This document shows, in pieces, positions 1-64,000 of a stretch of DNA of 64,000 nt; the stretch's first letter is position 1; each line of letters starts with the position of its first letter. Source of the stretch: Botryllus schlosseri. Its lineage: Eukaryota. The notes beneath the pieces are model-generated. The model had not been told where the DNA came from. It was given only the letters and a program-made list of their open reading frames with translations, and did no database searches. Position numbers and translations under genes: made by a program. The DNA is taken from contig CM119372.1 in assembly GCA_051294905.1 (NCBI GenBank), positions 33,048,001 through 33,112,000 on the forward strand, in the 5' to 3' direction.

Positions 1-249
1 CCAACTATCACTTTGAAATTGGCCTATCAATACGCGTATATTGCGATTACCAGCCGCGCGTATGTACCATTTTCAAAGTTAATTTAACGTCACCCAGAAC
101 AGTCTACTATGAGATGCCTACTATAGCCTACTGTGAGATGAAAGTAAATTAAAATCTTGTTAGGTTAGACACGATGTCCAACTATCACTTTTAAATTGCC
201 GTATCATTACGCGTAAATTGCGATTACCAGCAGCGCGTATGTACCATTT

Positions 250-405
250 TGAATTTGAAGTGAACCGATCATTAAATGACTTGGATTGTCGGCTAACCAT
301 GAGCGGTAAATCGCTGTCCAAACACAGGATTTATCATGATTGCATTTACCGCTCATGTTTAGCCGACAATCCAAGTCATCAAATGATCGGTTCACTTCAA
401 ATTCA
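250..405. repeat. Hairpin/MITE-like palindrome with ~60 bp arms, within a dispersed repeat whose units recur in both orientations in 1-1400
   Basis: tgaatttgaagtgaaccgatc... at 250 pairs with ...gatcggttcacttcaaattca ending at 405. Confidence 0.7.
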
Positions 406-459
406 TGTTTCAACATCGTGCCGGGCCTAGAATTGTCTAGAGTAGTCATCGGGAAACGG

Positions 460-974
460 TTCTGGGTGACTTTTTCATACCTGCTAAACATGTCCATTCC
501 CATTACACGAGATCTTCGTCTAAAGGAAACGTCTACTTACCCCAACCCAATAGCAACCTAACTAAGAGATCTATCGACTACTCGGGACCTATCATCTGGA
601 ATGCATTGCCATCACATATCCGTGAATTGCCTTATAATAGATTCAAAAAAGCCCTACTTGATCTCCTCTTGTCGTTACACTAACACTGTTGCCCTACCTC
701 GCCCAGACATTGCTTCATTGATCATTTGCTACCATTTTTTAATTTTTTTTCTATTTTCCTTTCCTAACTAAACACTTTTTTACAGCCAGACTGTTCTGAG
801 TCAAGTGTACCTGTTTGATGCTGGTGTGATTAGACTAGATGACCTTCACGGTCTTATCGATCATTCCTATCTAATACCGAATACTGTGTACGCATATTTT
901 CTGTACCACCATCACTGCCGTTTGTTATGTATTTTGGTTCGATGAAAAATAAAGACTCTCTCTCTCTCTCTCTC
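460..974 (+). mobile_element. LINE 3' end fragment with (CT)n tail
   Basis: Similar to ~43560-44135; ends with aataaa followed by (ct)n. Confidence 0.55.
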
Positions 975-1687
975 ACACTAAATTAATTTTGAAAATGGTA
1001 CATATACGCGCTGCTGGTAATCGCAATTTAGCGTAGAATAATGATACGACAATTTCAAAGTGATTGTTGGACCATAGCAATTTACTGCGTAAATTGCTAT
1101 GGTTGGACAATGGACATCGTGTCGGACCTAGAAATGTCCTAATTTATTTTTATCTCAAAGTATATGATCATTTGAGTATATTAAAACTAGATTGGTCCTC
1201 GGGAAACAATCGAGGGTGTTGCTAAACAAACTTTAAAAATGGTACATACGCGCTGCTGGTATTCGTAATTTACGCGTAATGATAAGGCAATTTCAAGGTG
1301 ATAGTTGGACGTCGTTTCGGACCTACAAATGTTTTAATTTACATCTATATAAACGTATATGATCATTGGAGTATATTAAAACCAGATTGGTCCTGCAAAG
1401 TAAGCATATATTGCGTCAAATTCTTGAAAATTCGCCGATCAATTGAAATATATTATAGTTGCTATCATTTCCGGGCCAGCGATCTTCCCTACTTCACACG
1501 ACAAAGCAGGAAATACCCTGCTCCAAAGACGAGTGACTACACTCACGCCAAAACGCATGACAAAATCTCTAGCCATGACGACGGGCTCAGTATTCTCTCG
1601 AATCTGTCACACATAACCGATCAACTGGAAATCTCATGACGCGTTCATGTGTGTCGTGATACCAAATTGCTTCATGTGAAAAGGCTT

Positions 1688-4600
1688 AATGTATCAATTT
1701 GCCAACTCGAAATGAAACTTACTACACAAACCAAGTTGATTCGTATCTGAATGTGTTAATTCGGTACAATTCTAATTATTTTGAGAAATCTTTTCGTGAT
1801 CTTTTGATTCGACCATAACCCGAATATTACTGACGCCGACTTTCAGCCACATTGAATTATTCGCACATTCCACGCCGCTGTTTTCACACTTATAGAATCA
1901 ATACCAACTATAATTCTACAAGAATCAAGAATCACAAGTATATGCATTATACAGTTATTGTCTTTATCAACACGAAATCAAACTCTTAACAAAAACACGC
2001 ATCTTATCACTCGTCAACTCTATCATGAAAATCCTCGAGTCCTTATCATCAAAAATGTTATAGCGCGGCGTCGGAATCCATTCGTGAGATGTGCTAAAGG
2101 TAAATCCAGATAATCCAAAATGAAATATTTAGACTTTGACATTGCGCGAATTGAAATAGTTTTGACAAACATGACTACCAACTTTCACCCAGTCACATTT
2201 CAAGATTATACTTTGAAACAATCCTTGAAACTGACAACTCTATTCACGACTCCGTTTCCGTTTGTAAAATAGAGTTTCAGAAATACTATCGCGATATTTT
2301 AATGTGTTACTACACACAATAGAATCAATCAATGAAATAACACCTGTTGTAAATATTTCTAACTTGACAACCACTTGTACATACCGCGATCGACTTGTGA
2401 CGCGATGAGTTAAATCGGAATATTTCAATCTATTTGTCGAAACCTTGAACAAACTATCGGGTTATTTTTTGTTGCAATCGAGTGAACGGAAATAGTATTA
2501 CGTCTCGACATCTCGCCGTCTTACCATATTCAAAGAGTCAACCACGAAAACATTGTCAAGTAAATCCGTTACCCGACCAACTCAAGCAGTTAGCCAAGCA
2601 TACACGAGTCCATACAAACACTAAAACCTAAAATCCATAACAAGTTCGGTTGTATTCATATCCCTACACTTCATTTTTTATTCAACTTTAAAAGTCGTTA
2701 CTATTCTGTAAGAAAGAGGAATTACTACGCGGTATATTCTACAAGACAAAGTAATTATTACTCGATATATTTTGTAAGACAAAAGTAATTACTACCCGCT
2801 GCAGGCGACTTGAGCTTAACATAATATGTTTGAGTATACGAGATTCGAAAGTCTGATCGACGTAGTTGCGACTTCATTTCTTACAATCGAACGCTGGTGT
2901 TATATTCAAAGTTATCATACCGTAAACATAAGGATTGACACATCGATTTGACGTATGTAATAGTGATCACGACTTGATTATTAAATTATTCGCGTTAATT
3001 AGACCCGGCGTTGTGGTAAATGTTATGACAGCAACAAACTTTTCAGTACCAATGTTATTAACATATTAAGCTGTAAAACTATGTGTGTCTGAAATGTTCT
3101 TGATAGGAAAATTACTCCACCTTGGTAAAAATCACTCTGCGTATCGCGGATATCAGAAAATATTTCCAGTAACCAAGACTAAAGATGAAACGACAATATC
3201 GGTATTATTACATTCAACAATCAGTAAAATTATTAAAATCTATCGTTTGCGATAAACAGCACTAAAGATGTAATAATTCCAGTATTCATACATTGAACAT
3301 CCGATACAAAATGCTGTATTATCCCGATTCCCAACGAGTCATTGAAACGACTAAGTGTAGAATCAGTATATCACAATATCGTTACTATTGAATCCAACGA
3401 TTTATTGTCGGAATTTGTGACAGAGAATTGAAACATATGCACTTTACAGAGTGTGAAAATATCACTTTGAGTATCGAGTGCCGTTCGAAGCTAGCGATCA
3501 ATTCTTAATCATTTCAGTAACTCCCCATTGTGCGTGCTAAATGTAAAATATCGCGAGGTTATACACTCTAAGACTTTGATTATTGTAAAAGTAAATTGTG
3601 ATATGTTTGTTAGATACATCCAATTCAACTAGAAGTGTCTAGTGCCCAACACTCGTAATATCAAAAAAGTACTTGCTACACTGTTATTTGCTAAACGTGT
3701 TTTGCATTGTTGTTCATTTGTAGTATTGATTGTTCTTGAACCCTCAAATAATAATTCCCGACATGAAACCAAGTCGCTGAAAGTCGTTACCATCACGAAG
3801 ATACAATGTGTACGATGTTTGTCAAATGTGTCCTACATGGCCAACAGAAAACAATTTTCACTCACTCGAAATGAAACCAATGTGATGGTCTCCATTCGAT
3901 ATTTTGTTTGTGTCAAATACTTTGCAATGAACACATTAGCGTGGTTGAGCTTTACATCATCAAGCTGTTATTTGTAAATCAAGATTTCGGTAAACTTGTA
4001 AATGTATCGTTTAACTAACCGACATTTAGTGATTGGGGAACATACCAAACGATACACATCCATCTCCGAAATACTGCGTTGATCTCAATTCCTTTGTCGT
4101 GATAATCGAAGTACATTTGTTTCGATTTCATAAAAACCAACTTTTCTATGACGTGATAAATTTTTGAAAAGTTATGCTTAGAAGATTGTTGCATCTCGCG
4201 AAAAAATAATATACCACTCATATTGATACTGTTACTCCAATGATCGGTATTTTCAAACGAGTCGATTTTCAACCGAGCAAAATTTATTACTTGAGTTGTC
4301 CTGCTTACTATATTTAAATGTAAACTCACCCGTCTTTCAACAACAAAGACATGGATAAAAAGTACGCAAGCAAACACAACAAGTTTTACTTTTGTTGGAC
4401 ACCAATTATTATTCCACGCATCTCATTTCATACTAAGTGTATATGAAAGATATTCATGGCACACGAAAATATTCGATATTCCATGCTACGAACCTACGCA
4501 ATGATTGGTGACGCTTTCCCACTATTTCGATTTAGTTATTTACCCACACACCGTGATTTAGCTGAACATGTAGTTTAGAAAATCTCAAAATCATCGTCTT

Positions 4601-4766
4601 CTTTGTACGGCGTTACTGTGTGTCTCATCCTCGTGGATTCGTGTTAAATTGGACTGAAGTTTGATTTACACGGGACCGATCCCGCGACAACGGATTATGT
4701 GTGTCCAGCTACTTACCGGGGCTATACAAAAAACATGAAAGTGAAGCCGATTTCCCTGATCCTGCC
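1688..4766. repeat. Left arm of giant inverted repeat
   Basis: Reverse complement of 7106-7336 plus 8910-11757. Mirrored ORFs: 2240-2452/10993-11205, 3642-3977/9468-9803, 4015-4377/9068-9430. Only about six substitutions seen by eye. Confidence 0.95.
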
Positions 4767-5142
4767 ATCAATCCATAATCTGCTGTACGTCAATATCTGA
4801 CCACTGCATTGGGACTGAAAGACACAAACAACATTTCTTTATTTTTTCACAAAATTTAATGATCACATTTTACATCGTTACACTGACATGACTAGTCATG
4901 TGCCTTGCCAGTCCATTTTTTCGTATAAATCTTTTCGCACAAATATGACATTCGTAGGCCCTGATGTCGGCGTGAATATCCAAATGCGACTTTAATTGGG
5001 TCTTTAGATGAAAATCTTTTCCACAGATCGGGCATTTGTGGTCTTTTTCATCTTTATGGATACCCATATGTCGTCTGAGCGAGCCTTCACGACCGAACTC
5101 TTTCCCGCAAATTTCGCACTTATGAGGCCTGGCGTTGACATG

Positions 5143-7001
5143 TGTAGCCGTTCGGTCGTAGTCCTCGCTATGACGCTATCTAACTGAATGCGGCTAAATT
5201 ACTTCAGGTTCGACTGGACCCAGAGACACATTGCAGATTCGACGGATATATTACAACGAAGGCAGGCACAATAAACACATCAATACTTCCAATCCAATCC
5301 AATCCAAGACTTAACACAGCAACTCCATACAATGACACTCCAATACCAGCTCCATACCAAACCCAAACTACATACCAAAGACTAACTCAAATCACTTCCT
5401 CTTTTCAATACCGCATGTTACCCTACGCATGACTGGTCTTACAACCAGATAGTCCGGAGTCATTATGGCTCCGGAGCCGAGCGGTTACACATCCCCGTTC
5501 CCAAGTTGAGTGATCTAGTAGTAAAGATCACTCACAAGCGACAAGACGGAGCACAAAAAAAACAGAGTATAAAAATTGCAAGAATATGAACAAAGAAGAA
5601 ATATGATCAAGCAAGATTAGATATTACAACATCTCACAACCGCCAATATTACAATAGTTCATTCAATTGACGACAATACACGATATCATAGGCACAATCC
5701 ACCAACAACGTACATCAGTAGTCATTTTCCACAACATAACGCCATGTGCTAAAACCAAGGCTACAACATAACACCATGTGCTAAAACCAAGGCAATTACA
5801 GAAACATAACAAGAGGTATCAATACCCGTAAACGATAGCCGTTCATTATCAAATCAAGATCACAGTTCCAACATCTCAACATCAGGGGCGAAGTCCAAGT
5901 CCGCTGTCAAATCCCAATGTACCACCATCTCATTCGAACATCTCTCGAAGTAAAAGCTTTACGGTGTGACGGCTCCTTTATATTCACATTGAAACGTTCA
6001 ATGGCCAGCTCACAGTATACCAACGACTCGAAAGTTCCAGGTACATCCCAGACGTTTACTTCTCTACCAACCAAGCCCTTGTTTCCAATTGACGAAGCCA
6101 CTGCAGCACTTTCACCTCCACAATCCTCAGTCAATTGTTCCTCCATCACACCTCCTCCACCTTGACAATCATCATCATCATCATCATCATCATTATTATC
6201 ATCAACTATCTCATCACACGACTTCAATGGTACCATGACTACCATCTCAGATCCATTATCATCAACAGGTGCAGTAAATATCTCTTCAGAAACCACCACT
6301 TTGCTCTCACATGCCAACACATCAACGATTTCCTCTACATGCGGTTTTTCGAAATCCTCCTCTTCCAGGGTCACATCAATAACAGAGTTTCCAACAGACG
6401 AGCATACCGACACATGCTCCAAGCCACCACGTGCCAAATTATCCATTTCCCCAACAGCACGAGTGTCCAATAACTTCACAATTCGTCGTGCTTCCTTCCC
6501 AAGCATTCCTTTTGCTAACTTGTTAAAAAACCGTGCAAGTGCAACTTCTTCTTTCCTCTTCAATAACTGTCTTGCTTCAAGTCCATCGCATCCGTCTCTT
6601 ACTGCAAGCGGCATCTCTATACCGGATCCAGCATCAGGCTGCGTGCTCGCCATTTGTAGCCGTTCGGTCGTAGTCCTCGCTATGACGCTATCTAACTGAA
6701 TGCGGCTAAATTACTTCAGGTTCGACTGGACCCAGAGACACATTGCAGATTCGACGGATATATTACAACGAAGGCAGGCACAATAAACACATCAATACTT
6801 CCAATCCAATCCAATCCAAGACTTAACACAGCAACTCCATACAATGACACTCCAATACCAGCTCCATACCAAACCCAAACTACATACCAAAGACTAACTC
6901 AAATCACTTCCTCTTTTCAATACCGCATGTTACCCTACGCATGACTGGTCTTACAACCAGATAGTCCGGAGTCATTATGGCTCCGGAGCCGAGCGGTTAC
7001 A
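5143..7001 (-). mobile_element. Non-autonomous LTR retroelement (Gypsy-like), 347-bp LTRs
   Basis: Apparently identical TG..CA LTRs at 5143-5489 and 6655-7001; 4-bp TSD CATG (5139-5142, 7002-7005). On the - strand, PBS TGGCGAGCACGC follows the right LTR and purine tract GGGAACGGGGATG precedes the left LTR. Confidence 0.92.
5907..6653 (-). CDS. Acidic orphan protein (248 aa) inside the LTR element
   Basis: Open ORF whose ATG overlaps the PBS; poly-Asp tract; no gag or pol motif recognised. Confidence 0.5.
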   Translation of the reverse strand: MASTQPDAGSGIEMPLAVRDGCDGLEARQLLKRKEEVALARFFNKLAKGMLGKEARRIVKLLDTRAVGEMDNLARGGLEHVSVCSSVGNSVIDVTLEEEDFEKPHVEEIVDVLACESKVVVSEEIFTAPVDDNGSEMVVMVPLKSCDEIVDDNNDDDDDDDDCQGGGGVMEEQLTEDCGGESAAVASSIGNKGLVGREVNVWDVPGTFESLVYCELAIERFNVNIKEPSHRKAFTSRDVRMRWWYIGI

Positions 7002-7105
7002 CATGTGCATTCAGGTGATCCTTTAAACTATGGGTTTGAGTAAATGTTTTTCCACACACCCAACATTTGTGTTTTTTAATGACAAAGTGAGTAGCCACGT
7101 GATTG

Positions 7106-10100
7106 GGCAGGATCAGGGAAATCGGCTTCACTTTCATGTTTTTTGTATAGCCCCGGTAAGTAGCTGGACACACATAATCCGTTGTCGCGGGATCGGTCCC
7201 CTGTAAATCAAACTTCAGTCCAATTTAACACGAATCCACGAGGATGAGACACACAGTAACGCCGTACAAAGAAGACGATGATTTTGAGATTTTCTAAACT
7301 ACATGTTCAGCTAAATCACGGTGTGTGGGTAAATAATCACGAAGTATACTTGATTTGCGCGATGTCTTGTTATTTTCATAGAGACACAGGTTGTGGTGTG
7401 TGGTTTATCGATTCAGAGTTGATATCCGGAACCGGTTAATACTTTCTCGGGGTTTCCGATTTCTAACTGCATGGGGCTGTATGTATTGGTCAATAAAGAG
7501 TGACACAACATAGTAAACACAAGTAACCCGGTGTTGTTAGCCCGATGGAAACGTAAATTCCTCGATTTCCGACTGCTGTTATCTGTGCGCCAAACATTTA
7601 CCCAAGTCGAGGCGGTGTTTTATTCAGACACTTTGACTCTGGAAAACCTAAAGCGCGAACCTGGACATCGCGGACATGTCGAGAACTATTGTCCAATTTC
7701 CAAAACACGCATTTCGATATACAAGAGCATATTGCATGTGGTTAACCGATGATATTGATGTGATACGACTGATGGGGGTATACTCTGAAACCGGTTGTCC
7801 ATGTATATTTTCGTTACTGTTCGTTGTAATCAATTTCCAACTATCGTCAATAGGCTACAACAAATATCAAATTGTCAGGTGTGTTTGTCAGATTTCAAAA
7901 TGAAAATGGTTTTGTTATTCTAGGAAAAGCTAGATAACCAAGAGAAAATGCATTGTTACACTGGGTAAACGCCAGATCTCCAAAGGAAAATGATATTTTT
8001 ACTCGGGTAACGACTGACCTCCAGGTGAAAATGGAAATTTTACTTGAGTAGGTATCGTATGTTTAGTGTCGTTGGTATTGTTAAACGTTGTCGCCGGTAG
8101 CTGTTGGTATACTATTACGAGTGTGAAAAGGATTGACATGACCTGTGTAGAGTATCGCGATAGTAAACATATTTTTGGTGCGACGAAACAAGATCGTTGT
8201 TCAAATGTTAATGTATTTCGATTACCGAGTTACTGTACAATAGAGATGACTTTAAATTAGAACGGGCTGTGTACTTCGATTACAATCACAAAACCACATG
8301 TAAATCTATTCACACAACTCGATGATGTTGATATAGTGTTACTAAAATGAATTATTACCTATTTACACAACATAAAAATAACAATTCATGTCGTAGTAAG
8401 TAGGTTTCGTGAACTCATACTTGATGAAAACGAGTGGTGACAAGCGTGCGTTTGTGTTTGAGTGAAAAATAATTATTTAGAGTAGTGACATTTTGTGACC
8501 AATGAATGCAAATCGATCATGGTATTACAATATACGCTTTTGTCAACATAACGACTTGGCGCCGCGCATACAAACTTTTGTGTAAACAACTCTGATGTTA
8601 CTGTTGGTACTAGTGCTGTGTTGAACTATTTGGTTCTTAAGACACATGAACACCCATTCAGACAATAAAGGTCTTGAGGTAACGAAACAGTTTGTGGAGT
8701 CAAACCAACCATTCTTTATTGTCGTAATGTGAGAATATCGAGTAAAGTTGATTACTTTGTGTGATGTAAATATCTTTCGTACTTTTGTAAGAGTTGTGGG
8801 GGTCTCATGAAAAAGTAACTAGTTGACAAAAACAAAATATTGAATGAAGGTTCGTCTGTTGTTTTCATAAGTCAAGAGAGTGAAAATTGTTGTTGTTGTT
8901 TTTGTTACACTAAATCGAAATAGTGGGAAAGCGTCACCAATCATTGCGTAGGTTCGTAGCATGGAATATCGAATATTTTCGTGTGCCATGAATATCTTTC
9001 ATATACACTTAGTATGAAATGAGATGCGTGGAATAATAATTGGTGTCCAACAAAAGTAAAACTTGTTGTGTTTGCTTGCGTACTTTTTATCCATGTCTTT
9101 GTTGTTGAAAGACGGGTGAGTTTACATTTAAATATAGTAAGCAGGACAACTCAAGTAATAAATTTTGCTCGGTTGAAAATCGACTCGTTTGAAAATACCG
9201 ATCAATGGAGTAACAGTATCAATATGAGTGGTATATTATTTTTTCGCGAGATGCAACAATCTTCTAAGCATAACTTTTCAAAAATTTATCACGTCATAGA
9301 AAAGTTGGTTTTTATGAAATCGAAACAAATGTACTTCGATTATCACGACAAAGGAATTGAGATCAACGCAGTATTTCGGAGATGGATGTGTATCGTTTGG
9401 TATGTTCCCCAATCACTAAATGTCGGTTAGTTAAACGATACATTTACAAGTTTACCGAAATCTTGATTTACAAATAACAGCTTGATGATGTAAAGCTCAA
9501 CCACGCTAATGTGTTCATTGCAAAGTATTTGACACAAACAAAATATCGAATGGAGACCATCACATTGGTTTCATTTCGAGTGAGTGAAAATTGTTTTCTG
9601 TTGGCCAGGTAGGACACATTTGACAAACATCGTACACATTGTATCTTCGTGATGGTAACGACTTTCAGCGACTTGGTTTCATGTCGGGAATTATTATTTG
9701 AGGGTTCAAGAACAATCAATACTACAAATGAACAACAATGCAAAACACGTTTAGCAAATAACAGTGTAGCAAGTACTTTTTTGATATTACGAGTGTTGGG
9801 CACTAGACACTTCTAGTTGAATTGGATGTATCTAACAAACATATCACAATTTACTTTTACAATAATCAAAGTCTTAGAGTGTATAACCTCGCGATATTTT
9901 ACATTTAGCACGCACAATGGGGAGTTACTGAAATGATTAAGAATTGATCGCTAGCTTCGAACGGCACTCGATACTCAAAGTGATATTTTCACACTCTGTA
10001 AAGTGCATATGTTTCAATTCTCTGTCACAAATTCCGACAATAAATCGTTGGATTCAATAGTAACGATATTGTGATATACTGATTCTACACTTAGTCGTTT

Positions 10101-11757
10101 CAATTACTCGTTGGGAATCGGGATAATAAAGCATTTTGTATCGGATGTTCAATGTATGAATACTGGAATTATTACATCTTTAGTGCTGTTTATCGCAAAC
10201 GATAGATTTTAATAATTTTACTGATTGTTGAATGTAATAATACCGATATTGTCGTTTCATCTTTAGTCTTGGTTACTGGAAATATTTTCTGATATCCGCG
10301 ATACGCAGAGTGATTTTTACCAAGGTGGAGTAATTTTCCTATCAAGAACATTTCAGACACACATAGTTTTACAGCTTAATATGTTAATAACATTGGTACT
10401 GAAAAGTTTGTTGCTGTCATAACATTTACCACAACGCCGGGTCTAATTAACGCGAATAATTTAATAATCAAGTCGTGATCACTATTACATACGTCAAATC
10501 GATGTGTCAATCCTTATGTTTACGGTATGATAACTTTGAATATAACACCAGCGTTCGATTGTAAGAAATGAAGTCGCAACTACGTCGATCAGACTTTCGA
10601 ATCTCGTATACTCAAACATATTATGTTAAGCTCAAGTCGCCTGCAGCGGGTAGTAATTACTTTTGTCTTACAAAATATATCGAGTAATAATTACTTTGTC
10701 TTGTAGAATATACCGCGTAGTAATTCCTCTTTCTTACAGAATAGTAACGACTTTTAAAGTTGAATAAAAAATGAAGTGTAGGGATATGAATACAACCGAA
10801 CTTGTTATGGATTTTAGGTTTTAGTGTTTGTATGGACTCGTGTATGCTTGGCTAACTGCTTGAGTTGGTCGGGTAACGGATTTACTTGACAATGTTTTCG
10901 TGGTTGACTCTTTGAATATGGTAAGACGGCGAGATGTCGAGACGTAATACTATTTCCGTTCACTCGATTGCAACAAAAAATAACCCGATAGTTTGTTCAA
11001 GGTTTCGACAAATAGATTGAAATATTCCGATTTAACTCATCGCGTCACAAGTCGATCGCGGTATGTACAAGTGGTTGTCAAGTTAGAAATATTTACAACA
11101 GGTGTTATTTCATTGATTGATTCTATTGTGTGTAGTAACACATTAAAATATCGCGATAGTATTTCTGAAACTCTATTTTACAAACGGAAACGGAGTCGTG
11201 AATAGAGTTGTCAGTTTCAAGGATTGTTTCAAAGTATAATCTTGAAATGTGACTGGGTGAAAGTTGGTAGTCATGTTTGTCAAAACTATTTCAATTCGCG
11301 CAATGTCAAAGTCTAAATATTTCATTTTGGATTATCTGGATTTACCTTTAGCACATCTCACGAATGGATTCCGACGCCGCGCTATAACATTTTTGATGAT
11401 AAGGACTCGAGGATTTTCATGATAGAGTTGACGAGTGATAAGATGCGTGTTTTTGTTAAGAGTTTGATTTCGTGTTGATAAAGACAATAACTGTATAATG
11501 CATATACTTGTGATTCTCGATTCTTGTAGAATTATAGTTGGTATTGATTCTATAAGTGTGAAAACAGCGGCGTGGAATGTGCGAATAATTCAATGTGGCT
11601 GAAAGTCGGCGTCAGTAATATTCGGGTTATGGTCGAATCAAAAGATCACGAAAAGATTTCTCAAAATAATTAGAATTGTACCGAATTAACACATTCAGAT
11701 ACGAATCAACTTGGTTTGTGTAGTAAGTTTCATTTCGAGTTGGCAAATTGATACATT
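7106..11757. repeat. Right arm of giant inverted repeat (contains ~1.57 kb, 7337-8909, absent from the left arm)
   Basis: ggcaggatcaggg at 7106 pairs with 4766; gcaaattgatacatt ending at 11757 pairs with 1688. Confidence 0.95.
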
Positions 11758-12283
11758 GATTGAATATTCTCATAATTCTTATCGCGCAACTAAAGTCAGC
11801 CACTGTTCGAAGTGTCAAAACATATAGCGACCACCAGAAAGTGTCAAATTGTTGGTTTTCGAATCACCGTCTGCGACGGCTCTGTGACAAACTAATTACC
11901 GAAATATTACCTTGTGAGTGATCGGTATGTCTTTAACACCAAGTCGCTAAAAATGGTTATGTCCGAGACATTATCTTGTTAGCGATCGCGGGATTTGCAA
12001 TCTATTTTACACTTTTTGAAGTGTTAATTTACGAGCGCGGTTATTTGTTGCTCGCTTTTGTGTCACTGCTGAATACTGAATACTCCTGAATGTGATAGTA
12101 CTGACTGGATTAGTGTAATAATCGATACGATAGTGCGCGCTCGAAATCCCCACATCAGGTCGCGTTTCCAAAACGGATGTATTTAGTGGGTCACAAATAT
12201 CAAAACGCGGTCGCGATAATCCTTTTCAAAATCGCGCATTGCACTGCGGTTTAGTGAATTTCCTGTTTAGCGATACTCGTGAC

Positions 12284-13578
12284 CAGAGATGGCCACAGTC
12301 CGGTTCAGGAGCCGGAGCCGGAGCAGGATTTTGATGAATTTTACTGTGGCCGGATCGGAGCCGGATTCTGAAACTGCCATATGAGCCGGATTTAAACAGG
12401 ATTTGATATTCATAACAAATATTGGGTGATAAAAGGTTCAAGATATCTTATATTCAATGAAAAAAGCTGCTTCGATATTATTTCCGTAGTTAAATCATAG
12501 CCTTTATAAGCCTTATAAAGGCTATGGTTAAATGCATTCACTGCTATGGATCAAGCCCAGGCTTGTTCCGACAATAAATGACAACGTTGAAATCGCTGAT
12601 ACCGGTCACGTCGTTGAAATGCGTAAGCAACATAAGTAAAGTTTCTGCAATGATGAGATTACTGCTGGATGAGATGAGGACGAAGGCAGGCTCCAGCAAG
12701 CGAGCTGCAGAAGTGTTTGTTTTCGAATTAAGTTGCTCCTCAGATATTGATTCTTATACTTCCTGTTCATCAGCCATTAGGGTACTTGATATCAGTTGTC
12801 AGGATGACAGAAAAGCGAGGTATCGGTATTGTTGCCGAATGCAGAGGTAACTGGTGGTTCTGATTTCTGATGTCATTTGGAATGATTGTGTGGTGTGGTA
12901 ATGTATGAATATATGCTGGCATGGTCAATTGGTCATGTTTATGATTTCGGAAACACTAGAACTGAAGTACCACCGGTACTCTATGATTGATTGTGCACAT
13001 CATCATGCTGATTATATAATATTATATATATTTCCTATTCATTGCTGCTCTGTCAAGTGATCATTTTGATTGATTCATCCATTTTGTTTGATACATGTCT
13101 GTTCTGTGAAAATTTAGTTCTATTCTTCAGTAGTACTATAGGCCTAGTTGTCTTGGCCAAGTCACAATGCACAAATCTGATTTTGTTGTTGGCATCATGG
13201 CATGCCTGGGTTACTATGTTTACCCCCTCCGTAAAGCAACTAATATTGCTTTCTCTGTTCTCACAGTCTTTTTAGCTCATTTCCCCTGCCTAGTTCCTAC
13301 TACTCGCATTTATATTCAAGATATATACCGTACCTAACATTATTGATTCGAAATGTGATATAAATAAACCCTTGTAAGGCATTACTTGATACTAATTTGG
13401 TGATTATAATGTTCATATCTGTTTTGCAGGCTATATTTAATGTGAAATAGCACTAAAGCAATAGCAGGATTTTTTCGGATCCTAATTTTGTTGCTCAACT
13501 GTCGGACTCCGAAATCCTATTTGACTGTCGGATCAGGACGGATACGGATTCCCAAAATCTGGAATCCGCCCATCTCTG
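12284..13578. mobile_element. Non-autonomous hAT-type element
   Basis: Termini CAGAGATGG...CCATCTCTG; 8-bp TSD CTCGTGAC (12276-12283, 13579-13586). Shorter relative at 50902-51170. Confidence 0.9.
12496..12526. mobile_element. 31-bp perfect palindrome with 7-bp TSD (P-type footprint or minimal MITE)
   Basis: catagcctttataag-c-cttataaaggctatg flanked by GTTAAAT on both sides. Confidence 0.7.
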
Positions 13579-14098
13579 CTCGTGACTATTTACTTGATAC
13601 ATATTCAACACCATGCGAGAGATTCCTATATCCGAAATACGATTCACGACCGCACCCATAAGAACACATGGCGAATCACCAGAGACTCAGTAAGAATACA
13701 CGACAGCCACATCATCGCCGCTCGCCACCCCGGGTTTCGTGTTAGCATCAATAACCGCTCGCCATCCCCGCCATAAGACGCAATAGCCGCATGCGACCGC
13801 ACCCATAAGAACACATGGCGAGTCACCACAGATCCCGTAAGAATACACGGCAGGCGAATCACCGTCACCGCCTATAGTAAAAAAGGCGAGTCACGACCAC
13901 GAGTTTTCACGATATACACATTAACAAAGATTCATTCACATGACTATTTACTTGATACATATTCAACACCGGTCTAGAGATGGCTATACTAGCACCGGTT
14001 GAGTGATGCATATACCGAAAAGGGTCACCGGTTCAAGACGAGTTTTCGCGGCACCGGTCGAGTGATCCCTATACCGAAAAGGGTTACCGGTCGAGAGA

Positions 14099-17000
14099 TG
14101 TTCCGACGCGTCACTGAAGTGAATGCGTGGCGCTTTGTCAGGTGTCGGATCCTGTCTGCTGCACACTAAATCTGGCTCGGACTAGTCAAACTGTTGCGTA
14201 TCAACTCTCTTCGGTTGTCGAATACAAGCAGTCCAAATGAATATACGGAACAGCTTGTTCAAAATATGAAGATACGTAAATGGTGAGATTCGCAAGATTG
14301 CTTGCTCGTCCGATAACAGTTGAAAAAGAGAATGAAACAACAGCAACAGTGAAATATAAAGGTAAACGAGAACGGACGGCGCAACAATTAAATTAACCAA
14401 TCACCAAATCAAACAAGAGCAATTAAGAGTTGTCGTGGAGAATAACGGAATGCAAATAAAGGACAGTAACTAAAACATGACTCGTCAAAACACTCCCCCA
14501 CTTGACCGGCTGTAATCGGTCAACAGATTCTTTCATCATCTATCCAAATCCCAAAGACGAAGGAATGGATGTAGAATTACCGCCGAACCCGCTGATGTCG
14601 AAACAATCGCTTTTAATCGGTGATAGCTTCAATGAATCAGCTAGATCACGAGTTACAAAGCTCTTACGGGAAAAAGGGTCAAAGGCGATTTTAACCGCTT
14701 TACCATCACCACTGTGGTTAATCCGTCCCAACGCAGTAGGCAAGAATGTGTTTGAATCAGAATCCCGCAATGCAGAGGTGGAAACGTCAATAGTTGTTAC
14801 CATACACTTGGAGTCGCTCGATGGTTCCGCAGAAACGTGCAGCAATTTGTGGTGGGTTTTCCCACAACCAGTGACGGTACAACGTTCCCTGCACTGATGA
14901 AAGTGTTTCGGGTGGCCTTTGTGTCCCTTCGGTGATAAGCATTTAAAACACACTTTCCCAGGCTTCATAACCAAGTCGGCCAATCGCTGGGGTGGGTTTA
15001 ATTTCATAAATTTCATACAATCTTTCAACAGATGAGGTTTTGTGCAGTAGGTGCATGAAAGCGGGACAGACTGAATGACGAGAGAATGAGCAGAAAAGGA
15101 ATTATCAGCTTTCTCGATTCCAACACTAACCTGTTTGCCTTCATGTGGGGACTTTTCACGTGCGTCAGCAGGGCGACGCCAATTCTTGGACTTCTGCAAA
15201 GATTCCATCGTTGCCAACTCCGTTGATAAAAATTCAAACAGAAGATCGGAATCAGGAACCTCGTCGGCTTCGATCAGGGGACTAGTTTTCCTGATCCAAC
15301 GCTCAAGCAACGTACCCGGCAACTGGGACTCTAGTACTTGTGTAAAGAGTTGGTCCCAAGAGACGTCATACTGCGATAAAATAGCCTTTTTGGCAGTAGC
15401 GGCATCGAGAAGTTGTCTGACTTTGTCGATCTTGAATTCTACTTTCTCACCTTGCAGTAAGTCTTCGATGTGATTTCTCACGATCGCTTGCTTCTTTCCG
15501 TACCTCTTAAGAACGGCTTCCACTGCAGGCTCATAATTCACTGCCGTTGATGAGAAACCATTGAGAAGGCCGGATGACGATCCTTTAAGAGCCGCCTTTA
15601 AATACGAAATTTTGTAGAAGCGACTGACCTTCGGATTCTTATGAACCAACGGCTCGAACGACTCCCAGAATTGAGGAAATGTCAAAATGTCACCATTAAA
15701 TGTAGGCGGCACAATCCCACTCGGTAGAGATCCAGCGGCGTGTTCGGCTTCCTCGGCAGCTTTAAGTGATGAGGACTTTGATTGCGCAAGAGGAATGCGA
15801 GCAAAATAAATTTCTTTTGATCTTCTCATTCCATCAATGATTTCGGTCTTGACATCACCATCGTCAAGGCGATCGATCTTGGAATCCACGAATGTCTTGA
15901 GATCGGTCATTGATATTTCTACCGACCGTATGAAGACGTTGATTCCTTCGGCAGATGTGGAATACTCATATTTATTTTTAAGCGCTTCCAAAGACTCGAC
16001 GACTTCGGCATTCATGCGTCTGAATTTCCTTATAGTAACATCAGGTAGACATGAATCTCCAATGTTTGCCGATGGATGGTTTTCGGGCTTCTTGACAGCG
16101 TCTTTCAAGAATTCCCCCAAGTCTTTTGTTAACTGCTGGCGAATTTCTTCCAGTTGCAGTTGGAACCGACTTTCGCTTTCCTCACGATCCAGCACCTGTC
16201 TCTTCCTGAGCTCTTCGAGCTGCAACTGAAACTTGCGATTGGCAGCTTCACGATCTAATTGCTGCTGCTGGCGATCAGCTTCACGATCTAATTGCTGCTG
16301 CTGACGATCGAGATCTTGCTGATGCTTCATCATCTGAAAAAGCATAACCAGTTCAGATGGACTCTCAGTAGTGCTCAGTGGTGAGGACTTCGGCTCTGTC
16401 TTCTGTGAAGGCTTGGTCAAATCACGGATTTTCCTTAATCGCTCCGTTAATACCGCCTTGCTCCCACTTGTAGTTTCGCCAAGATCTTGTAATTCGGATC
16501 GTAAATCGTCGACCGTCATCTTAGCTAATGACTTCCAAGTCGGTGCTAGGGTTGGAGACTTGCGGGAATCCGTAGGAGATTTCACAAAAGACATCACTCA
16601 AACGTATGGAAAATATATAATTATTAGCAGATTTAGTGCCAAGCAGAGTCGATCGATCTTCGTTGGGCAGCAGAGTCTTGAATGTAGACTAATACCATGC
16701 GGCGCCTAAATTGAAGAGCGTATCGACAATATCGGCTTTAATTGGCTTCTTGCGAATTGTTCCGACGCGTCACTGAAGTGAATGCGTGGCGCTTTGTCAG
16801 GTGTCGGATCCTGTCTGCTGCACACTAAATCTGGCTCGGACTAGTCAAACTGTTGCGTATCAACTCTCTTCGGTTGTCGAATACAAGCAGTCCAAATGAA
16901 TATACGGAACAGCTTGTTCAAAATATGAAGATACGTAAATGGTGAGATTCGCAAGATTGCTTGCTCGTCCGATAACAGTTGAAAAAGAGAATGAAACAAC

Positions 17001-17151
17001 AGCAACAGTGAAATATAAAGGTAAACGAGAACGGACGGCGCAACAATTAAATTAACCAATCACCAAATCAAACAAGAGCAATTAAGAGTTGTCGTGGAGA
17101 ATAACGGAATGCAAATAAAGGACAGTAACTAAAACATGACTCGTCAAAACA
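14099..17151 (-). mobile_element. BEL/Pao LTR retrotransposon, internally deleted (no RT/RNase H/integrase)
   Basis: 394-bp apparently identical LTRs at 14099-14492 and 16758-17151 (TG..CA); PPT GTGGGGGAG on the - strand; Gag ORF between them. Confidence 0.92.
14540..16597 (-). CDS. gag: BEL/Pao Gag with N-terminal SAP domain, DUF1759-like core, three Cys/His knuckles and a truncated protease
   Basis: LAKMTVDDLRSELQDLGETTSGSKAVLTERLR (SAP-like); PTFNGDILTFPQFWESF..KISYLKAALKG (DUF1759-like); CTYCTKPHLLKDC, CFKCL..H..C, CTVTGCGKTHHKLLH; AFDPFSRKSFVT. Confidence 0.88.
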   Translation of the reverse strand: MMSFVKSPTDSRKSPTLAPTWKSLAKMTVDDLRSELQDLGETTSGSKAVLTERLRKIRDLTKPSQKTEPKSSPLSTTESPSELVMLFQMMKHQQDLDRQQQQLDREADRQQQQLDREAANRKFQLQLEELRKRQVLDREESESRFQLQLEEIRQQLTKDLGEFLKDAVKKPENHPSANIGDSCLPDVTIRKFRRMNAEVVESLEALKNKYEYSTSAEGINVFIRSVEISMTDLKTFVDSKIDRLDDGDVKTEIIDGMRRSKEIYFARIPLAQSKSSSLKAAEEAEHAAGSLPSGIVPPTFNGDILTFPQFWESFEPLVHKNPKVSRFYKISYLKAALKGSSSGLLNGFSSTAVNYEPAVEAVLKRYGKKQAIVRNHIEDLLQGEKVEFKIDKVRQLLDAATAKKAILSQYDVSWDQLFTQVLESQLPGTLLERWIRKTSPLIEADEVPDSDLLFEFLSTELATMESLQKSKNWRRPADAREKSPHEGKQVSVGIEKADNSFSAHSLVIQSVPLSCTYCTKPHLLKDCMKFMKLNPPQRLADLVMKPGKVCFKCLSPKGHKGHPKHFHQCRERCTVTGCGKTHHKLLHVSAEPSSDSKCMVTTIDVSTSALRDSDSNTFLPTALGRINHSGDGKAVKIAFDPFSRKSFVTRDLADSLKLSPIKSDCFDISGFGGNSTSIPSSLGFG

Positions 17152-19150
17152 GATGGCTATACTAGCACCGGTTGAGTGATCCCTATACCGAAAAGGGTCA
17201 CCGGTTCAAGACGAGTTTCGAGGCACTTGTCGAGAGATCCCTATACTCATAAGGCACCGGTCGGGTGGAAGGGGGGTCTGAAAGGGTCACCGGTTCAGGA
17301 CGAGTTTTCAGGCACATCACCACCGCAGCCTATATCTGAAAGGGTACCATCATCACCGCACCCATAAGAACACATGGCGACTCATCACAGATCCCGTAAG
17401 AATACATGACAGGCACATCATCACCGCGGCCTATAGCAAACAAGGCGAATCACGACCACGAGTTTTCCATACGAGTCACCGCCGCAGCCTATACCCACAA
17501 CGTTAGCATGCGACCGATTACTATACTGAAAAGGTTTACCGTGCCACCACAAGACATAAGAGCCGCTTGCGACCCCCGCCATAAGACCTAAGAACCGCTT
17601 GCCACCCCCGTCATAAGACACAATAGCCGCTCGCCACCCCCGCCATAAGACATAAGAGCCGCTCACCACCCCCGCCATAAGACGCAATAGCCGCTCGCCA
17701 CCGCGCCCATAAGAAATAAGAGCCGCTCGCCACCCCCGGTTTCCCAGCCCCTCGCCACCGCGCCCATAAGAACCCCACGCTAGTTCGCGACCGATCATAC
17801 ATACTACTATCATGTAACTGTATGGCAAGCACAAGCACATGAACAGACCAGGTGATGATCCGACTAATATAATCCTATTGTTATCTGAGTATATTTATAG
17901 TTCCGACAGGGACACTCAGAGCGAGCGAGAGAGAGAGAGAGTTAGTTAGTTGGGCACCCCTAGCAAGTTAATCAGAGGCATTGGTTATCAGCACATTCGA
18001 ACCCAAACCCTGATCATGATTTGGCAGTTATTTATATATTTCCACTATACATTGGTCTGTGATTATTCCAAATAAAAGTGATCGTCGTAGGATTAATCAA
18101 TCGAAAGCCACTTTCAATCTGTTCAGGTCGCTGAAAATACATGAAATCATCCTTAGAAATAGGGAATGGATGGCATTGCATTGAACTTTCGCAGCGCGAT
18201 GATATAATTAGTACCGGTACACTATTAAGTATTCGCGCTGCGCCCCAATTGTTTCATGCGATGTGTCGAGAGGAAAACAACGTTTTTTGTGCGATTCGCA
18301 GTGTTAACCAAGCAAAATGTGTATTATGAACTGTTGTAAATTCAATATGAAAGGCTTCAATGACTGTATGAGTGTATTCGACGACTATCAGGCTCCACTT
18401 TCACAGCTATCTCGTGCCTTTTGAGTGAAATAGAGGATCTGGGTTTTTCTGGGTTTATTTCGCCTCCACATCTGGGTTTTTCCGAAATAGCCCAGTGGCA
18501 TCTCTGGAGTTGATTAGGGAGTTGGCTGAGAGCGTGGCTGAAGATGGATGTGAGTGAGTATGTCTCTGTGTTTGGTAGCCTGAAGTATGAGAAGTCGGGC
18601 ACATCAGCATGAAGTTGTTGTAGTAGTGACAGAGGAGTGAAGTAGCAGGTAGTTGGCATTGTATTCGTAGGCTAGAGGTGGATGTATCCTGTCGGAATCT
18701 ATGTTCAGATAGATTGACTGGGGCATGGAAAAATAACGGACGATGCTGTGCGAGCATCTGCGGAGTGATATTGTACCCTAGTTAGTCCCTCGCCTGTAGC
18801 TGGCAAGGCTGCTGCTGGTGTAGGTTTAGGCCTATAACTGTCGGAATACGCGGTTTGTGTGAACTTGTATGCTGCTGTTTGTAGGCCTGTGTCTCGTATT
18901 GGTAGGTCGTCTGTGTATACGTTGTCAGTTTGTATGTGTCGCTATGTAGTGTGAGAATATGAGTCTAGTGTGAAACGCCGTTTAGAGTGCTGTGTGGTGG
19001 AATATAATCTTATTATTACCGTATGGACTTGTGTACTGTCTTAGGCGTTTCGTGTTACGAGCGCGGAGCAGGCGGCGACCCGCTTCCCTGCTAGGTACGT
19101 AACGCCGTATCAGGGTCGCTACATTAGATAACTACTAGCATCATCAAGTT

Positions 19151-20030
19151 CTACGTACCAAAATACATTTTTACATCACACAGCGTAAATACTTTGGCAT
19201 TGTGCATATATAGTAACACGTCATCAACTGTCTGCATTGGATAGTTGTTGCGTTTTTGGGCTTTGCTCAGCGCCAGGGGATGAAGGCAGAAGCGGATATC
19301 TCCAGGTTGCTTTTTTACAGTGACCAGATTAGATATCCAGGGAGTATGGCAATCTACGGGAGCTATTATGTCAGCATCTACCAAACTATCAATTTTCTCA
19401 TTCGCTCGTGCTTCAAGCGCCAGGGGTATTATGCGAACAGGCATATGAACTGAACACTGTACAGGAGTGATAGTGTCATCAATTTCCATGTGAGGTTTAC
19501 CCTCTAGCTTTCACGTACCATTGAAAACATCAGAAAATTGTTCACATATTTGATCAAATTCCAGTGTAGCAAAATTGGCGAATTCAGAATCCTTCGCTAT
19601 AAGAGCTTGTACTGAAGGTTCCTCGATCATTATCTTTTCAAAATTGATCGTAATTAGTTTCATCCTTTCAGCGTCTGCGGAACCAATGATGGAAGTGTTT
19701 GGCTTCTCAACCACTAGGCCTACAAATTATAGCAAGTAGTTTTCACCATTCTTTTATTGGTGATTTCCAACGTTGTTATTCCGAGAGGCCTTATCACTTC
19801 CTCGTTATATACAACCAGTCTCATAGAATTAGGTTTCAAGTTGAGCATTGTTGTGTCACCAGTTGCATTTAAGTAATCTCACCACGTAAGAACATTTACG
19901 GTTGCGCAACAATCAATTTGGAATTTTACATACAGGTTAACAAGGTATAGCAGAGCAAATATTTTCTTAACATAGGATTCCTCTGTAGCACTCGCATGTT
20001 CAAACGAGAGAACTTCGTCATCCTACACTC
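19151..20030 (-). pseudogene. Degenerate Gypsy pol fragment (protease plus N-terminal RT)
   Basis: VKFQIDCCATVNVL protease-like motif near 19890-19930; PWISNLVTVKKQPGDIRFC..YPMQTVDDVL..AKVFTLCDVK RT motifs; frameshifts and stops. Confidence 0.85.
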
Positions 20031-20714
20031 TCCATAAAAATGAAAAATTCGAGGCTAATTGTGGGGGTTGCAGGGCCATGAGCGAAATAAAATTTATATT
20101 TTCGTAATCAGTACAGCGTCCGCTTTCGATTGATACCCGTTTCATCAAATTTGATGCTCGACAAGCCGGTCAAAAATTACCATCAAATTGCCTTCAGCCA
20201 AATGGAAAATGTGACGTAGACCAATTTCACTGAGCCATGAGATTTGCTTGTGTCCACACCATATAGTACACTATGGTGTCACCTACCCCTAAATTGTACT
20301 GTACAATGTAGAAGTCTTGCATAAGCCACAAGGAAAGAAACAACTCGAAAATAATACGCTTATTGATGACAAATAATATCGCGAGTCTTTGGAGTTATGA
20401 ATTAACACAATATTTCTAGCATACAATTAAAATTCGCTTTCTTTTTCGGGAGTAACCAGGATCAAAACATCACCGTCGAGCTAAGACCAGCTGAGCTGGG
20501 ATCTAATGCTGAAATTTCAATATCCGAAGCAACCGATTCCTAATCAAATTCTTCAGACGCCGCATTCACCGAAGACTTTTTTCAATCCCATACAAAAAAG
20601 GCCTTCCTCTCCGCCGACCCCACAACTCTGGCCGAGATTCAAAACAGACTATGTCTAGGAAGCGCGCAAAACCGAAGGATGACGTCGATCCCGCTATCGT
20701 GAATTGCTTTAAAG

Positions 20715-22036
20715 CAGGGGTTCTCAACCTGGGGGGCGCGGGAGGCTCTCAGGGGGGGCGCGAGAAATTTTTGTCAATGTCTGTATAAATTGTGACTAAA
20801 CATGCGTTTCACAACCATTCTGAAGATACGATTATTGAAGATTAAACTTAATTCGTATTCTAGAAAGCTTGACAAACTCAAACTCCAGCAGTCGCGCTCA
20901 ACGGAGTATAGGCTGACTTCAACTTCATTTGAGCAAATTTCTGATATTCTTTGAAGATTTAGAGAAATTCCTACGTGCAAGTCATTCATTACTTTATAGC
21001 TTTGGCAGTAGCCTAAATCTCTGTGCGCTAGGTAGCTGTTGTTGATAGCTGGCGAACTGCACTGCCTAAGACAGACTTAGATGCAATATAGGTTGCCCGG
21101 TTTCGCCCTCAATTTGGCTATAAATCAACACAATTTAATTCATTTCCAAAACTGATCAAATTTAGCATGGCAGGACAGAACGACGCCGTGCTCTCTGTAG
21201 TCACTACCAGCATCAGGATTGGTCTCAGTGCAACCTACCTTGAAATTGATTGATGTCCTTTTCAATGTTTTTTTGTTATTTTCAAACAAGTTTGGGGAAA
21301 TTTGTCAGCAACGTAAAAGACTAAACAACTGTAATGCGGATTCAAAATTGGCGTAAGATATACTTTATGTATACTATTATATCAGGGGTGGGCAGCCCGT
21401 ATGGCCGCATGCGACCGCGTAGAAGGGAATTTGTGCGGCCGTCGACGCCTAATTCAATTAGTATGTGTTTGCAGCCGTAGACATGCAAATTGCAATTACG
21501 AATTCACTCCCGAATTTTCGAGGGATTTTATTTAATCTTGAAATTTTCTTCGCGCTCCGCGCAATTCAACAAAACTTCATTTTTCGATCTTAATGCAGTA
21601 GCGCCCTTCTCAACTGGAGCAGGAATGGGAATCCTCAAGCAATAACAATTCATTCGCGGCTCTGAAAAATTTTCGCGCTCCGCGCGACAATACGTACTAC
21701 CATCAACTATTCATGACATTGCCACTCGCGATTTCGGTGCGTACAATAGGCCGTTGTGAAAAGTAGAATAGTCCGGAGTTCACCGGGAATGGATATGGAC
21801 AGTTTACCATAGGTACTTTGCGTCCAGATCGTTCATTGCGGCTATGCCCTGGAATGCGGCCTTAGGCTACATAAGTTGTCGAAATGCGGCCATGATTAGC
21901 AGGAAGGTTGCCCACCTCTGTGTTAGATGATGTGCTCTTTTTGACATGACGATAAATGTAAGGAGGGTCAGGGGGGGCGCGATTTTTCTGACTATCGCCA
22001 AGGGGGGCGCGTGTCAAAAAAGGTTGAGAACCGCTG
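20715..22036 (+). mobile_element. hAT MITE carrying a nested hAT MITE (21383-21920)
   Basis: Termini CAGGGGTTCTCAACC...GGTTGAGAACCGCTG; TSD CTTTAAAG. Inverted copy at 55532-56862. Confidence 0.9.
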
Positions 22037-22852
22037 CTTTAAAGAGTAAACTGATCCGGATGAACATTTTGTTCGATAATACATCGCCGCCGCTGAACTG
22101 AAATCTCTTGACGAGCCTATGAGATCTGAAGCCAAATTCAAAAATCACCACTATATTTACAAATTGAAGACGTCAAATTGAAATGAAATGAAGGAGACAG
22201 AGAAACCGGGTCTCTAAGGTTCAAGTACGGTGAACTCAAGGTGTCGGATATATTGGAGAGAATAAAAAGATTCGTAGAATGGATTATTAATGACTTTCAT
22301 CCGGGAGTATCTCAGGAACTACCCGGTACCAAATGGTTCTAAAACTCTGTGCTCGTGTATTGTGTCTCAATGCTCGAACGCTCTTTCATCTCAATTGCTG
22401 CTGTTATCGTAGGCTACTACACAGGCATTGCAAAAGAACATTATCAGGCAGTGTTTCTGTACTTTGATTATTTTGACATATGTAGCCACTAGGGATGGAA
22501 AAAACGAATCGCTGATTCGAATTCGATCCTAATCATGTTTCATACCATATGATTCAAATCGGGCGAATCGAATCAACAGAAATTATGATCAATTCCTGGA
22601 TTGTTTTTGTTGTTGGCCAAAGTGGTGACGTTATTTTCTTGTCATCAGCAAGTTTTTCTTACATGGGCATTGGGCATGGACAATTTCAGCTTGAATATTG
22701 GACAGATGAAAAATGTTAGGGACCGGCGTGCTAAACTAACAAGGAGTGCGTTTATCATCACGCTGTATAACTGCTAGGGGTGAGAGTATTCAATAAACTT
22801 GTGTGTATGGACATCGAACTTAATTAGATAGAATCAAACAATGACACTATGG

Positions 22853-23181
22853 TAGGGTTACCATATTTTGGAATCAGAAAAAGAGGACACTTTTTCAAAC
22901 TTACAATACCGGAGGGAAATCTTCAAAAAATGGCAAATTTTTGCCACTTCGTGGTCGGTTGACTTCGGCTTAGCTCCCGAAATAGCCGCCGGTGCGTTAC
23001 TTCAGTACTGATTTGCTGTATCTCAGTCGAACTTTACCCTATATTTAACCAAAATTCTCAAAAAATAGGTCAAAATATCAAAAAGGCGGACATTTAGACG
23101 TCCTCGGAGGACATCTTCAAAATCCTGAAAAAAAGAGGACAAATCCTCCTAAAGGAGGACGTATGGTAATTGGTAACCCTA
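22853..23181. mobile_element. TAGGGTTACC-terminus hAT-like MITE
   Basis: TAGGGTTACCATA...GGTAACCCTA; related copies at 34062-34413 and ~45460-45693. Confidence 0.75.
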
Positions 23182-23300
23182 CAGTTTGCATATTTTCAAT
23201 GTGAGCGCGAGTGTGACAATTTTGTAAAATTGACCAGGCTACACCTGTCTCTCCAATTTTCTGTAAAGAAAGTAAGCAATGGCTTCTAATTTAGGGTGTT

Positions 23301-23531
23301 TTGGTTAAGACACCTGAACGAATGTTCTTATCGTCCGTGTTCAGAAAACCTACCTTCACTGGGGAATTTATTCGTTGGGATTCGTTTTCTCCTAAGCATC
23401 GCAGGTTGAATTTAAAATCAAGTTTGGTTCAACGAACAGTGCGCCTTCGTTCGTCTGAGAAACTTCCACATGAGTTAGATAAGATTCCCTCAATTCTTTT
23501 GAGCAATGGTCACCCTGAGAGCATTTATTGA
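23301..23531 (+). pseudogene. Penelope-like retroelement RT C-terminal fragment
   Basis: VFRKPTFTGEFIRWDSFSPK..LVQR..ELDKI.SILLSNGHP resembles the PLE RT thumb/linker region. Confidence 0.7.
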
Positions 23532-23547
23532 AAAGCTTAGTTGCAAA

Positions 23548-25778
23548 CAGGGCTGTGGAGTCGGTAAATTTTACCACCGACTCCGACTCCACCCATTTTC
23601 AATATACCGTCTCCGACTCCTGAGTCTTTAAACGTACCGACTACCGACTCTGACCCCAGCATTATTACCAATTTACTTCGAAAATTATATGCCACATTGT
23701 GGGTTGAATGACTATCATACAACCATTAAACATATGCAAACATATGATTAACGGTGGCATGCTAAATTGTTTCATTGTGGCACAGCTCGAATTATCCACT
23801 ATGCAATTAACATGAAATAAAGATTTGCTAAATATCCTTCCTTTTTCAAGTTTTTATAACATGGACTCTCTAATATCCTGAAATGTATGAATCATTCAAA
23901 TATGGCAGATATCCAATCCTGTATATTAAAAATGTAGATAAAAAATCCAAGTGTAGCTCTTCAGTCAGCAACTAATAAAGAGATTGAACTTACTAACTTT
24001 GTCATTGCACACTATCCTGATTACAAGCGCACACACCCTTACTACTAATAGACATCGGTCATAAATAGAATTTAGTTAAGTAGTCAAAGACCATAGCCTA
24101 TGTCTAGTCTACATGTACTTAATCAAGTATTCAAGGATTGGGACTTGCAGTCTTTCTTAATCATTTGTTCGATCCAAACAGCTAAGCTTCACTACAAATA
24201 TTTTTAATTTTGTCAAGTGGGAAGCATCGTTTGGTCATATTTACATCATTTTTACAATTTTACAAAACCAGCCGATGCATTTGCTTTGTCATAGTATCAT
24301 GGTATAATTCCAAAAATTGCATCAATTTTGACTGCATCGCGAAAACGCATATTGCGATTTTCTTCGCCTGTGCAACGGAGTTGTAATTTGCAAGTGATGT
24401 CTAATTTTATCTTTATCAAGGGTGGACAACCTTTTCGGCCAAAGGGACACATGAGATTTACGAACCATTGCGCGGGCAACTGGAATGTTGATAACCTTTT
24501 TCTAGTCGTCCGATAGGAGCGAACCGAATTAGGTAACATTGCAAACAAGACTTATATTAATACGCTCTAAAATTGATAACAATATGTCATGCAACTGTGC
24601 AGTGCGCAATCAGGCCCTGGTCACGCGAAGCGCGAAATTTTTTTGCAAGATAATGACTGAATTATATCAATAAATATGTTGCTAACATACATTGATACCA
24701 CTGTATACCACTTGCCTCATATGGCAAGTACAGGATTATTCGACGTTTAGACATAGAAAAATCGACGGTATCAGTGAACATGCCTCTATCATTTTGTGCA
24801 AATGTTTTGTCGACGATCTCGCTGGGAGTGCACAAGCGAAGCCGCATGTTGGACGACACGTTATCTCCTAATTGCGAATATCGTTGGACTCAATTCTGTG
24901 ACGCCTATGTATTTATAATTTTCAGGAGAGAGAGAGAGATATTCTTTTTCGCCTGCACCATCATGACGCCTATGTATTTATAATTTTCAGGAGAGAGAGA
25001 GAGATATTCTTTTTCGCCTGCACCATCGAGATGCTTTGACGACGGAGTTGCGATATGGCCCCAGGAGGTCATCTAGTCCGCGCCCCCGGTTTTTTTTCTC
25101 CTCCATGCTATCCGTGATTGCTGAGCGCCTATAGCAGGATAGCTGCGGATACCAATTTTCAAATCTTTGGTATGACCGGGAATCGAACCCACGACCTACC
25201 GCTCGAGAAGCCGGACGCATAACCATTACACTATCTCGCTCGGTGGGCTCAAATATTGAATGTAAGAAATCTGGTGACAATGAATCATGCGAAGTGCCGA
25301 GAAAAATTTCAAGTCAAATAAATCTATGAAATATTATACTTTATGGTCATATACGAAGATCTGGGATAAATGTGGCTGGCCCCTGCATGGATACGTCAAT
25401 GCGTCAGAACTGTTGTTTTAGTCATCATCAAATTTCGCGGTCATGCTAATCAAATTTTGGTTGGCCTTGCAATTGTAATAAATATTTTCGAGAGTTACCT
25501 TGCAGGCCACACCTAACCTTCTCGTGTGCCAAATTTGGCCTGCGTGCCACGGGCTGGCCGCACCTGATCTGTATGGTTATTAATAATAGTGATTGGTGGT
25601 ACATAAAAATTCTATTGAAAATTCTTTGAAAGCAAATGTTTTCATGATAGAGAAATTGGAATCGTAGTCGAAGTCAGGGTCATTCTCACAAACTCCGACT
25701 CCGACTCCAGCTATTATAGTTTTCACGACTCCGACTCCATCAAGCGAAAATTACCCAGACTCCGACTCCACAGCCCTG
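23548..25778. mobile_element. hAT-type non-autonomous element with (CTCCGA)n subterminal repeats and nested SINE/MITE
   Basis: Termini CAGGGCTGTGGAGTCGG...CCGACTCCACAGCCCTG; TSD GTTGCAAA. Confidence 0.88.
24991..25242 (-). mobile_element. tRNA-derived SINE
   Basis: On the - strand: A box TAGTGTAATGG, B box GGTTCGATTCCC, (TC)n tail. Other copies at ~49075 and ~55290-55460. Confidence 0.8.
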
Positions 25779-26639
25779 GTTGCAAATGTAGCCTACTATT
25801 ATTGTGCGTTTTCTTGTTATGCAGTTGGTTGGATGAAAAATGAAGCCTCTTTTTTACGCCAGAGATGTCCGAAATCTGAATCCAATTCTGACAAGGCAAC
25901 AACGCCTTTGGGTATGACCGCAGTACGAGGCAAGCAGAAAAATTGAGAAGCAGATCTTTCCAGTAACATCATCGTCATCATCATCATCGTTGGTTTATCA
26001 GCAATTTTAATCAGGTCAATATACCACAAAAATGCGATACAATGATAAGATAGGAAGATGTCGAAGCGACTTGGAGTTTTAGTCTATGGAATCAGACACC
26101 TACCTTGGCCTAGGGCCTAGGCGATGTAAAGAGGAGGCACGCACACTGAATGAAAAGTAGAAGAAGATAGTATAGAAAAAAAGCTAGCGACAAAAATGGG
26201 GTGGCATGTCGTGGAAGGATATGCTCGTCGACTGTCGGATGGCCGGGGGATACAGTTTCACAAGTCAGGCCCGGCATATTTGATAGAGCGATGATCTTTA
26301 GGCTACGGTCAATCATGTGATATTTGGACGACGTGGACGCGCGTGAACCAAAAGGACTGCTCTAATGCTGACTGAAAACTTCGATACATATACAATACAT
26401 ATATAGCCCATCTATATGATTATTTCTCCATAGGTGCCTATGGCTGGCGCCGAATGTTCCTGTCCCGACAATCTGAACCCCACAAGACACGTCATGCCGC
26501 AGACAAAAATTATTTGCCAGTGAAAAAACACCAATTTGAAATCATGTGCGACGGGAGTCTCTTCGATTAGTGCGTTTTGGCGATTTCGATAACTTTTGAC
26601 ATAGCAGACAGGAGGTCACGAAATAACATCATGTAACGA

Positions 26640-28010
26640 AGAAAGAGAATTTTTTTATTCGTCAATCATGAAATATAGTATAGGCAATATCCACAAACAT
26701 TCATGTCCAATAGTATACATTTTTTTAAATATTTTCCTAACTATATTTTACACGGTATAGACTGGGAGACCCGATATGACCGAAGTCTTCTAGGCCGGAG
26801 TCACCCAAGCATAGGCCTATTGGCAGTATTAATGATAATATGAATCAATTTCTTCTCTCAGTCAAGTAGCACAGCAAAGAGTAACGAAATAAACAAAAGT
26901 AAATAAGAGACAGCAACACTAGTGAACGACGGTTACCATTGTTAACAGTGTGATCAGAAAATAACAATTTCACCCATGTACACAGTGGTAATATTATTGT
27001 GGCATATAAAATGAAACAAAACAACATCACTGTGGTCATGAGATATGTTCTTCTTAGTACTTGCAGTGGTGGCTTTTGGGGTGGGCGAGGTGGTCGGTCG
27101 CCCGGGGCCCCCCCTAGTCGAAGCCCCCCCCCCCCCTATTTGGATTTTGCGGTTTTTGCAAGGAGAATGACGAATAAACATGGAAATCCGTGCACCAAGC
27201 AAGAATATGATTCCGTACAGATGTGTCAATCATCATCAAATCACTGCATTTGTTAGAAAAGCCTCGTATCCCGATAATCATCACGTCTCTGCATGCGGTA
27301 GAATTACTTAGTTTTGATGTAGTCTATCCATGCACACATGCCAAATAGACATGGCCTAATCCAGCACCTGGGCAAACCTTTGCGGTGGTGAAAGATAGAT
27401 AATAATCACCGATGCGGAAGGGGGGTCTGGGGGGCGGAGCCCCCCAGAAGTTACAGATAGATACTTATAGGGGGCCCCCCCGGTAAGTCTCGCCCAGGGC
27501 CCCCCCGTTCGTAGGGCCACCACTGAGTACTTGGATAAGATAAATTTGTAATAGCGAGATTTAAACTTATGATAAGGAAGAGTACGGTAGATAGCTGGTA
27601 CGTTGTTCCAAAATTTCACACCTATATGAGATAGGGAATTTCTTGACAGTCTAGATCAGTGGTTCCCAACGTGGGCGACCTTTTTTTTTTTTTTAGTCAA
27701 CCCACGGAAATTTCGTTGCAAAAGTGCAAAATTCGACAATGAGCTGAAAAGGTTGACTTTTTTTTTTTTAGTCAACCCGCCGATGATTACAGTTTGTATA
27801 CCGATTTATTTTTCGGTACACAAAATCTGGGGGGCGATGATCGGCGTCGAGCTTGAAAAGGGGGCGATGAGTCGAAAAAGGTTGGGAACCACTGGTCTAG
27901 ATGAATTCAATTTAACAAATAGGGACTGATTCTGTGACAATCTTGTGTTATAATGGTGAATAGAATTGGAGCATTGAAAAAAGGTGTCGAAATAGTCAGG
28001 TAAAGTCATT
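26640..28010 (-). mobile_element. LINE 3' fragment interrupted by two hAT MITEs (27064-27525, TSD AGTACTTG; 27657-27894, TSD GTCTAGAT)
   Basis: Peptides LPDYFDTFFQCSNSIHHYNTR and VKFWNNVP..FKSRYYKFILSKY are typical of CR1/L2-type ORF2 C-termini; both MITEs have perfect 8-bp TSDs. Confidence 0.75.
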
Positions 28011-28895
28011 ATACCAACCGGCCTGCCCGAATACGGGCCCTACATTTTCCAGGACACAACCTCAATCAGCTGTACCGGTAGATATATGATTACGTGAGGA
28101 CTGGGCATGGGCATGCAGAGAAAGGGTAAACAAAATTATGGCAACATACATGCAATTCCCGATATTATTGACTGACTCAGTATAATGAGTATAAAAAATA
28201 TCGCTCACAAGTAGCGGTGAATACGTTATCCTGATGGGGGCCTGGGGGGCGAAGACTGCCAAAAACATCACGTACGATGCATGCACTACACAATTTCACA
28301 TGCCTATAGTATCCAGACGAAATGGATACTCGTACCAATGATGCTCGCTTAATGATGTAATGAGAGATGTAACATTAGAAACATCAACAGCAACGAATCC
28401 ACATCCCCAGGCACTCGAATCTGCCCAGCCCGAGTGGCAGCTAAATTCTCATCGCATGTGATTTGTGACGTCAGACAGAACAATAGATCAAGCGTAGCTG
28501 ATGTTTTGTTATATTCCTAAGTGTGTCATCAGTCATCATGCTCGTAGCTCGTGCACTTTGCAGTACTACATTTCAGCAAGGATTACGGTACTAATGAAAT
28601 ATTGTACTTTGCCTGAGCATCGCCGCTAACTCTGAAGCGATATGATTAGTTAAAATTTGCATCTCTAATCTCGAAGACGCTATGAACTGTGCAATGGAAA
28701 TTCATCATAGGCTGTAGGCCTGAAGAAACCGAGCACTTCTCTGACTCGACGAAGCATCTAACCTCGGCAAAGAAGTGAAAGAACTATACGTGGTGGATCT
28801 TACTGAGTTGTGGCAGTTTTCCTATGTACGGACAGCCCGCTGTGTGAAATTTTCAAGTTCAAGTCAATACAATACATAACTGGATACGGTATGTA

Positions 28896-31112
28896 ATGGA
28901 TGCTTTGTTATTATTGCTCATAGGATTCTCATTGATTAACATTACCTCGCAGTCAGCGCCCCTATCTCACAGTAATCGATCTATGATTCGAGATCTTCAG
29001 TGGTGCGCCAGTACCCTCAATTTTAACGACCTTGCTAGTCACATCAAACTAGAAAATTGTCTTTACGATGAAGACTACCAGTACGCGGACGGAACGATTT
29101 CCTATTCCCAGAAAAATTCTCCGCCGTTTTTACCAACTTCCAGCAATGTTTTAGTAAGTCCGCCACAATATGGAATGATTATTAAACCCGCACCTTCCAT
29201 TCGTGGACAAGTTTTCACTTCTGCTTGCGATGCAATGGTTCTCGTAATCGCACTCCATTCTTCTCTGCTTTTTACCAATAATGGGTTTGCTACCTATCGG
29301 AACATTACAGTTGATGATGAAGATACCGAAATTATAGATGTAGATTCACTGGTATTGACCTACGAACTGATGTTCATCGTTAGCGAAGGCAAGATTTACT
29401 CAGCAAATCACATCTTAGCCGAACAACATTTCAACTTCACTTTAACAACTGCTTCACCTGAAGGAATTAAAGGTATTTCCGGCCCACCTATTTGCTATCG
29501 CGGTCCTCAAATGAAGGAACTAAATTTTCAACTGTATGCTTGGAACGAGTCATCGATATTTCAATTTCGAAAAGGCGTACTCAAATTCCAACTTCTTGAG
29601 ATTGATGCATCTAGTAATATTACCCGCAGTATACGTTATGTCGAATTATTAGCAAATCCGGATTCCCTGACTATCACTACTTCATCTCCGGACGGTGATA
29701 CAGCAATCTCATTGTGCATTCTTCGCAAAGAGGGAGGTGATAGCGAGTGTGGAATTGTTCGCCATAACGTATCAAACGATACAAAAATGAGATCGTTAGC
29801 ATCGGCAAAATTCTACTTTCTAATGTGGAACGGACAAGAAGTTACCGCGGTTGCAAATGGGTCCTCAATAGTTAACCGTTTCAACCAGACGGTCAGAAAT
29901 GTATTTTTGTCACAGAAAAGGGATTCGTGGATTGTGGTAACCGCTAATGGTAGTATATACTACGGTTCCCTTCATTTTCCCCGTGCATCACAACTGAACA
30001 TGACTCTGCCATCTGAAGCATCCATGGTTCTCATATCTCAAGATAGCATGTTCCTGATATCGAATCAAGCACTCTCCAAAATCGATATACACGATGTAAT
30101 GTTGGCGACTAGTGCTCCTCGAGCAGGTGATGACAAGCAAGTGTTTTTTAATCCCGCAACATTAGATAATAATGTCATAATTCTTGGAGGAACCACTACG
30201 AACGCCGTGATAAATCTGAGATTAATTTCTTCCCGTTCCGACCCTAAAAAGATAACAGTTTTTCAACAGTTTGGTAATACGTCGATAGCAACTGGTGTGA
30301 AGAGAGAAATGTCATCTATTAGGAACTCATTGGATACAGTTCTTCGAGAGCTTTTAACCTCGGTCACAGTATTAGCAAATTGCAGCAGACAAATGTGCGC
30401 GTTGGGCTATGGTTTGGTAGAGTTGTCGTACATTCCCAATGAAAGTTTTATGCGAAATCAGGCTCGTTCATATCTGTATGTCATAAGCGCTTCGTGTCCG
30501 GCTGGATTGCATTTGCGCTTGGGCAATGATCAATCACAGTTCGTTGACTGTTCCTTGAACACGAGTGTCTGCGTCCGTCGAATGCATAAGAATGAACAGC
30601 TCTTTCTGAGATTTCAAATATGGCAGGATGATGAATTTATGTCCGATGTCCGGGACAACGTACTTCTAACGGAGTTGCAGCAGCGCTCGGGATTCGGCTA
30701 TCATGACTTCAACCTACTTTCGCGATTTTGCTACCAGTGCTCCAACTTTTTGGAGAGACCTAGATCTCATCAGCTTGTGTTGCAAACTTTCAGAGGAGCC
30801 TGCCCATGCCGCGCGAATGATACTAATGACAGTGGTTGGGTCGGCAATTTATCATTCCCTAACGTATACAGCACGGTCGATCGCGATATTTTACGGTTCT
30901 CCGCCAAGGCCTTGTCAGACAGTTTCTGTGACTTATTCACGGAATTTACTGTGGAACTAATATCGGAACCGGATTTAACATTTCATTATTTGGAATATGT
31001 ATTGTTGATTATTTGCGTTACCTTGACCAGTGCTCTGCTGTGCGTTTCGTACTATAACTATATCAAACGAACGAGAAACAAGCAAACACGCTTTAGCGTC
31101 ACGGAAAAATAA
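28896..31112 (+). CDS. CatSper channel auxiliary subunit, epsilon/delta-like (single-exon, type I membrane protein)
   Basis: 738-aa uninterrupted ORF with signal peptide, many N-glycosylation sequons, SCPAG.HLR and SFCDL..EF motifs, a C-terminal TM followed by VSYYNY and a basic tail, all resembling CatSper epsilon/delta C-termini. AATAAA overlaps the stop codon. Family assignment is from recall. Confidence 0.65.
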   Translation: MDALLLLLIGFSLINITSQSAPLSHSNRSMIRDLQWCASTLNFNDLASHIKLENCLYDEDYQYADGTISYSQKNSPPFLPTSSNVLVSPPQYGMIIKPAPSIRGQVFTSACDAMVLVIALHSSLLFTNNGFATYRNITVDDEDTEIIDVDSLVLTYELMFIVSEGKIYSANHILAEQHFNFTLTTASPEGIKGISGPPICYRGPQMKELNFQLYAWNESSIFQFRKGVLKFQLLEIDASSNITRSIRYVELLANPDSLTITTSSPDGDTAISLCILRKEGGDSECGIVRHNVSNDTKMRSLASAKFYFLMWNGQEVTAVANGSSIVNRFNQTVRNVFLSQKRDSWIVVTANGSIYYGSLHFPRASQLNMTLPSEASMVLISQDSMFLISNQALSKIDIHDVMLATSAPRAGDDKQVFFNPATLDNNVIILGGTTTNAVINLRLISSRSDPKKITVFQQFGNTSIATGVKREMSSIRNSLDTVLRELLTSVTVLANCSRQMCALGYGLVELSYIPNESFMRNQARSYLYVISASCPAGLHLRLGNDQSQFVDCSLNTSVCVRRMHKNEQLFLRFQIWQDDEFMSDVRDNVLLTELQQRSGFGYHDFNLLSRFCYQCSNFLERPRSHQLVLQTFRGACPCRANDTNDSGWVGNLSFPNVYSTVDRDILRFSAKALSDSFCDLFTEFTVELISEPDLTFHYLEYVLLIICVTLTSALLCVSYYNYIKRTRNKQTRFSVTEK

Positions 31113-31656
31113 AATCAGCACAGCATACACGCCGATGTGTTTTGAGTAGGTCACAATTGCCTACGATATTATGATTCAGGGCTTATAACTTATTCCTTCG
31201 TGATGGAAGTTATCGCAAGAATTCAACGGGATGATGATGCATTTTGGAGTACCGCGACTAGATGGAGTCTCCGAAAAACTTCAGTCGCGGATTGCAGTTA
31301 GGGGTTGCTGATAATAAACCCAAACTCAAGCTGACGGAAAGCGAGCCCAAGCTTGTACGACTTCATCAGTGTGTTTGATATTCGTGGTGTTTCGACGACA
31401 TTGGTCATTTTGCACTAGACCGATACTATTCATTTTTTATTCCGTATTTACCGACTTGCAGCACGGTTCACTTCTAGGCTTTTTATAAGACACCGATTAC
31501 GCGGATCACGTGGCGAGGAGGAGCCTATAGATAAACCTTAGGTAGGAATTCTGGAGTCGACCTCGGTCGGACTCGAACCCTCAATCCATTGGTGTGGTAG
31601 GCTATCTGAGGATCATACCACTAGTGCGCTGGATCTCGCCACGACTTCATCAGTAA

Positions 31657-34600
31657 CACTGGTCAACAAAATGAAGAAACAAAAATGTCAGAACATCTGG
31701 GAGCCGTTTCTGGGGTTTTCGAGGTTGCTGATTACTAATATCACATTAGATTCGCCAGATTGGCTCTTGTTCAGAAGATATTTATACCCCTAAAAAGCCC
31801 AAAATTAGGCTATATGTATATACCCTTGAATATCTCACTTGGTAGGAAGAAAATCGTAGCTTGTGCATAAATAGATAATGACTATGAAGAACCCTTATGT
31901 CGTTCTCAGTCATTCTATCAATATTAACATGACATGATGCGAAATATTTGTTTGACAAAAAAGCAGTTTGTCAAGCCTAACAATTGTACTTGTACACAAC
32001 GGAAACACATATTCTCCTGTATTGATTGGTCATCAAGGTGGGTGTCTGATTCCATAGACTACTCCAAGTCGCTTCGACACCTTCCTATCTTTCATTGTAT
32101 CGCATTTTTGTGGTGTATTGAACTGATAAAATTGCTAATAAAGCAATGATGATGATCCTACCAAGATGAAAAGGGAAAAGCGATGAAATTTGTCCTTGAA
32201 GCCTAACTACAGTACTCATATGCGTCTCATTTCTTTTGACTTGTAAATGGATAATTTTCTGCTGAGCCAACAAAGTGGGTAAACCTAGTAGGCCTATCTC
32301 TATCAAATGAGAAACTTAAATCTAGTATCTTTGATAGATTTCAGATTCGAATACGGATGAAAGATTCCAATTTCATATTAGGAAGGAGTATGGAGAAGCA
32401 TGGAATTTATCCTAAGATAATAAACAAAACTTTTTAGATGATCACAAAGCACCCAACTACAAACAGTTGGTCCGAAAATTCGTACCTGCATATGGAAAAC
32501 TTGGAAACCCTAACCAAACATGAGCATAAAAGTTCACTTCCTGTTTAGTCATCTTTATATATATTTCCCTATCATCTTGCTGATTAGTAAGGGGAGAGTT
32601 TCCACCAAGACATCAAGACTACAAATGAAAGATATCAGGGCAGATGAGATGAACATATTATGACAGACCATTGCTGGAGTCTTACGAGAAACTCCACTAA
32701 ATTGCTTAGGCGAAAAACAATTGTGGTTTAAAATAAATTAATGATGTTATTTATATTCCAACTGATTATTTCAAATTTACAATAGGTTGTTGACGTAAAA
32801 CTGATTGAAAAATGCCACGTTATTTGAGCATCTAGGTCAGGGGTGGGCAAACTACGGCCCGCGGGCCGCATGCGGCCCGCCACACCGTTCTGTGCGGCCC
32901 GCGAGAGTCTAAAGAAACTTTTTAAAAATGTTGATAAAATCCATACTAAAAATCGAATTAATGCAGGGACTTCAATAAACTTTTTCTTAGTATATTTCAC
33001 CATGATAATTCGAAGTCAGTGGGTCTAAAACTGGGGTGCTTCCCCCCCCCCTCCACTGAAAAAAAATTTTCGCGCTCCGCGCGATTATCATTCACGTCTT
33101 CATTATTGCTGTGTATTTAGTCTAAATTTCATATTGAAAAATTCCTGATCCACATTCGTAACCTTCCGTGCCATCTAACTATCTGTTAGGTTTGCTAGCA
33201 CCCTATAGTTGCGTTTTGTGATATGGCGATAAGGGTGGCGCGAAATTTTTCACCATCATAAGGGGGGGGGGGCGTGTCTCAAAAAGTTTTAGAGCCACTG
33301 TTTTAAAGTAAATACTTCCTTACTTTATGTTTAATTTCTGGCGCGACAGCCCGTATGTTTAATTTCTGGCGCGACAGCCCGATCTCAAGGCCCACCCAGT
33401 TTGAAAGGTTTCAACTATATACTAAACATCACAGAAATCCTAAACGAGATTGATGTAACTCGGATAACGAGTGGGATTTCATATTGGCCACTTCAGTTTT
33501 AATTATTTCAGTGATGTGCTTATACAAACGATTTGCGCGTGTCTTAGGTAGATTCGTTCTCTGTATGCGTAGAATTGGGGCATTTATATTTTATCCACAC
33601 ATCGTAGATGTGTGTTTGAAGCTAACATGGTTATGATGCTGTGAGTATTGTGTGTCCTGGAACTGAACCAAAAGTGGAATTAGTAAATCTATGAACAGAT
33701 CGCTGCTCATAGATTTAAATTTCAATCCTGTTCTAAGAATCGGGACAACCGATTTTCATCTATATAGTTTTGACAAATTGGTTATTGAGGTCGACCAGCC
33801 AATGAAATCTCGCCATGTTTCTGACGCGTGTACGATATCATCAAAGCAATGTTTGTTTTGTTTTGAATAGGAACATATATAATCTCCATGTCCTCACTAT
33901 ATAATCTCAATTTTATATAATGCGGCCCGCGAATGAATTTAGATGTTGAATGCGGCCCGCGAGCTCAAAAGTTTGCCCACCCCTGATCTAGGTAAATACT
34001 TAGCCTACATACATGACTGGAGTTTCTTTATGTAAATGATATCCGTGAAAGTATATAACTATAGGGTTAACCATACGTCCTCTTTTAAGAGGATTAGTCT
34101 TCTTTTTTTTACTTTTTTGAAAGTGTCCTCGGAGTATACGCCCTTTTGTCCTATTTTTTGAGATTTTGTCCTCTTTTTTGCGAATTTTGGTCAAACTACG
34201 GCAAATTCGACTGAGATGCCGTAAATCATCACTGAAGTGACGTTCCGGCAGGTATTTCGGGAGCTGAACTGGAAAGTTCACCTTTTTTAATTATTCAACC
34301 GACCACGAAGTGGGAAAAATTTACCATTTACTCAGAATTCTCCTCCGGTTTTGCAAGTCTGCAAATACTGAAAAAGTGTCCTCTTTTCAGATTTCCAAAA
34401 TATGGTAACCCTATATATAACTATGATAAATCTAATACCCCTAAATATAGTGCTTTCGCTGTATTTTGATTTAAAATGGTCTTCTGTGTTTAAAAATAAC
34501 TAGTTGATTGAATTTATAAACCTTATATTACGACCGAGCCGATTTTCTATCTAGCCGTTATAGCGAAAATGGGAGGTTTCGGTCAAAATAGCCCCATGGG

Positions 34601-34721
34601 TTATCTCTAGAACAAGAGCCAATTTGAAATAACTAAGGTCATATTCGGAATCAGTGCCCTTCAGAACCCCCAAAACCGCATTTTTACATTGTCTGCCTAA
34701 AGATATGTGTTTTGACCAGTG
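31657..34721 (+). mobile_element. Chapaev3-like (CMC) DNA transposon remnant with nested MITEs
   Basis: Termini CACTGGTCAA...TTGACCAGTG; 3-bp TSD TAA; degenerate transposase motifs at ~32420-32690 (NMSIKVHFLFSHL, FHQDIK..ERYQGR, HCWSL). Confidence 0.75.
32838..33985. mobile_element. hAT MITE
   Basis: Termini CAGGGGTGGGCAAAC...GTTTGCCCACCCCTG; TSD ATCTAGGT. Confidence 0.9.
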
Positions 34722-35479
34722 TAATCGTTCACAGGCGTCTGTCGAACACTGAATTAAGCCTGTCGCGGCAAAGTTATCTGTGCAGGACGCTTCTACCTAC
34801 GGAACCACTCAATTGAGAGACAGGGAATGGTAGGTCGAACGGCTCATTCGAGCCTGCGAAAATTGACACCCCGACCCTGATCCGGGTTTTTTTGCGAAGT
34901 GCCGAGGCCATAGCGGCGATCGTAATACGCATTGGATGTCCAGCACGACTTGTCTGAAATTTCAAATGTCAGAATTAGAGGTACTCGCTTCTTAAGTGGA
35001 GTAGAGAATGAATGTACGAAGAGCACTGAAGTATGTATAGTTTGATAAAGTAGATTTGGTCGAGGGGTCGCGTACTTTTAGCAGTGAACAAATTGTAAGA
35101 TGCGTCTTCACCGCTAACGGAACTTCAAATACGTGCCATTTTCGGAAATATATCCAGATACCGTGACGCAGGAGCTATTTCAAAAAGGACGCACACATAT
35201 TCTTTTCTACTTTACAAAATCAAAATTACAAAAAGCATGTTTCCTAGTCTTACCGAAAAATATGTAAGTATGAGTCAAGCAAAACCACTTGAGTAGCATT
35301 AGTAGGCCAAACCTACTCAAGTACTCTTAAAAAGTAGCAGGCTACTTCGTCACTGAACACGTCTGGTCAGAATTGGCTGGTTACAGCCAGGGTACAGGGC
35401 CCACCCTGAAACGGCCAGGAAACAGGTCCCACCCTGGTGGTTACTACAATTATCTCCCAAAATCAGACATAGCACTCTT

Positions 35480-36385
35480 AATGTCAAGTACTCAAAATGC
35501 CAAGTACCTTTTTGGTGTTTTACTGGATTCGGACATGTCCTGGAAGAGTCACATACAATCACTCAAACCACAACTATCGAAGGTATGTGGTCTATTTCGC
35601 CGCCTTAGCTACACTCTGCCAGTCAGCGTGCTGTTGATACTCTTCAACACTCTATTCCTATCAAAGTTACAATACGGAATTCTTTGTTGGGGTGCTGCCT
35701 GCAAGAATACAATTTACCCACTGCAAAAACTTCAACAACGGATCATCCGTATCATTGCCAAAGCCCCACGGGGGCCTGGATGTGCAACTGATAAATCGCT
35801 TCTCAAAAGATTTGGTGTTCTAAACTTAGAAGATATGAGGAAGCTAGAAATTGCCAAGTTTATGTATCAGTTGCATTGCGGTCAATGTCCCTCAAATTTC
35901 AACGACTACTTCACCTCGGAGACAAAAGCGCACAAGTACAGCACACGCGCGTCAACGAAGAACAACTACCATATGATCAGGACTGAATACAAGGAAACGC
36001 ATTGCTCTATCAAGTATGCCGGACCCCAATCGTGGAACAGCATCTCGCCGGCTATCCGACAGTCGTCGAGCATGTCCGCATTCAAGTCGAAATACAAGCA
36101 ATTTCTTCTAAATCAATACTAGCCAGTCTTCAGGATTACCGGACCACGACCTAACATCGACCTCGCCCTCCGCCACATTCCACCTCATTTTGTCGCTTGC
36201 GTCTTATATTCTCTGCATTACTTTTCATTCAGTGTGCATGCCTCTTATTTACTTCGCCTAGGCTAAGGTGGGTGTCTGATCTTTAAGGCTACTCCAAGTT
36301 GTTTCGACACCTTCCTATCTTTTCATTGTATCGCAGTCTTGTGATGTTTTGAAACGATGAAAATATTAATAAACCTGATTGATTA
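35480..36385 (+). mobile_element. 5'-truncated LINE (CR1/L2-like ORF2 C-terminus plus 3'UTR)
   Basis: KYL.GVLLDSDMSWKSHI..LQYGILCWG..LQKLQQRIIRII..WNSI; same family as 58633-62400, ~25990-26300 and ~32030-32150. Confidence 0.85.
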
Positions 36386-37601
36386 CTCAACTAGATCTCC
36401 TCTGCATTACTATTTGAACCAATTGAACCGGATATGTCTGTCAATTATGTACGTCAGCAAGGATTCGATTTAGTCATTGAATTCGTACGCAAAGATGCCC
36501 TTTTCTCCTTACCTTATGTATACAATTGCGTCAAGACATAGCTATTGACTCAACTGTGGTATTATGCAGTTGAGTATCACCAAATTTCGCCATGCTTGAA
36601 CGCACATGAAGTGTGATCCTGCAATAAGTTATGGGATAAACTTGACGCAACAATGATGCTTTGACCTATTAGTATGTAGCCGAAAATTGGAAGTCATAGT
36701 TTTGACGAATTTTATTTAATCATCCCATTACAGAAAGCAAGAAGATACACTAAACAGGCTCATATTTTGTGTAAGTGCTATGATAAGACATGTCGCAAAA
36801 TGAAAAAGTAGTAATCTAGAGAATCACATTTGAGACAAGAATGCACTGATTTTACAGGAATGCGCCAGTAATTCAATAACTTTGCATTACTACCAAATAG
36901 AAGATGGTGGTTTGAAATCCATAATAGTGATGTATCAAACTTACAAGATGCATGTTCAACTGTCTGTGCAACCACAGCTGGTGGATTTACACGAATCAGT
37001 CTCAAATGATAATAATGGCAAGGATTTCGATAGTTTGACAAGTACTGCATGTTGATATCGTCTATAGTGCAGTACTTCTTCAAGGAGCACCTTCGATAAT
37101 TATAAGCAAGCACGCCATGCTTCTGATCAGAACTTTGGAATGCTAATTTTATAGAGCGAGAACAAAGCCGTACAGAAACAACTGATCAAGAACAGACACA
37201 AACATAGTCATCAGTGACATAATGAAGAGTCACATCATTGCACTATTATATTTGTAACGAACTCGGGTATGATAGCATACAGGATTGGCATGGTGAATCA
37301 TTGAGAAGCGCTTACTACTGGGAGCATTATTAGAATGAGTTATATGACTCTTACGGTGGATATTTGGTTGCAAAACAACACTAATAAGGGCTTGCGATGC
37401 ATAATCTGCGAGTCATAACAACATAATTTTCGTCGCCACAAGAATCAATATTGATTCCACTCCAGCCATACTGATTCAGTAAAAAGCCAACGCAAAATAG
37501 GATGCCCTGAGAACGCCCTTGCTTAATAATCACAAATGAGATTGTTTGAAGGAGTTTCTACAATACCAACTGCATCATTGGTGTGATCAATGCGAAATCA
37601 T

Positions 37602-38765
37602 TTATGCAATTCTTGCATTTTTATGATTCGAGCACACTGGCTTTCCAGAGGCTGCGAAAAATCCTTGGTTCTTCAAGTCGATGTGGCATACAGCACAGTT
37701 GAAACAAGTCTCGTGCCAAGCGGCGCTGATAGCCTCCAAATAACGATCACCCGGGTCGATAGAGAAGTTGCATCCTTTACAGATTTGACTGAAGAGCCGA
37801 TTGTAGCAATCCACACAGTACGCTTTGTCGTTCTGCATTTGAAATACGCCGTCGGTAAACGGCTGGTTGCACGAGTTGCAGACAAAACACGTCATGTGCC
37901 AAGTCTGATTCAACGCGTGCATGACTTCTCCCACTATCTTCCGGTGGCATTTTCCACACGAATGGGCGAAATGCTTCTCGTAGCAATCCTGGCAGTATTT
38001 GTCTCCGTTTTCCTCCACAAAGCCAACACTTTGTAGAGGTTTCCGGCAATTTCTGGCGGCGCACACGAACTCATCAACGTGCCAATTTTTCCCCTTGTGA
38101 GACAGGTACGGCCCGAGAATCACTTTTTTACATCCTTCGCAAATTGGATCCGGCCCGCTACTAGGCTGCTCGATATCGACTGACAACAGGCTTGGGGGTG
38201 GCGGCGGTAGAGGCTCATCTGATAATTTCAAATCGGCGATGCTTGTAGGCTTTGAAACCGGAGTGTAGGAAGGTCTTTCCGATCGTGACGGAGTTGTCTG
38301 ATAGGACGGAGTGCTTTGAACAAAATCTTGAGATTTTGCAGGTTTCGGGGCTGACGAGTATCCAGATTGAGGGACAGGTTTTGAGGCTGATGAGTACCCA
38401 GATTGAGGGGTGGGTTTTGGTGGGGCTGACGTATACCCAGTTTGAGGCAAGGTGCTTGCGGGTTTTGGGGCTGACGTGTATCCGGTTTGCGGCGTGCTGT
38501 TGGGTTGTTTAGCACCAGCAGAATCGACCAACAGATTCAACGACATGCCGGCCGATTTTATCTTATTTTGCGCCTCGAGATGTGTAAGTTCCTTAGTAGG
38601 TACTCTATTTATCTCCAGTAAAACTAATCCGGGTGTTATACCAGCCTTTTCTGCTTTCCCGCCTGGGGTGACTTTCGATACTGATAAATCAGTACGAAAT
38701 TCTTTCCCGCCAACCAGTCTAAATCCCCAAGGACTTCCTCCAGTTAACCGATAAGTTGAAGGCAT
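37602..38765 (-). CDS. PDZ and LIM domain protein, Enigma subfamily (PDLIM5/PDLIM7/LDB3-like), single coding exon
   Basis: N-terminal PDZ (PWGFRLVGGKEF..THLEAQNKIK), Pro/Ser/Thr linker with QTGYTSAPKP-type repeats, three C-terminal LIM domains. Candidate AATAAA on the - strand at 36711-36716. Confidence 0.93.
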   Translation of the reverse strand: MPSTYRLTGGSPWGFRLVGGKEFRTDLSVSKVTPGGKAEKAGITPGLVLLEINRVPTKELTHLEAQNKIKSAGMSLNLLVDSAGAKQPNSTPQTGYTSAPKPASTLPQTGYTSAPPKPTPQSGYSSASKPVPQSGYSSAPKPAKSQDFVQSTPSYQTTPSRSERPSYTPVSKPTSIADLKLSDEPLPPPPPSLLSVDIEQPSSGPDPICEGCKKVILGPYLSHKGKNWHVDEFVCAARNCRKPLQSVGFVEENGDKYCQDCYEKHFAHSCGKCHRKIVGEVMHALNQTWHMTCFVCNSCNQPFTDGVFQMQNDKAYCVDCYNRLFSQICKGCNFSIDPGDRYLEAISAAWHETCFNCAVCHIDLKNQGFFAASGKPVCSNHKNARIA

Positions 38766-39818
38766 TTTGGCTTATTTTCTGCACAGCAAATTCTGCATCA
38801 AAGCACAATCAATGTCAGACGTTGAACACAAATGCTGACATTGACTTGTGACGGTAACGGAACTTTATGGGATATAGGCTAGACCGTACTGCATAGTAAA
38901 TGATTAATGGTACCAGACGTAGCTTACGCGGTGATCGATTGAAAATTAACTCCAATTCTGAATGAGGGTATGAGGCACTATAATAAACCTTCAATCCAAA
39001 TATTAAGAATATCTAGAATAGCATGACGGAGCTAGCGAGTATTCACTTCGGAAAACCCTATTGCACTTCTACTACGACATTGATTGCTGAACATAAGTGC
39101 GCCAACCGCCTGTGCTGGATATCAATGACTAACAAGCGCCACAGCGAGAGGCGCAGACCCGAGAAAAAAGTAGACTCACCGTCTCGACCAAATATGGCAA
39201 TCACATAGTTTTCGTAACTTGCGCATTACTAAAACGCGACAGGAATGCTGGTATATTACAGAAAATGACACGGTGTGATCATTGATCGTTTATCGTATAG
39301 GAATTATCTTTTCGAAACAAAGCAGAAAGAAATTTGATAGGCTTCGGCTGAAATCTCTTTGCTTTTGTTAATGATATGGCTCAATAGCTTTGCCAAATGT
39401 TGCTTTCGGTTACATTCTTGTCCTGTAGCAATGCGGCTACTGGTTGGAATTGAAACAAATTTGGTGTGCAGGCTTTAATTAGGTAACCTAACAATTTTGT
39501 CCAGTAGCCAGTACAATTTGAGAAAAAATGTCATTTTTAAATACCCCTCTACACCAGTGATTCCCAACCGCGGCCCTCAGATAGCCTTCTTGCGGCCCCA
39601 AAAATATAGTAAGAAATCGATTTAGGACAAAAAAAAATAAAACTTATATTTATAAACTACTCTTGCTTGGCTTGGCCTCTGTAGTTTTTAATTATAGAAT
39701 TGCAGGAATGTTGTGAGTAGACTGCTAAGTTACGTCACTGCTGTTTCAATGCAATGTGCCCTAACTTTCCAGTTGAACGAGCAGTAGCTATAGATATAGG
39801 AAGTGTCTACTCGTCCGG

Positions 39819-40371
39819 TTTAACGCAGAGCGAACGTTTGTAGTTGTATAATTGTATATCTGACTCCAAGAAGGTTGCGTTTACAATTCGCTGCGTGTTC
39901 TTCTTCCGTTCGACGACCGGCGTAACCCACGCCGTACGACCTTGTTGGCTGACGCACCACCAGGCCTGTCTATTGCACACGTATTCGATGGATCACACTG
40001 ACGAATATATTTTGTTTCCGTCTCCCCGACTTGTAACTTTATTGAATATCACGTACGGTTCAAAATGCAATATATCTCCACCCAACCAGCGAAATACTTA
40101 TGAATGTCTGTCGACTTCCGAACCAGCAAAATAATCATGAATGTATATCGACCTCCGAACTAGCTAATAATCATGAATGTATATGTACGCTGTATTACAT
40201 CCGTACATATATCATAACCACAACAGATTACATGCACCAAACATCGTACGATTTATACTTTGTTATCTACGTTCACACGACAAAATATACGACTCACGAA
40301 GGCCTCATCGGGTTTACCAACTCCTTATTGGATATCATTAAAATGACGTTACACCAATATATTTCGTTAAA
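39819..40371. mobile_element. 553-bp insertion (solo-LTR-like) in the left MULE TIR
   Basis: Termini TTTAACG...CGTTAAA; 5-bp TSD TCCGG. Confidence 0.65.
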
Positions 40372-40478
40372 TCCGGTACCGGACGAATTAAGTTCCTCAG
40401 GCTATTCGTCCGGCGTAAGCATGCCGCAACTGCAGAATGGGTACCGGGATTTCCGGAACTGTGGGCCGTAACTGCGGC

Positions 40479-43298
40479 ATGGATTCCGAGAGTAAGTTCG
40501 CCTCTTACGAAGACTTGAAAAGTGCTTTGGAGAAATACCAGAAAGAAAATTACGTCCAGCTCTACAAGAGAGATTCACGTACGCTCGATGCAGTAAGAAA
40601 GCGAATCACTCGGCGAAATTTCAATGATGCGCTCAAGTATGGCCAGATATCTTTTCACTGCATCCACGGCGGCCGCAGATTTCAGAGCTTATCTGAGGGT
40701 CTTCGACCTAACCAACGGTAAGCAAGCTTTACGTATGATACGTAATTTCCACCGGGTCCACAACCACATGAACATCAAGAAGCAATGTTCCCCATGAGCA
40801 TTTTGTAGTCTTGGTATCGTGAAATTAGGGTTGGATTAGCCTCAGCCTAAACCCCAACCCATTCCTATGACACCCCACCACCTCATCTTACGACACCCTA
40901 ATCCTAACCCCACACATGCAACCTCATCTTACGACACCCTAATCCTAATCCCACGCGTGCCGACACCTCAATTCTAACCCCACACATGCAACCGCAACCC
41001 TGCCACCCCTATCCTAACCCCGCACATGCAACTGCAACCCCACCACCTCACCCCACATATGCAACTGCAACCCCACCACCTCATCTTACGACACCCTAAT
41101 CCTAACCCCACGCGTGCCGACACCCCAATCCTAACCCCACACATGCAACCTCATCTTACGACACCCTAATCCTAACCCCACGCGTGCCGACACCCCAATC
41201 CTAACCCCACACATGCAACCTCATCTTACGACACCCTAATCCTAACCCCACGCGTGCCGACACTACAATTCTAACCCCACGCATGCAACCGCAACCCTGC
41301 CACCCATATCCTAACCCCGCACATGCAACTGCAACCCCACCACCTCATCTTACGCATACGCAACCCCACCACCTCATCTTACGACACCCTAATCCTAACC
41401 CCACGCGTGCTGACACGCCAATCCTAACCCCACACATGCAACCTCATCTTACGACACCCTAATCGTAACCCCACGCGTGCCGACACCCCAATTCTAACCC
41501 CACACATGCAACCGCAACCCTGCCACCCATATCCTAACCCCGCACATGCAACTGCAACCCCACCACCTCATCTTACGCATACGCAACCCCACACATGCAA
41601 CTGCAACCCCACCACCTCATCTTACGCATACGCAACCCCACACATGCAACTGCAACCCCACCACCTCATCTTACGACACCCTAATCCTAACCCCACGCAT
41701 GCCAACACCCCAATCCTAGCCCCACACATGCAACCGCCACCCCAATCCTAACCCCACACATGCAACCGCAACCCCGCCACCCCAATCCTAACCCACCCGA
41801 CCCTAATATCCCCCACCCCAACGCGAAAAACAATTTATTTTAACGTTTATAAATTTTCACATGTTCATGGGAAGCATTGGTTTCATGGGGATCACTTCTC
41901 GATGTGTGGAGAATAACGAAGAAGTTCCCCCTTTTTAGCTCGCTACTGGACTACGAGCAGCGGCACTGCCACACATGCTGTGCATTACGCTTGAAACACA
42001 GGGTAACGTATCACCATTTCATTGCAGCACTTTCCGTAAAGAGTGCCAAGCTCATATCAGGTTTGGTACATCAGAGGATGGGCAGTATCTCATAGTGAAG
42101 AGTGAACAGCATAACCACGGGTTGAGCAAGGTAATATGCGATTATCACTATTGAATCAATAAATAACGACTAATGCATAATCACCGTTATATTTTTTCAT
42201 TTTGATCTGATGATTCAATAAATGACAACTAATGCATAATCACCGTTATATTATTGGAATTTATTGCAGGTCACCTTCGAATTTCTACTATTTATGATTG
42301 AATCGGTCAATATGATTGAGAATTGCATAAATATTGCTGTCAATTTTTTATCCTCTCTCTGCTCATGTATTCAGATTTACCGGTAAAGCTGAGTGAGGTG
42401 TCTTGGAAAATGTAGGGCCCGTAAATAATATTTGAACATATTCGGGCGGACCCGTGGGTATAATGACTTCGTTACGTAATGACATTTCGTGGCCTGTCTG
42501 CTATGTCAAAAGATATTCAAATCGCCCATATGTACTAAACTAAAAGACGCACACGATTTCAAATTGGTTGGTCAATTGCGCTATAGCAGTGTCCGAAGTC
42601 TGTGATGCAGAAAATAGCACCCCAGCAGTGTCCGTAGTCTGTAGCAAAATAACCATGACACCAGACAAGTTCACGGGTTGGTGTCAAATTAATCCAAACT
42701 TTATCTTGCTACACTATAATAAAACTGATCTTGCTGTTTCAGATCTTTCCAACATTCATCTGCCATCAAAACTGGAAAAAAAGAGGACGCCCAAAAGGCT
42801 TGGAACAAACTGTGGTTGGCCTTCCGAAGAAGAAGAAATGAGACGCTCCAGTTCCATTTAAAAAAAGACATGGACAGAGACCGATGTAAGTTTATTTCAT
42901 GCAGAACCTCAGCAAATTTCACTTCTGCCTCATTCACAGTGATGCTGTCATGGTTTGTATCACCATCGGACACTAATGAAGCAGTGTATAGAAAGAAATT
43001 GGGCAGTAAGTCTGTCACGTCTGACACTCGTCTCATCCCCAACAGCTGCCTTGTTGAGACTGTGAATATACTCCACATCGGGCATTACTTCGCATATGAT
43101 GGATGGGCTGCTGTGATGAAGGCATTCCAAAGTAAATATAGTCAAAAGGACTGGTACTGTGGAGTATGCGACCCTCAACTTACAAAGAGCAATTCAATTC
43201 GTTGTGACTCCTGTCTCAACCAGTATCATCTCCTATGTGCTGGACTAAACACTTCCCCGAAACAAAACAAATGGTTTTGTGGCCGCTGCAAAAAATAA
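40479..43298 (+). pseudogene. MULE transposase remnant: ZSWIM3/FAR1-like N-terminal domain, AT-hook and C-terminal PHD finger; DDE core missing
   Basis: Exon 40479-40717 (GT) splices in frame to 42028-42130 (..FHCIHGG..RTFRKECQAHIRFGTSEDGQYLIVKSEQHNH); RGRPKG near 42783; WYCGVC..CDSCLNQYHLLCAGL..WFCGRC. Confidence 0.8.
40850..41820. repeat. Complex C-rich minisatellite containing CCTAACCC motifs
   Basis: Recurrent modules cctcatcttacgacaccctaatcctaacccca, cacatgcaac and cgcgtgccgacac, bracketed by a short imperfect inverted repeat (~40780 / ~41885). Confidence 0.9.
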
Positions 43299-46200
43299 TA
43301 GATGCCTCTGTTAGAGAAATATGTAGCGGCAACTTTGACATTGAAAGTACTTCAATGTTAGTTTTCATGATTGATGTTCCCAGTGAAAACACGCTATCAA
43401 TGCTTAAATATCTTGGAAGCAGCAAATTGTATGCACAGCATTTACTGTCACTTGCAATATGGAATGTGCGGAAATGCCACCGTCATGCATACCAGATTAA
43501 CACCCAATGATCATATATACATTGAAAGTTATACACATATTTTTCGAACAGTTTGTCGTATGTGTTCGATGACTTTTTCATACCTGCTTAAGTTGTTCAC
43601 TCCCTTAATACAAGACCCTCGTCGAAGGGAAATATCTACTTGGGCCCATTTAATAGCTACCTAACCAAGAGATCTATCGACTGACCTATCATTTTGAATG
43701 GATTACCATCTGTGAATTGCTGTATGGCAGATTATAAAAAAAATACCTCATTACCTCTTGTCGCCGTAATAACACTCTTGCCATACCTGATTACCTCTGA
43801 TAGTCCTATTAACACTCTTGACCTACCTGATTACCTCTGATAGTCGTATTAACACTGTTGCCCTACTTCGCCCAGACATTGCTTCATTCATTCATTTGCT
43901 ATCATTTAATTTTTCTTCGTCTTTTCAACTATAATTCGTTACAGACAGATGATGCAGAGACAATGTAGGCATATACTTGTTTCATGCGGGTTTTATCAGA
44001 CCCATTGACTTCCAAGGCTGTATCGATCTCTCCTATCCGACACCAAATACTGTGCATGCACATGTTTTCTGTATGATCATTGCTGCTGTCCATTTGTTCT
44101 GTATTTCTGTTGTATGAAAATGAAGACGTCTCTCTCAGTTGGTATTCCAATCATTACTGCGCAGCAACATGAAGTATGAGTACTCGTAGTACAGCAGAGG
44201 TGACAATTCCGTCTTAGCTGTGTACAAGTTCACGTACAATTGATTAGGTCAACGACGCTTGCATGAGTTCAGAAATAGGTGGAGGCAGCAAGAATTTCAG
44301 CGAATCGTTCGTGTTCTGACTGCATCCGGTTATTTATCGATAGCACTTTGGAACTCTTCGTATGGCGCAAACATTCCCTCGGAGCTCCAATTATGAGCAT
44401 ACAAATCAGTATCCTACTTGTTCTTACTTCATTAAGCGTAGGTGAACATATCTTGTAGAGGTAAAGGTGGGCATCAAGTTCTGGTACTTTCACGACAGCA
44501 ATTTGCAATTATCAGTATGGCGTAAACTTTCCCTCGGAGCTATAATTATGAGCACACAAGTCAGCAACAGTAACCATTCAATTCAGTAACCAGAAATGCG
44601 AATAAATAATGTACAAATCCGAAGCCTGTCAAAAACGCATACAGTCTCCATGGTAACGGGCCTACGTCACGCGGTGCCGGACGAATAGCCTGAGAAACTT
44701 ATTCGTCCGGTACCGGACGAGTAGCCACTGCCATAGATATATATAGGTATTGATAACTTTCGAAACCGGAGGAAAATCCTGAAAAAATGGTAAATGTTTT
44801 CCACTTCGTGGTCGCTTGACTAAAAAAGAAAATAGGCTCAACTCCCGGAAAATACAGTTTTTCTTTCACATTTACATGGTCAAGTCGTCTTGAAGCCAAG
44901 TCGTCTTGGAGTGACGTCATGAGACGGCTTGCCAAAGTGATCGAGTTTACATGGTCAGATTTATCGCAGCTCGAGTGATACACAGCACTTTGGGATTCAG
45001 CTCGGGAATATGCTACGGCAGTTGAGATATCCAGAAATACTTCAACACAATTCTAGAATGACCAAATACACCGTGTATATATTCTTTCTGATAGTGAGTT
45101 GGGCAGGTTATATCGTTGGCTGTACTCGCTTCATAAGTTGTGACGCTGAACAAATAAGACCAGGTGTATATTATAAAAGCAGTATCATGTACTGATAGAG
45201 CTTTCATATTCACCCAGTTGAAATACGTGACGGTTTCGTGAAATATGAACATGGAATGTTGGTATGTTGCTGCAGTCTGGATTCGTTTACAAGTACCGGT
45301 ACTGTTCAAGTCGTCTCCAAGCGACTCTGCGGAACGGATTGAGCTCGAGACGGATTGAAGCCGTCTGCCTTTTTCTCTTTTTCAAAAACGAGAGAGTCGG
45401 ATTGACGAGTCAGCTTCGAAGCTGACCCAAACGGCCATGTAAATGGGCTTATTGACAGGTGTTTGACTGAAAAAGGGTCAACTTTTCAGCCCAGCTCCCG
45501 AAATAGCCACCGTAGCGTTCCTACAGTGCTGACTTAATGTATATCAGTCGAATTTGGCCCTATATTCAACCAAAATTCTCAAAAAAGAAGACAAAATCTC
45601 AAAAAAGAGGACATCTGGGCGTCCTCCGAGGACACTTAAAAAAAATCAAAAAAAGAGGACAGATTCTCCTAAAAGATGACGTATGGTAACCCTATGATAA
45701 CTATAGATGTACAACACGTGACTCACGGTTGAATACGCCGAGATGCGTACTGCTTAGTCGGCTGAAAGCAGCATAATTGGTAGTCATATAGCCAGGGCCG
45801 TAACTGCCGCACCCCAAACCCCCCAATTGAGGCGAACCGAGCTCGAAGGGGGCACAAAATCAATTCGTGGATTAGCATAATTATAGAGTATTTTTTGAAA
45901 ATTTATTCGCCACATATCTTGATTATTGGGTACTCTTCCCCTTAAAAAAATCAGGCAAGATTTATAGAAATAGGCATATCGGCGTTGGCCATTACCGCAC
46001 CAAGACATATAAAGTTTTAGGCCATGTAACATGCGACTCCAAGAAGTGTGCCAGAACGATCGGCAGCGAGAAAACCTTGGCCGTAAAGGACTGCTTTTAT
46101 GCTGACCAAAAACTTCGTTATATAGGCTATACAAAATACATATAGGTTTAATTGTCTATATAGGCACTATTTTGAGGCTTCGCGGACCCCCGGTTGACAA

Positions 46201-46362
46201 CCACTGGTTTAGGATATGCAATATGCATGATGAACTAATTTCGTGCCAGACTTTCGTTTGAAGATATTTTACACGTGCCTCTAAAGCAATTCCAAGAGTA
46301 GATTTACTGGTGGAGAACGCTCCAAACAGCTTATGACACCACGCTATACATTCTGAGTATTT

Positions 46363-47340
46363 ATGGGTGCTCCCAAATTAATTATGGCCAGTCAAGCGAA
46401 GTACTTTTGCAAATCAATGAAATATCTGGGAGTTTTTATTGACCATGACCTCAGCTGGAATACCCATACAAGCCATGTTTCGTCCAAGATCTCTCGCAAT
46501 ACTGGTGTCTTGTGGCGACTAAATAGAATTGTTCCTAGGCCTATGCTCAGAAGTCTTTATTTCTCCATCGTTCACTGCCATTTGCAATATGGTATTATTA
46601 TGTGGGGATCTGCAACCCAAACTATTTTGAAAGCACTGCAAGTAATGCAGAATAAAGCCATTCGGGCCATTGCTGGACTGACCATCTATCATCGCTTATC
46701 TCCATATTATAAGAAACTTCGCAATCTTAAAGTTGAGGACATATATATTTTTGAAATAGCAAAGTTCATGTATAAGTTTAACAAACAACAAGTTCCAAAT
46801 TCATTTGTAAACTACTTTGAATACTGCATGAATATACACAACTACGGTACTCGATCTAAGAGCTCTTCTAACCTATTTATGTCTAGTTCCGACAATGCTT
46901 TTCCTCCGTTGAAGCGTGCTGGTATTGATGTGTGGAATAAATTGCCCCTGCGACTGAAAAGTATGAGTTTTCCGTCATTCAAGGCGGAGCTCCTTGACTT
47001 ACTCCTCAGTAAGTACTAATCGTATGTATTCCCCATCTGCTATTGCATCAAGGCATCCACTGTGTACTTCAATGTTGTTATCAATTTTCGTTTTTTTCTT
47101 TTCATAACTAGTAAGCGTGAGTTTATGTATCTATATACTTGTCTCTAATCTCCAAGGTTCCGGCTTGACATAAAGATCGTAAGGATCATATCGCCGGCAC
47201 CCGTCTATACCGTTATAGAGCCAGTTACACGCTATTATTATTGTGTATGTGTTTTTGTTTTGAGTATTGTTTTTTATTTTTGCATACTCATTCTGTTTAT
47301 TCCGGTTGACGAAGAAATAAATCTCTCTCTCTCTCTCTCC
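46363..47340 (+). mobile_element. 5'-truncated LINE (CR1/L2-like), second family
   Basis: KYLGVFIDHDLSWNTH..LQYGIIMWG..QNKAIRAI..WNKLP; 3'UTR ends aataaa plus (tc)n. Confidence 0.85.
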
Positions 47341-47518
47341 CGGAAGCTGTAAAAAAAATTGCAAAAGTTGCGAAAACTTGTCCTACTCATTAGTATTAAA
47401 TCGCTATTAGGTTTTCCACTGATCTGATGAGTCACGGGCTTTCGGCGACATAAAAAGGTCCTTGAGTATAACCAACGCGCTGAATCCACTCAACACAGAA
47501 GGACGAAGATGTGATGAG

Positions 47519-48957
47519 CAGAGTTGGATCAATTGTAATTTGTAATTGTAATTGAATGTAATAATTACATTTTTCAGTGTAATTGTAATGTAATTGTAAT
47601 TGAAGCATTTTTATTTTGTGTAATTGTAATTGTAATTGTAATTTGACAAAAATTTTGCTCAATTACAATTTCAATTACATTAAATTGCTATTGAGACCTG
47701 ACAAGCACAACATAAAATATTTGACTTATAATGCATTCTCTTTAAATGTCGACAAGGAATTTGATGGATCCATTCGCGGAAGCCCTTGACTGCGCCCTTG
47801 CAGGCGAAGTTTTTTTTATTTTTACCGCTATGCTGGCCTCGGCTGCCATTGTATACAATTATTAGATTACTAACCAACGGATGGATTCGCAACACGTGAC
47901 TCACGATTGAATACGCCGAGATACGAACTGCTGAGCCGGCTAAAAGCAGCAGAATTGATAGTCCAATTGATGGCGATCCAAGCGTCGAAATTTGATATGT
48001 ATGGTCCTAATCGCACTGATTCCGCAATAAAAGTATATTTCCAGGCAATGGTACCATCCCAAAATAGTCGTGAAAGTCTGGGAATCGGCATTGTTCTGAA
48101 CAATCGCTGGGCGTAATTGGTCAGTGTTGTGGTCATGCTGCTGCGGCGCTCTCACTTTTCAGAACAGTCGGCCTTATACGGCTATTTTGGAGCAGTTACA
48201 TTGCCCTGACGAGATTTTAATTTGTATTTTCGGAATTAGTGCATCAATAGCTTACGATAAAGACCAGATGCATCAAATTTGGACGCTTGGATCGCCAGCT
48301 CTAGGACTACAAAGTTTGCTGCTTTTAGCCGGCTCTGCAGTACGTTTGTCGGTGCATTCATCCGTGACTCACATCTTGCGCATCTATCCGTGGGTTGGCA
48401 ATCTGCAATACGATTTCAGATCACGATGCTGCATCGTTACTTCGTCTGGCTAACTAATCAGACCACTGGATATTATATAACGTCTTATCTGACAAAGCAC
48501 GGTTTTGTTTTTACTCCTCATCCTAATTCCTACGTCCCTCGATAAAAATAATAATATTTCTTTAATTATATACTATATACGCAAATCCAACACGTGCATA
48601 TATTATAATACTTTTTTCAACGACATACTGCATACTGGAATAGTTCGAAAACGTTTTTTCTTTTTATTAATTAACGGGTATTTGCGCATCATGAATGAAA
48701 CATGAATACTTGATGTGTTGTTAATTACGACGCTACGGTTGTCAAGGAGCGCGGTTGAATTTATGATTATTCAATAACATGTTCAACAGCAGCAATTGTA
48801 ATTGTAATTGTAATGTAATTGAAGCATGCAAGGAGTAATTGTAATTTGATATTTTTAGCATGGAGTAATTGTAATTGTAATGTAATTGAAACATGCATGA
48901 AAGTAATTGTAATTGTAATTGTAATTATACTGAAATAATGTAATTGATCCAACTCTG
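47519..48957. mobile_element. hAT-type element with (GTAATT)n subterminal arrays and a nested long-TIR MITE (~47873-48398)
   Basis: Termini CAGAGTTGGATCAATT...AATTGATCCAACTCTG; TSD GTGATGAG. Confidence 0.88.
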
Positions 48958-49140
48958 GTGATGAGATTACCGCGACTGATGTATTTTGAAATGAGATATT
49001 TGATTGCAGGAATAGGCTATCCCTGGGTATACGCGCGTACCCCCAGGGGCAACTTCATTTTTGACCACTTTGACAGAGAGAGATGATATTCTTTTTCGCC
49101 TGCACCATCGAGATGCTTTGACGACGGAGATGCCATACGG

Positions 49141-49864
49141 CAGGGCTGGCCAACCTTTTCAGCCAAAGGGCCACATTCGAACGCCGAAATATTGCGCGGG
49201 CCACTAGCCGCGCGAAGCGAGAAAATTTTTCGAAGTTCATAGCTCAATAATATTGTCACTTGACTATATTGCGGGCCTGCAGTATATCGCTGGGCTCAGT
49301 TTGCCAGGACTGGACTATTCAGCGCCTGGACATATCAATTTCGAAAGCTTCGACCAACATGCGTCAATCATTTTGTGCCTAGGTTTCATAGTCGACGGTC
49401 TTTCTGCGAGCGCAAACGCTAGGTCGCATATGTTGAACGACACTTTGTCTCGTAATCGAGAATATAGTTAGCCTCAATCTGATACATTAGGCGTTCATTC
49501 ATTTTCAAAAAGGGATAACAATATTAAAAGCAAGGAATCGAATGACTACATGTTGCGCGAAGCGTGTAGAAAATATTTACTTTTGATAAATTTATCGCAA
49601 ATTATTCTGCTTTGTAGTGTACGAAGATCTACCAAAGTGTGACTGGCTCATGGACATGCCAATGCGTCGTAACTGATATTTTAGTCATCACATCTCAAGT
49701 GTTGCGGCGAGACTAATCAAATTTTTGGTTGGCCTTGCAAGTTCACAATCTGTGCAATTCATTTTTTTTTATAACATTACCAAGTTCGGAAATTACCTCG
49801 CGGGCCTCTCAAAACCTTCTTGCGGGCCACATGTGGCCCGCAGGCCACGGGTTGGCCGGCCCTG
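49141..49864. mobile_element. hAT MITE inserted in a SINE
   Basis: Termini CAGGGCTGGCC...GGCCGGCCCTG; TSD CCATACGG. Confidence 0.88.
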
Positions 49865-49943
49865 CCATACGGCCTTCATAGTAAGGTCATCTATAGTTTG
49901 CACCCCCATTTTCTCCTCCATGCTATCCGTGATTGCTGAGCGC

Positions 49944-50446
49944 CAGGATTGTAATGACATCGGGTCTGATTTTCTCAAAATACGGAAATGACTCGACTTA
50001 TTCAATATGTGTATTGACTCGACTTGGACTCGAGTCATTGCGCATGACTCAAACCAAGTCATAATACTCGAGACTCAGACTGCCGAGACCGACATTTCAT
50101 TGTAATTTCGAAGAATAGTAACGTAACCACCATATTAGTACTTTCGTCTATTGGTAAGTATACTGGAAAATTAGTATATTATAAATACGAACCATTTGAT
50201 ATCACCAAACAGAGTTATAAAAGTGGGTTTAGCAAGACTTTAACTGGAAACTGAGCAGTCAACACAATGACTTGGACTCGGACTCGAGTTATAATACTAT
50301 GACTCGGACTCGAACCTCTGCTCGATGACTTGGACGCGGACTCGGGAATTAAAAATGACTCGACTTGACTCGAGTCAAAACTATAAAAGTGAGATTGACT
50401 TGTGAGTTGTGACTCAGAGCCTTGTGACTTGCTGGTTACAACCCTG
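49944..50446. mobile_element. hAT MITE with GACTCG repeats inserted in the same SINE
   Basis: Termini CAGGATTGTAA...TTACAACCCTG; TSD (C/T)TGAGCGC. Confidence 0.8.
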
Positions 50447-50901
50447 TTGAGCGCCTAGAGCAGGGGTGTCAAACTCAAATTACGTCGCGGGCCGGATTCA
50501 AAACTTCAAGTCGCTCGCGGGCCGCACCAGTCAAATGATTCCAAAATTTTACTTCATGCCCATGATTTTCACTTGAGTACATTATTATCAAGCATAACTA
50601 AACACTAGTATGTCGTATCAAGGACCATAAGGAATTTTTCCCGACGAATGCAATCGGTAAAAGTACTATGATTGGCCGTTTGAATACATTGATGATCCGC
50701 CTAAACCATGGCGGTAGCGACGACATAAGTCGGCATATTTCTATGCTTCCTTTGCTTTAGTCGTAATCTAACGTTATCCATGTTTGTGCGTGCCCTGTAT
50801 GTGCGTTGCGAGGAATACAAGAGAATCATGACTTTAAAAGCGGAAGTTGGAATTTGTATCATTATTATTAAATCGCGATTTGGATTTCTCTGGGTCCCAG
50901 T

Positions 50902-51170
50902 CAGAGATGGCCACAGTCCGGTGCAGGAGCCGGAGTCGGAGCAGGATTTCATTGAATTTTTACCTGGCCGGACTGGATCCGGATTTTGAATTTGCGGTGA
51001 TGGTCGGATTTTAGCCGGATTTTTTGCTGCAATATGATTAATTAGCATTGTTATGGCAGGATTTTTTCGGATTCCAAGCTGGACCTTCAACAGCCGGACT
51101 CCGAATTTCACATTGCCAGCCGGATCCGGATAGATTCGGATCCCGAAATTTGGGAATCCGCCCATCTCTG
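50902..51170. mobile_element. hAT MITE (short member of the 12284-13578 family)
   Basis: CAGAGATGG termini; TSD GTCCCAGT. Confidence 0.9.
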
Positions 51171-51630
51171 GTCCCAGTGACCTTTTCAGTTGAAAGTGAT
51201 ACAGCGGTGCGACCACAGATATTTGAATGATATTTCTATGTAACTAATATATTCTCCACGTAAACTGCATAACGATTCCGAATTGGCGTTTATACTTATG
51301 TGAATAACTGCTTATTGTTCCATTTTCCCATATAACTGTGAACTCAATGTGCGCTTTTTGTCTTCTCGAATTGGGTGTCAATGTGACCGACTTGTTCCTA
51401 TACGGCCGTAAACCAAACTTTGCGCTGATTGGTCGAGAGACAATGGCCATGGATACGGCGCAGCAACGGAGGACGCTGCATTTACCTAAGCCTTGTTGGC
51501 AGTTCGATGTATTCCTATGGCCGTGTAATACTGAATAAAACGACAAGATTACAGTAAAATGTTTATTTCTTCATCAATAATAAGAATTAGGAAAGGAAAT
51601 AGCATATTTACTGACACATACTAAAATACA

Positions 51631-51900
51631 ATGCCGAAATATTGCTGTGTTTATAAATGCAGTGCCACCAATATAAATGAACTGCGGAAGAACAGATCTT
51701 TCCATTCCTTTCCTTCCAACGCAAAGGACAGGAAGGCTTGGGAATGCAGAGTAAGAAGACATGACTTCAAGCCTACTTCGACAAGCTTCATTTGTTCCTA
51801 TCACTTTTGCAAGGAGGATTTTGCTGCAGTGCATTAGATACACCAATACAGTTTCGAAAATCACGTCTAGGTGCGATTCCCAGTCACAATCTCCTTGGTA
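51631..51900 (+). pseudogene. THAP (C2CH) zinc-finger domain, frameshifted
   Basis: MPKYCCVYKC..FHSFP..RKAW..FKP..ICSYHF; an AVPT-like GAIPS motif follows in a shifted frame. Confidence 0.85.
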
Positions 51901-52237
51901 AAGCAGAATATACGCGCATTGCAAAAAGTCGGACCCTGAACTCCATGCCGTGTCAAGCTGCCTTCCTCCAATGTAGTGGATTATACCTATTCAGGAACTA
52001 GTTCTTTTGAAGATAGAGATATGTTAGTCCAGTTCCGTTCCGAATTATAAATAGAATTTTTTGACAATGAACAATGGAGAAATGCGAGTTCAAATTATGA
52101 TTCGAGTAGTTGGTTGAGCATTACATCCAGATGAAATTCCTGGAGTTTTGGAATGTTTTGTTTCCATTCAGGGTCTCTTAATACTTTGCAAATCCGCATA
52201 TCCCTTTGTAGTCCAAATAACAAAATGTGCCCAGTCA

Positions 52238-52621
52238 CTATTTGAGGCATACATTTGGGCCTGAATTTGATGCCAATAAGAGTGATTTACTTGTAATTAT
52301 CCAGCATAGCAATAAAATAAAAATATTTTTCTGTGATTTCCGCCCAAGTTCAAATTTCATGAGGTCATCGACTGTGTTGTTACGATATGGGCCGCGTGTT
52401 CGAGACCTCTGATCTGATACACTAGCAGCAAAATCTTCCTTGCAAAAGTGGTAGGAATAAATGAGGCATGTCGTAGTAGGCTTGAATTCCTGTATTCTTA
52501 CTCTGCATTCCCAAGCCTTCCTGTACTTTGCGTTGGGAGGAGATGAATGGAAAGATCGGTTCTTCCCCAGTTCATTGCCATTGGTGGGACTGCACTTATA
52601 AACACAGCAGTATTTCGGCAT
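52238..52621 (-). pseudogene. Second, degenerate THAP domain copy
   Basis: MPKYCCVYKC..RKAW..IYSYHF (third Cys lost). Confidence 0.8.
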
Positions 52622-53148
52622 TATATTTTAGTATGTTTTCGTAAATATTTTATTTCCTTTCCTAATTCCTATTATTATTGATGAAGAAATAAACATTTAA
52701 CTGTTATCTTGTCGTTTTTAAACAGTCTACACGGCTATAGGAATACATCGTAGAGCCAACTAGGCTTAGGTAAATGCAGCGTCCTCCGTTGCTGCGCCGT
52801 ATCCATGGTCATTGTCTCTCGACCAATCAGCGCAAAGTTTGGTTTACGGCTGTATAGTGGTTACTATAGAAAAGTGGCCGGGAACCTTTTTCGACCGAAG
52901 AGCCATATTGACTAGGGTTGCCATACGTCCGAAATTTCCTGGACATGTCCGGAATTTCACTGTTAAAACTGCGTCCTGGAAGAATTTCTAAAATCTGCCT
53001 AAATGTCCGGAATTTTGAAGTAAGCTCATAAATTTTTCCTAAATCAACGTAAACAATATTATTTTGGGACAGATTTATGCTACATGAAATTTTTCTTCGC
53101 GCTAGGCGCGATTTAGTACCACATTAGTTTTGATATGGGGACTACCAC

Positions 53149-54706
53149 CAAGGGCGTAGCCAGAAAAAATATTTGGGGGGGGGGGCGAAAAATTCGATGA
53201 CGTAAATGAACGTTAAAGATAAAGTAAAATAGCTAAAAACGATGGACTTGGGCCCTTATTGGATGATTAACATAACATCTGGGGCGATCGTTATATATAT
53301 ATATATATTCCATACACAGACATGATGTGATAGTATGGCGATTGTGGAAAACCCCGACGACCACACCTTCACGCAAAGCGCGAAAATTTTTTTTGGTTCA
53401 TTATATTGTTATTTGCATATTGCAAATACGTTTCCATTATCAGATTTACCGACAGGGCTGATAGAAGTCAAAGAGTCGGGGGGGGGGGGGGGGGCGCTTA
53501 ATTATACATCTTGAACTATAATATGTTCCATATGAACTATATATGAATGTTGATGAACTTTTTTTACTCTTCCGATAGGAGTGAAAACAATACTTATATT
53601 TATACGTATCGAAATCAATAACAATTATGACATGAAGTCTTCTGATGGATACCCGACCTAGCCGCGCGAAATGTTGCACATTATATAGAACGATCTACGA
53701 AAAATGTGGCTCTCCCCTGGCTACGCCAATGCGTCGGAACTGATATTTTAGTCGTCAAAATCCCAAATTTCGCGGTCAAGTTAAACAAAATTTGGTTATT
53801 TGGTTTTGGTAATTTATTTTTTGATAATATTAGTAATTTCGAGAATTAACCCGCAGGTCACTCAAAACCTTCTCGCGGGCAACGGGTTGGCCGCCCCTGT
53901 TCTAGAGAATGTGCAGAACGTATTTTTTTTTTGGATAAATGAAGGAATAATTTGATCAATAATATTAGTGCGTCTGTATGAACAAGTGGTGTCCATTCTT
54001 ATCACTTCGTTGAAGCACGGTTAGTTCGTAACCTCTGGTACAGATTGACGCTATACCTTAAAGATTGAAATCGCTGATACAAATCAGACCAATTAAAAAA
54101 CCTCCTTTGATCAGACTCGTTCAATTTCCAATTAGCAGTTTTTAACGTGAAGTGGTGATATTTTCTTGTGCCATGCAGTCGCATTTATGTTGGAGGGGCC
54201 CGATTGCAGGGACAGGATCATTAGGCGCCATGCAACCATTTAAGCACCCGAAAATGTTTCTCGAAGGCTTTTGGGTCGGTTTTATGGCCGACAATCATTT
54301 TGGGAGCGCACTTTGCGGAGTCGCATGTAGCCTATACTTTATATATCTTCGTGTGTCCCGGAACGGAAGTTGCCGGAGTCAACAGTTCCCAACTCCCATA
54401 CTGAACTGACACTCCTAAAGACTCAATCAATCCAACAACCTCGAGCTACTCTAGTGTATCTACTGGTACTGTTGTATTTTCATAATAGAGAATGCAGCTA
54501 AACTCTACAATGGGTATTTGCGGAAGAGTTCGTGATACCGATGATAAAATCAAGACATGAATGGACAAGAAATCGCGCGAAGAAAAATTTTAGGTTACAT
54601 ACATCTGCCCCAAATACTGTAATATCTATTCCTTTTACGAAAATTTTCCAAAAATTTGGGGGGGGGGGGCGACCGCCCCTTTCGCCCCTCCCTGGCTACG
54701 CCAGTG
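53149..54706. mobile_element. hAT-type insertion within a partial copy (52914-~55130) of the 57438-58556 family
   Basis: GGCGTAGCCAG termini; TSD ACTACCAC. Confidence 0.75.
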
Positions 54707-55531
54707 ACTACCACCCTCGCAAAAACTGCGATCAAAAATAAATAAAAATAACATTTATTTACAGAAAGTAGTCTAACTGTAATCGCAATTACAAGACAAC
54801 GGTATATTCGTAGAGTCGATTTAGGCCATTTTGATGCTTCATTCAAAGATAGTGGTTCTAGTAGTTTGCCTTTATTCTGGGGTTCGCGAAGATGTTGAAC
54901 GTAACCAGCTTCCAAACTAGGTCGTGGGTAAGTCTGGGCAAATGCGCCGACCTTTAATAAGTAATCTGCTTATCAAATTTTGAGCCGGGTCACGGAACAT
55001 TTTCAAATTGGAAATGAAGTCACGACCATAAAAGGTTGGAAACCACCGAATGTGCTGATAGCTCAGTGGTGCAGTGCGCACGCAATCATTCGTCTGATAA
55101 ATAATCTTATCGGTGTGACTTGAACATGACTTAACGATCTATGATAGCAATTTTCAATCTACTCAGAATTGCTCCGCGGGCCGGATGAAATCGTCTGGCG
55201 GGCCGTAAGTTTGTCTCCCCTAGGTAGCCGGTAGCCGACCTAGAGGATAGCCGCGGATACCAGTTTTCAAGTCTTTGGTCTGACCCGTCCGGGAGAGAGA
55301 GAGATATGATATTCTTTTTCGCCTGCACCATCGAGATGCTTTGCCTTGATGCTTAGCAGGATAGCTGCGGATACCAATTTTCGAGTCTTTGGTATGACCC
55401 GACCGGGGATCGAACCCAGGACCTACCGATCAAGAAGCAGGACGCATCACCATTACACTTTTCTGCAACAGCCATTTCAACGCTATGTGCCAAGCAAATA
55501 AAAATTGTAGCCTACCAAGTACACTGTACAT

Positions 55532-56862
55532 CAGCGGTTCTCAACCTTTTTTGACACGCGCCCCCCTTGGCGATGGTCAAAAAATCGCGCCCCCCTGACC
55601 CCCCTTACATTTATCGTCATGTCAAAAAGAGTACATCATCTAATACAGAAGTGGGCAACCTTCTTGCTAGTCATGACCACATTTCGATTACTTATGTAGC
55701 CTAAGGCCGCATTCCAGGGCATAGCCGCAATGAACGATCTGGACGCTAAATACCTATGGTAAACTGTCCATATCCATTCCCGGTGAACTCCGGACTATTC
55801 TACTTTTCACAACGGTCTATTGTACGCACCGAAATCGCGAGTGGCAATGTTATGAATAGTTGCTGGGAGTGCATATTGTCGCGCCGTGCGCGAAAATTTT
55901 TCAGAGCCGCGAATGAATTGTTATTTCTTGAGGATTCCCTTTCCTGCTCCAAGTAAGAAAGGCGCTAATGCATTAAAATCGAAAAATGAAGTCTTGTTGA
56001 ATTGCGCGGAGCGCGAAGAAAATTTCAAGATTAAATAAAATCTCTCGAAAATTCGGGAGTGAATTCGTAATTGCAATTTGCATGTCTGCGGCTGCCAACA
56101 CATACTAATTGAATTAGGCGTCGACGGCCGCACAAATTCCCTTCTACGGCCGCATGCTGCCGTACGGGCTGCCCACCCCTGATCTAATAGTATACAAGAG
56201 GTATATCTTACGCCAATTTTGAATCCGCATTCCGGTTGTTTAGTCTTTTACATTGCTGACAAACTTCCCCAAACTTGTTTGAAAATAACAAAAAAAAAAA
56301 CATTGAAAAGAACATCAATTAATTTCAAGGTAGGTTGCACTGAGACTAATCCTGATGCTGGTAGTGACTACAGAGAGCACGGCGTCGTTCTGTCCTGTCA
56401 TGCTAAATTTGATCAGTTTTGGAAATGAATTAAATTGTGTTGATTTATAGCCAAATTGAGGACGAAACCGGGCAACCTATATTGCATCTAAGTCTGTCTT
56501 AAGCAGTGCAGTTCGCCAGCTATCAACAACAGCTACCTAGCGCACAGAGATTTAGGCTACTGCCAAAGTTATAAAGTAATGAATGACTTGCACGTGGGAA
56601 TTTCTCTAAATCTTCAAAGAATATCAAAAATTTGCTCAAATGAAGTTGAAGTCAGCCTATACTCCGTTGAGCGCAACTGCTGGAGTTTGAGTTTGTCAAG
56701 CTTTCTAGAATACTAATTATGTTTAATCTTCAATAATCGTCTCTTCAGAATGGTTGTGAAACACATGTTAAGTCCCAATTTATACAGACATTGACAAAAT
56801 TGACAAAAATTTCTCGCGCCCCCCCTGAGAGCCTCCCGCGCCCCCCAGGTTGAGAACCCCTG
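55532..56862 (-). mobile_element. Second copy of the composite hAT MITE (nested element 55646-56181, TSD ATCTAATA)
   Basis: Reverse complement of 20715-22036; TSD CTGTACA(T/G). Confidence 0.9.
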
Positions 56863-57437
56863 CTGTACAGTGTACAGCGTGCATTAATAAGGCTCTGACG
56901 ACCAACGATCATGCTTTTATATTGCCGTGTGTAAGGTGTAACGTTAAGTCTGCCTTAGCTGCTGTGGATTTGTGCCTCTACTTCCGCGGTGACGAGACGT
57001 ACTGTAGCCTACTGTATATCCAGGATTAGTTCTACTAGAACCGAAGTCATTTACGAATTATTATGAATGCTACTTGGTTAGCGCTATTGCAATCTTCAGT
57101 GTTTTGCTCATGTTCACTGTTCAGTTCATTGCATAAGAATATGCATCAGGCTGTAGTTCATATACTGTTCGTGTTCAGTTAACTCGTACCCATGCAGTGT
57201 TAAAAATGTATAGGCCTGCAGTCTTTTGCTCTTATCCCCGCCAATGTGAGCAAGGTTTTTTGAGTATGCGCAGTGCGCACGACGAATAACACATTTCTTG
57301 CCAGACCTCAGCTGAACGTAATTTTACACGAGCCCTTTCAAAACACTTCCACGAATATTATTTATCGCTAAGCTCATCCATCGCAATGAAATAATTCTTG
57401 AAATTATAAATATCGTTGGCTGTGTCGGGGCCTATGA

Positions 57438-58556
57438 TAGGGTTGCCATACGTCCGGAATTTCCCGGACATGTCCGGAATTTCACTGTTCAAACTAGCGT
57501 CCGGGAGGAATTTCTAAAATATGCCAAATGTCCGGAATTTTGAAGACTGGACGTAAATCAGCATAAAAACAATATTTTTGGGAATATTTACGCTGATGCA
57601 TGATATTTGTCTTCGCGATGCGCGCGATTTACTATCACATTTATTGATTTTAATATGGAGACTACCACCCTCGCAAAAACCGCAATAAAATATAAATAAA
57701 AATAACAGTCATTTACTGGAATAAGCCTAATTGTAATCGCATTTATAGGAGAACGGTATATTCCTAGAGATCGTTGAGGCGGTTTAAATGCTTCATTCAA
57801 AGATAGTGGTTCCAATCGTTTGTCTTTATTGTGGTGCTTTCGAATATGTTGAACGTAATCAACTTACAAATTAGCCCGTGAGTAAGTCTGAGCAAAGGTG
57901 CTGACTTCTTTTTTGATCTGGGCCACGGAACATTTTCAAATTGGAGATGGAGTCACGATCATAAAAGATTCGAAACCAATTGATGTGGAATTGATGTCGT
58001 GCGCACCGGCATGAGGCTGATAAACAATCTTATCGGTAGGACATGAACATGACTTAACGATGTGCAATTACGCTCCTTGTATTTTCGAGCTCATTATCCT
58101 GCACCAGCTCTACCGCTAACTCTGATCAGGTGGCCGGAGAGTAGTATCTATATAGTAATATATGTAACGACCAGTATTATTGACAGAATTCATTCAAATA
58201 ATTTAACCACCAGATGCATATAGAAACCCAATTCATATAGCAATCACCCTTCCCCCCCCCAGAAGTTGCATCGAATACCCTATAGTGTGGGTATTTGTTT
58301 ATTTGGGTGGGAGGAGGCTGAAAACATGTGCTTTCGGTCCCGATTATAAAACACAAATAGCCACATACTCCTGAACCGCATCGCGACCACCGCTGGTCTA
58401 TGAGCCAGGGATATCCCTGCTAAAACTTTTAGATATTTTTAGATATCCCTGCTATGAGCAAAGCTTTACTACTGTGACGTCATAAATCATTTTGAAATCC
58501 ACCAGTGGGCGCTAAAGAGTGTATGGAATTTGGGTTGCTGAAATATGGTAACCCTA
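57438..58556. mobile_element. hAT-type non-autonomous element
   Basis: Termini TAGGGTTGCCATA...TATGGTAACCCTA; TSD GCCTATGA. Confidence 0.88.
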
Positions 58557-59440
58557 GCCTATGACGACGATAACTCGGTTGTGTTTATTGCCTACACTTG
58601 ATGCAAAATTATTTTAAAGGGGCGAGATCAGATCAGTATATTATTAATATTCTCATCATTTCAAAACACAACAAAACTGCGATACAATGAAAAGATAGGA
58701 AGGTGTCAAAATGACTTGGAGTAGTCTTTGAAATCATAGACACCCACCTTAGCCTATAGGCGAAGTGGAGAAGGGGCATGCACACTGAATGAAAAGTAAA
58801 GCAGAGAATATATAAGGCAAGCGACAAAATGAGGTGGCATGTGGTGGAAAGCGAGATCGATATGTCAGGTCGTGGTCCGGTAATCCTAAAGGCTGACTAG
58901 TGGGCTATTCATTTAGAAAAAATTGCTTGTATTTCGACGTGAATGCGGCGACATGCTCGACGACTGTCGGATAGCCGGCGAGATGCTATGCCACAATTTG
59001 GTCCAGCATACTTTGATAGAGCAATGCGTTTTCTTGTATTCCGTCCTGATCATATGGTAGTTGTTCTTCGTTGGCGCGCGTGTGCCGTACATGTTCGCTT
59101 TTGACTCCGAGGTGAAGTAGTCGTTGAAATTTTAGGGACATTGACCGCTGTAGCGGTCGATGCAACGACTTGTTGCAAGACACGCTGGTATAGTGCTCGA
59201 TTGGATTCGATGCTACAGTTCCTGTTGTACGCACAAGCCGACTGATCACACACGCGTCATGACTTGAAAAAACGCAATAAAAACGTGTTTTAAGTTAGGA
59301 CCTTGTTTTAAACATGTTTGTTTTAAATTGATTTTTGTTTTAAATGCAACCCTATCTATATAGGCCCTACGACTCGCTGCGACTGACGCGCGAGCACGCC
59401 CGCTACACTTGGCGATCACACAAAGCATGTGCTTCGCAGG

Positions 59441-61696
59441 TGTGAAAACCCTGGTATTCGATTTGTAACAGTCCAGTAATTACATTGTGTCGTCACACTT
59501 GATTTGTTACACTCGCGCTTCCTTCGTAGTTTCACATGGAATGTTCGCTGAAGTTCTGCGGTTGGCACGTGGTTTTTTGGCTAGGGATGGAGCGGTAACG
59601 ATCGTCTGTGTGTATTGTGTACTAGTGTACAGTACACTGGCGTATTTGGCTGTATTGAAGATTCGCCTTGGATTATGAAATTAAACTGATTTATATATGG
59701 TACAACGCTGGGCTCGTGTGTTGTGCTAACAACCGTCCGTCGCCAGGAGAGGTTCCGAGACCCGAACACACTCACGACTTCCCCGTTAAGCAATTATCGC
59801 CGAATCGGGGACGCTACAAACTTGGCGAGCACGCCAGGAGCTCTTCTTAAAGTGACGGTTCGGTTGGAACGACATGGACTGGAAGACTGCCATGACGGAG
59901 CAGTGGCGTAGGGATGTTCTACAGAAGCTGTCGGACAAGGTACAAGCGTGCATTAACGGATACAATGAAAGGATGCAGCGAGGGGACCAAGGGGCCGGAG
60001 TCACCGCTGGGATTGACCGTGTGCGCAACAGCCGGACAGGGCTTCTTTCGGCTAGAACGAGCATTTCAAAGCGGAAATCGGAAGGCAAGGATTCAGGCTT
60101 GCCTGAGAGGGAGACTAAGCAACAGAGCAGTGGCTGTCTTGACGACGCTGTGAGTGGGAGAGTAGACGCCCACTGGGATGGCACTGCTGCTGATGGACCT
60201 GCTTTGACGACTGGAGCGCTATTGGTCGCAGAAGGCAAGGAGTCAGGCTTGCCTTGGACTGAGCAACAGAGCAGTGGCTGTCTTAATGACGCTGTGAGTG
60301 GGAGAGTAGACACCCACAGGGATGACACTGCTGCTGATGGACCTGCTTTGACGACACATGCGCCATTGGACGCAGAAGGCAAGGAGTCAGGCTTGCCTTG
60401 GACTGAGCAACAGAGTAGTGACTGTCTTGATGACGCTGTGAGTGGGAGGGTAGACACCCACTGGGATGGCACTACTGCTGTTGGAGCTACTTGGACGATG
60501 CGTGAGCTATCGGCCGCGGAAAGCAAGGAGTCAGGCTTGCCTTTGACTGAGCAACAGGGTAGTGGCTGCTGTGACGAATGACGATGACGTGGGTGGGAGA
60601 GCGGACACCTACTGGGATGGCACTGCTGATGAGGTTCCGTCGACGACATGCGCGATACTGGTCGCGGAAGGCAAGGAGTCAAGCATGCCTGAGACAAAGC
60701 TGCCGTGTTCTGGCTGTCGTGACGACAAGGAAAGTAGGAAAACGGACACTTGCCGGGGTAACGCTGCTGCGGACGGGATTGATTCGACGGTACGGCCGGT
60801 TTTGGTCGTTGAGAGCAACGTTTCGTGTTTACCTGAGACCGAGCAGCAGGAGAATGATTGCCATAGTAATGCGGCTGCCGATGTTTTCTTCACTAAGCGT
60901 GAGAATGGTGTTGCGCTGAGTGCACGTGAGAGTTCAGATGCCCAGGGATGTTGGTGCGAGCTGCGGAAATCCTTCGTCCCATTCGCGACCAATGGGATTT
61001 TGACTGAGTGTCTGAGGCTGACCATTCGAGGAGCGAGACTGACCACGTCGAAGGAGCGAATCGGTGCAGTGACGTGAAGGAGTTGTGGAAATGGGACTGT
61101 GCGGGGATGACGAATTTGGAACGGACATAGTAGTTTAATCTTTTTTTTTTCGATTGAGTGGAACGAAGTGCTATACATTTGTATACTAGGCCTAATACTG
61201 TATGTGATTTGATGAGCTAGCGATCACAACTGTCATTTGTAGGGTTGGTTAGTTGAGTAGATTTTGTGTGATTGAGATTTTTTTGTAGGGAAAATCCAAT
61301 CCAGAAAGGTGAGGGTAGTGTGAAAACCCTGGTATTCGATTTGTAACAGTCCAGTAATTACATTGTGTCGTCACGCTTGATTTGTTACACTCGCGCTTCC
61401 TTCGTAGTATCGCATGGAATGTTCGCTGAAGTTCTGCGGTTGGCACGTGGTTTTTTGGCTAGGGATGGAGCGGTAACGATCGTCTGTGTGTATTGTGTAC
61501 TAGTGTACAGTACACTGGCGTATTTGGCTGTATTGAAGATTCGCCTTGGATTATGAAATTAAACTGATTTATATATGGTACAACGCTGGGCTCGTGTGCT
61601 GTGCTAACAACCGTCCGTCGCCAGGAGAGGTTCCGAGACCCGAACACACTCACGACTTCCCCGTTAAGCAATTATCGCCGAATCGGGGACGCTACA
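59441..61696 (+). mobile_element. Non-autonomous LTR retroelement (Gypsy-like), 378-bp LTRs
   Basis: LTRs at 59441-59818 and 61319-61696 (about 4 differences); TSD CAGG; PBS TGGCGAGCACGCCAGGAG at 59823; PPT AGAAAGGTGAGGGTAG. Confidence 0.92.
59874..61077 (+). pseudogene. Orphan acidic protein with ~48-aa tandem repeats, frameshifted near 60580
   Basis: EGKESGLP.TEQQSSGCL.DAVSGRVDTHWDGTAADG repeats continue from ORF 59874-60581 into 60562-61077. Confidence 0.55.
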
Positions 61697-64000
61697 CAGG
61701 CAACTTCGTCAATACGATTAAGGTCGGGGGAAACTAGGTTATGGGTGCAGGGGTACGCGTGGAAAGATTGTTGACACCCTGCTGGGACAGATGCTACAAC
61801 CGCAATGGAACTGATACACACTTGACAATTTCTAGCTTCCATATCTTCTATCAGGGATATCTAGATATCCCTGCTTCTATGTTTAGAACACAAAATCTTT
61901 TGAGTAGCGATTTATCAGTTGCACATCCAGGCCCCCATGGGGCTTTGACAATAATACGGATGATCCGATGTTGTAGTTTTTGCAGTGGATCAATCGTATT
62001 CTTCCAGGCAGCACCCCAGCAAAGAATTCCGTATTGTAACTTTGATAGGAATAGAGTGCTGAGGAGTATCAACAGAACCCCAGCGGGCAGAGTGTAACTA
62101 AGGCGGCGAAACAGACCATATACCTTCGATAGTTGTGGTTTGAGTGATTGTATGTGACTCTTCCAAGACATGTCCGAATCCAGTAAAACAACAAGGTATT
62201 TGGCATTTCTAGCGTTGGAATTTGGTTGGCCAGCGATGTCAACGGTTACGTTATCGCAGGAGTTCACGACCAATAGTTGGGATTTCGCAGCGTTAATCCG
62301 AAGGCTATTATGGGACGTACAGTCGTCCACTCCTGCACTTTGGGCCAAACATGCAGATAATCCGAAAGACATACGCACTTAAAAAGTTTTAATATCCCTC
62401 TGGAAGACTAAATGCCTTTGCAAGGCTGGGGGACCGTCCGAGTGAGAGGTTATCTAGAAGCGTGTGAAAACATGTATTTGTATAATATTTTTAGCGCTAT
62501 GTCACTTTTACATTCAACCATTTAGGCAACGGTTTATGGCAACTCTTTCGCCACACGATGCCGATTTTGGAACGAATGTTTAACCCGCACATTTTGAAAA
62601 ATTATCATTTGAAAAATGACTGGACCAAGCAAATCTCTTTCGTATTATAAATTACGTCGCGGCGCAACTGTGAACATCTCACAGCTCACTGGTTGAAAAC
62701 TACAGTTCTAGAGGACTCGCGCAACCACCACGAAGTCACATTTTCGTATCAGAATACGCTATTGTGAACAAGATAAAATCGCGCGGCTTCTGGTGCCACG
62801 GCCTTGCATCTCCGGTGATGAGCCATTTGGTCAAGGTGTCACCACAAAATTGTGCAATTTTTGAAGATATAGTCCGTTTTTATTGCAAGCCAAGCCAGGA
62901 ACTACTTTCTGCTTTCCAAAAACCGGTGTGTAAAACACAGGGTTGCAACCAAGTCCAAAGTCAATCTCACTCAAGTCCGAATCATTGTGTTCACTGTTCA
63001 GTTCGGAGTTCAATCCGCTTTTTCAACTCTGCTTCTGGGATATAGAATGACTCACATTCATAATATTGTTACTTTCGTCAGTCCTAACAGTTTCTGGCCC
63101 TATTTTCCAAGTATCAGGACTGATAGACGAAATACCAATCATGTGGTGACTTTACTATTCATCAAAGTTACAATGAAATGCCTTTTTGGCCGTCCTAGTC
63201 TCGCGTCATGCACAATGACTCGAGTCGACTCATTTTACGCAATCGAAAAACGACTCGAGTCGAGTCATCAAAAATCGCGACTCGTTTCGTGTCCTGACAA
63301 ACCTGGTAAACGTAATTAACCTTGGGTAAAAAACTCAGAAAAAGTACAAGAACCTCGTTACCGACCACTTCTGCTGTCTCTTTTGATGAAAGCTTGTGTC
63401 TACCACGGCATCATTTTACACGGATAACTCAAGCATCGCGGTCACCACTGAGAAAGAAACGTCTGTTATTATCGAATTCCCCTCCATATCCAGGCTAGGA
63501 CCCCACTTCGTAAAATTGCCACAGTTTCAGCTCGGTACAAATGAATATTGCTCTGAAGAAGTAACTTTATTGGTAGTAAAGGTCAACCTAAGAGAACTAA
63601 AATGACTACTATATCCCTACTTACATAGATATATAAAAACACGGTGCAATTCTGCGCATGTCACACTAAATAAAGCGGCATAATTACGGTATTAGTACAC
63701 TTTTCGGAAGCATAGCTCATGAACTGCATACACGTCAAACTTGCCAGTGTGTATATCTTGTCGCGTTACATGAAATCTACGTTGTTGGCGTCAAATGTCG
63801 GCTTACTCCTGTACATAGGTTGATGTCCTACATGGCGTGAGATTGAGAAAAATCCAGGTATCACGACTGATTTACTATCTGCTGAAACATGACCTCAACA
63901 TTGGGATGTTTCGCAAAGCTTTTTACAAGGCAGGAAAATTATTAAAATAGGAGTAACGATACACAAATTATTATGAGCGATAACACACATCACAGTATCA

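Follow-up and report, generated by a model that had tools for sequence, protein, structure and literature searches.

In a stretch of 64,000 nucleotides of the Botryllus schlosseri genome (GenBank assembly GCA_051294905.1, contig CM119372.1, positions 33,048,001 to 33,112,000; called here the window), two kilobase-long inverted arms face each other across a short centre with almost no difference between them. The question raised by this locus is what such a palindrome is, a mobile element, a duplication made in place or a product of the assembly, and, if it moves, by means of which enzymes. The explanation favoured here, with good confidence, is that the window copy is a decayed member of an abundant giant palindromic non-autonomous family that uses Maverick/Polinton termini.

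Anatomy of the copy in the window

The first-pass annotation placed the arms at 1688-4766 and 7106-11757 with about six substitutions between them, and this was borne out: they are reverse complements that differ by exactly 6 substitutions in 3,079 paired nucleotides (left-arm positions 1927, 3316, 3340, 3837, 4240 and 4671). The limits that it gave to the palindrome, 1688 and 11757, proved wrong, since the inverted arms run on outward beyond nested insertions. Window positions 11758-12283 recur in inverted orientation, with 100% identity, at C2:33046482-33047007, before the start of the window, a match that rules out a symmetric truncation of this copy at 1688/11757. The true element ends, with (AGT)2/(ACT)2 termini, lie at C2:33045315 (window -2685) and at window position 17808; the integrated element (C2:33045315-33065808) measures 20,494 bp and window 1688-11757 is its inner part. 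The element lies between two perfect copies of a 6-bp target duplication, ATCATG; on the left the sequence runs ...ATCATG and then AGTAGTATGTATGATCGG (element start), on the right ...CATACATACTACT (element end) and then ATCATG. The terminal 209 bp show 99% identity between the two ends. For the left arm upstream of the window, the account draws only on the coordinates of search matches and on two stretches, of 60-66 bases. The features are as follows (window positions unless C2 is given).

C2:33045309-33045314, left, and 17809..17814 (+), right: target-site duplication ATCATG
1..1687 (unstranded): right-hand 1,687 bp of a nested transposon, the whole being 2,680 bp (C2:33047008-33049687)
1688..4536 (+): left arm, middle part; non-coding, ~90-94% identity to other family members
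4536/4537: junction in the left arm, 1,572-bp deletion relative to the right arm
4537..4766 (+): left arm, innermost ~231 nt, specific to the zinc-finger subfamily
4767..7105 (unstranded): unique centre (loop) of 2,339 bp, made of 476 bp of own sequence and a nested LTR element
4870..5136 (-): C-terminal remnant of the zinc-finger ORF with 3 C2H2 fingers, cut off by the LTR insertion
5143-7001 (+): nested non-autonomous LTR element of 1,859 bp with TG..CA ends, in the palindrome centre
7106..7336 (-): right arm, innermost 231 nt; pairs with 4536-4766 with 1 mismatch
7337..8908 (-): right-arm segment of 1,572 bp absent from the left arm; colinear with ~4349-6433 of the C1 copy
8909..11757 (-): right arm, middle part; pairs with 1688-4536 with 5 mismatches
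11758..12283 (-): right arm, outer part; 100% identical to C2:33046482-33047007 inverted
12284..13578 (unstranded): nested 1.3-kb dispersed repeat, right arm only
13579..14098 (-): right arm, subterminal repeat region, homologous to ~370-590 of other copies
14099..17151 (-): second nested LTR element of 3,053 bp with 394-bp LTRs, 100% identical
17152..17808 (-): right terminal region with a 32-bp tandem array at 17547-17738; the terminus ...GATCATACATACTACT ends at 17808
Right terminus, ending at 17808: 99% identity to the inverted left terminus C2:33045315-33045523

What had been read as a 1,572-bp insertion in the right arm (7337-8908) is instead native sequence: the inner arms of other family members contain the segment in colinear order, and it is therefore the left arm that carries a deletion. 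Four transposons are nested in this copy (2,680 bp, 1,859 bp, 1,295 bp and 3,053 bp), and undoing these insertions and the deletion brings it to ~13.2 kb. The 2,680-bp transposon, with inverted ends AAAGCCTATTCACATGA... and ...TCATGTGAAAAGGCTT, interrupts the left arm at 1687/1688; within it lie 195-bp repeat units and the remnant of a LINE-like ORF. The LTR element in the centre is flanked by a 4-bp target duplication CATG (5139-5142 and 7002-7005) and has LTRs of ~347 bp with zero mismatches; its 267-aa acidic ORF (5907-6710, minus strand) had no Pfam match. The dispersed repeat at 12284-13578 matched 40 of 40 scored places at 87-98% identity, and the second LTR element harbors a 685-aa gag-like ORF (14540-16597, minus strand) with SAP and DUF1759 domains. 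In the arms of the window TRF reported only one 94-bp array per arm and a 192-bp terminal array, and the whole window gave no Rfam family above threshold.

Fold-back chimeras occur in long-read libraries and an assembly artefact of that origin would look like a palindrome, although it is very improbable here: the arms differ by the 6 substitutions, the 1,572-bp deletion and three arm-specific insertions, the centre is unique and target duplications are found family-wide. Contigs of the probable source run also cover 30 of the 30 bins of 1200-9100, and one 100-nt contig, placed without mismatch on 4466-4565, covers the deletion junction by 71 and 29 nt (just below the 31-nt bridging rule). In two other samples, no Logan contig (these being short) was found at >=98% likeness over bins 4632-4895 and 7008-7271.

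A family of giant palindromes and its central genes

A genome search with the arm gave at least 102 matches, mostly inverted pairs, from the best 40 scored of 3,356 first-look candidates. All 13 of the 13 other loci examined were palindromic (8 of 8 from the arm search and 5 of 5 more reached via the central ORF), with arms of ~5-7 kb that are 98-100% identical, so that the arm is not single-copy and its relatives share its architecture, as the first reading had proposed to check. An intact family member comprises 12.5-15.5 kb, with two inverted non-coding arms of ~5-7 kb (~80-95% of element length) separated by a unique centre of 0.75-2.8 kb, and it ends in 5'-AGTAGT...ACTACT-3' next to a 6-bp target duplication. 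Both ends of the window copy carry the end motif, as do those of the C1, C7, C6b, C6a and C5 copies, and perfect 6-bp target duplications were found in all five fully flanked sister copies (CATGTA, CACGGT, CACGGA, AGCGCT and CACGTC). Copies diverge from one another by ~3-20%. The family amounts to at least 150 copies of ~13 kb each, that is, at least 2 Mb of the 495-Mb genome, and 1,198 first-look candidates suggest that the number is possibly several times higher.

These data also bear on a local inverted duplication at the locus by break repair or replication fold-back, events that do give near-identical arms around a short unique spacer; the earlier alternative of an inverted duplication of one end of a large element belongs here and is contradicted by the target duplication and the end motifs. 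Such a history is scarcely credible, as one perfect 6-bp duplication and canonical termini enclose the whole unit, and this architecture recurs, between different flanks, at thirteen other loci. Since a single perfect duplication and Maverick end motifs flank the whole 20.5-kb unit, it must have arrived already complete as a palindrome.

The arms are non-coding, with no ORF longer than 135 aa in those of the window and none longer than 143 aa in the sister copies read, and ORF and similarity searches agreed with the earlier statement that no polymerase, integrase or capsid is recognisable in them. The centres usually harbor a conserved gene of 90-93 aa. Sequence comparison indicates that this gene is under purifying selection; the dN/dS signal comes from comparisons between subfamilies only, and within the closest copies dN/dS is uninformative because there are too few changes. 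The 107-aa central frame had no Pfam match, and likewise P0001/P0004; a protein-atlas look-up of this frame returned only unnamed bacterial clusters with low recognition, which is regarded as uninformative. A profile search against 1.84 billion representatives recovered the family's own cluster and one WD40-repeat protein (E=9e-7, 5 short stretches), the latter being regarded as repeat-driven chance and not as a relative. The AlphaFold model of the 93-aa protein (6 sequences) had a mean pLDDT of 36 and was unusable.

In a small subfamily of about five copies, the window copy included, a zinc-finger centre replaces the usual gene. Removing the 1,859-bp element from the centre of the window copy leaves 476 bp, in agreement with the ~480 bp first estimated for the spacer. 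The C2H2 ORF at 4870-5175 (minus strand) was recognized as zf-C2H2 (E=3.2e-17, 3 fingers) and a fourth finger is readable beyond the LTR element, at ~7005-7100 (minus strand). The claim of a zinc-finger gene thus holds for the presence of a C2H2 ORF in the centre and for its standing as a cargo common to these copies; at this locus it is a broken remnant, with 101 aa open against 242-243 aa at two sister loci, C1:2000505 and C12:17861548. No RNA run is listed among those containing the sequence, and the ORF received zero reads in the ~6% sampled of one raw RNA run, whose reads fell almost all on the nested LTRs. The overall proposal of a giant fold-back mobile element with zinc-finger cargo can be kept as to mobility, fold-back structure and copy number, and has to be given up as to its limits and the right-arm insertion; it had also overlooked both the kinship of the ends with Maverick/Polinton termini and the broken state of the ORF.

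Termini shared with an autonomous Maverick

An autonomous Maverick/Polinton of 17.4 kb with the target duplication GTGGTT was found at C3:9620390-9637770. It begins with the same 21 nt as the C1 palindrome, its terminal ~520 bp show 79-91% identity to the palindrome ends, and the terminal region of the window copy matches too. This Maverick encodes an integrase with rve and chromo domains, together with a polymerase frame of 1,212 aa whose feature score against DNA_pol_B_2 clusters of the protein atlas is 0.96; the frame contains what we take to be A/B/C-like polymerase motifs. Pfam and PDB sequence searches with this frame gave nothing useful, and its identity as a polymerase is based on the atlas score and these motifs. 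The integrase search of the genome gave 113 matches at E<=1e-30, most of them with an open 359-aa frame, and at least ~80 Maverick copies have open integrase frames.

In the excerpted text of Barreat and Katzourakis (2021; PMC8097293), Mavericks are defined by the end motif (AGT)2//(ACT)2 and perfect 6-bp target duplications, the latter also being given as a Maverick feature in an excerpt of Goubert et al. (2022; PMC8969392). The palindromes share with them the (AGT)2...(ACT)2 ends, the perfect 6-bp duplications, terminal inverted repeats and an overall length within the Maverick range. They differ in the size of the inverted repeats, 5-7 kb in comparison with 46-1,447 bp (mean 402) in the vertebrate Mavericks of the same excerpt (PMC8097293), and in a centre that contains the 90-93-aa orphan gene or the zinc-finger ORF and no Maverick genes. 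The window element is not an autonomous Maverick, as it is without polymerase B, integrase, ATPase, protease and capsid genes. Beyond the outer ~520-650 bp, the arms have no DNA or protein similarity to the one autonomous copy compared, and a tblastn search of the palindromes with all ORFs of at least 80 aa from this copy gave matches in the terminal repeat region only.

A cut-and-paste fold-back DNA transposon, with a transposase of its own that escaped notice and with Maverick-like ends but no Maverick replication or integration, would explain why nothing in the C3 Maverick corresponds to the arms (ends excepted) or the central genes, and the very long inverted arms and terminal tandem repeats do recall classical fold-back elements. 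This is improbable in view of the 21 identical nucleotides and the ~520 bp that are 79-91% alike between the palindromes and a Maverick bearing polymerase and integrase, with target duplications of equal length. Full reading of 6 elements also revealed no transposase ORF. Classical fold-back transposons (Drosophila FB) have long inverted arms made largely of tandem repeats and a 9-bp target duplication. The palindromes are like them in the great length of the inverted arms, in having tandem repeats close to the ends and a variable centre, and in coding for little or nothing; they differ in the 6-bp duplication, the Maverick end motif and arms of mostly unique sequence. End motif and duplication together fit the Maverick definition quoted above (excerpt of PMC8097293).

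The palindromic elements probably hitch-hike on Mavericks. Since they have neither polymerase nor integrase, autonomous Mavericks whose ends match theirs would supply both copying and integration in trans, as the shared termini and the abundance of open integrase frames suggest. The shared ends are the sole link between the palindromes and Maverick mobilisation.

Identity of the arms and possible mode of replication

The near identity of the arms may go back to integration, with the arms (nearly) identical at that moment and diverging afterward as LTRs do. Arm mismatches number 0-18 in 4.9-6.9 kb in six copies and 64 in 4,904 in the C2b copy; one further copy has 89 in 5,414, with 76 of the 89 in the innermost repeat-rich kb. 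The autonomous C3 Maverick has terminal inverted repeats of 94% identity over 663 aligned columns, and identical ends at integration are therefore not universal; tandem repeats may inflate this difference.

The same element and family could instead owe the likeness of the arms to arm-to-arm gene conversion after integration, of the sort known from sex-chromosome palindromes and plastid inverted repeats, in which case the arms need not have started out identical and the window copy would be much older than its 0.2% divergence suggests. That divergence, in a copy with four insertions and one deletion, is as compatible with gene conversion as with youth: between the arms there are 6 differences in 3,079 nt and 0 in 526 further out despite this decay, and in the C1 and C10 copies mismatches are concentrated in the repeat-rich inner and outer kb with the middle almost clean. 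Conversion is nevertheless a somewhat unlikely account. The LTRs of both nested LTR elements are mismatch-free (~347 and 394 bp) and these insertions are therefore young too, none of the three arm insertions nor the one deletion has been copied or erased between arms, and the 64 mismatches of the C2b copy are spread evenly over 4.9 kb, as expected of clock-like divergence in which conversion plays no part. Sex-chromosome palindromes have kilobase arms more than 99.8% identical around a unique spacer, are confined to a single locus and undergo arm-to-arm conversion; the present family differs in consisting of transposed units with target duplications in many copies.

Under the preferred reading, that of a family copied with Maverick ends, identical arms would follow from protein-primed replication of a linear form in which the displaced strand pairs with itself over a long stretch, and a snap-back copying error may be an alternative origin of such arms. 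Protein priming, the mode of adenovirus, is also the replication mode predicted for the helper Maverick. Daniell is said to have described, in 1976, adenovirus incomplete-particle genomes with long inverted repetitions. Snap-back or copy-back defective viral genomes, as described in an excerpt of PMC13506859, are similar in being near-full palindromes that keep the ends of the helper without its genes. Unlike them, the palindromes are integrated and heritable, occur in at least 150 copies diversified into subfamilies with a gene under purifying selection, and have arms that are not recognisably helper-derived beyond the ends (with respect to the one autonomous copy compared).

A tentative proposal is that the palindromes are heritable satellites of an active endogenous Maverick virus, with snap-back-type genomes. 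The protein-primed polymerase of the helper would replicate the linear palindromes and its integrase would insert them, whereas the self-paired displaced strand would re-equalise the 5-7-kb arms in every round of replication. A packaging limit may lie behind the narrow range of sizes, which is close to the size of the helper. Asymmetric information would find room in the short loop only, making the loop a swappable cargo slot, occupied usually by the 90-93-aa orphan gene and, in the subfamily of the window copy, by the 243-aa C2H2 zinc-finger gene. If this is true, arm divergence would be an insertion clock as LTR divergence is.

Very little has been written on non-autonomous partners of Maverick/Polinton elements, and literature searches yielded no account of such a palindromic family; partners of this kind with kilobase palindromic arms were absent from the full-text search results, where the phrase "non-autonomous polintons" occurred a single time, for Tlr1. 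Elements of this kind strongly promote hairpin RNA, cruciforms and assembly trouble, and when their inner parts alone are seen they will be mistaken for local inverted duplications, as was the case with this locus. What the window locus mainly contributes is a decayed copy whose anatomy is fully resolved and a subfamily with a different central gene. The family as a whole offers a natural experiment on the replication of protein-primed virus-like elements, with predictions that can be checked genome-wide: that arms would be identical at the start and that the loop alone would be able to hold a gene.

Arms, centre and full extent of the window palindrome

The palindromic feature of the window (C2:33048001-33112000) is real, and its parts are given below in window coordinates unless a contig of the assembly (C1, C2, C3 and so on) is named.

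Parts of the window copy
1-1687 with C2:33047008-33048000: 2,680-bp element (C2:33047008-33049687) with inverted ends of its own
1688-4536 and 8909-11757: inverted pair, 5 mismatches
4536-4766 and 7106-7336: inverted pair, 1 mismatch
4536/4537: junction of the left-arm deletion
4767-7105: spacer, 2,339 bp
4870-5175 (-): ORF with three C2H2 fingers (zf-C2H2 E=3.2e-17)
5143-7001: LTR element in the spacer
7337-8908: 1,572 bases of the right arm lacking a partner in the left arm
11758-12283: repeated in inverted form, 100% identical, upstream of the window (C2:33046482-33047007)
12284-13578: dispersed repeat, 1,295 bp, nested, right arm only
14099-17151: LTR element, 3,053 bp, identical 394-bp LTRs, nested in the right arm
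14540-16597 (-): single 685-aa gag-like ORF of that element, with SAP and DUF1759 domains
17600-17808: terminal 209 bp, 99% identical inverted twin at C2:33045315-33045523

The paired arms, delimited by a repeat finder and direct comparison, differ at 6 of 3,079 nt in total, in agreement with the near-perfect arms and about six substitutions of the first-pass annotation. Alignment of the sister palindromes to the window showed their inner arms to be colinear with 7337-8908, so this stretch is native arm sequence, not the insertion it was earlier taken for, and the left arm has suffered a 1,572-bp deletion. Within the spacer, a direct repeat pair marks the LTR element, whose junctions read TG..CA with a 4-bp target duplication CATG; its removal leaves 476 bp of unique sequence (about 480 bp had been estimated). 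The C2H2 zinc-finger ORF recognized there at first pass was recovered, with a fourth finger read beyond the LTR element, on the side opposite to the three-finger ORF. This LTR element (1.86 kb) is non-autonomous and holds a 267-aa acidic ORF without Pfam match; its LTR-like 54-bp ends occur at many genome places with 96-100% identity, and RNA reads placed on 1200-9100 fall mainly over its LTRs.

The limits formerly set at 1688 and 11757 do not hold, as sister alignments and inverted twins carry the arms far outside them. Sister-copy alignment carries the right arm on to 11974 and, across gaps, as far as a terminus near 17808, and since the twin of 11758-12283 sits at C2:33046482-33047007, the left arm is interrupted by the 2,680-bp element, a dispersed repeat whose matches end exactly at window 1687. 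In the short stretches read, the left end is ...ATCATG followed by AGTAGTATGTATGATCGG, and the right end ...CATACATACTACT followed by ATCATG. A local inverted duplication, the alternative reading at first pass, is excluded by this single target-site duplication (TSD) enclosing the whole unit. The element measures 20,494 bp, or about 11.6 kb less its four insertions and about 13.2 kb with the deletion restored, which is the normal family size; net of insertions, the outer arms agree (left 1,693 bp, right 1,703 bp). An assembly artefact is highly improbable: substitutions, a deletion and insertions confined to one arm set the two arms apart, no bin of 1200-9100 lacks contigs from the probable source run, and one such contig lies on 4466-4565 with no mismatch.

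Several side observations concern the nested elements. The 2,680-bp element contains internal 195-bp units that are also found in long tandem arrays on C16, C17, C18, C11 and C1, which would be a satellite sharing its unit with a transposon. The 12284-13578 repeat, of no assigned class, matches at 40 of 40 scored places (87-98% identical), and the 14099-17151 element encodes gag only (BEL/Pao-type), without pol. Elsewhere the window holds the following features.

Other features in the window
20713-22048 and 55520-56864: 1.35-kb inverted repeat pair, 94% identical, 33 kb apart
28848-31112 (+): 754-aa open frame, no Pfam match
37602-38771 (-): 389-aa PDZ and three-LIM protein in one unbroken frame, which may be a retrocopy or a gene without introns
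59440-59818 and 61318-61696: direct repeats of 379 bp, 99% identical and separated by 1.9 kb, probably a further LTR element

A family of giant palindromes with Maverick-type ends

In the eukaryotic assembly (495.5 Mb, 219 contigs), a left-arm query gave 102 matches of about 88-94% identity (40 scored of 3,356 candidates), mostly as inverted pairs a few kb apart, and all eight inverted pairs that were read are palindromes. Five further loci, located via the central ORF, are palindromic with arm identities of 99.2-99.9%, so that related copies exist elsewhere and are palindromic at 13/13 loci other than the window copy. The largest arm ORFs do not exceed 135 aa in the window copy and 143 aa in the sister copies read. 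The five sister copies listed here start 5'-AGTAGT..GATCG, with the complement at the other end (5/5), and are flanked by perfect 6-bp TSDs (5/5).

Sister palindromes, named by contig: arm length, arm identity, centre, TSD
C1: 6,686 bp, 99.64%, 921 bp, CATGTA
C7: 6,932 bp, 99.96%, 827 bp, CACGGT
C6b: 6,205 bp, 99.98%, 753 bp, CACGGA
C6a: 4,862 bp, 100%, 2,799 bp, AGCGCT
C5: 6,236 bp, 99.82%, 2,697 bp, CACGTC

A terminal 398-bp query detected paired ends 8-30 kb apart, one pair of which bounds a gene-dense 17.4-kb autonomous copy (C3:9620390-9637770) whose terminal inverted repeats (TIRs), about 655 bp long, are 94% identical. It encodes a 359-aa rve and chromodomain integrase, an A32-like ATPase frame and a 1,212-aa frame that scores 0.96 in feature comparison with DNA_pol_B_2 clusters (protein atlas), although Pfam DNA_pol_B_2 gave no match even at E<=10. 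The 1,212-aa frame carries what we take to be SLY-, KxxxNSxY- and YxDTD-like motifs; one C2H2-like finger lies around residue 303. The C3 copy has the TSD GTGGTT, shares its first 21 nt exactly with the C1 palindrome, and over its terminal ~520 bp matches the ends of the palindromes at 79-91% identity, beyond which the single autonomous copy compared shows no similarity to them in DNA or protein. Among the seven TSDs seen, five contain CACG or CATG (CATGTA, CACGGT, CACGGA, CACGTC, ATCATG) and two, AGCGCT and GTGGTT, contain neither, which hints at a target preference.

Vertebrate Mavericks are described as having (AGT)2//(ACT)2 ends, perfect 6-bp TSDs and TIRs that span 46-1,447 bp, in elements 12.7-24.6 kb long (Barreat and Katzourakis, 2021; PMC8097293), and the same hallmarks are briefly mentioned by Goubert et al. 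(2022; PMC8969392). The palindromes share the end motif and 6-bp TSD but lack the coding features, and their inverted repeats exceed the longest TIRs reported there by a factor of four to five. Because of this combination of terminal likeness and coding difference, they are classed as non-autonomous elements with Maverick ends. Membership of a different superfamily, as a fold-back transposon, is unlikely, since this reading comes without any candidate transposase and the 520 bp of shared Maverick ends would need explaining. Potential helpers are plentiful: at E<=1e-30 the integrase has 113 matches, the majority of which keep the 359-aa frame open and are 95-100% identical; about 80 near-identical frames (at least 95%) among the matches listed genome-wide indicate what would be a young, high-copy Maverick lineage. 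One open 359-aa integrase, 99% identical to that of the C3 copy, lies about 43 kb past the window end (C2:33154900-33155976). In the full-text literature outside subscription journals and Repbase entries, no account was found of a non-autonomous Maverick with palindromic or long arms.

Central genes

The loop of the common subfamilies encodes a frame of 90-93 aa with a conserved Met start and a ...GSHI end, recovered at 150/150 scored places (1,198 candidates) with 86-100% identity and represented by five unnamed proteins in the public collection. Between subfamilies its dN/dS is 0.23-0.36 at dS 0.7-1.2; the closest copies carry too few changes to judge. Pfam, the protein atlas, profile search and structure prediction gave no family, fold or named relative for this protein.

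The window centre is of another type: its 372-bp part to the left of the LTR element has counterparts at four further loci (84-94% identity), three of which have the same 231-nt inner-arm pair in inverted orientation, and at one of these three (C12) a family terminus lies about 6 kb further on. Because centre and inner-arm pair recur at sister loci, the finger ORF is the cargo of a small subfamily. Two of the loci keep its frame open over 242-243 aa, two others over 92 and 109 aa, and the window over 101 aa; thus the zinc-finger cargo proposed at first pass stands for the centre of this subfamily, whereas the window ORF, split by the LTR element and shorter than the 242-243-aa sister frames, is only a remnant. 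In contigs of samples X5 and X6 from the same organism, just the two bins 4632-4895 and 7008-7271 had zero depth at >=98% likeness, and single-copy flank bins were covered at depth 17-77; other individuals may lack the centre of the window copy or carry a divergent one, although contigs cannot prove absence.

Arm identity and a possible mode of propagation

Structure, TSDs, shared ends, lack of genes, copy number and central-gene conservation are seen directly; copying and integration of the palindromes would be carried out in trans by Mavericks. The arms could be identical, or nearly so, when a copy integrates: the two arms of a copy differ by 0-0.4% in six cases, by 1.3% in C2b, evenly spread, and by 1.6% in another copy, in inner repeats, against 3-20% between copies, the LTR-like pattern expected of such an origin. 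It also fits that the three arm insertions of the window copy and its deletion are each still confined to one arm, neither transferred to the other nor removed by it, and that both nested LTR elements are free of LTR mismatches, so these insertions are very young. It is also possible that gene conversion after integration produced the arm identity, a reading that better fits the many structural changes at only 0.2% arm divergence.

For identity at integration, replication that starts by protein priming and displaces one strand would leave that strand free to form a 6-kb stem. Snap-back palindromic genomes have adenovirus examples. Such palindromes define the snap-back defective viral genomes as described in PMC13506859; the likeness is one of analogy, because the arms are not recognizably derived from the helper.

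The window copy is a fully resolved decayed example and shows how such an element looks when its inner part alone is noticed. The zinc-finger-centred subfamily shows that the loop can swap its gene.
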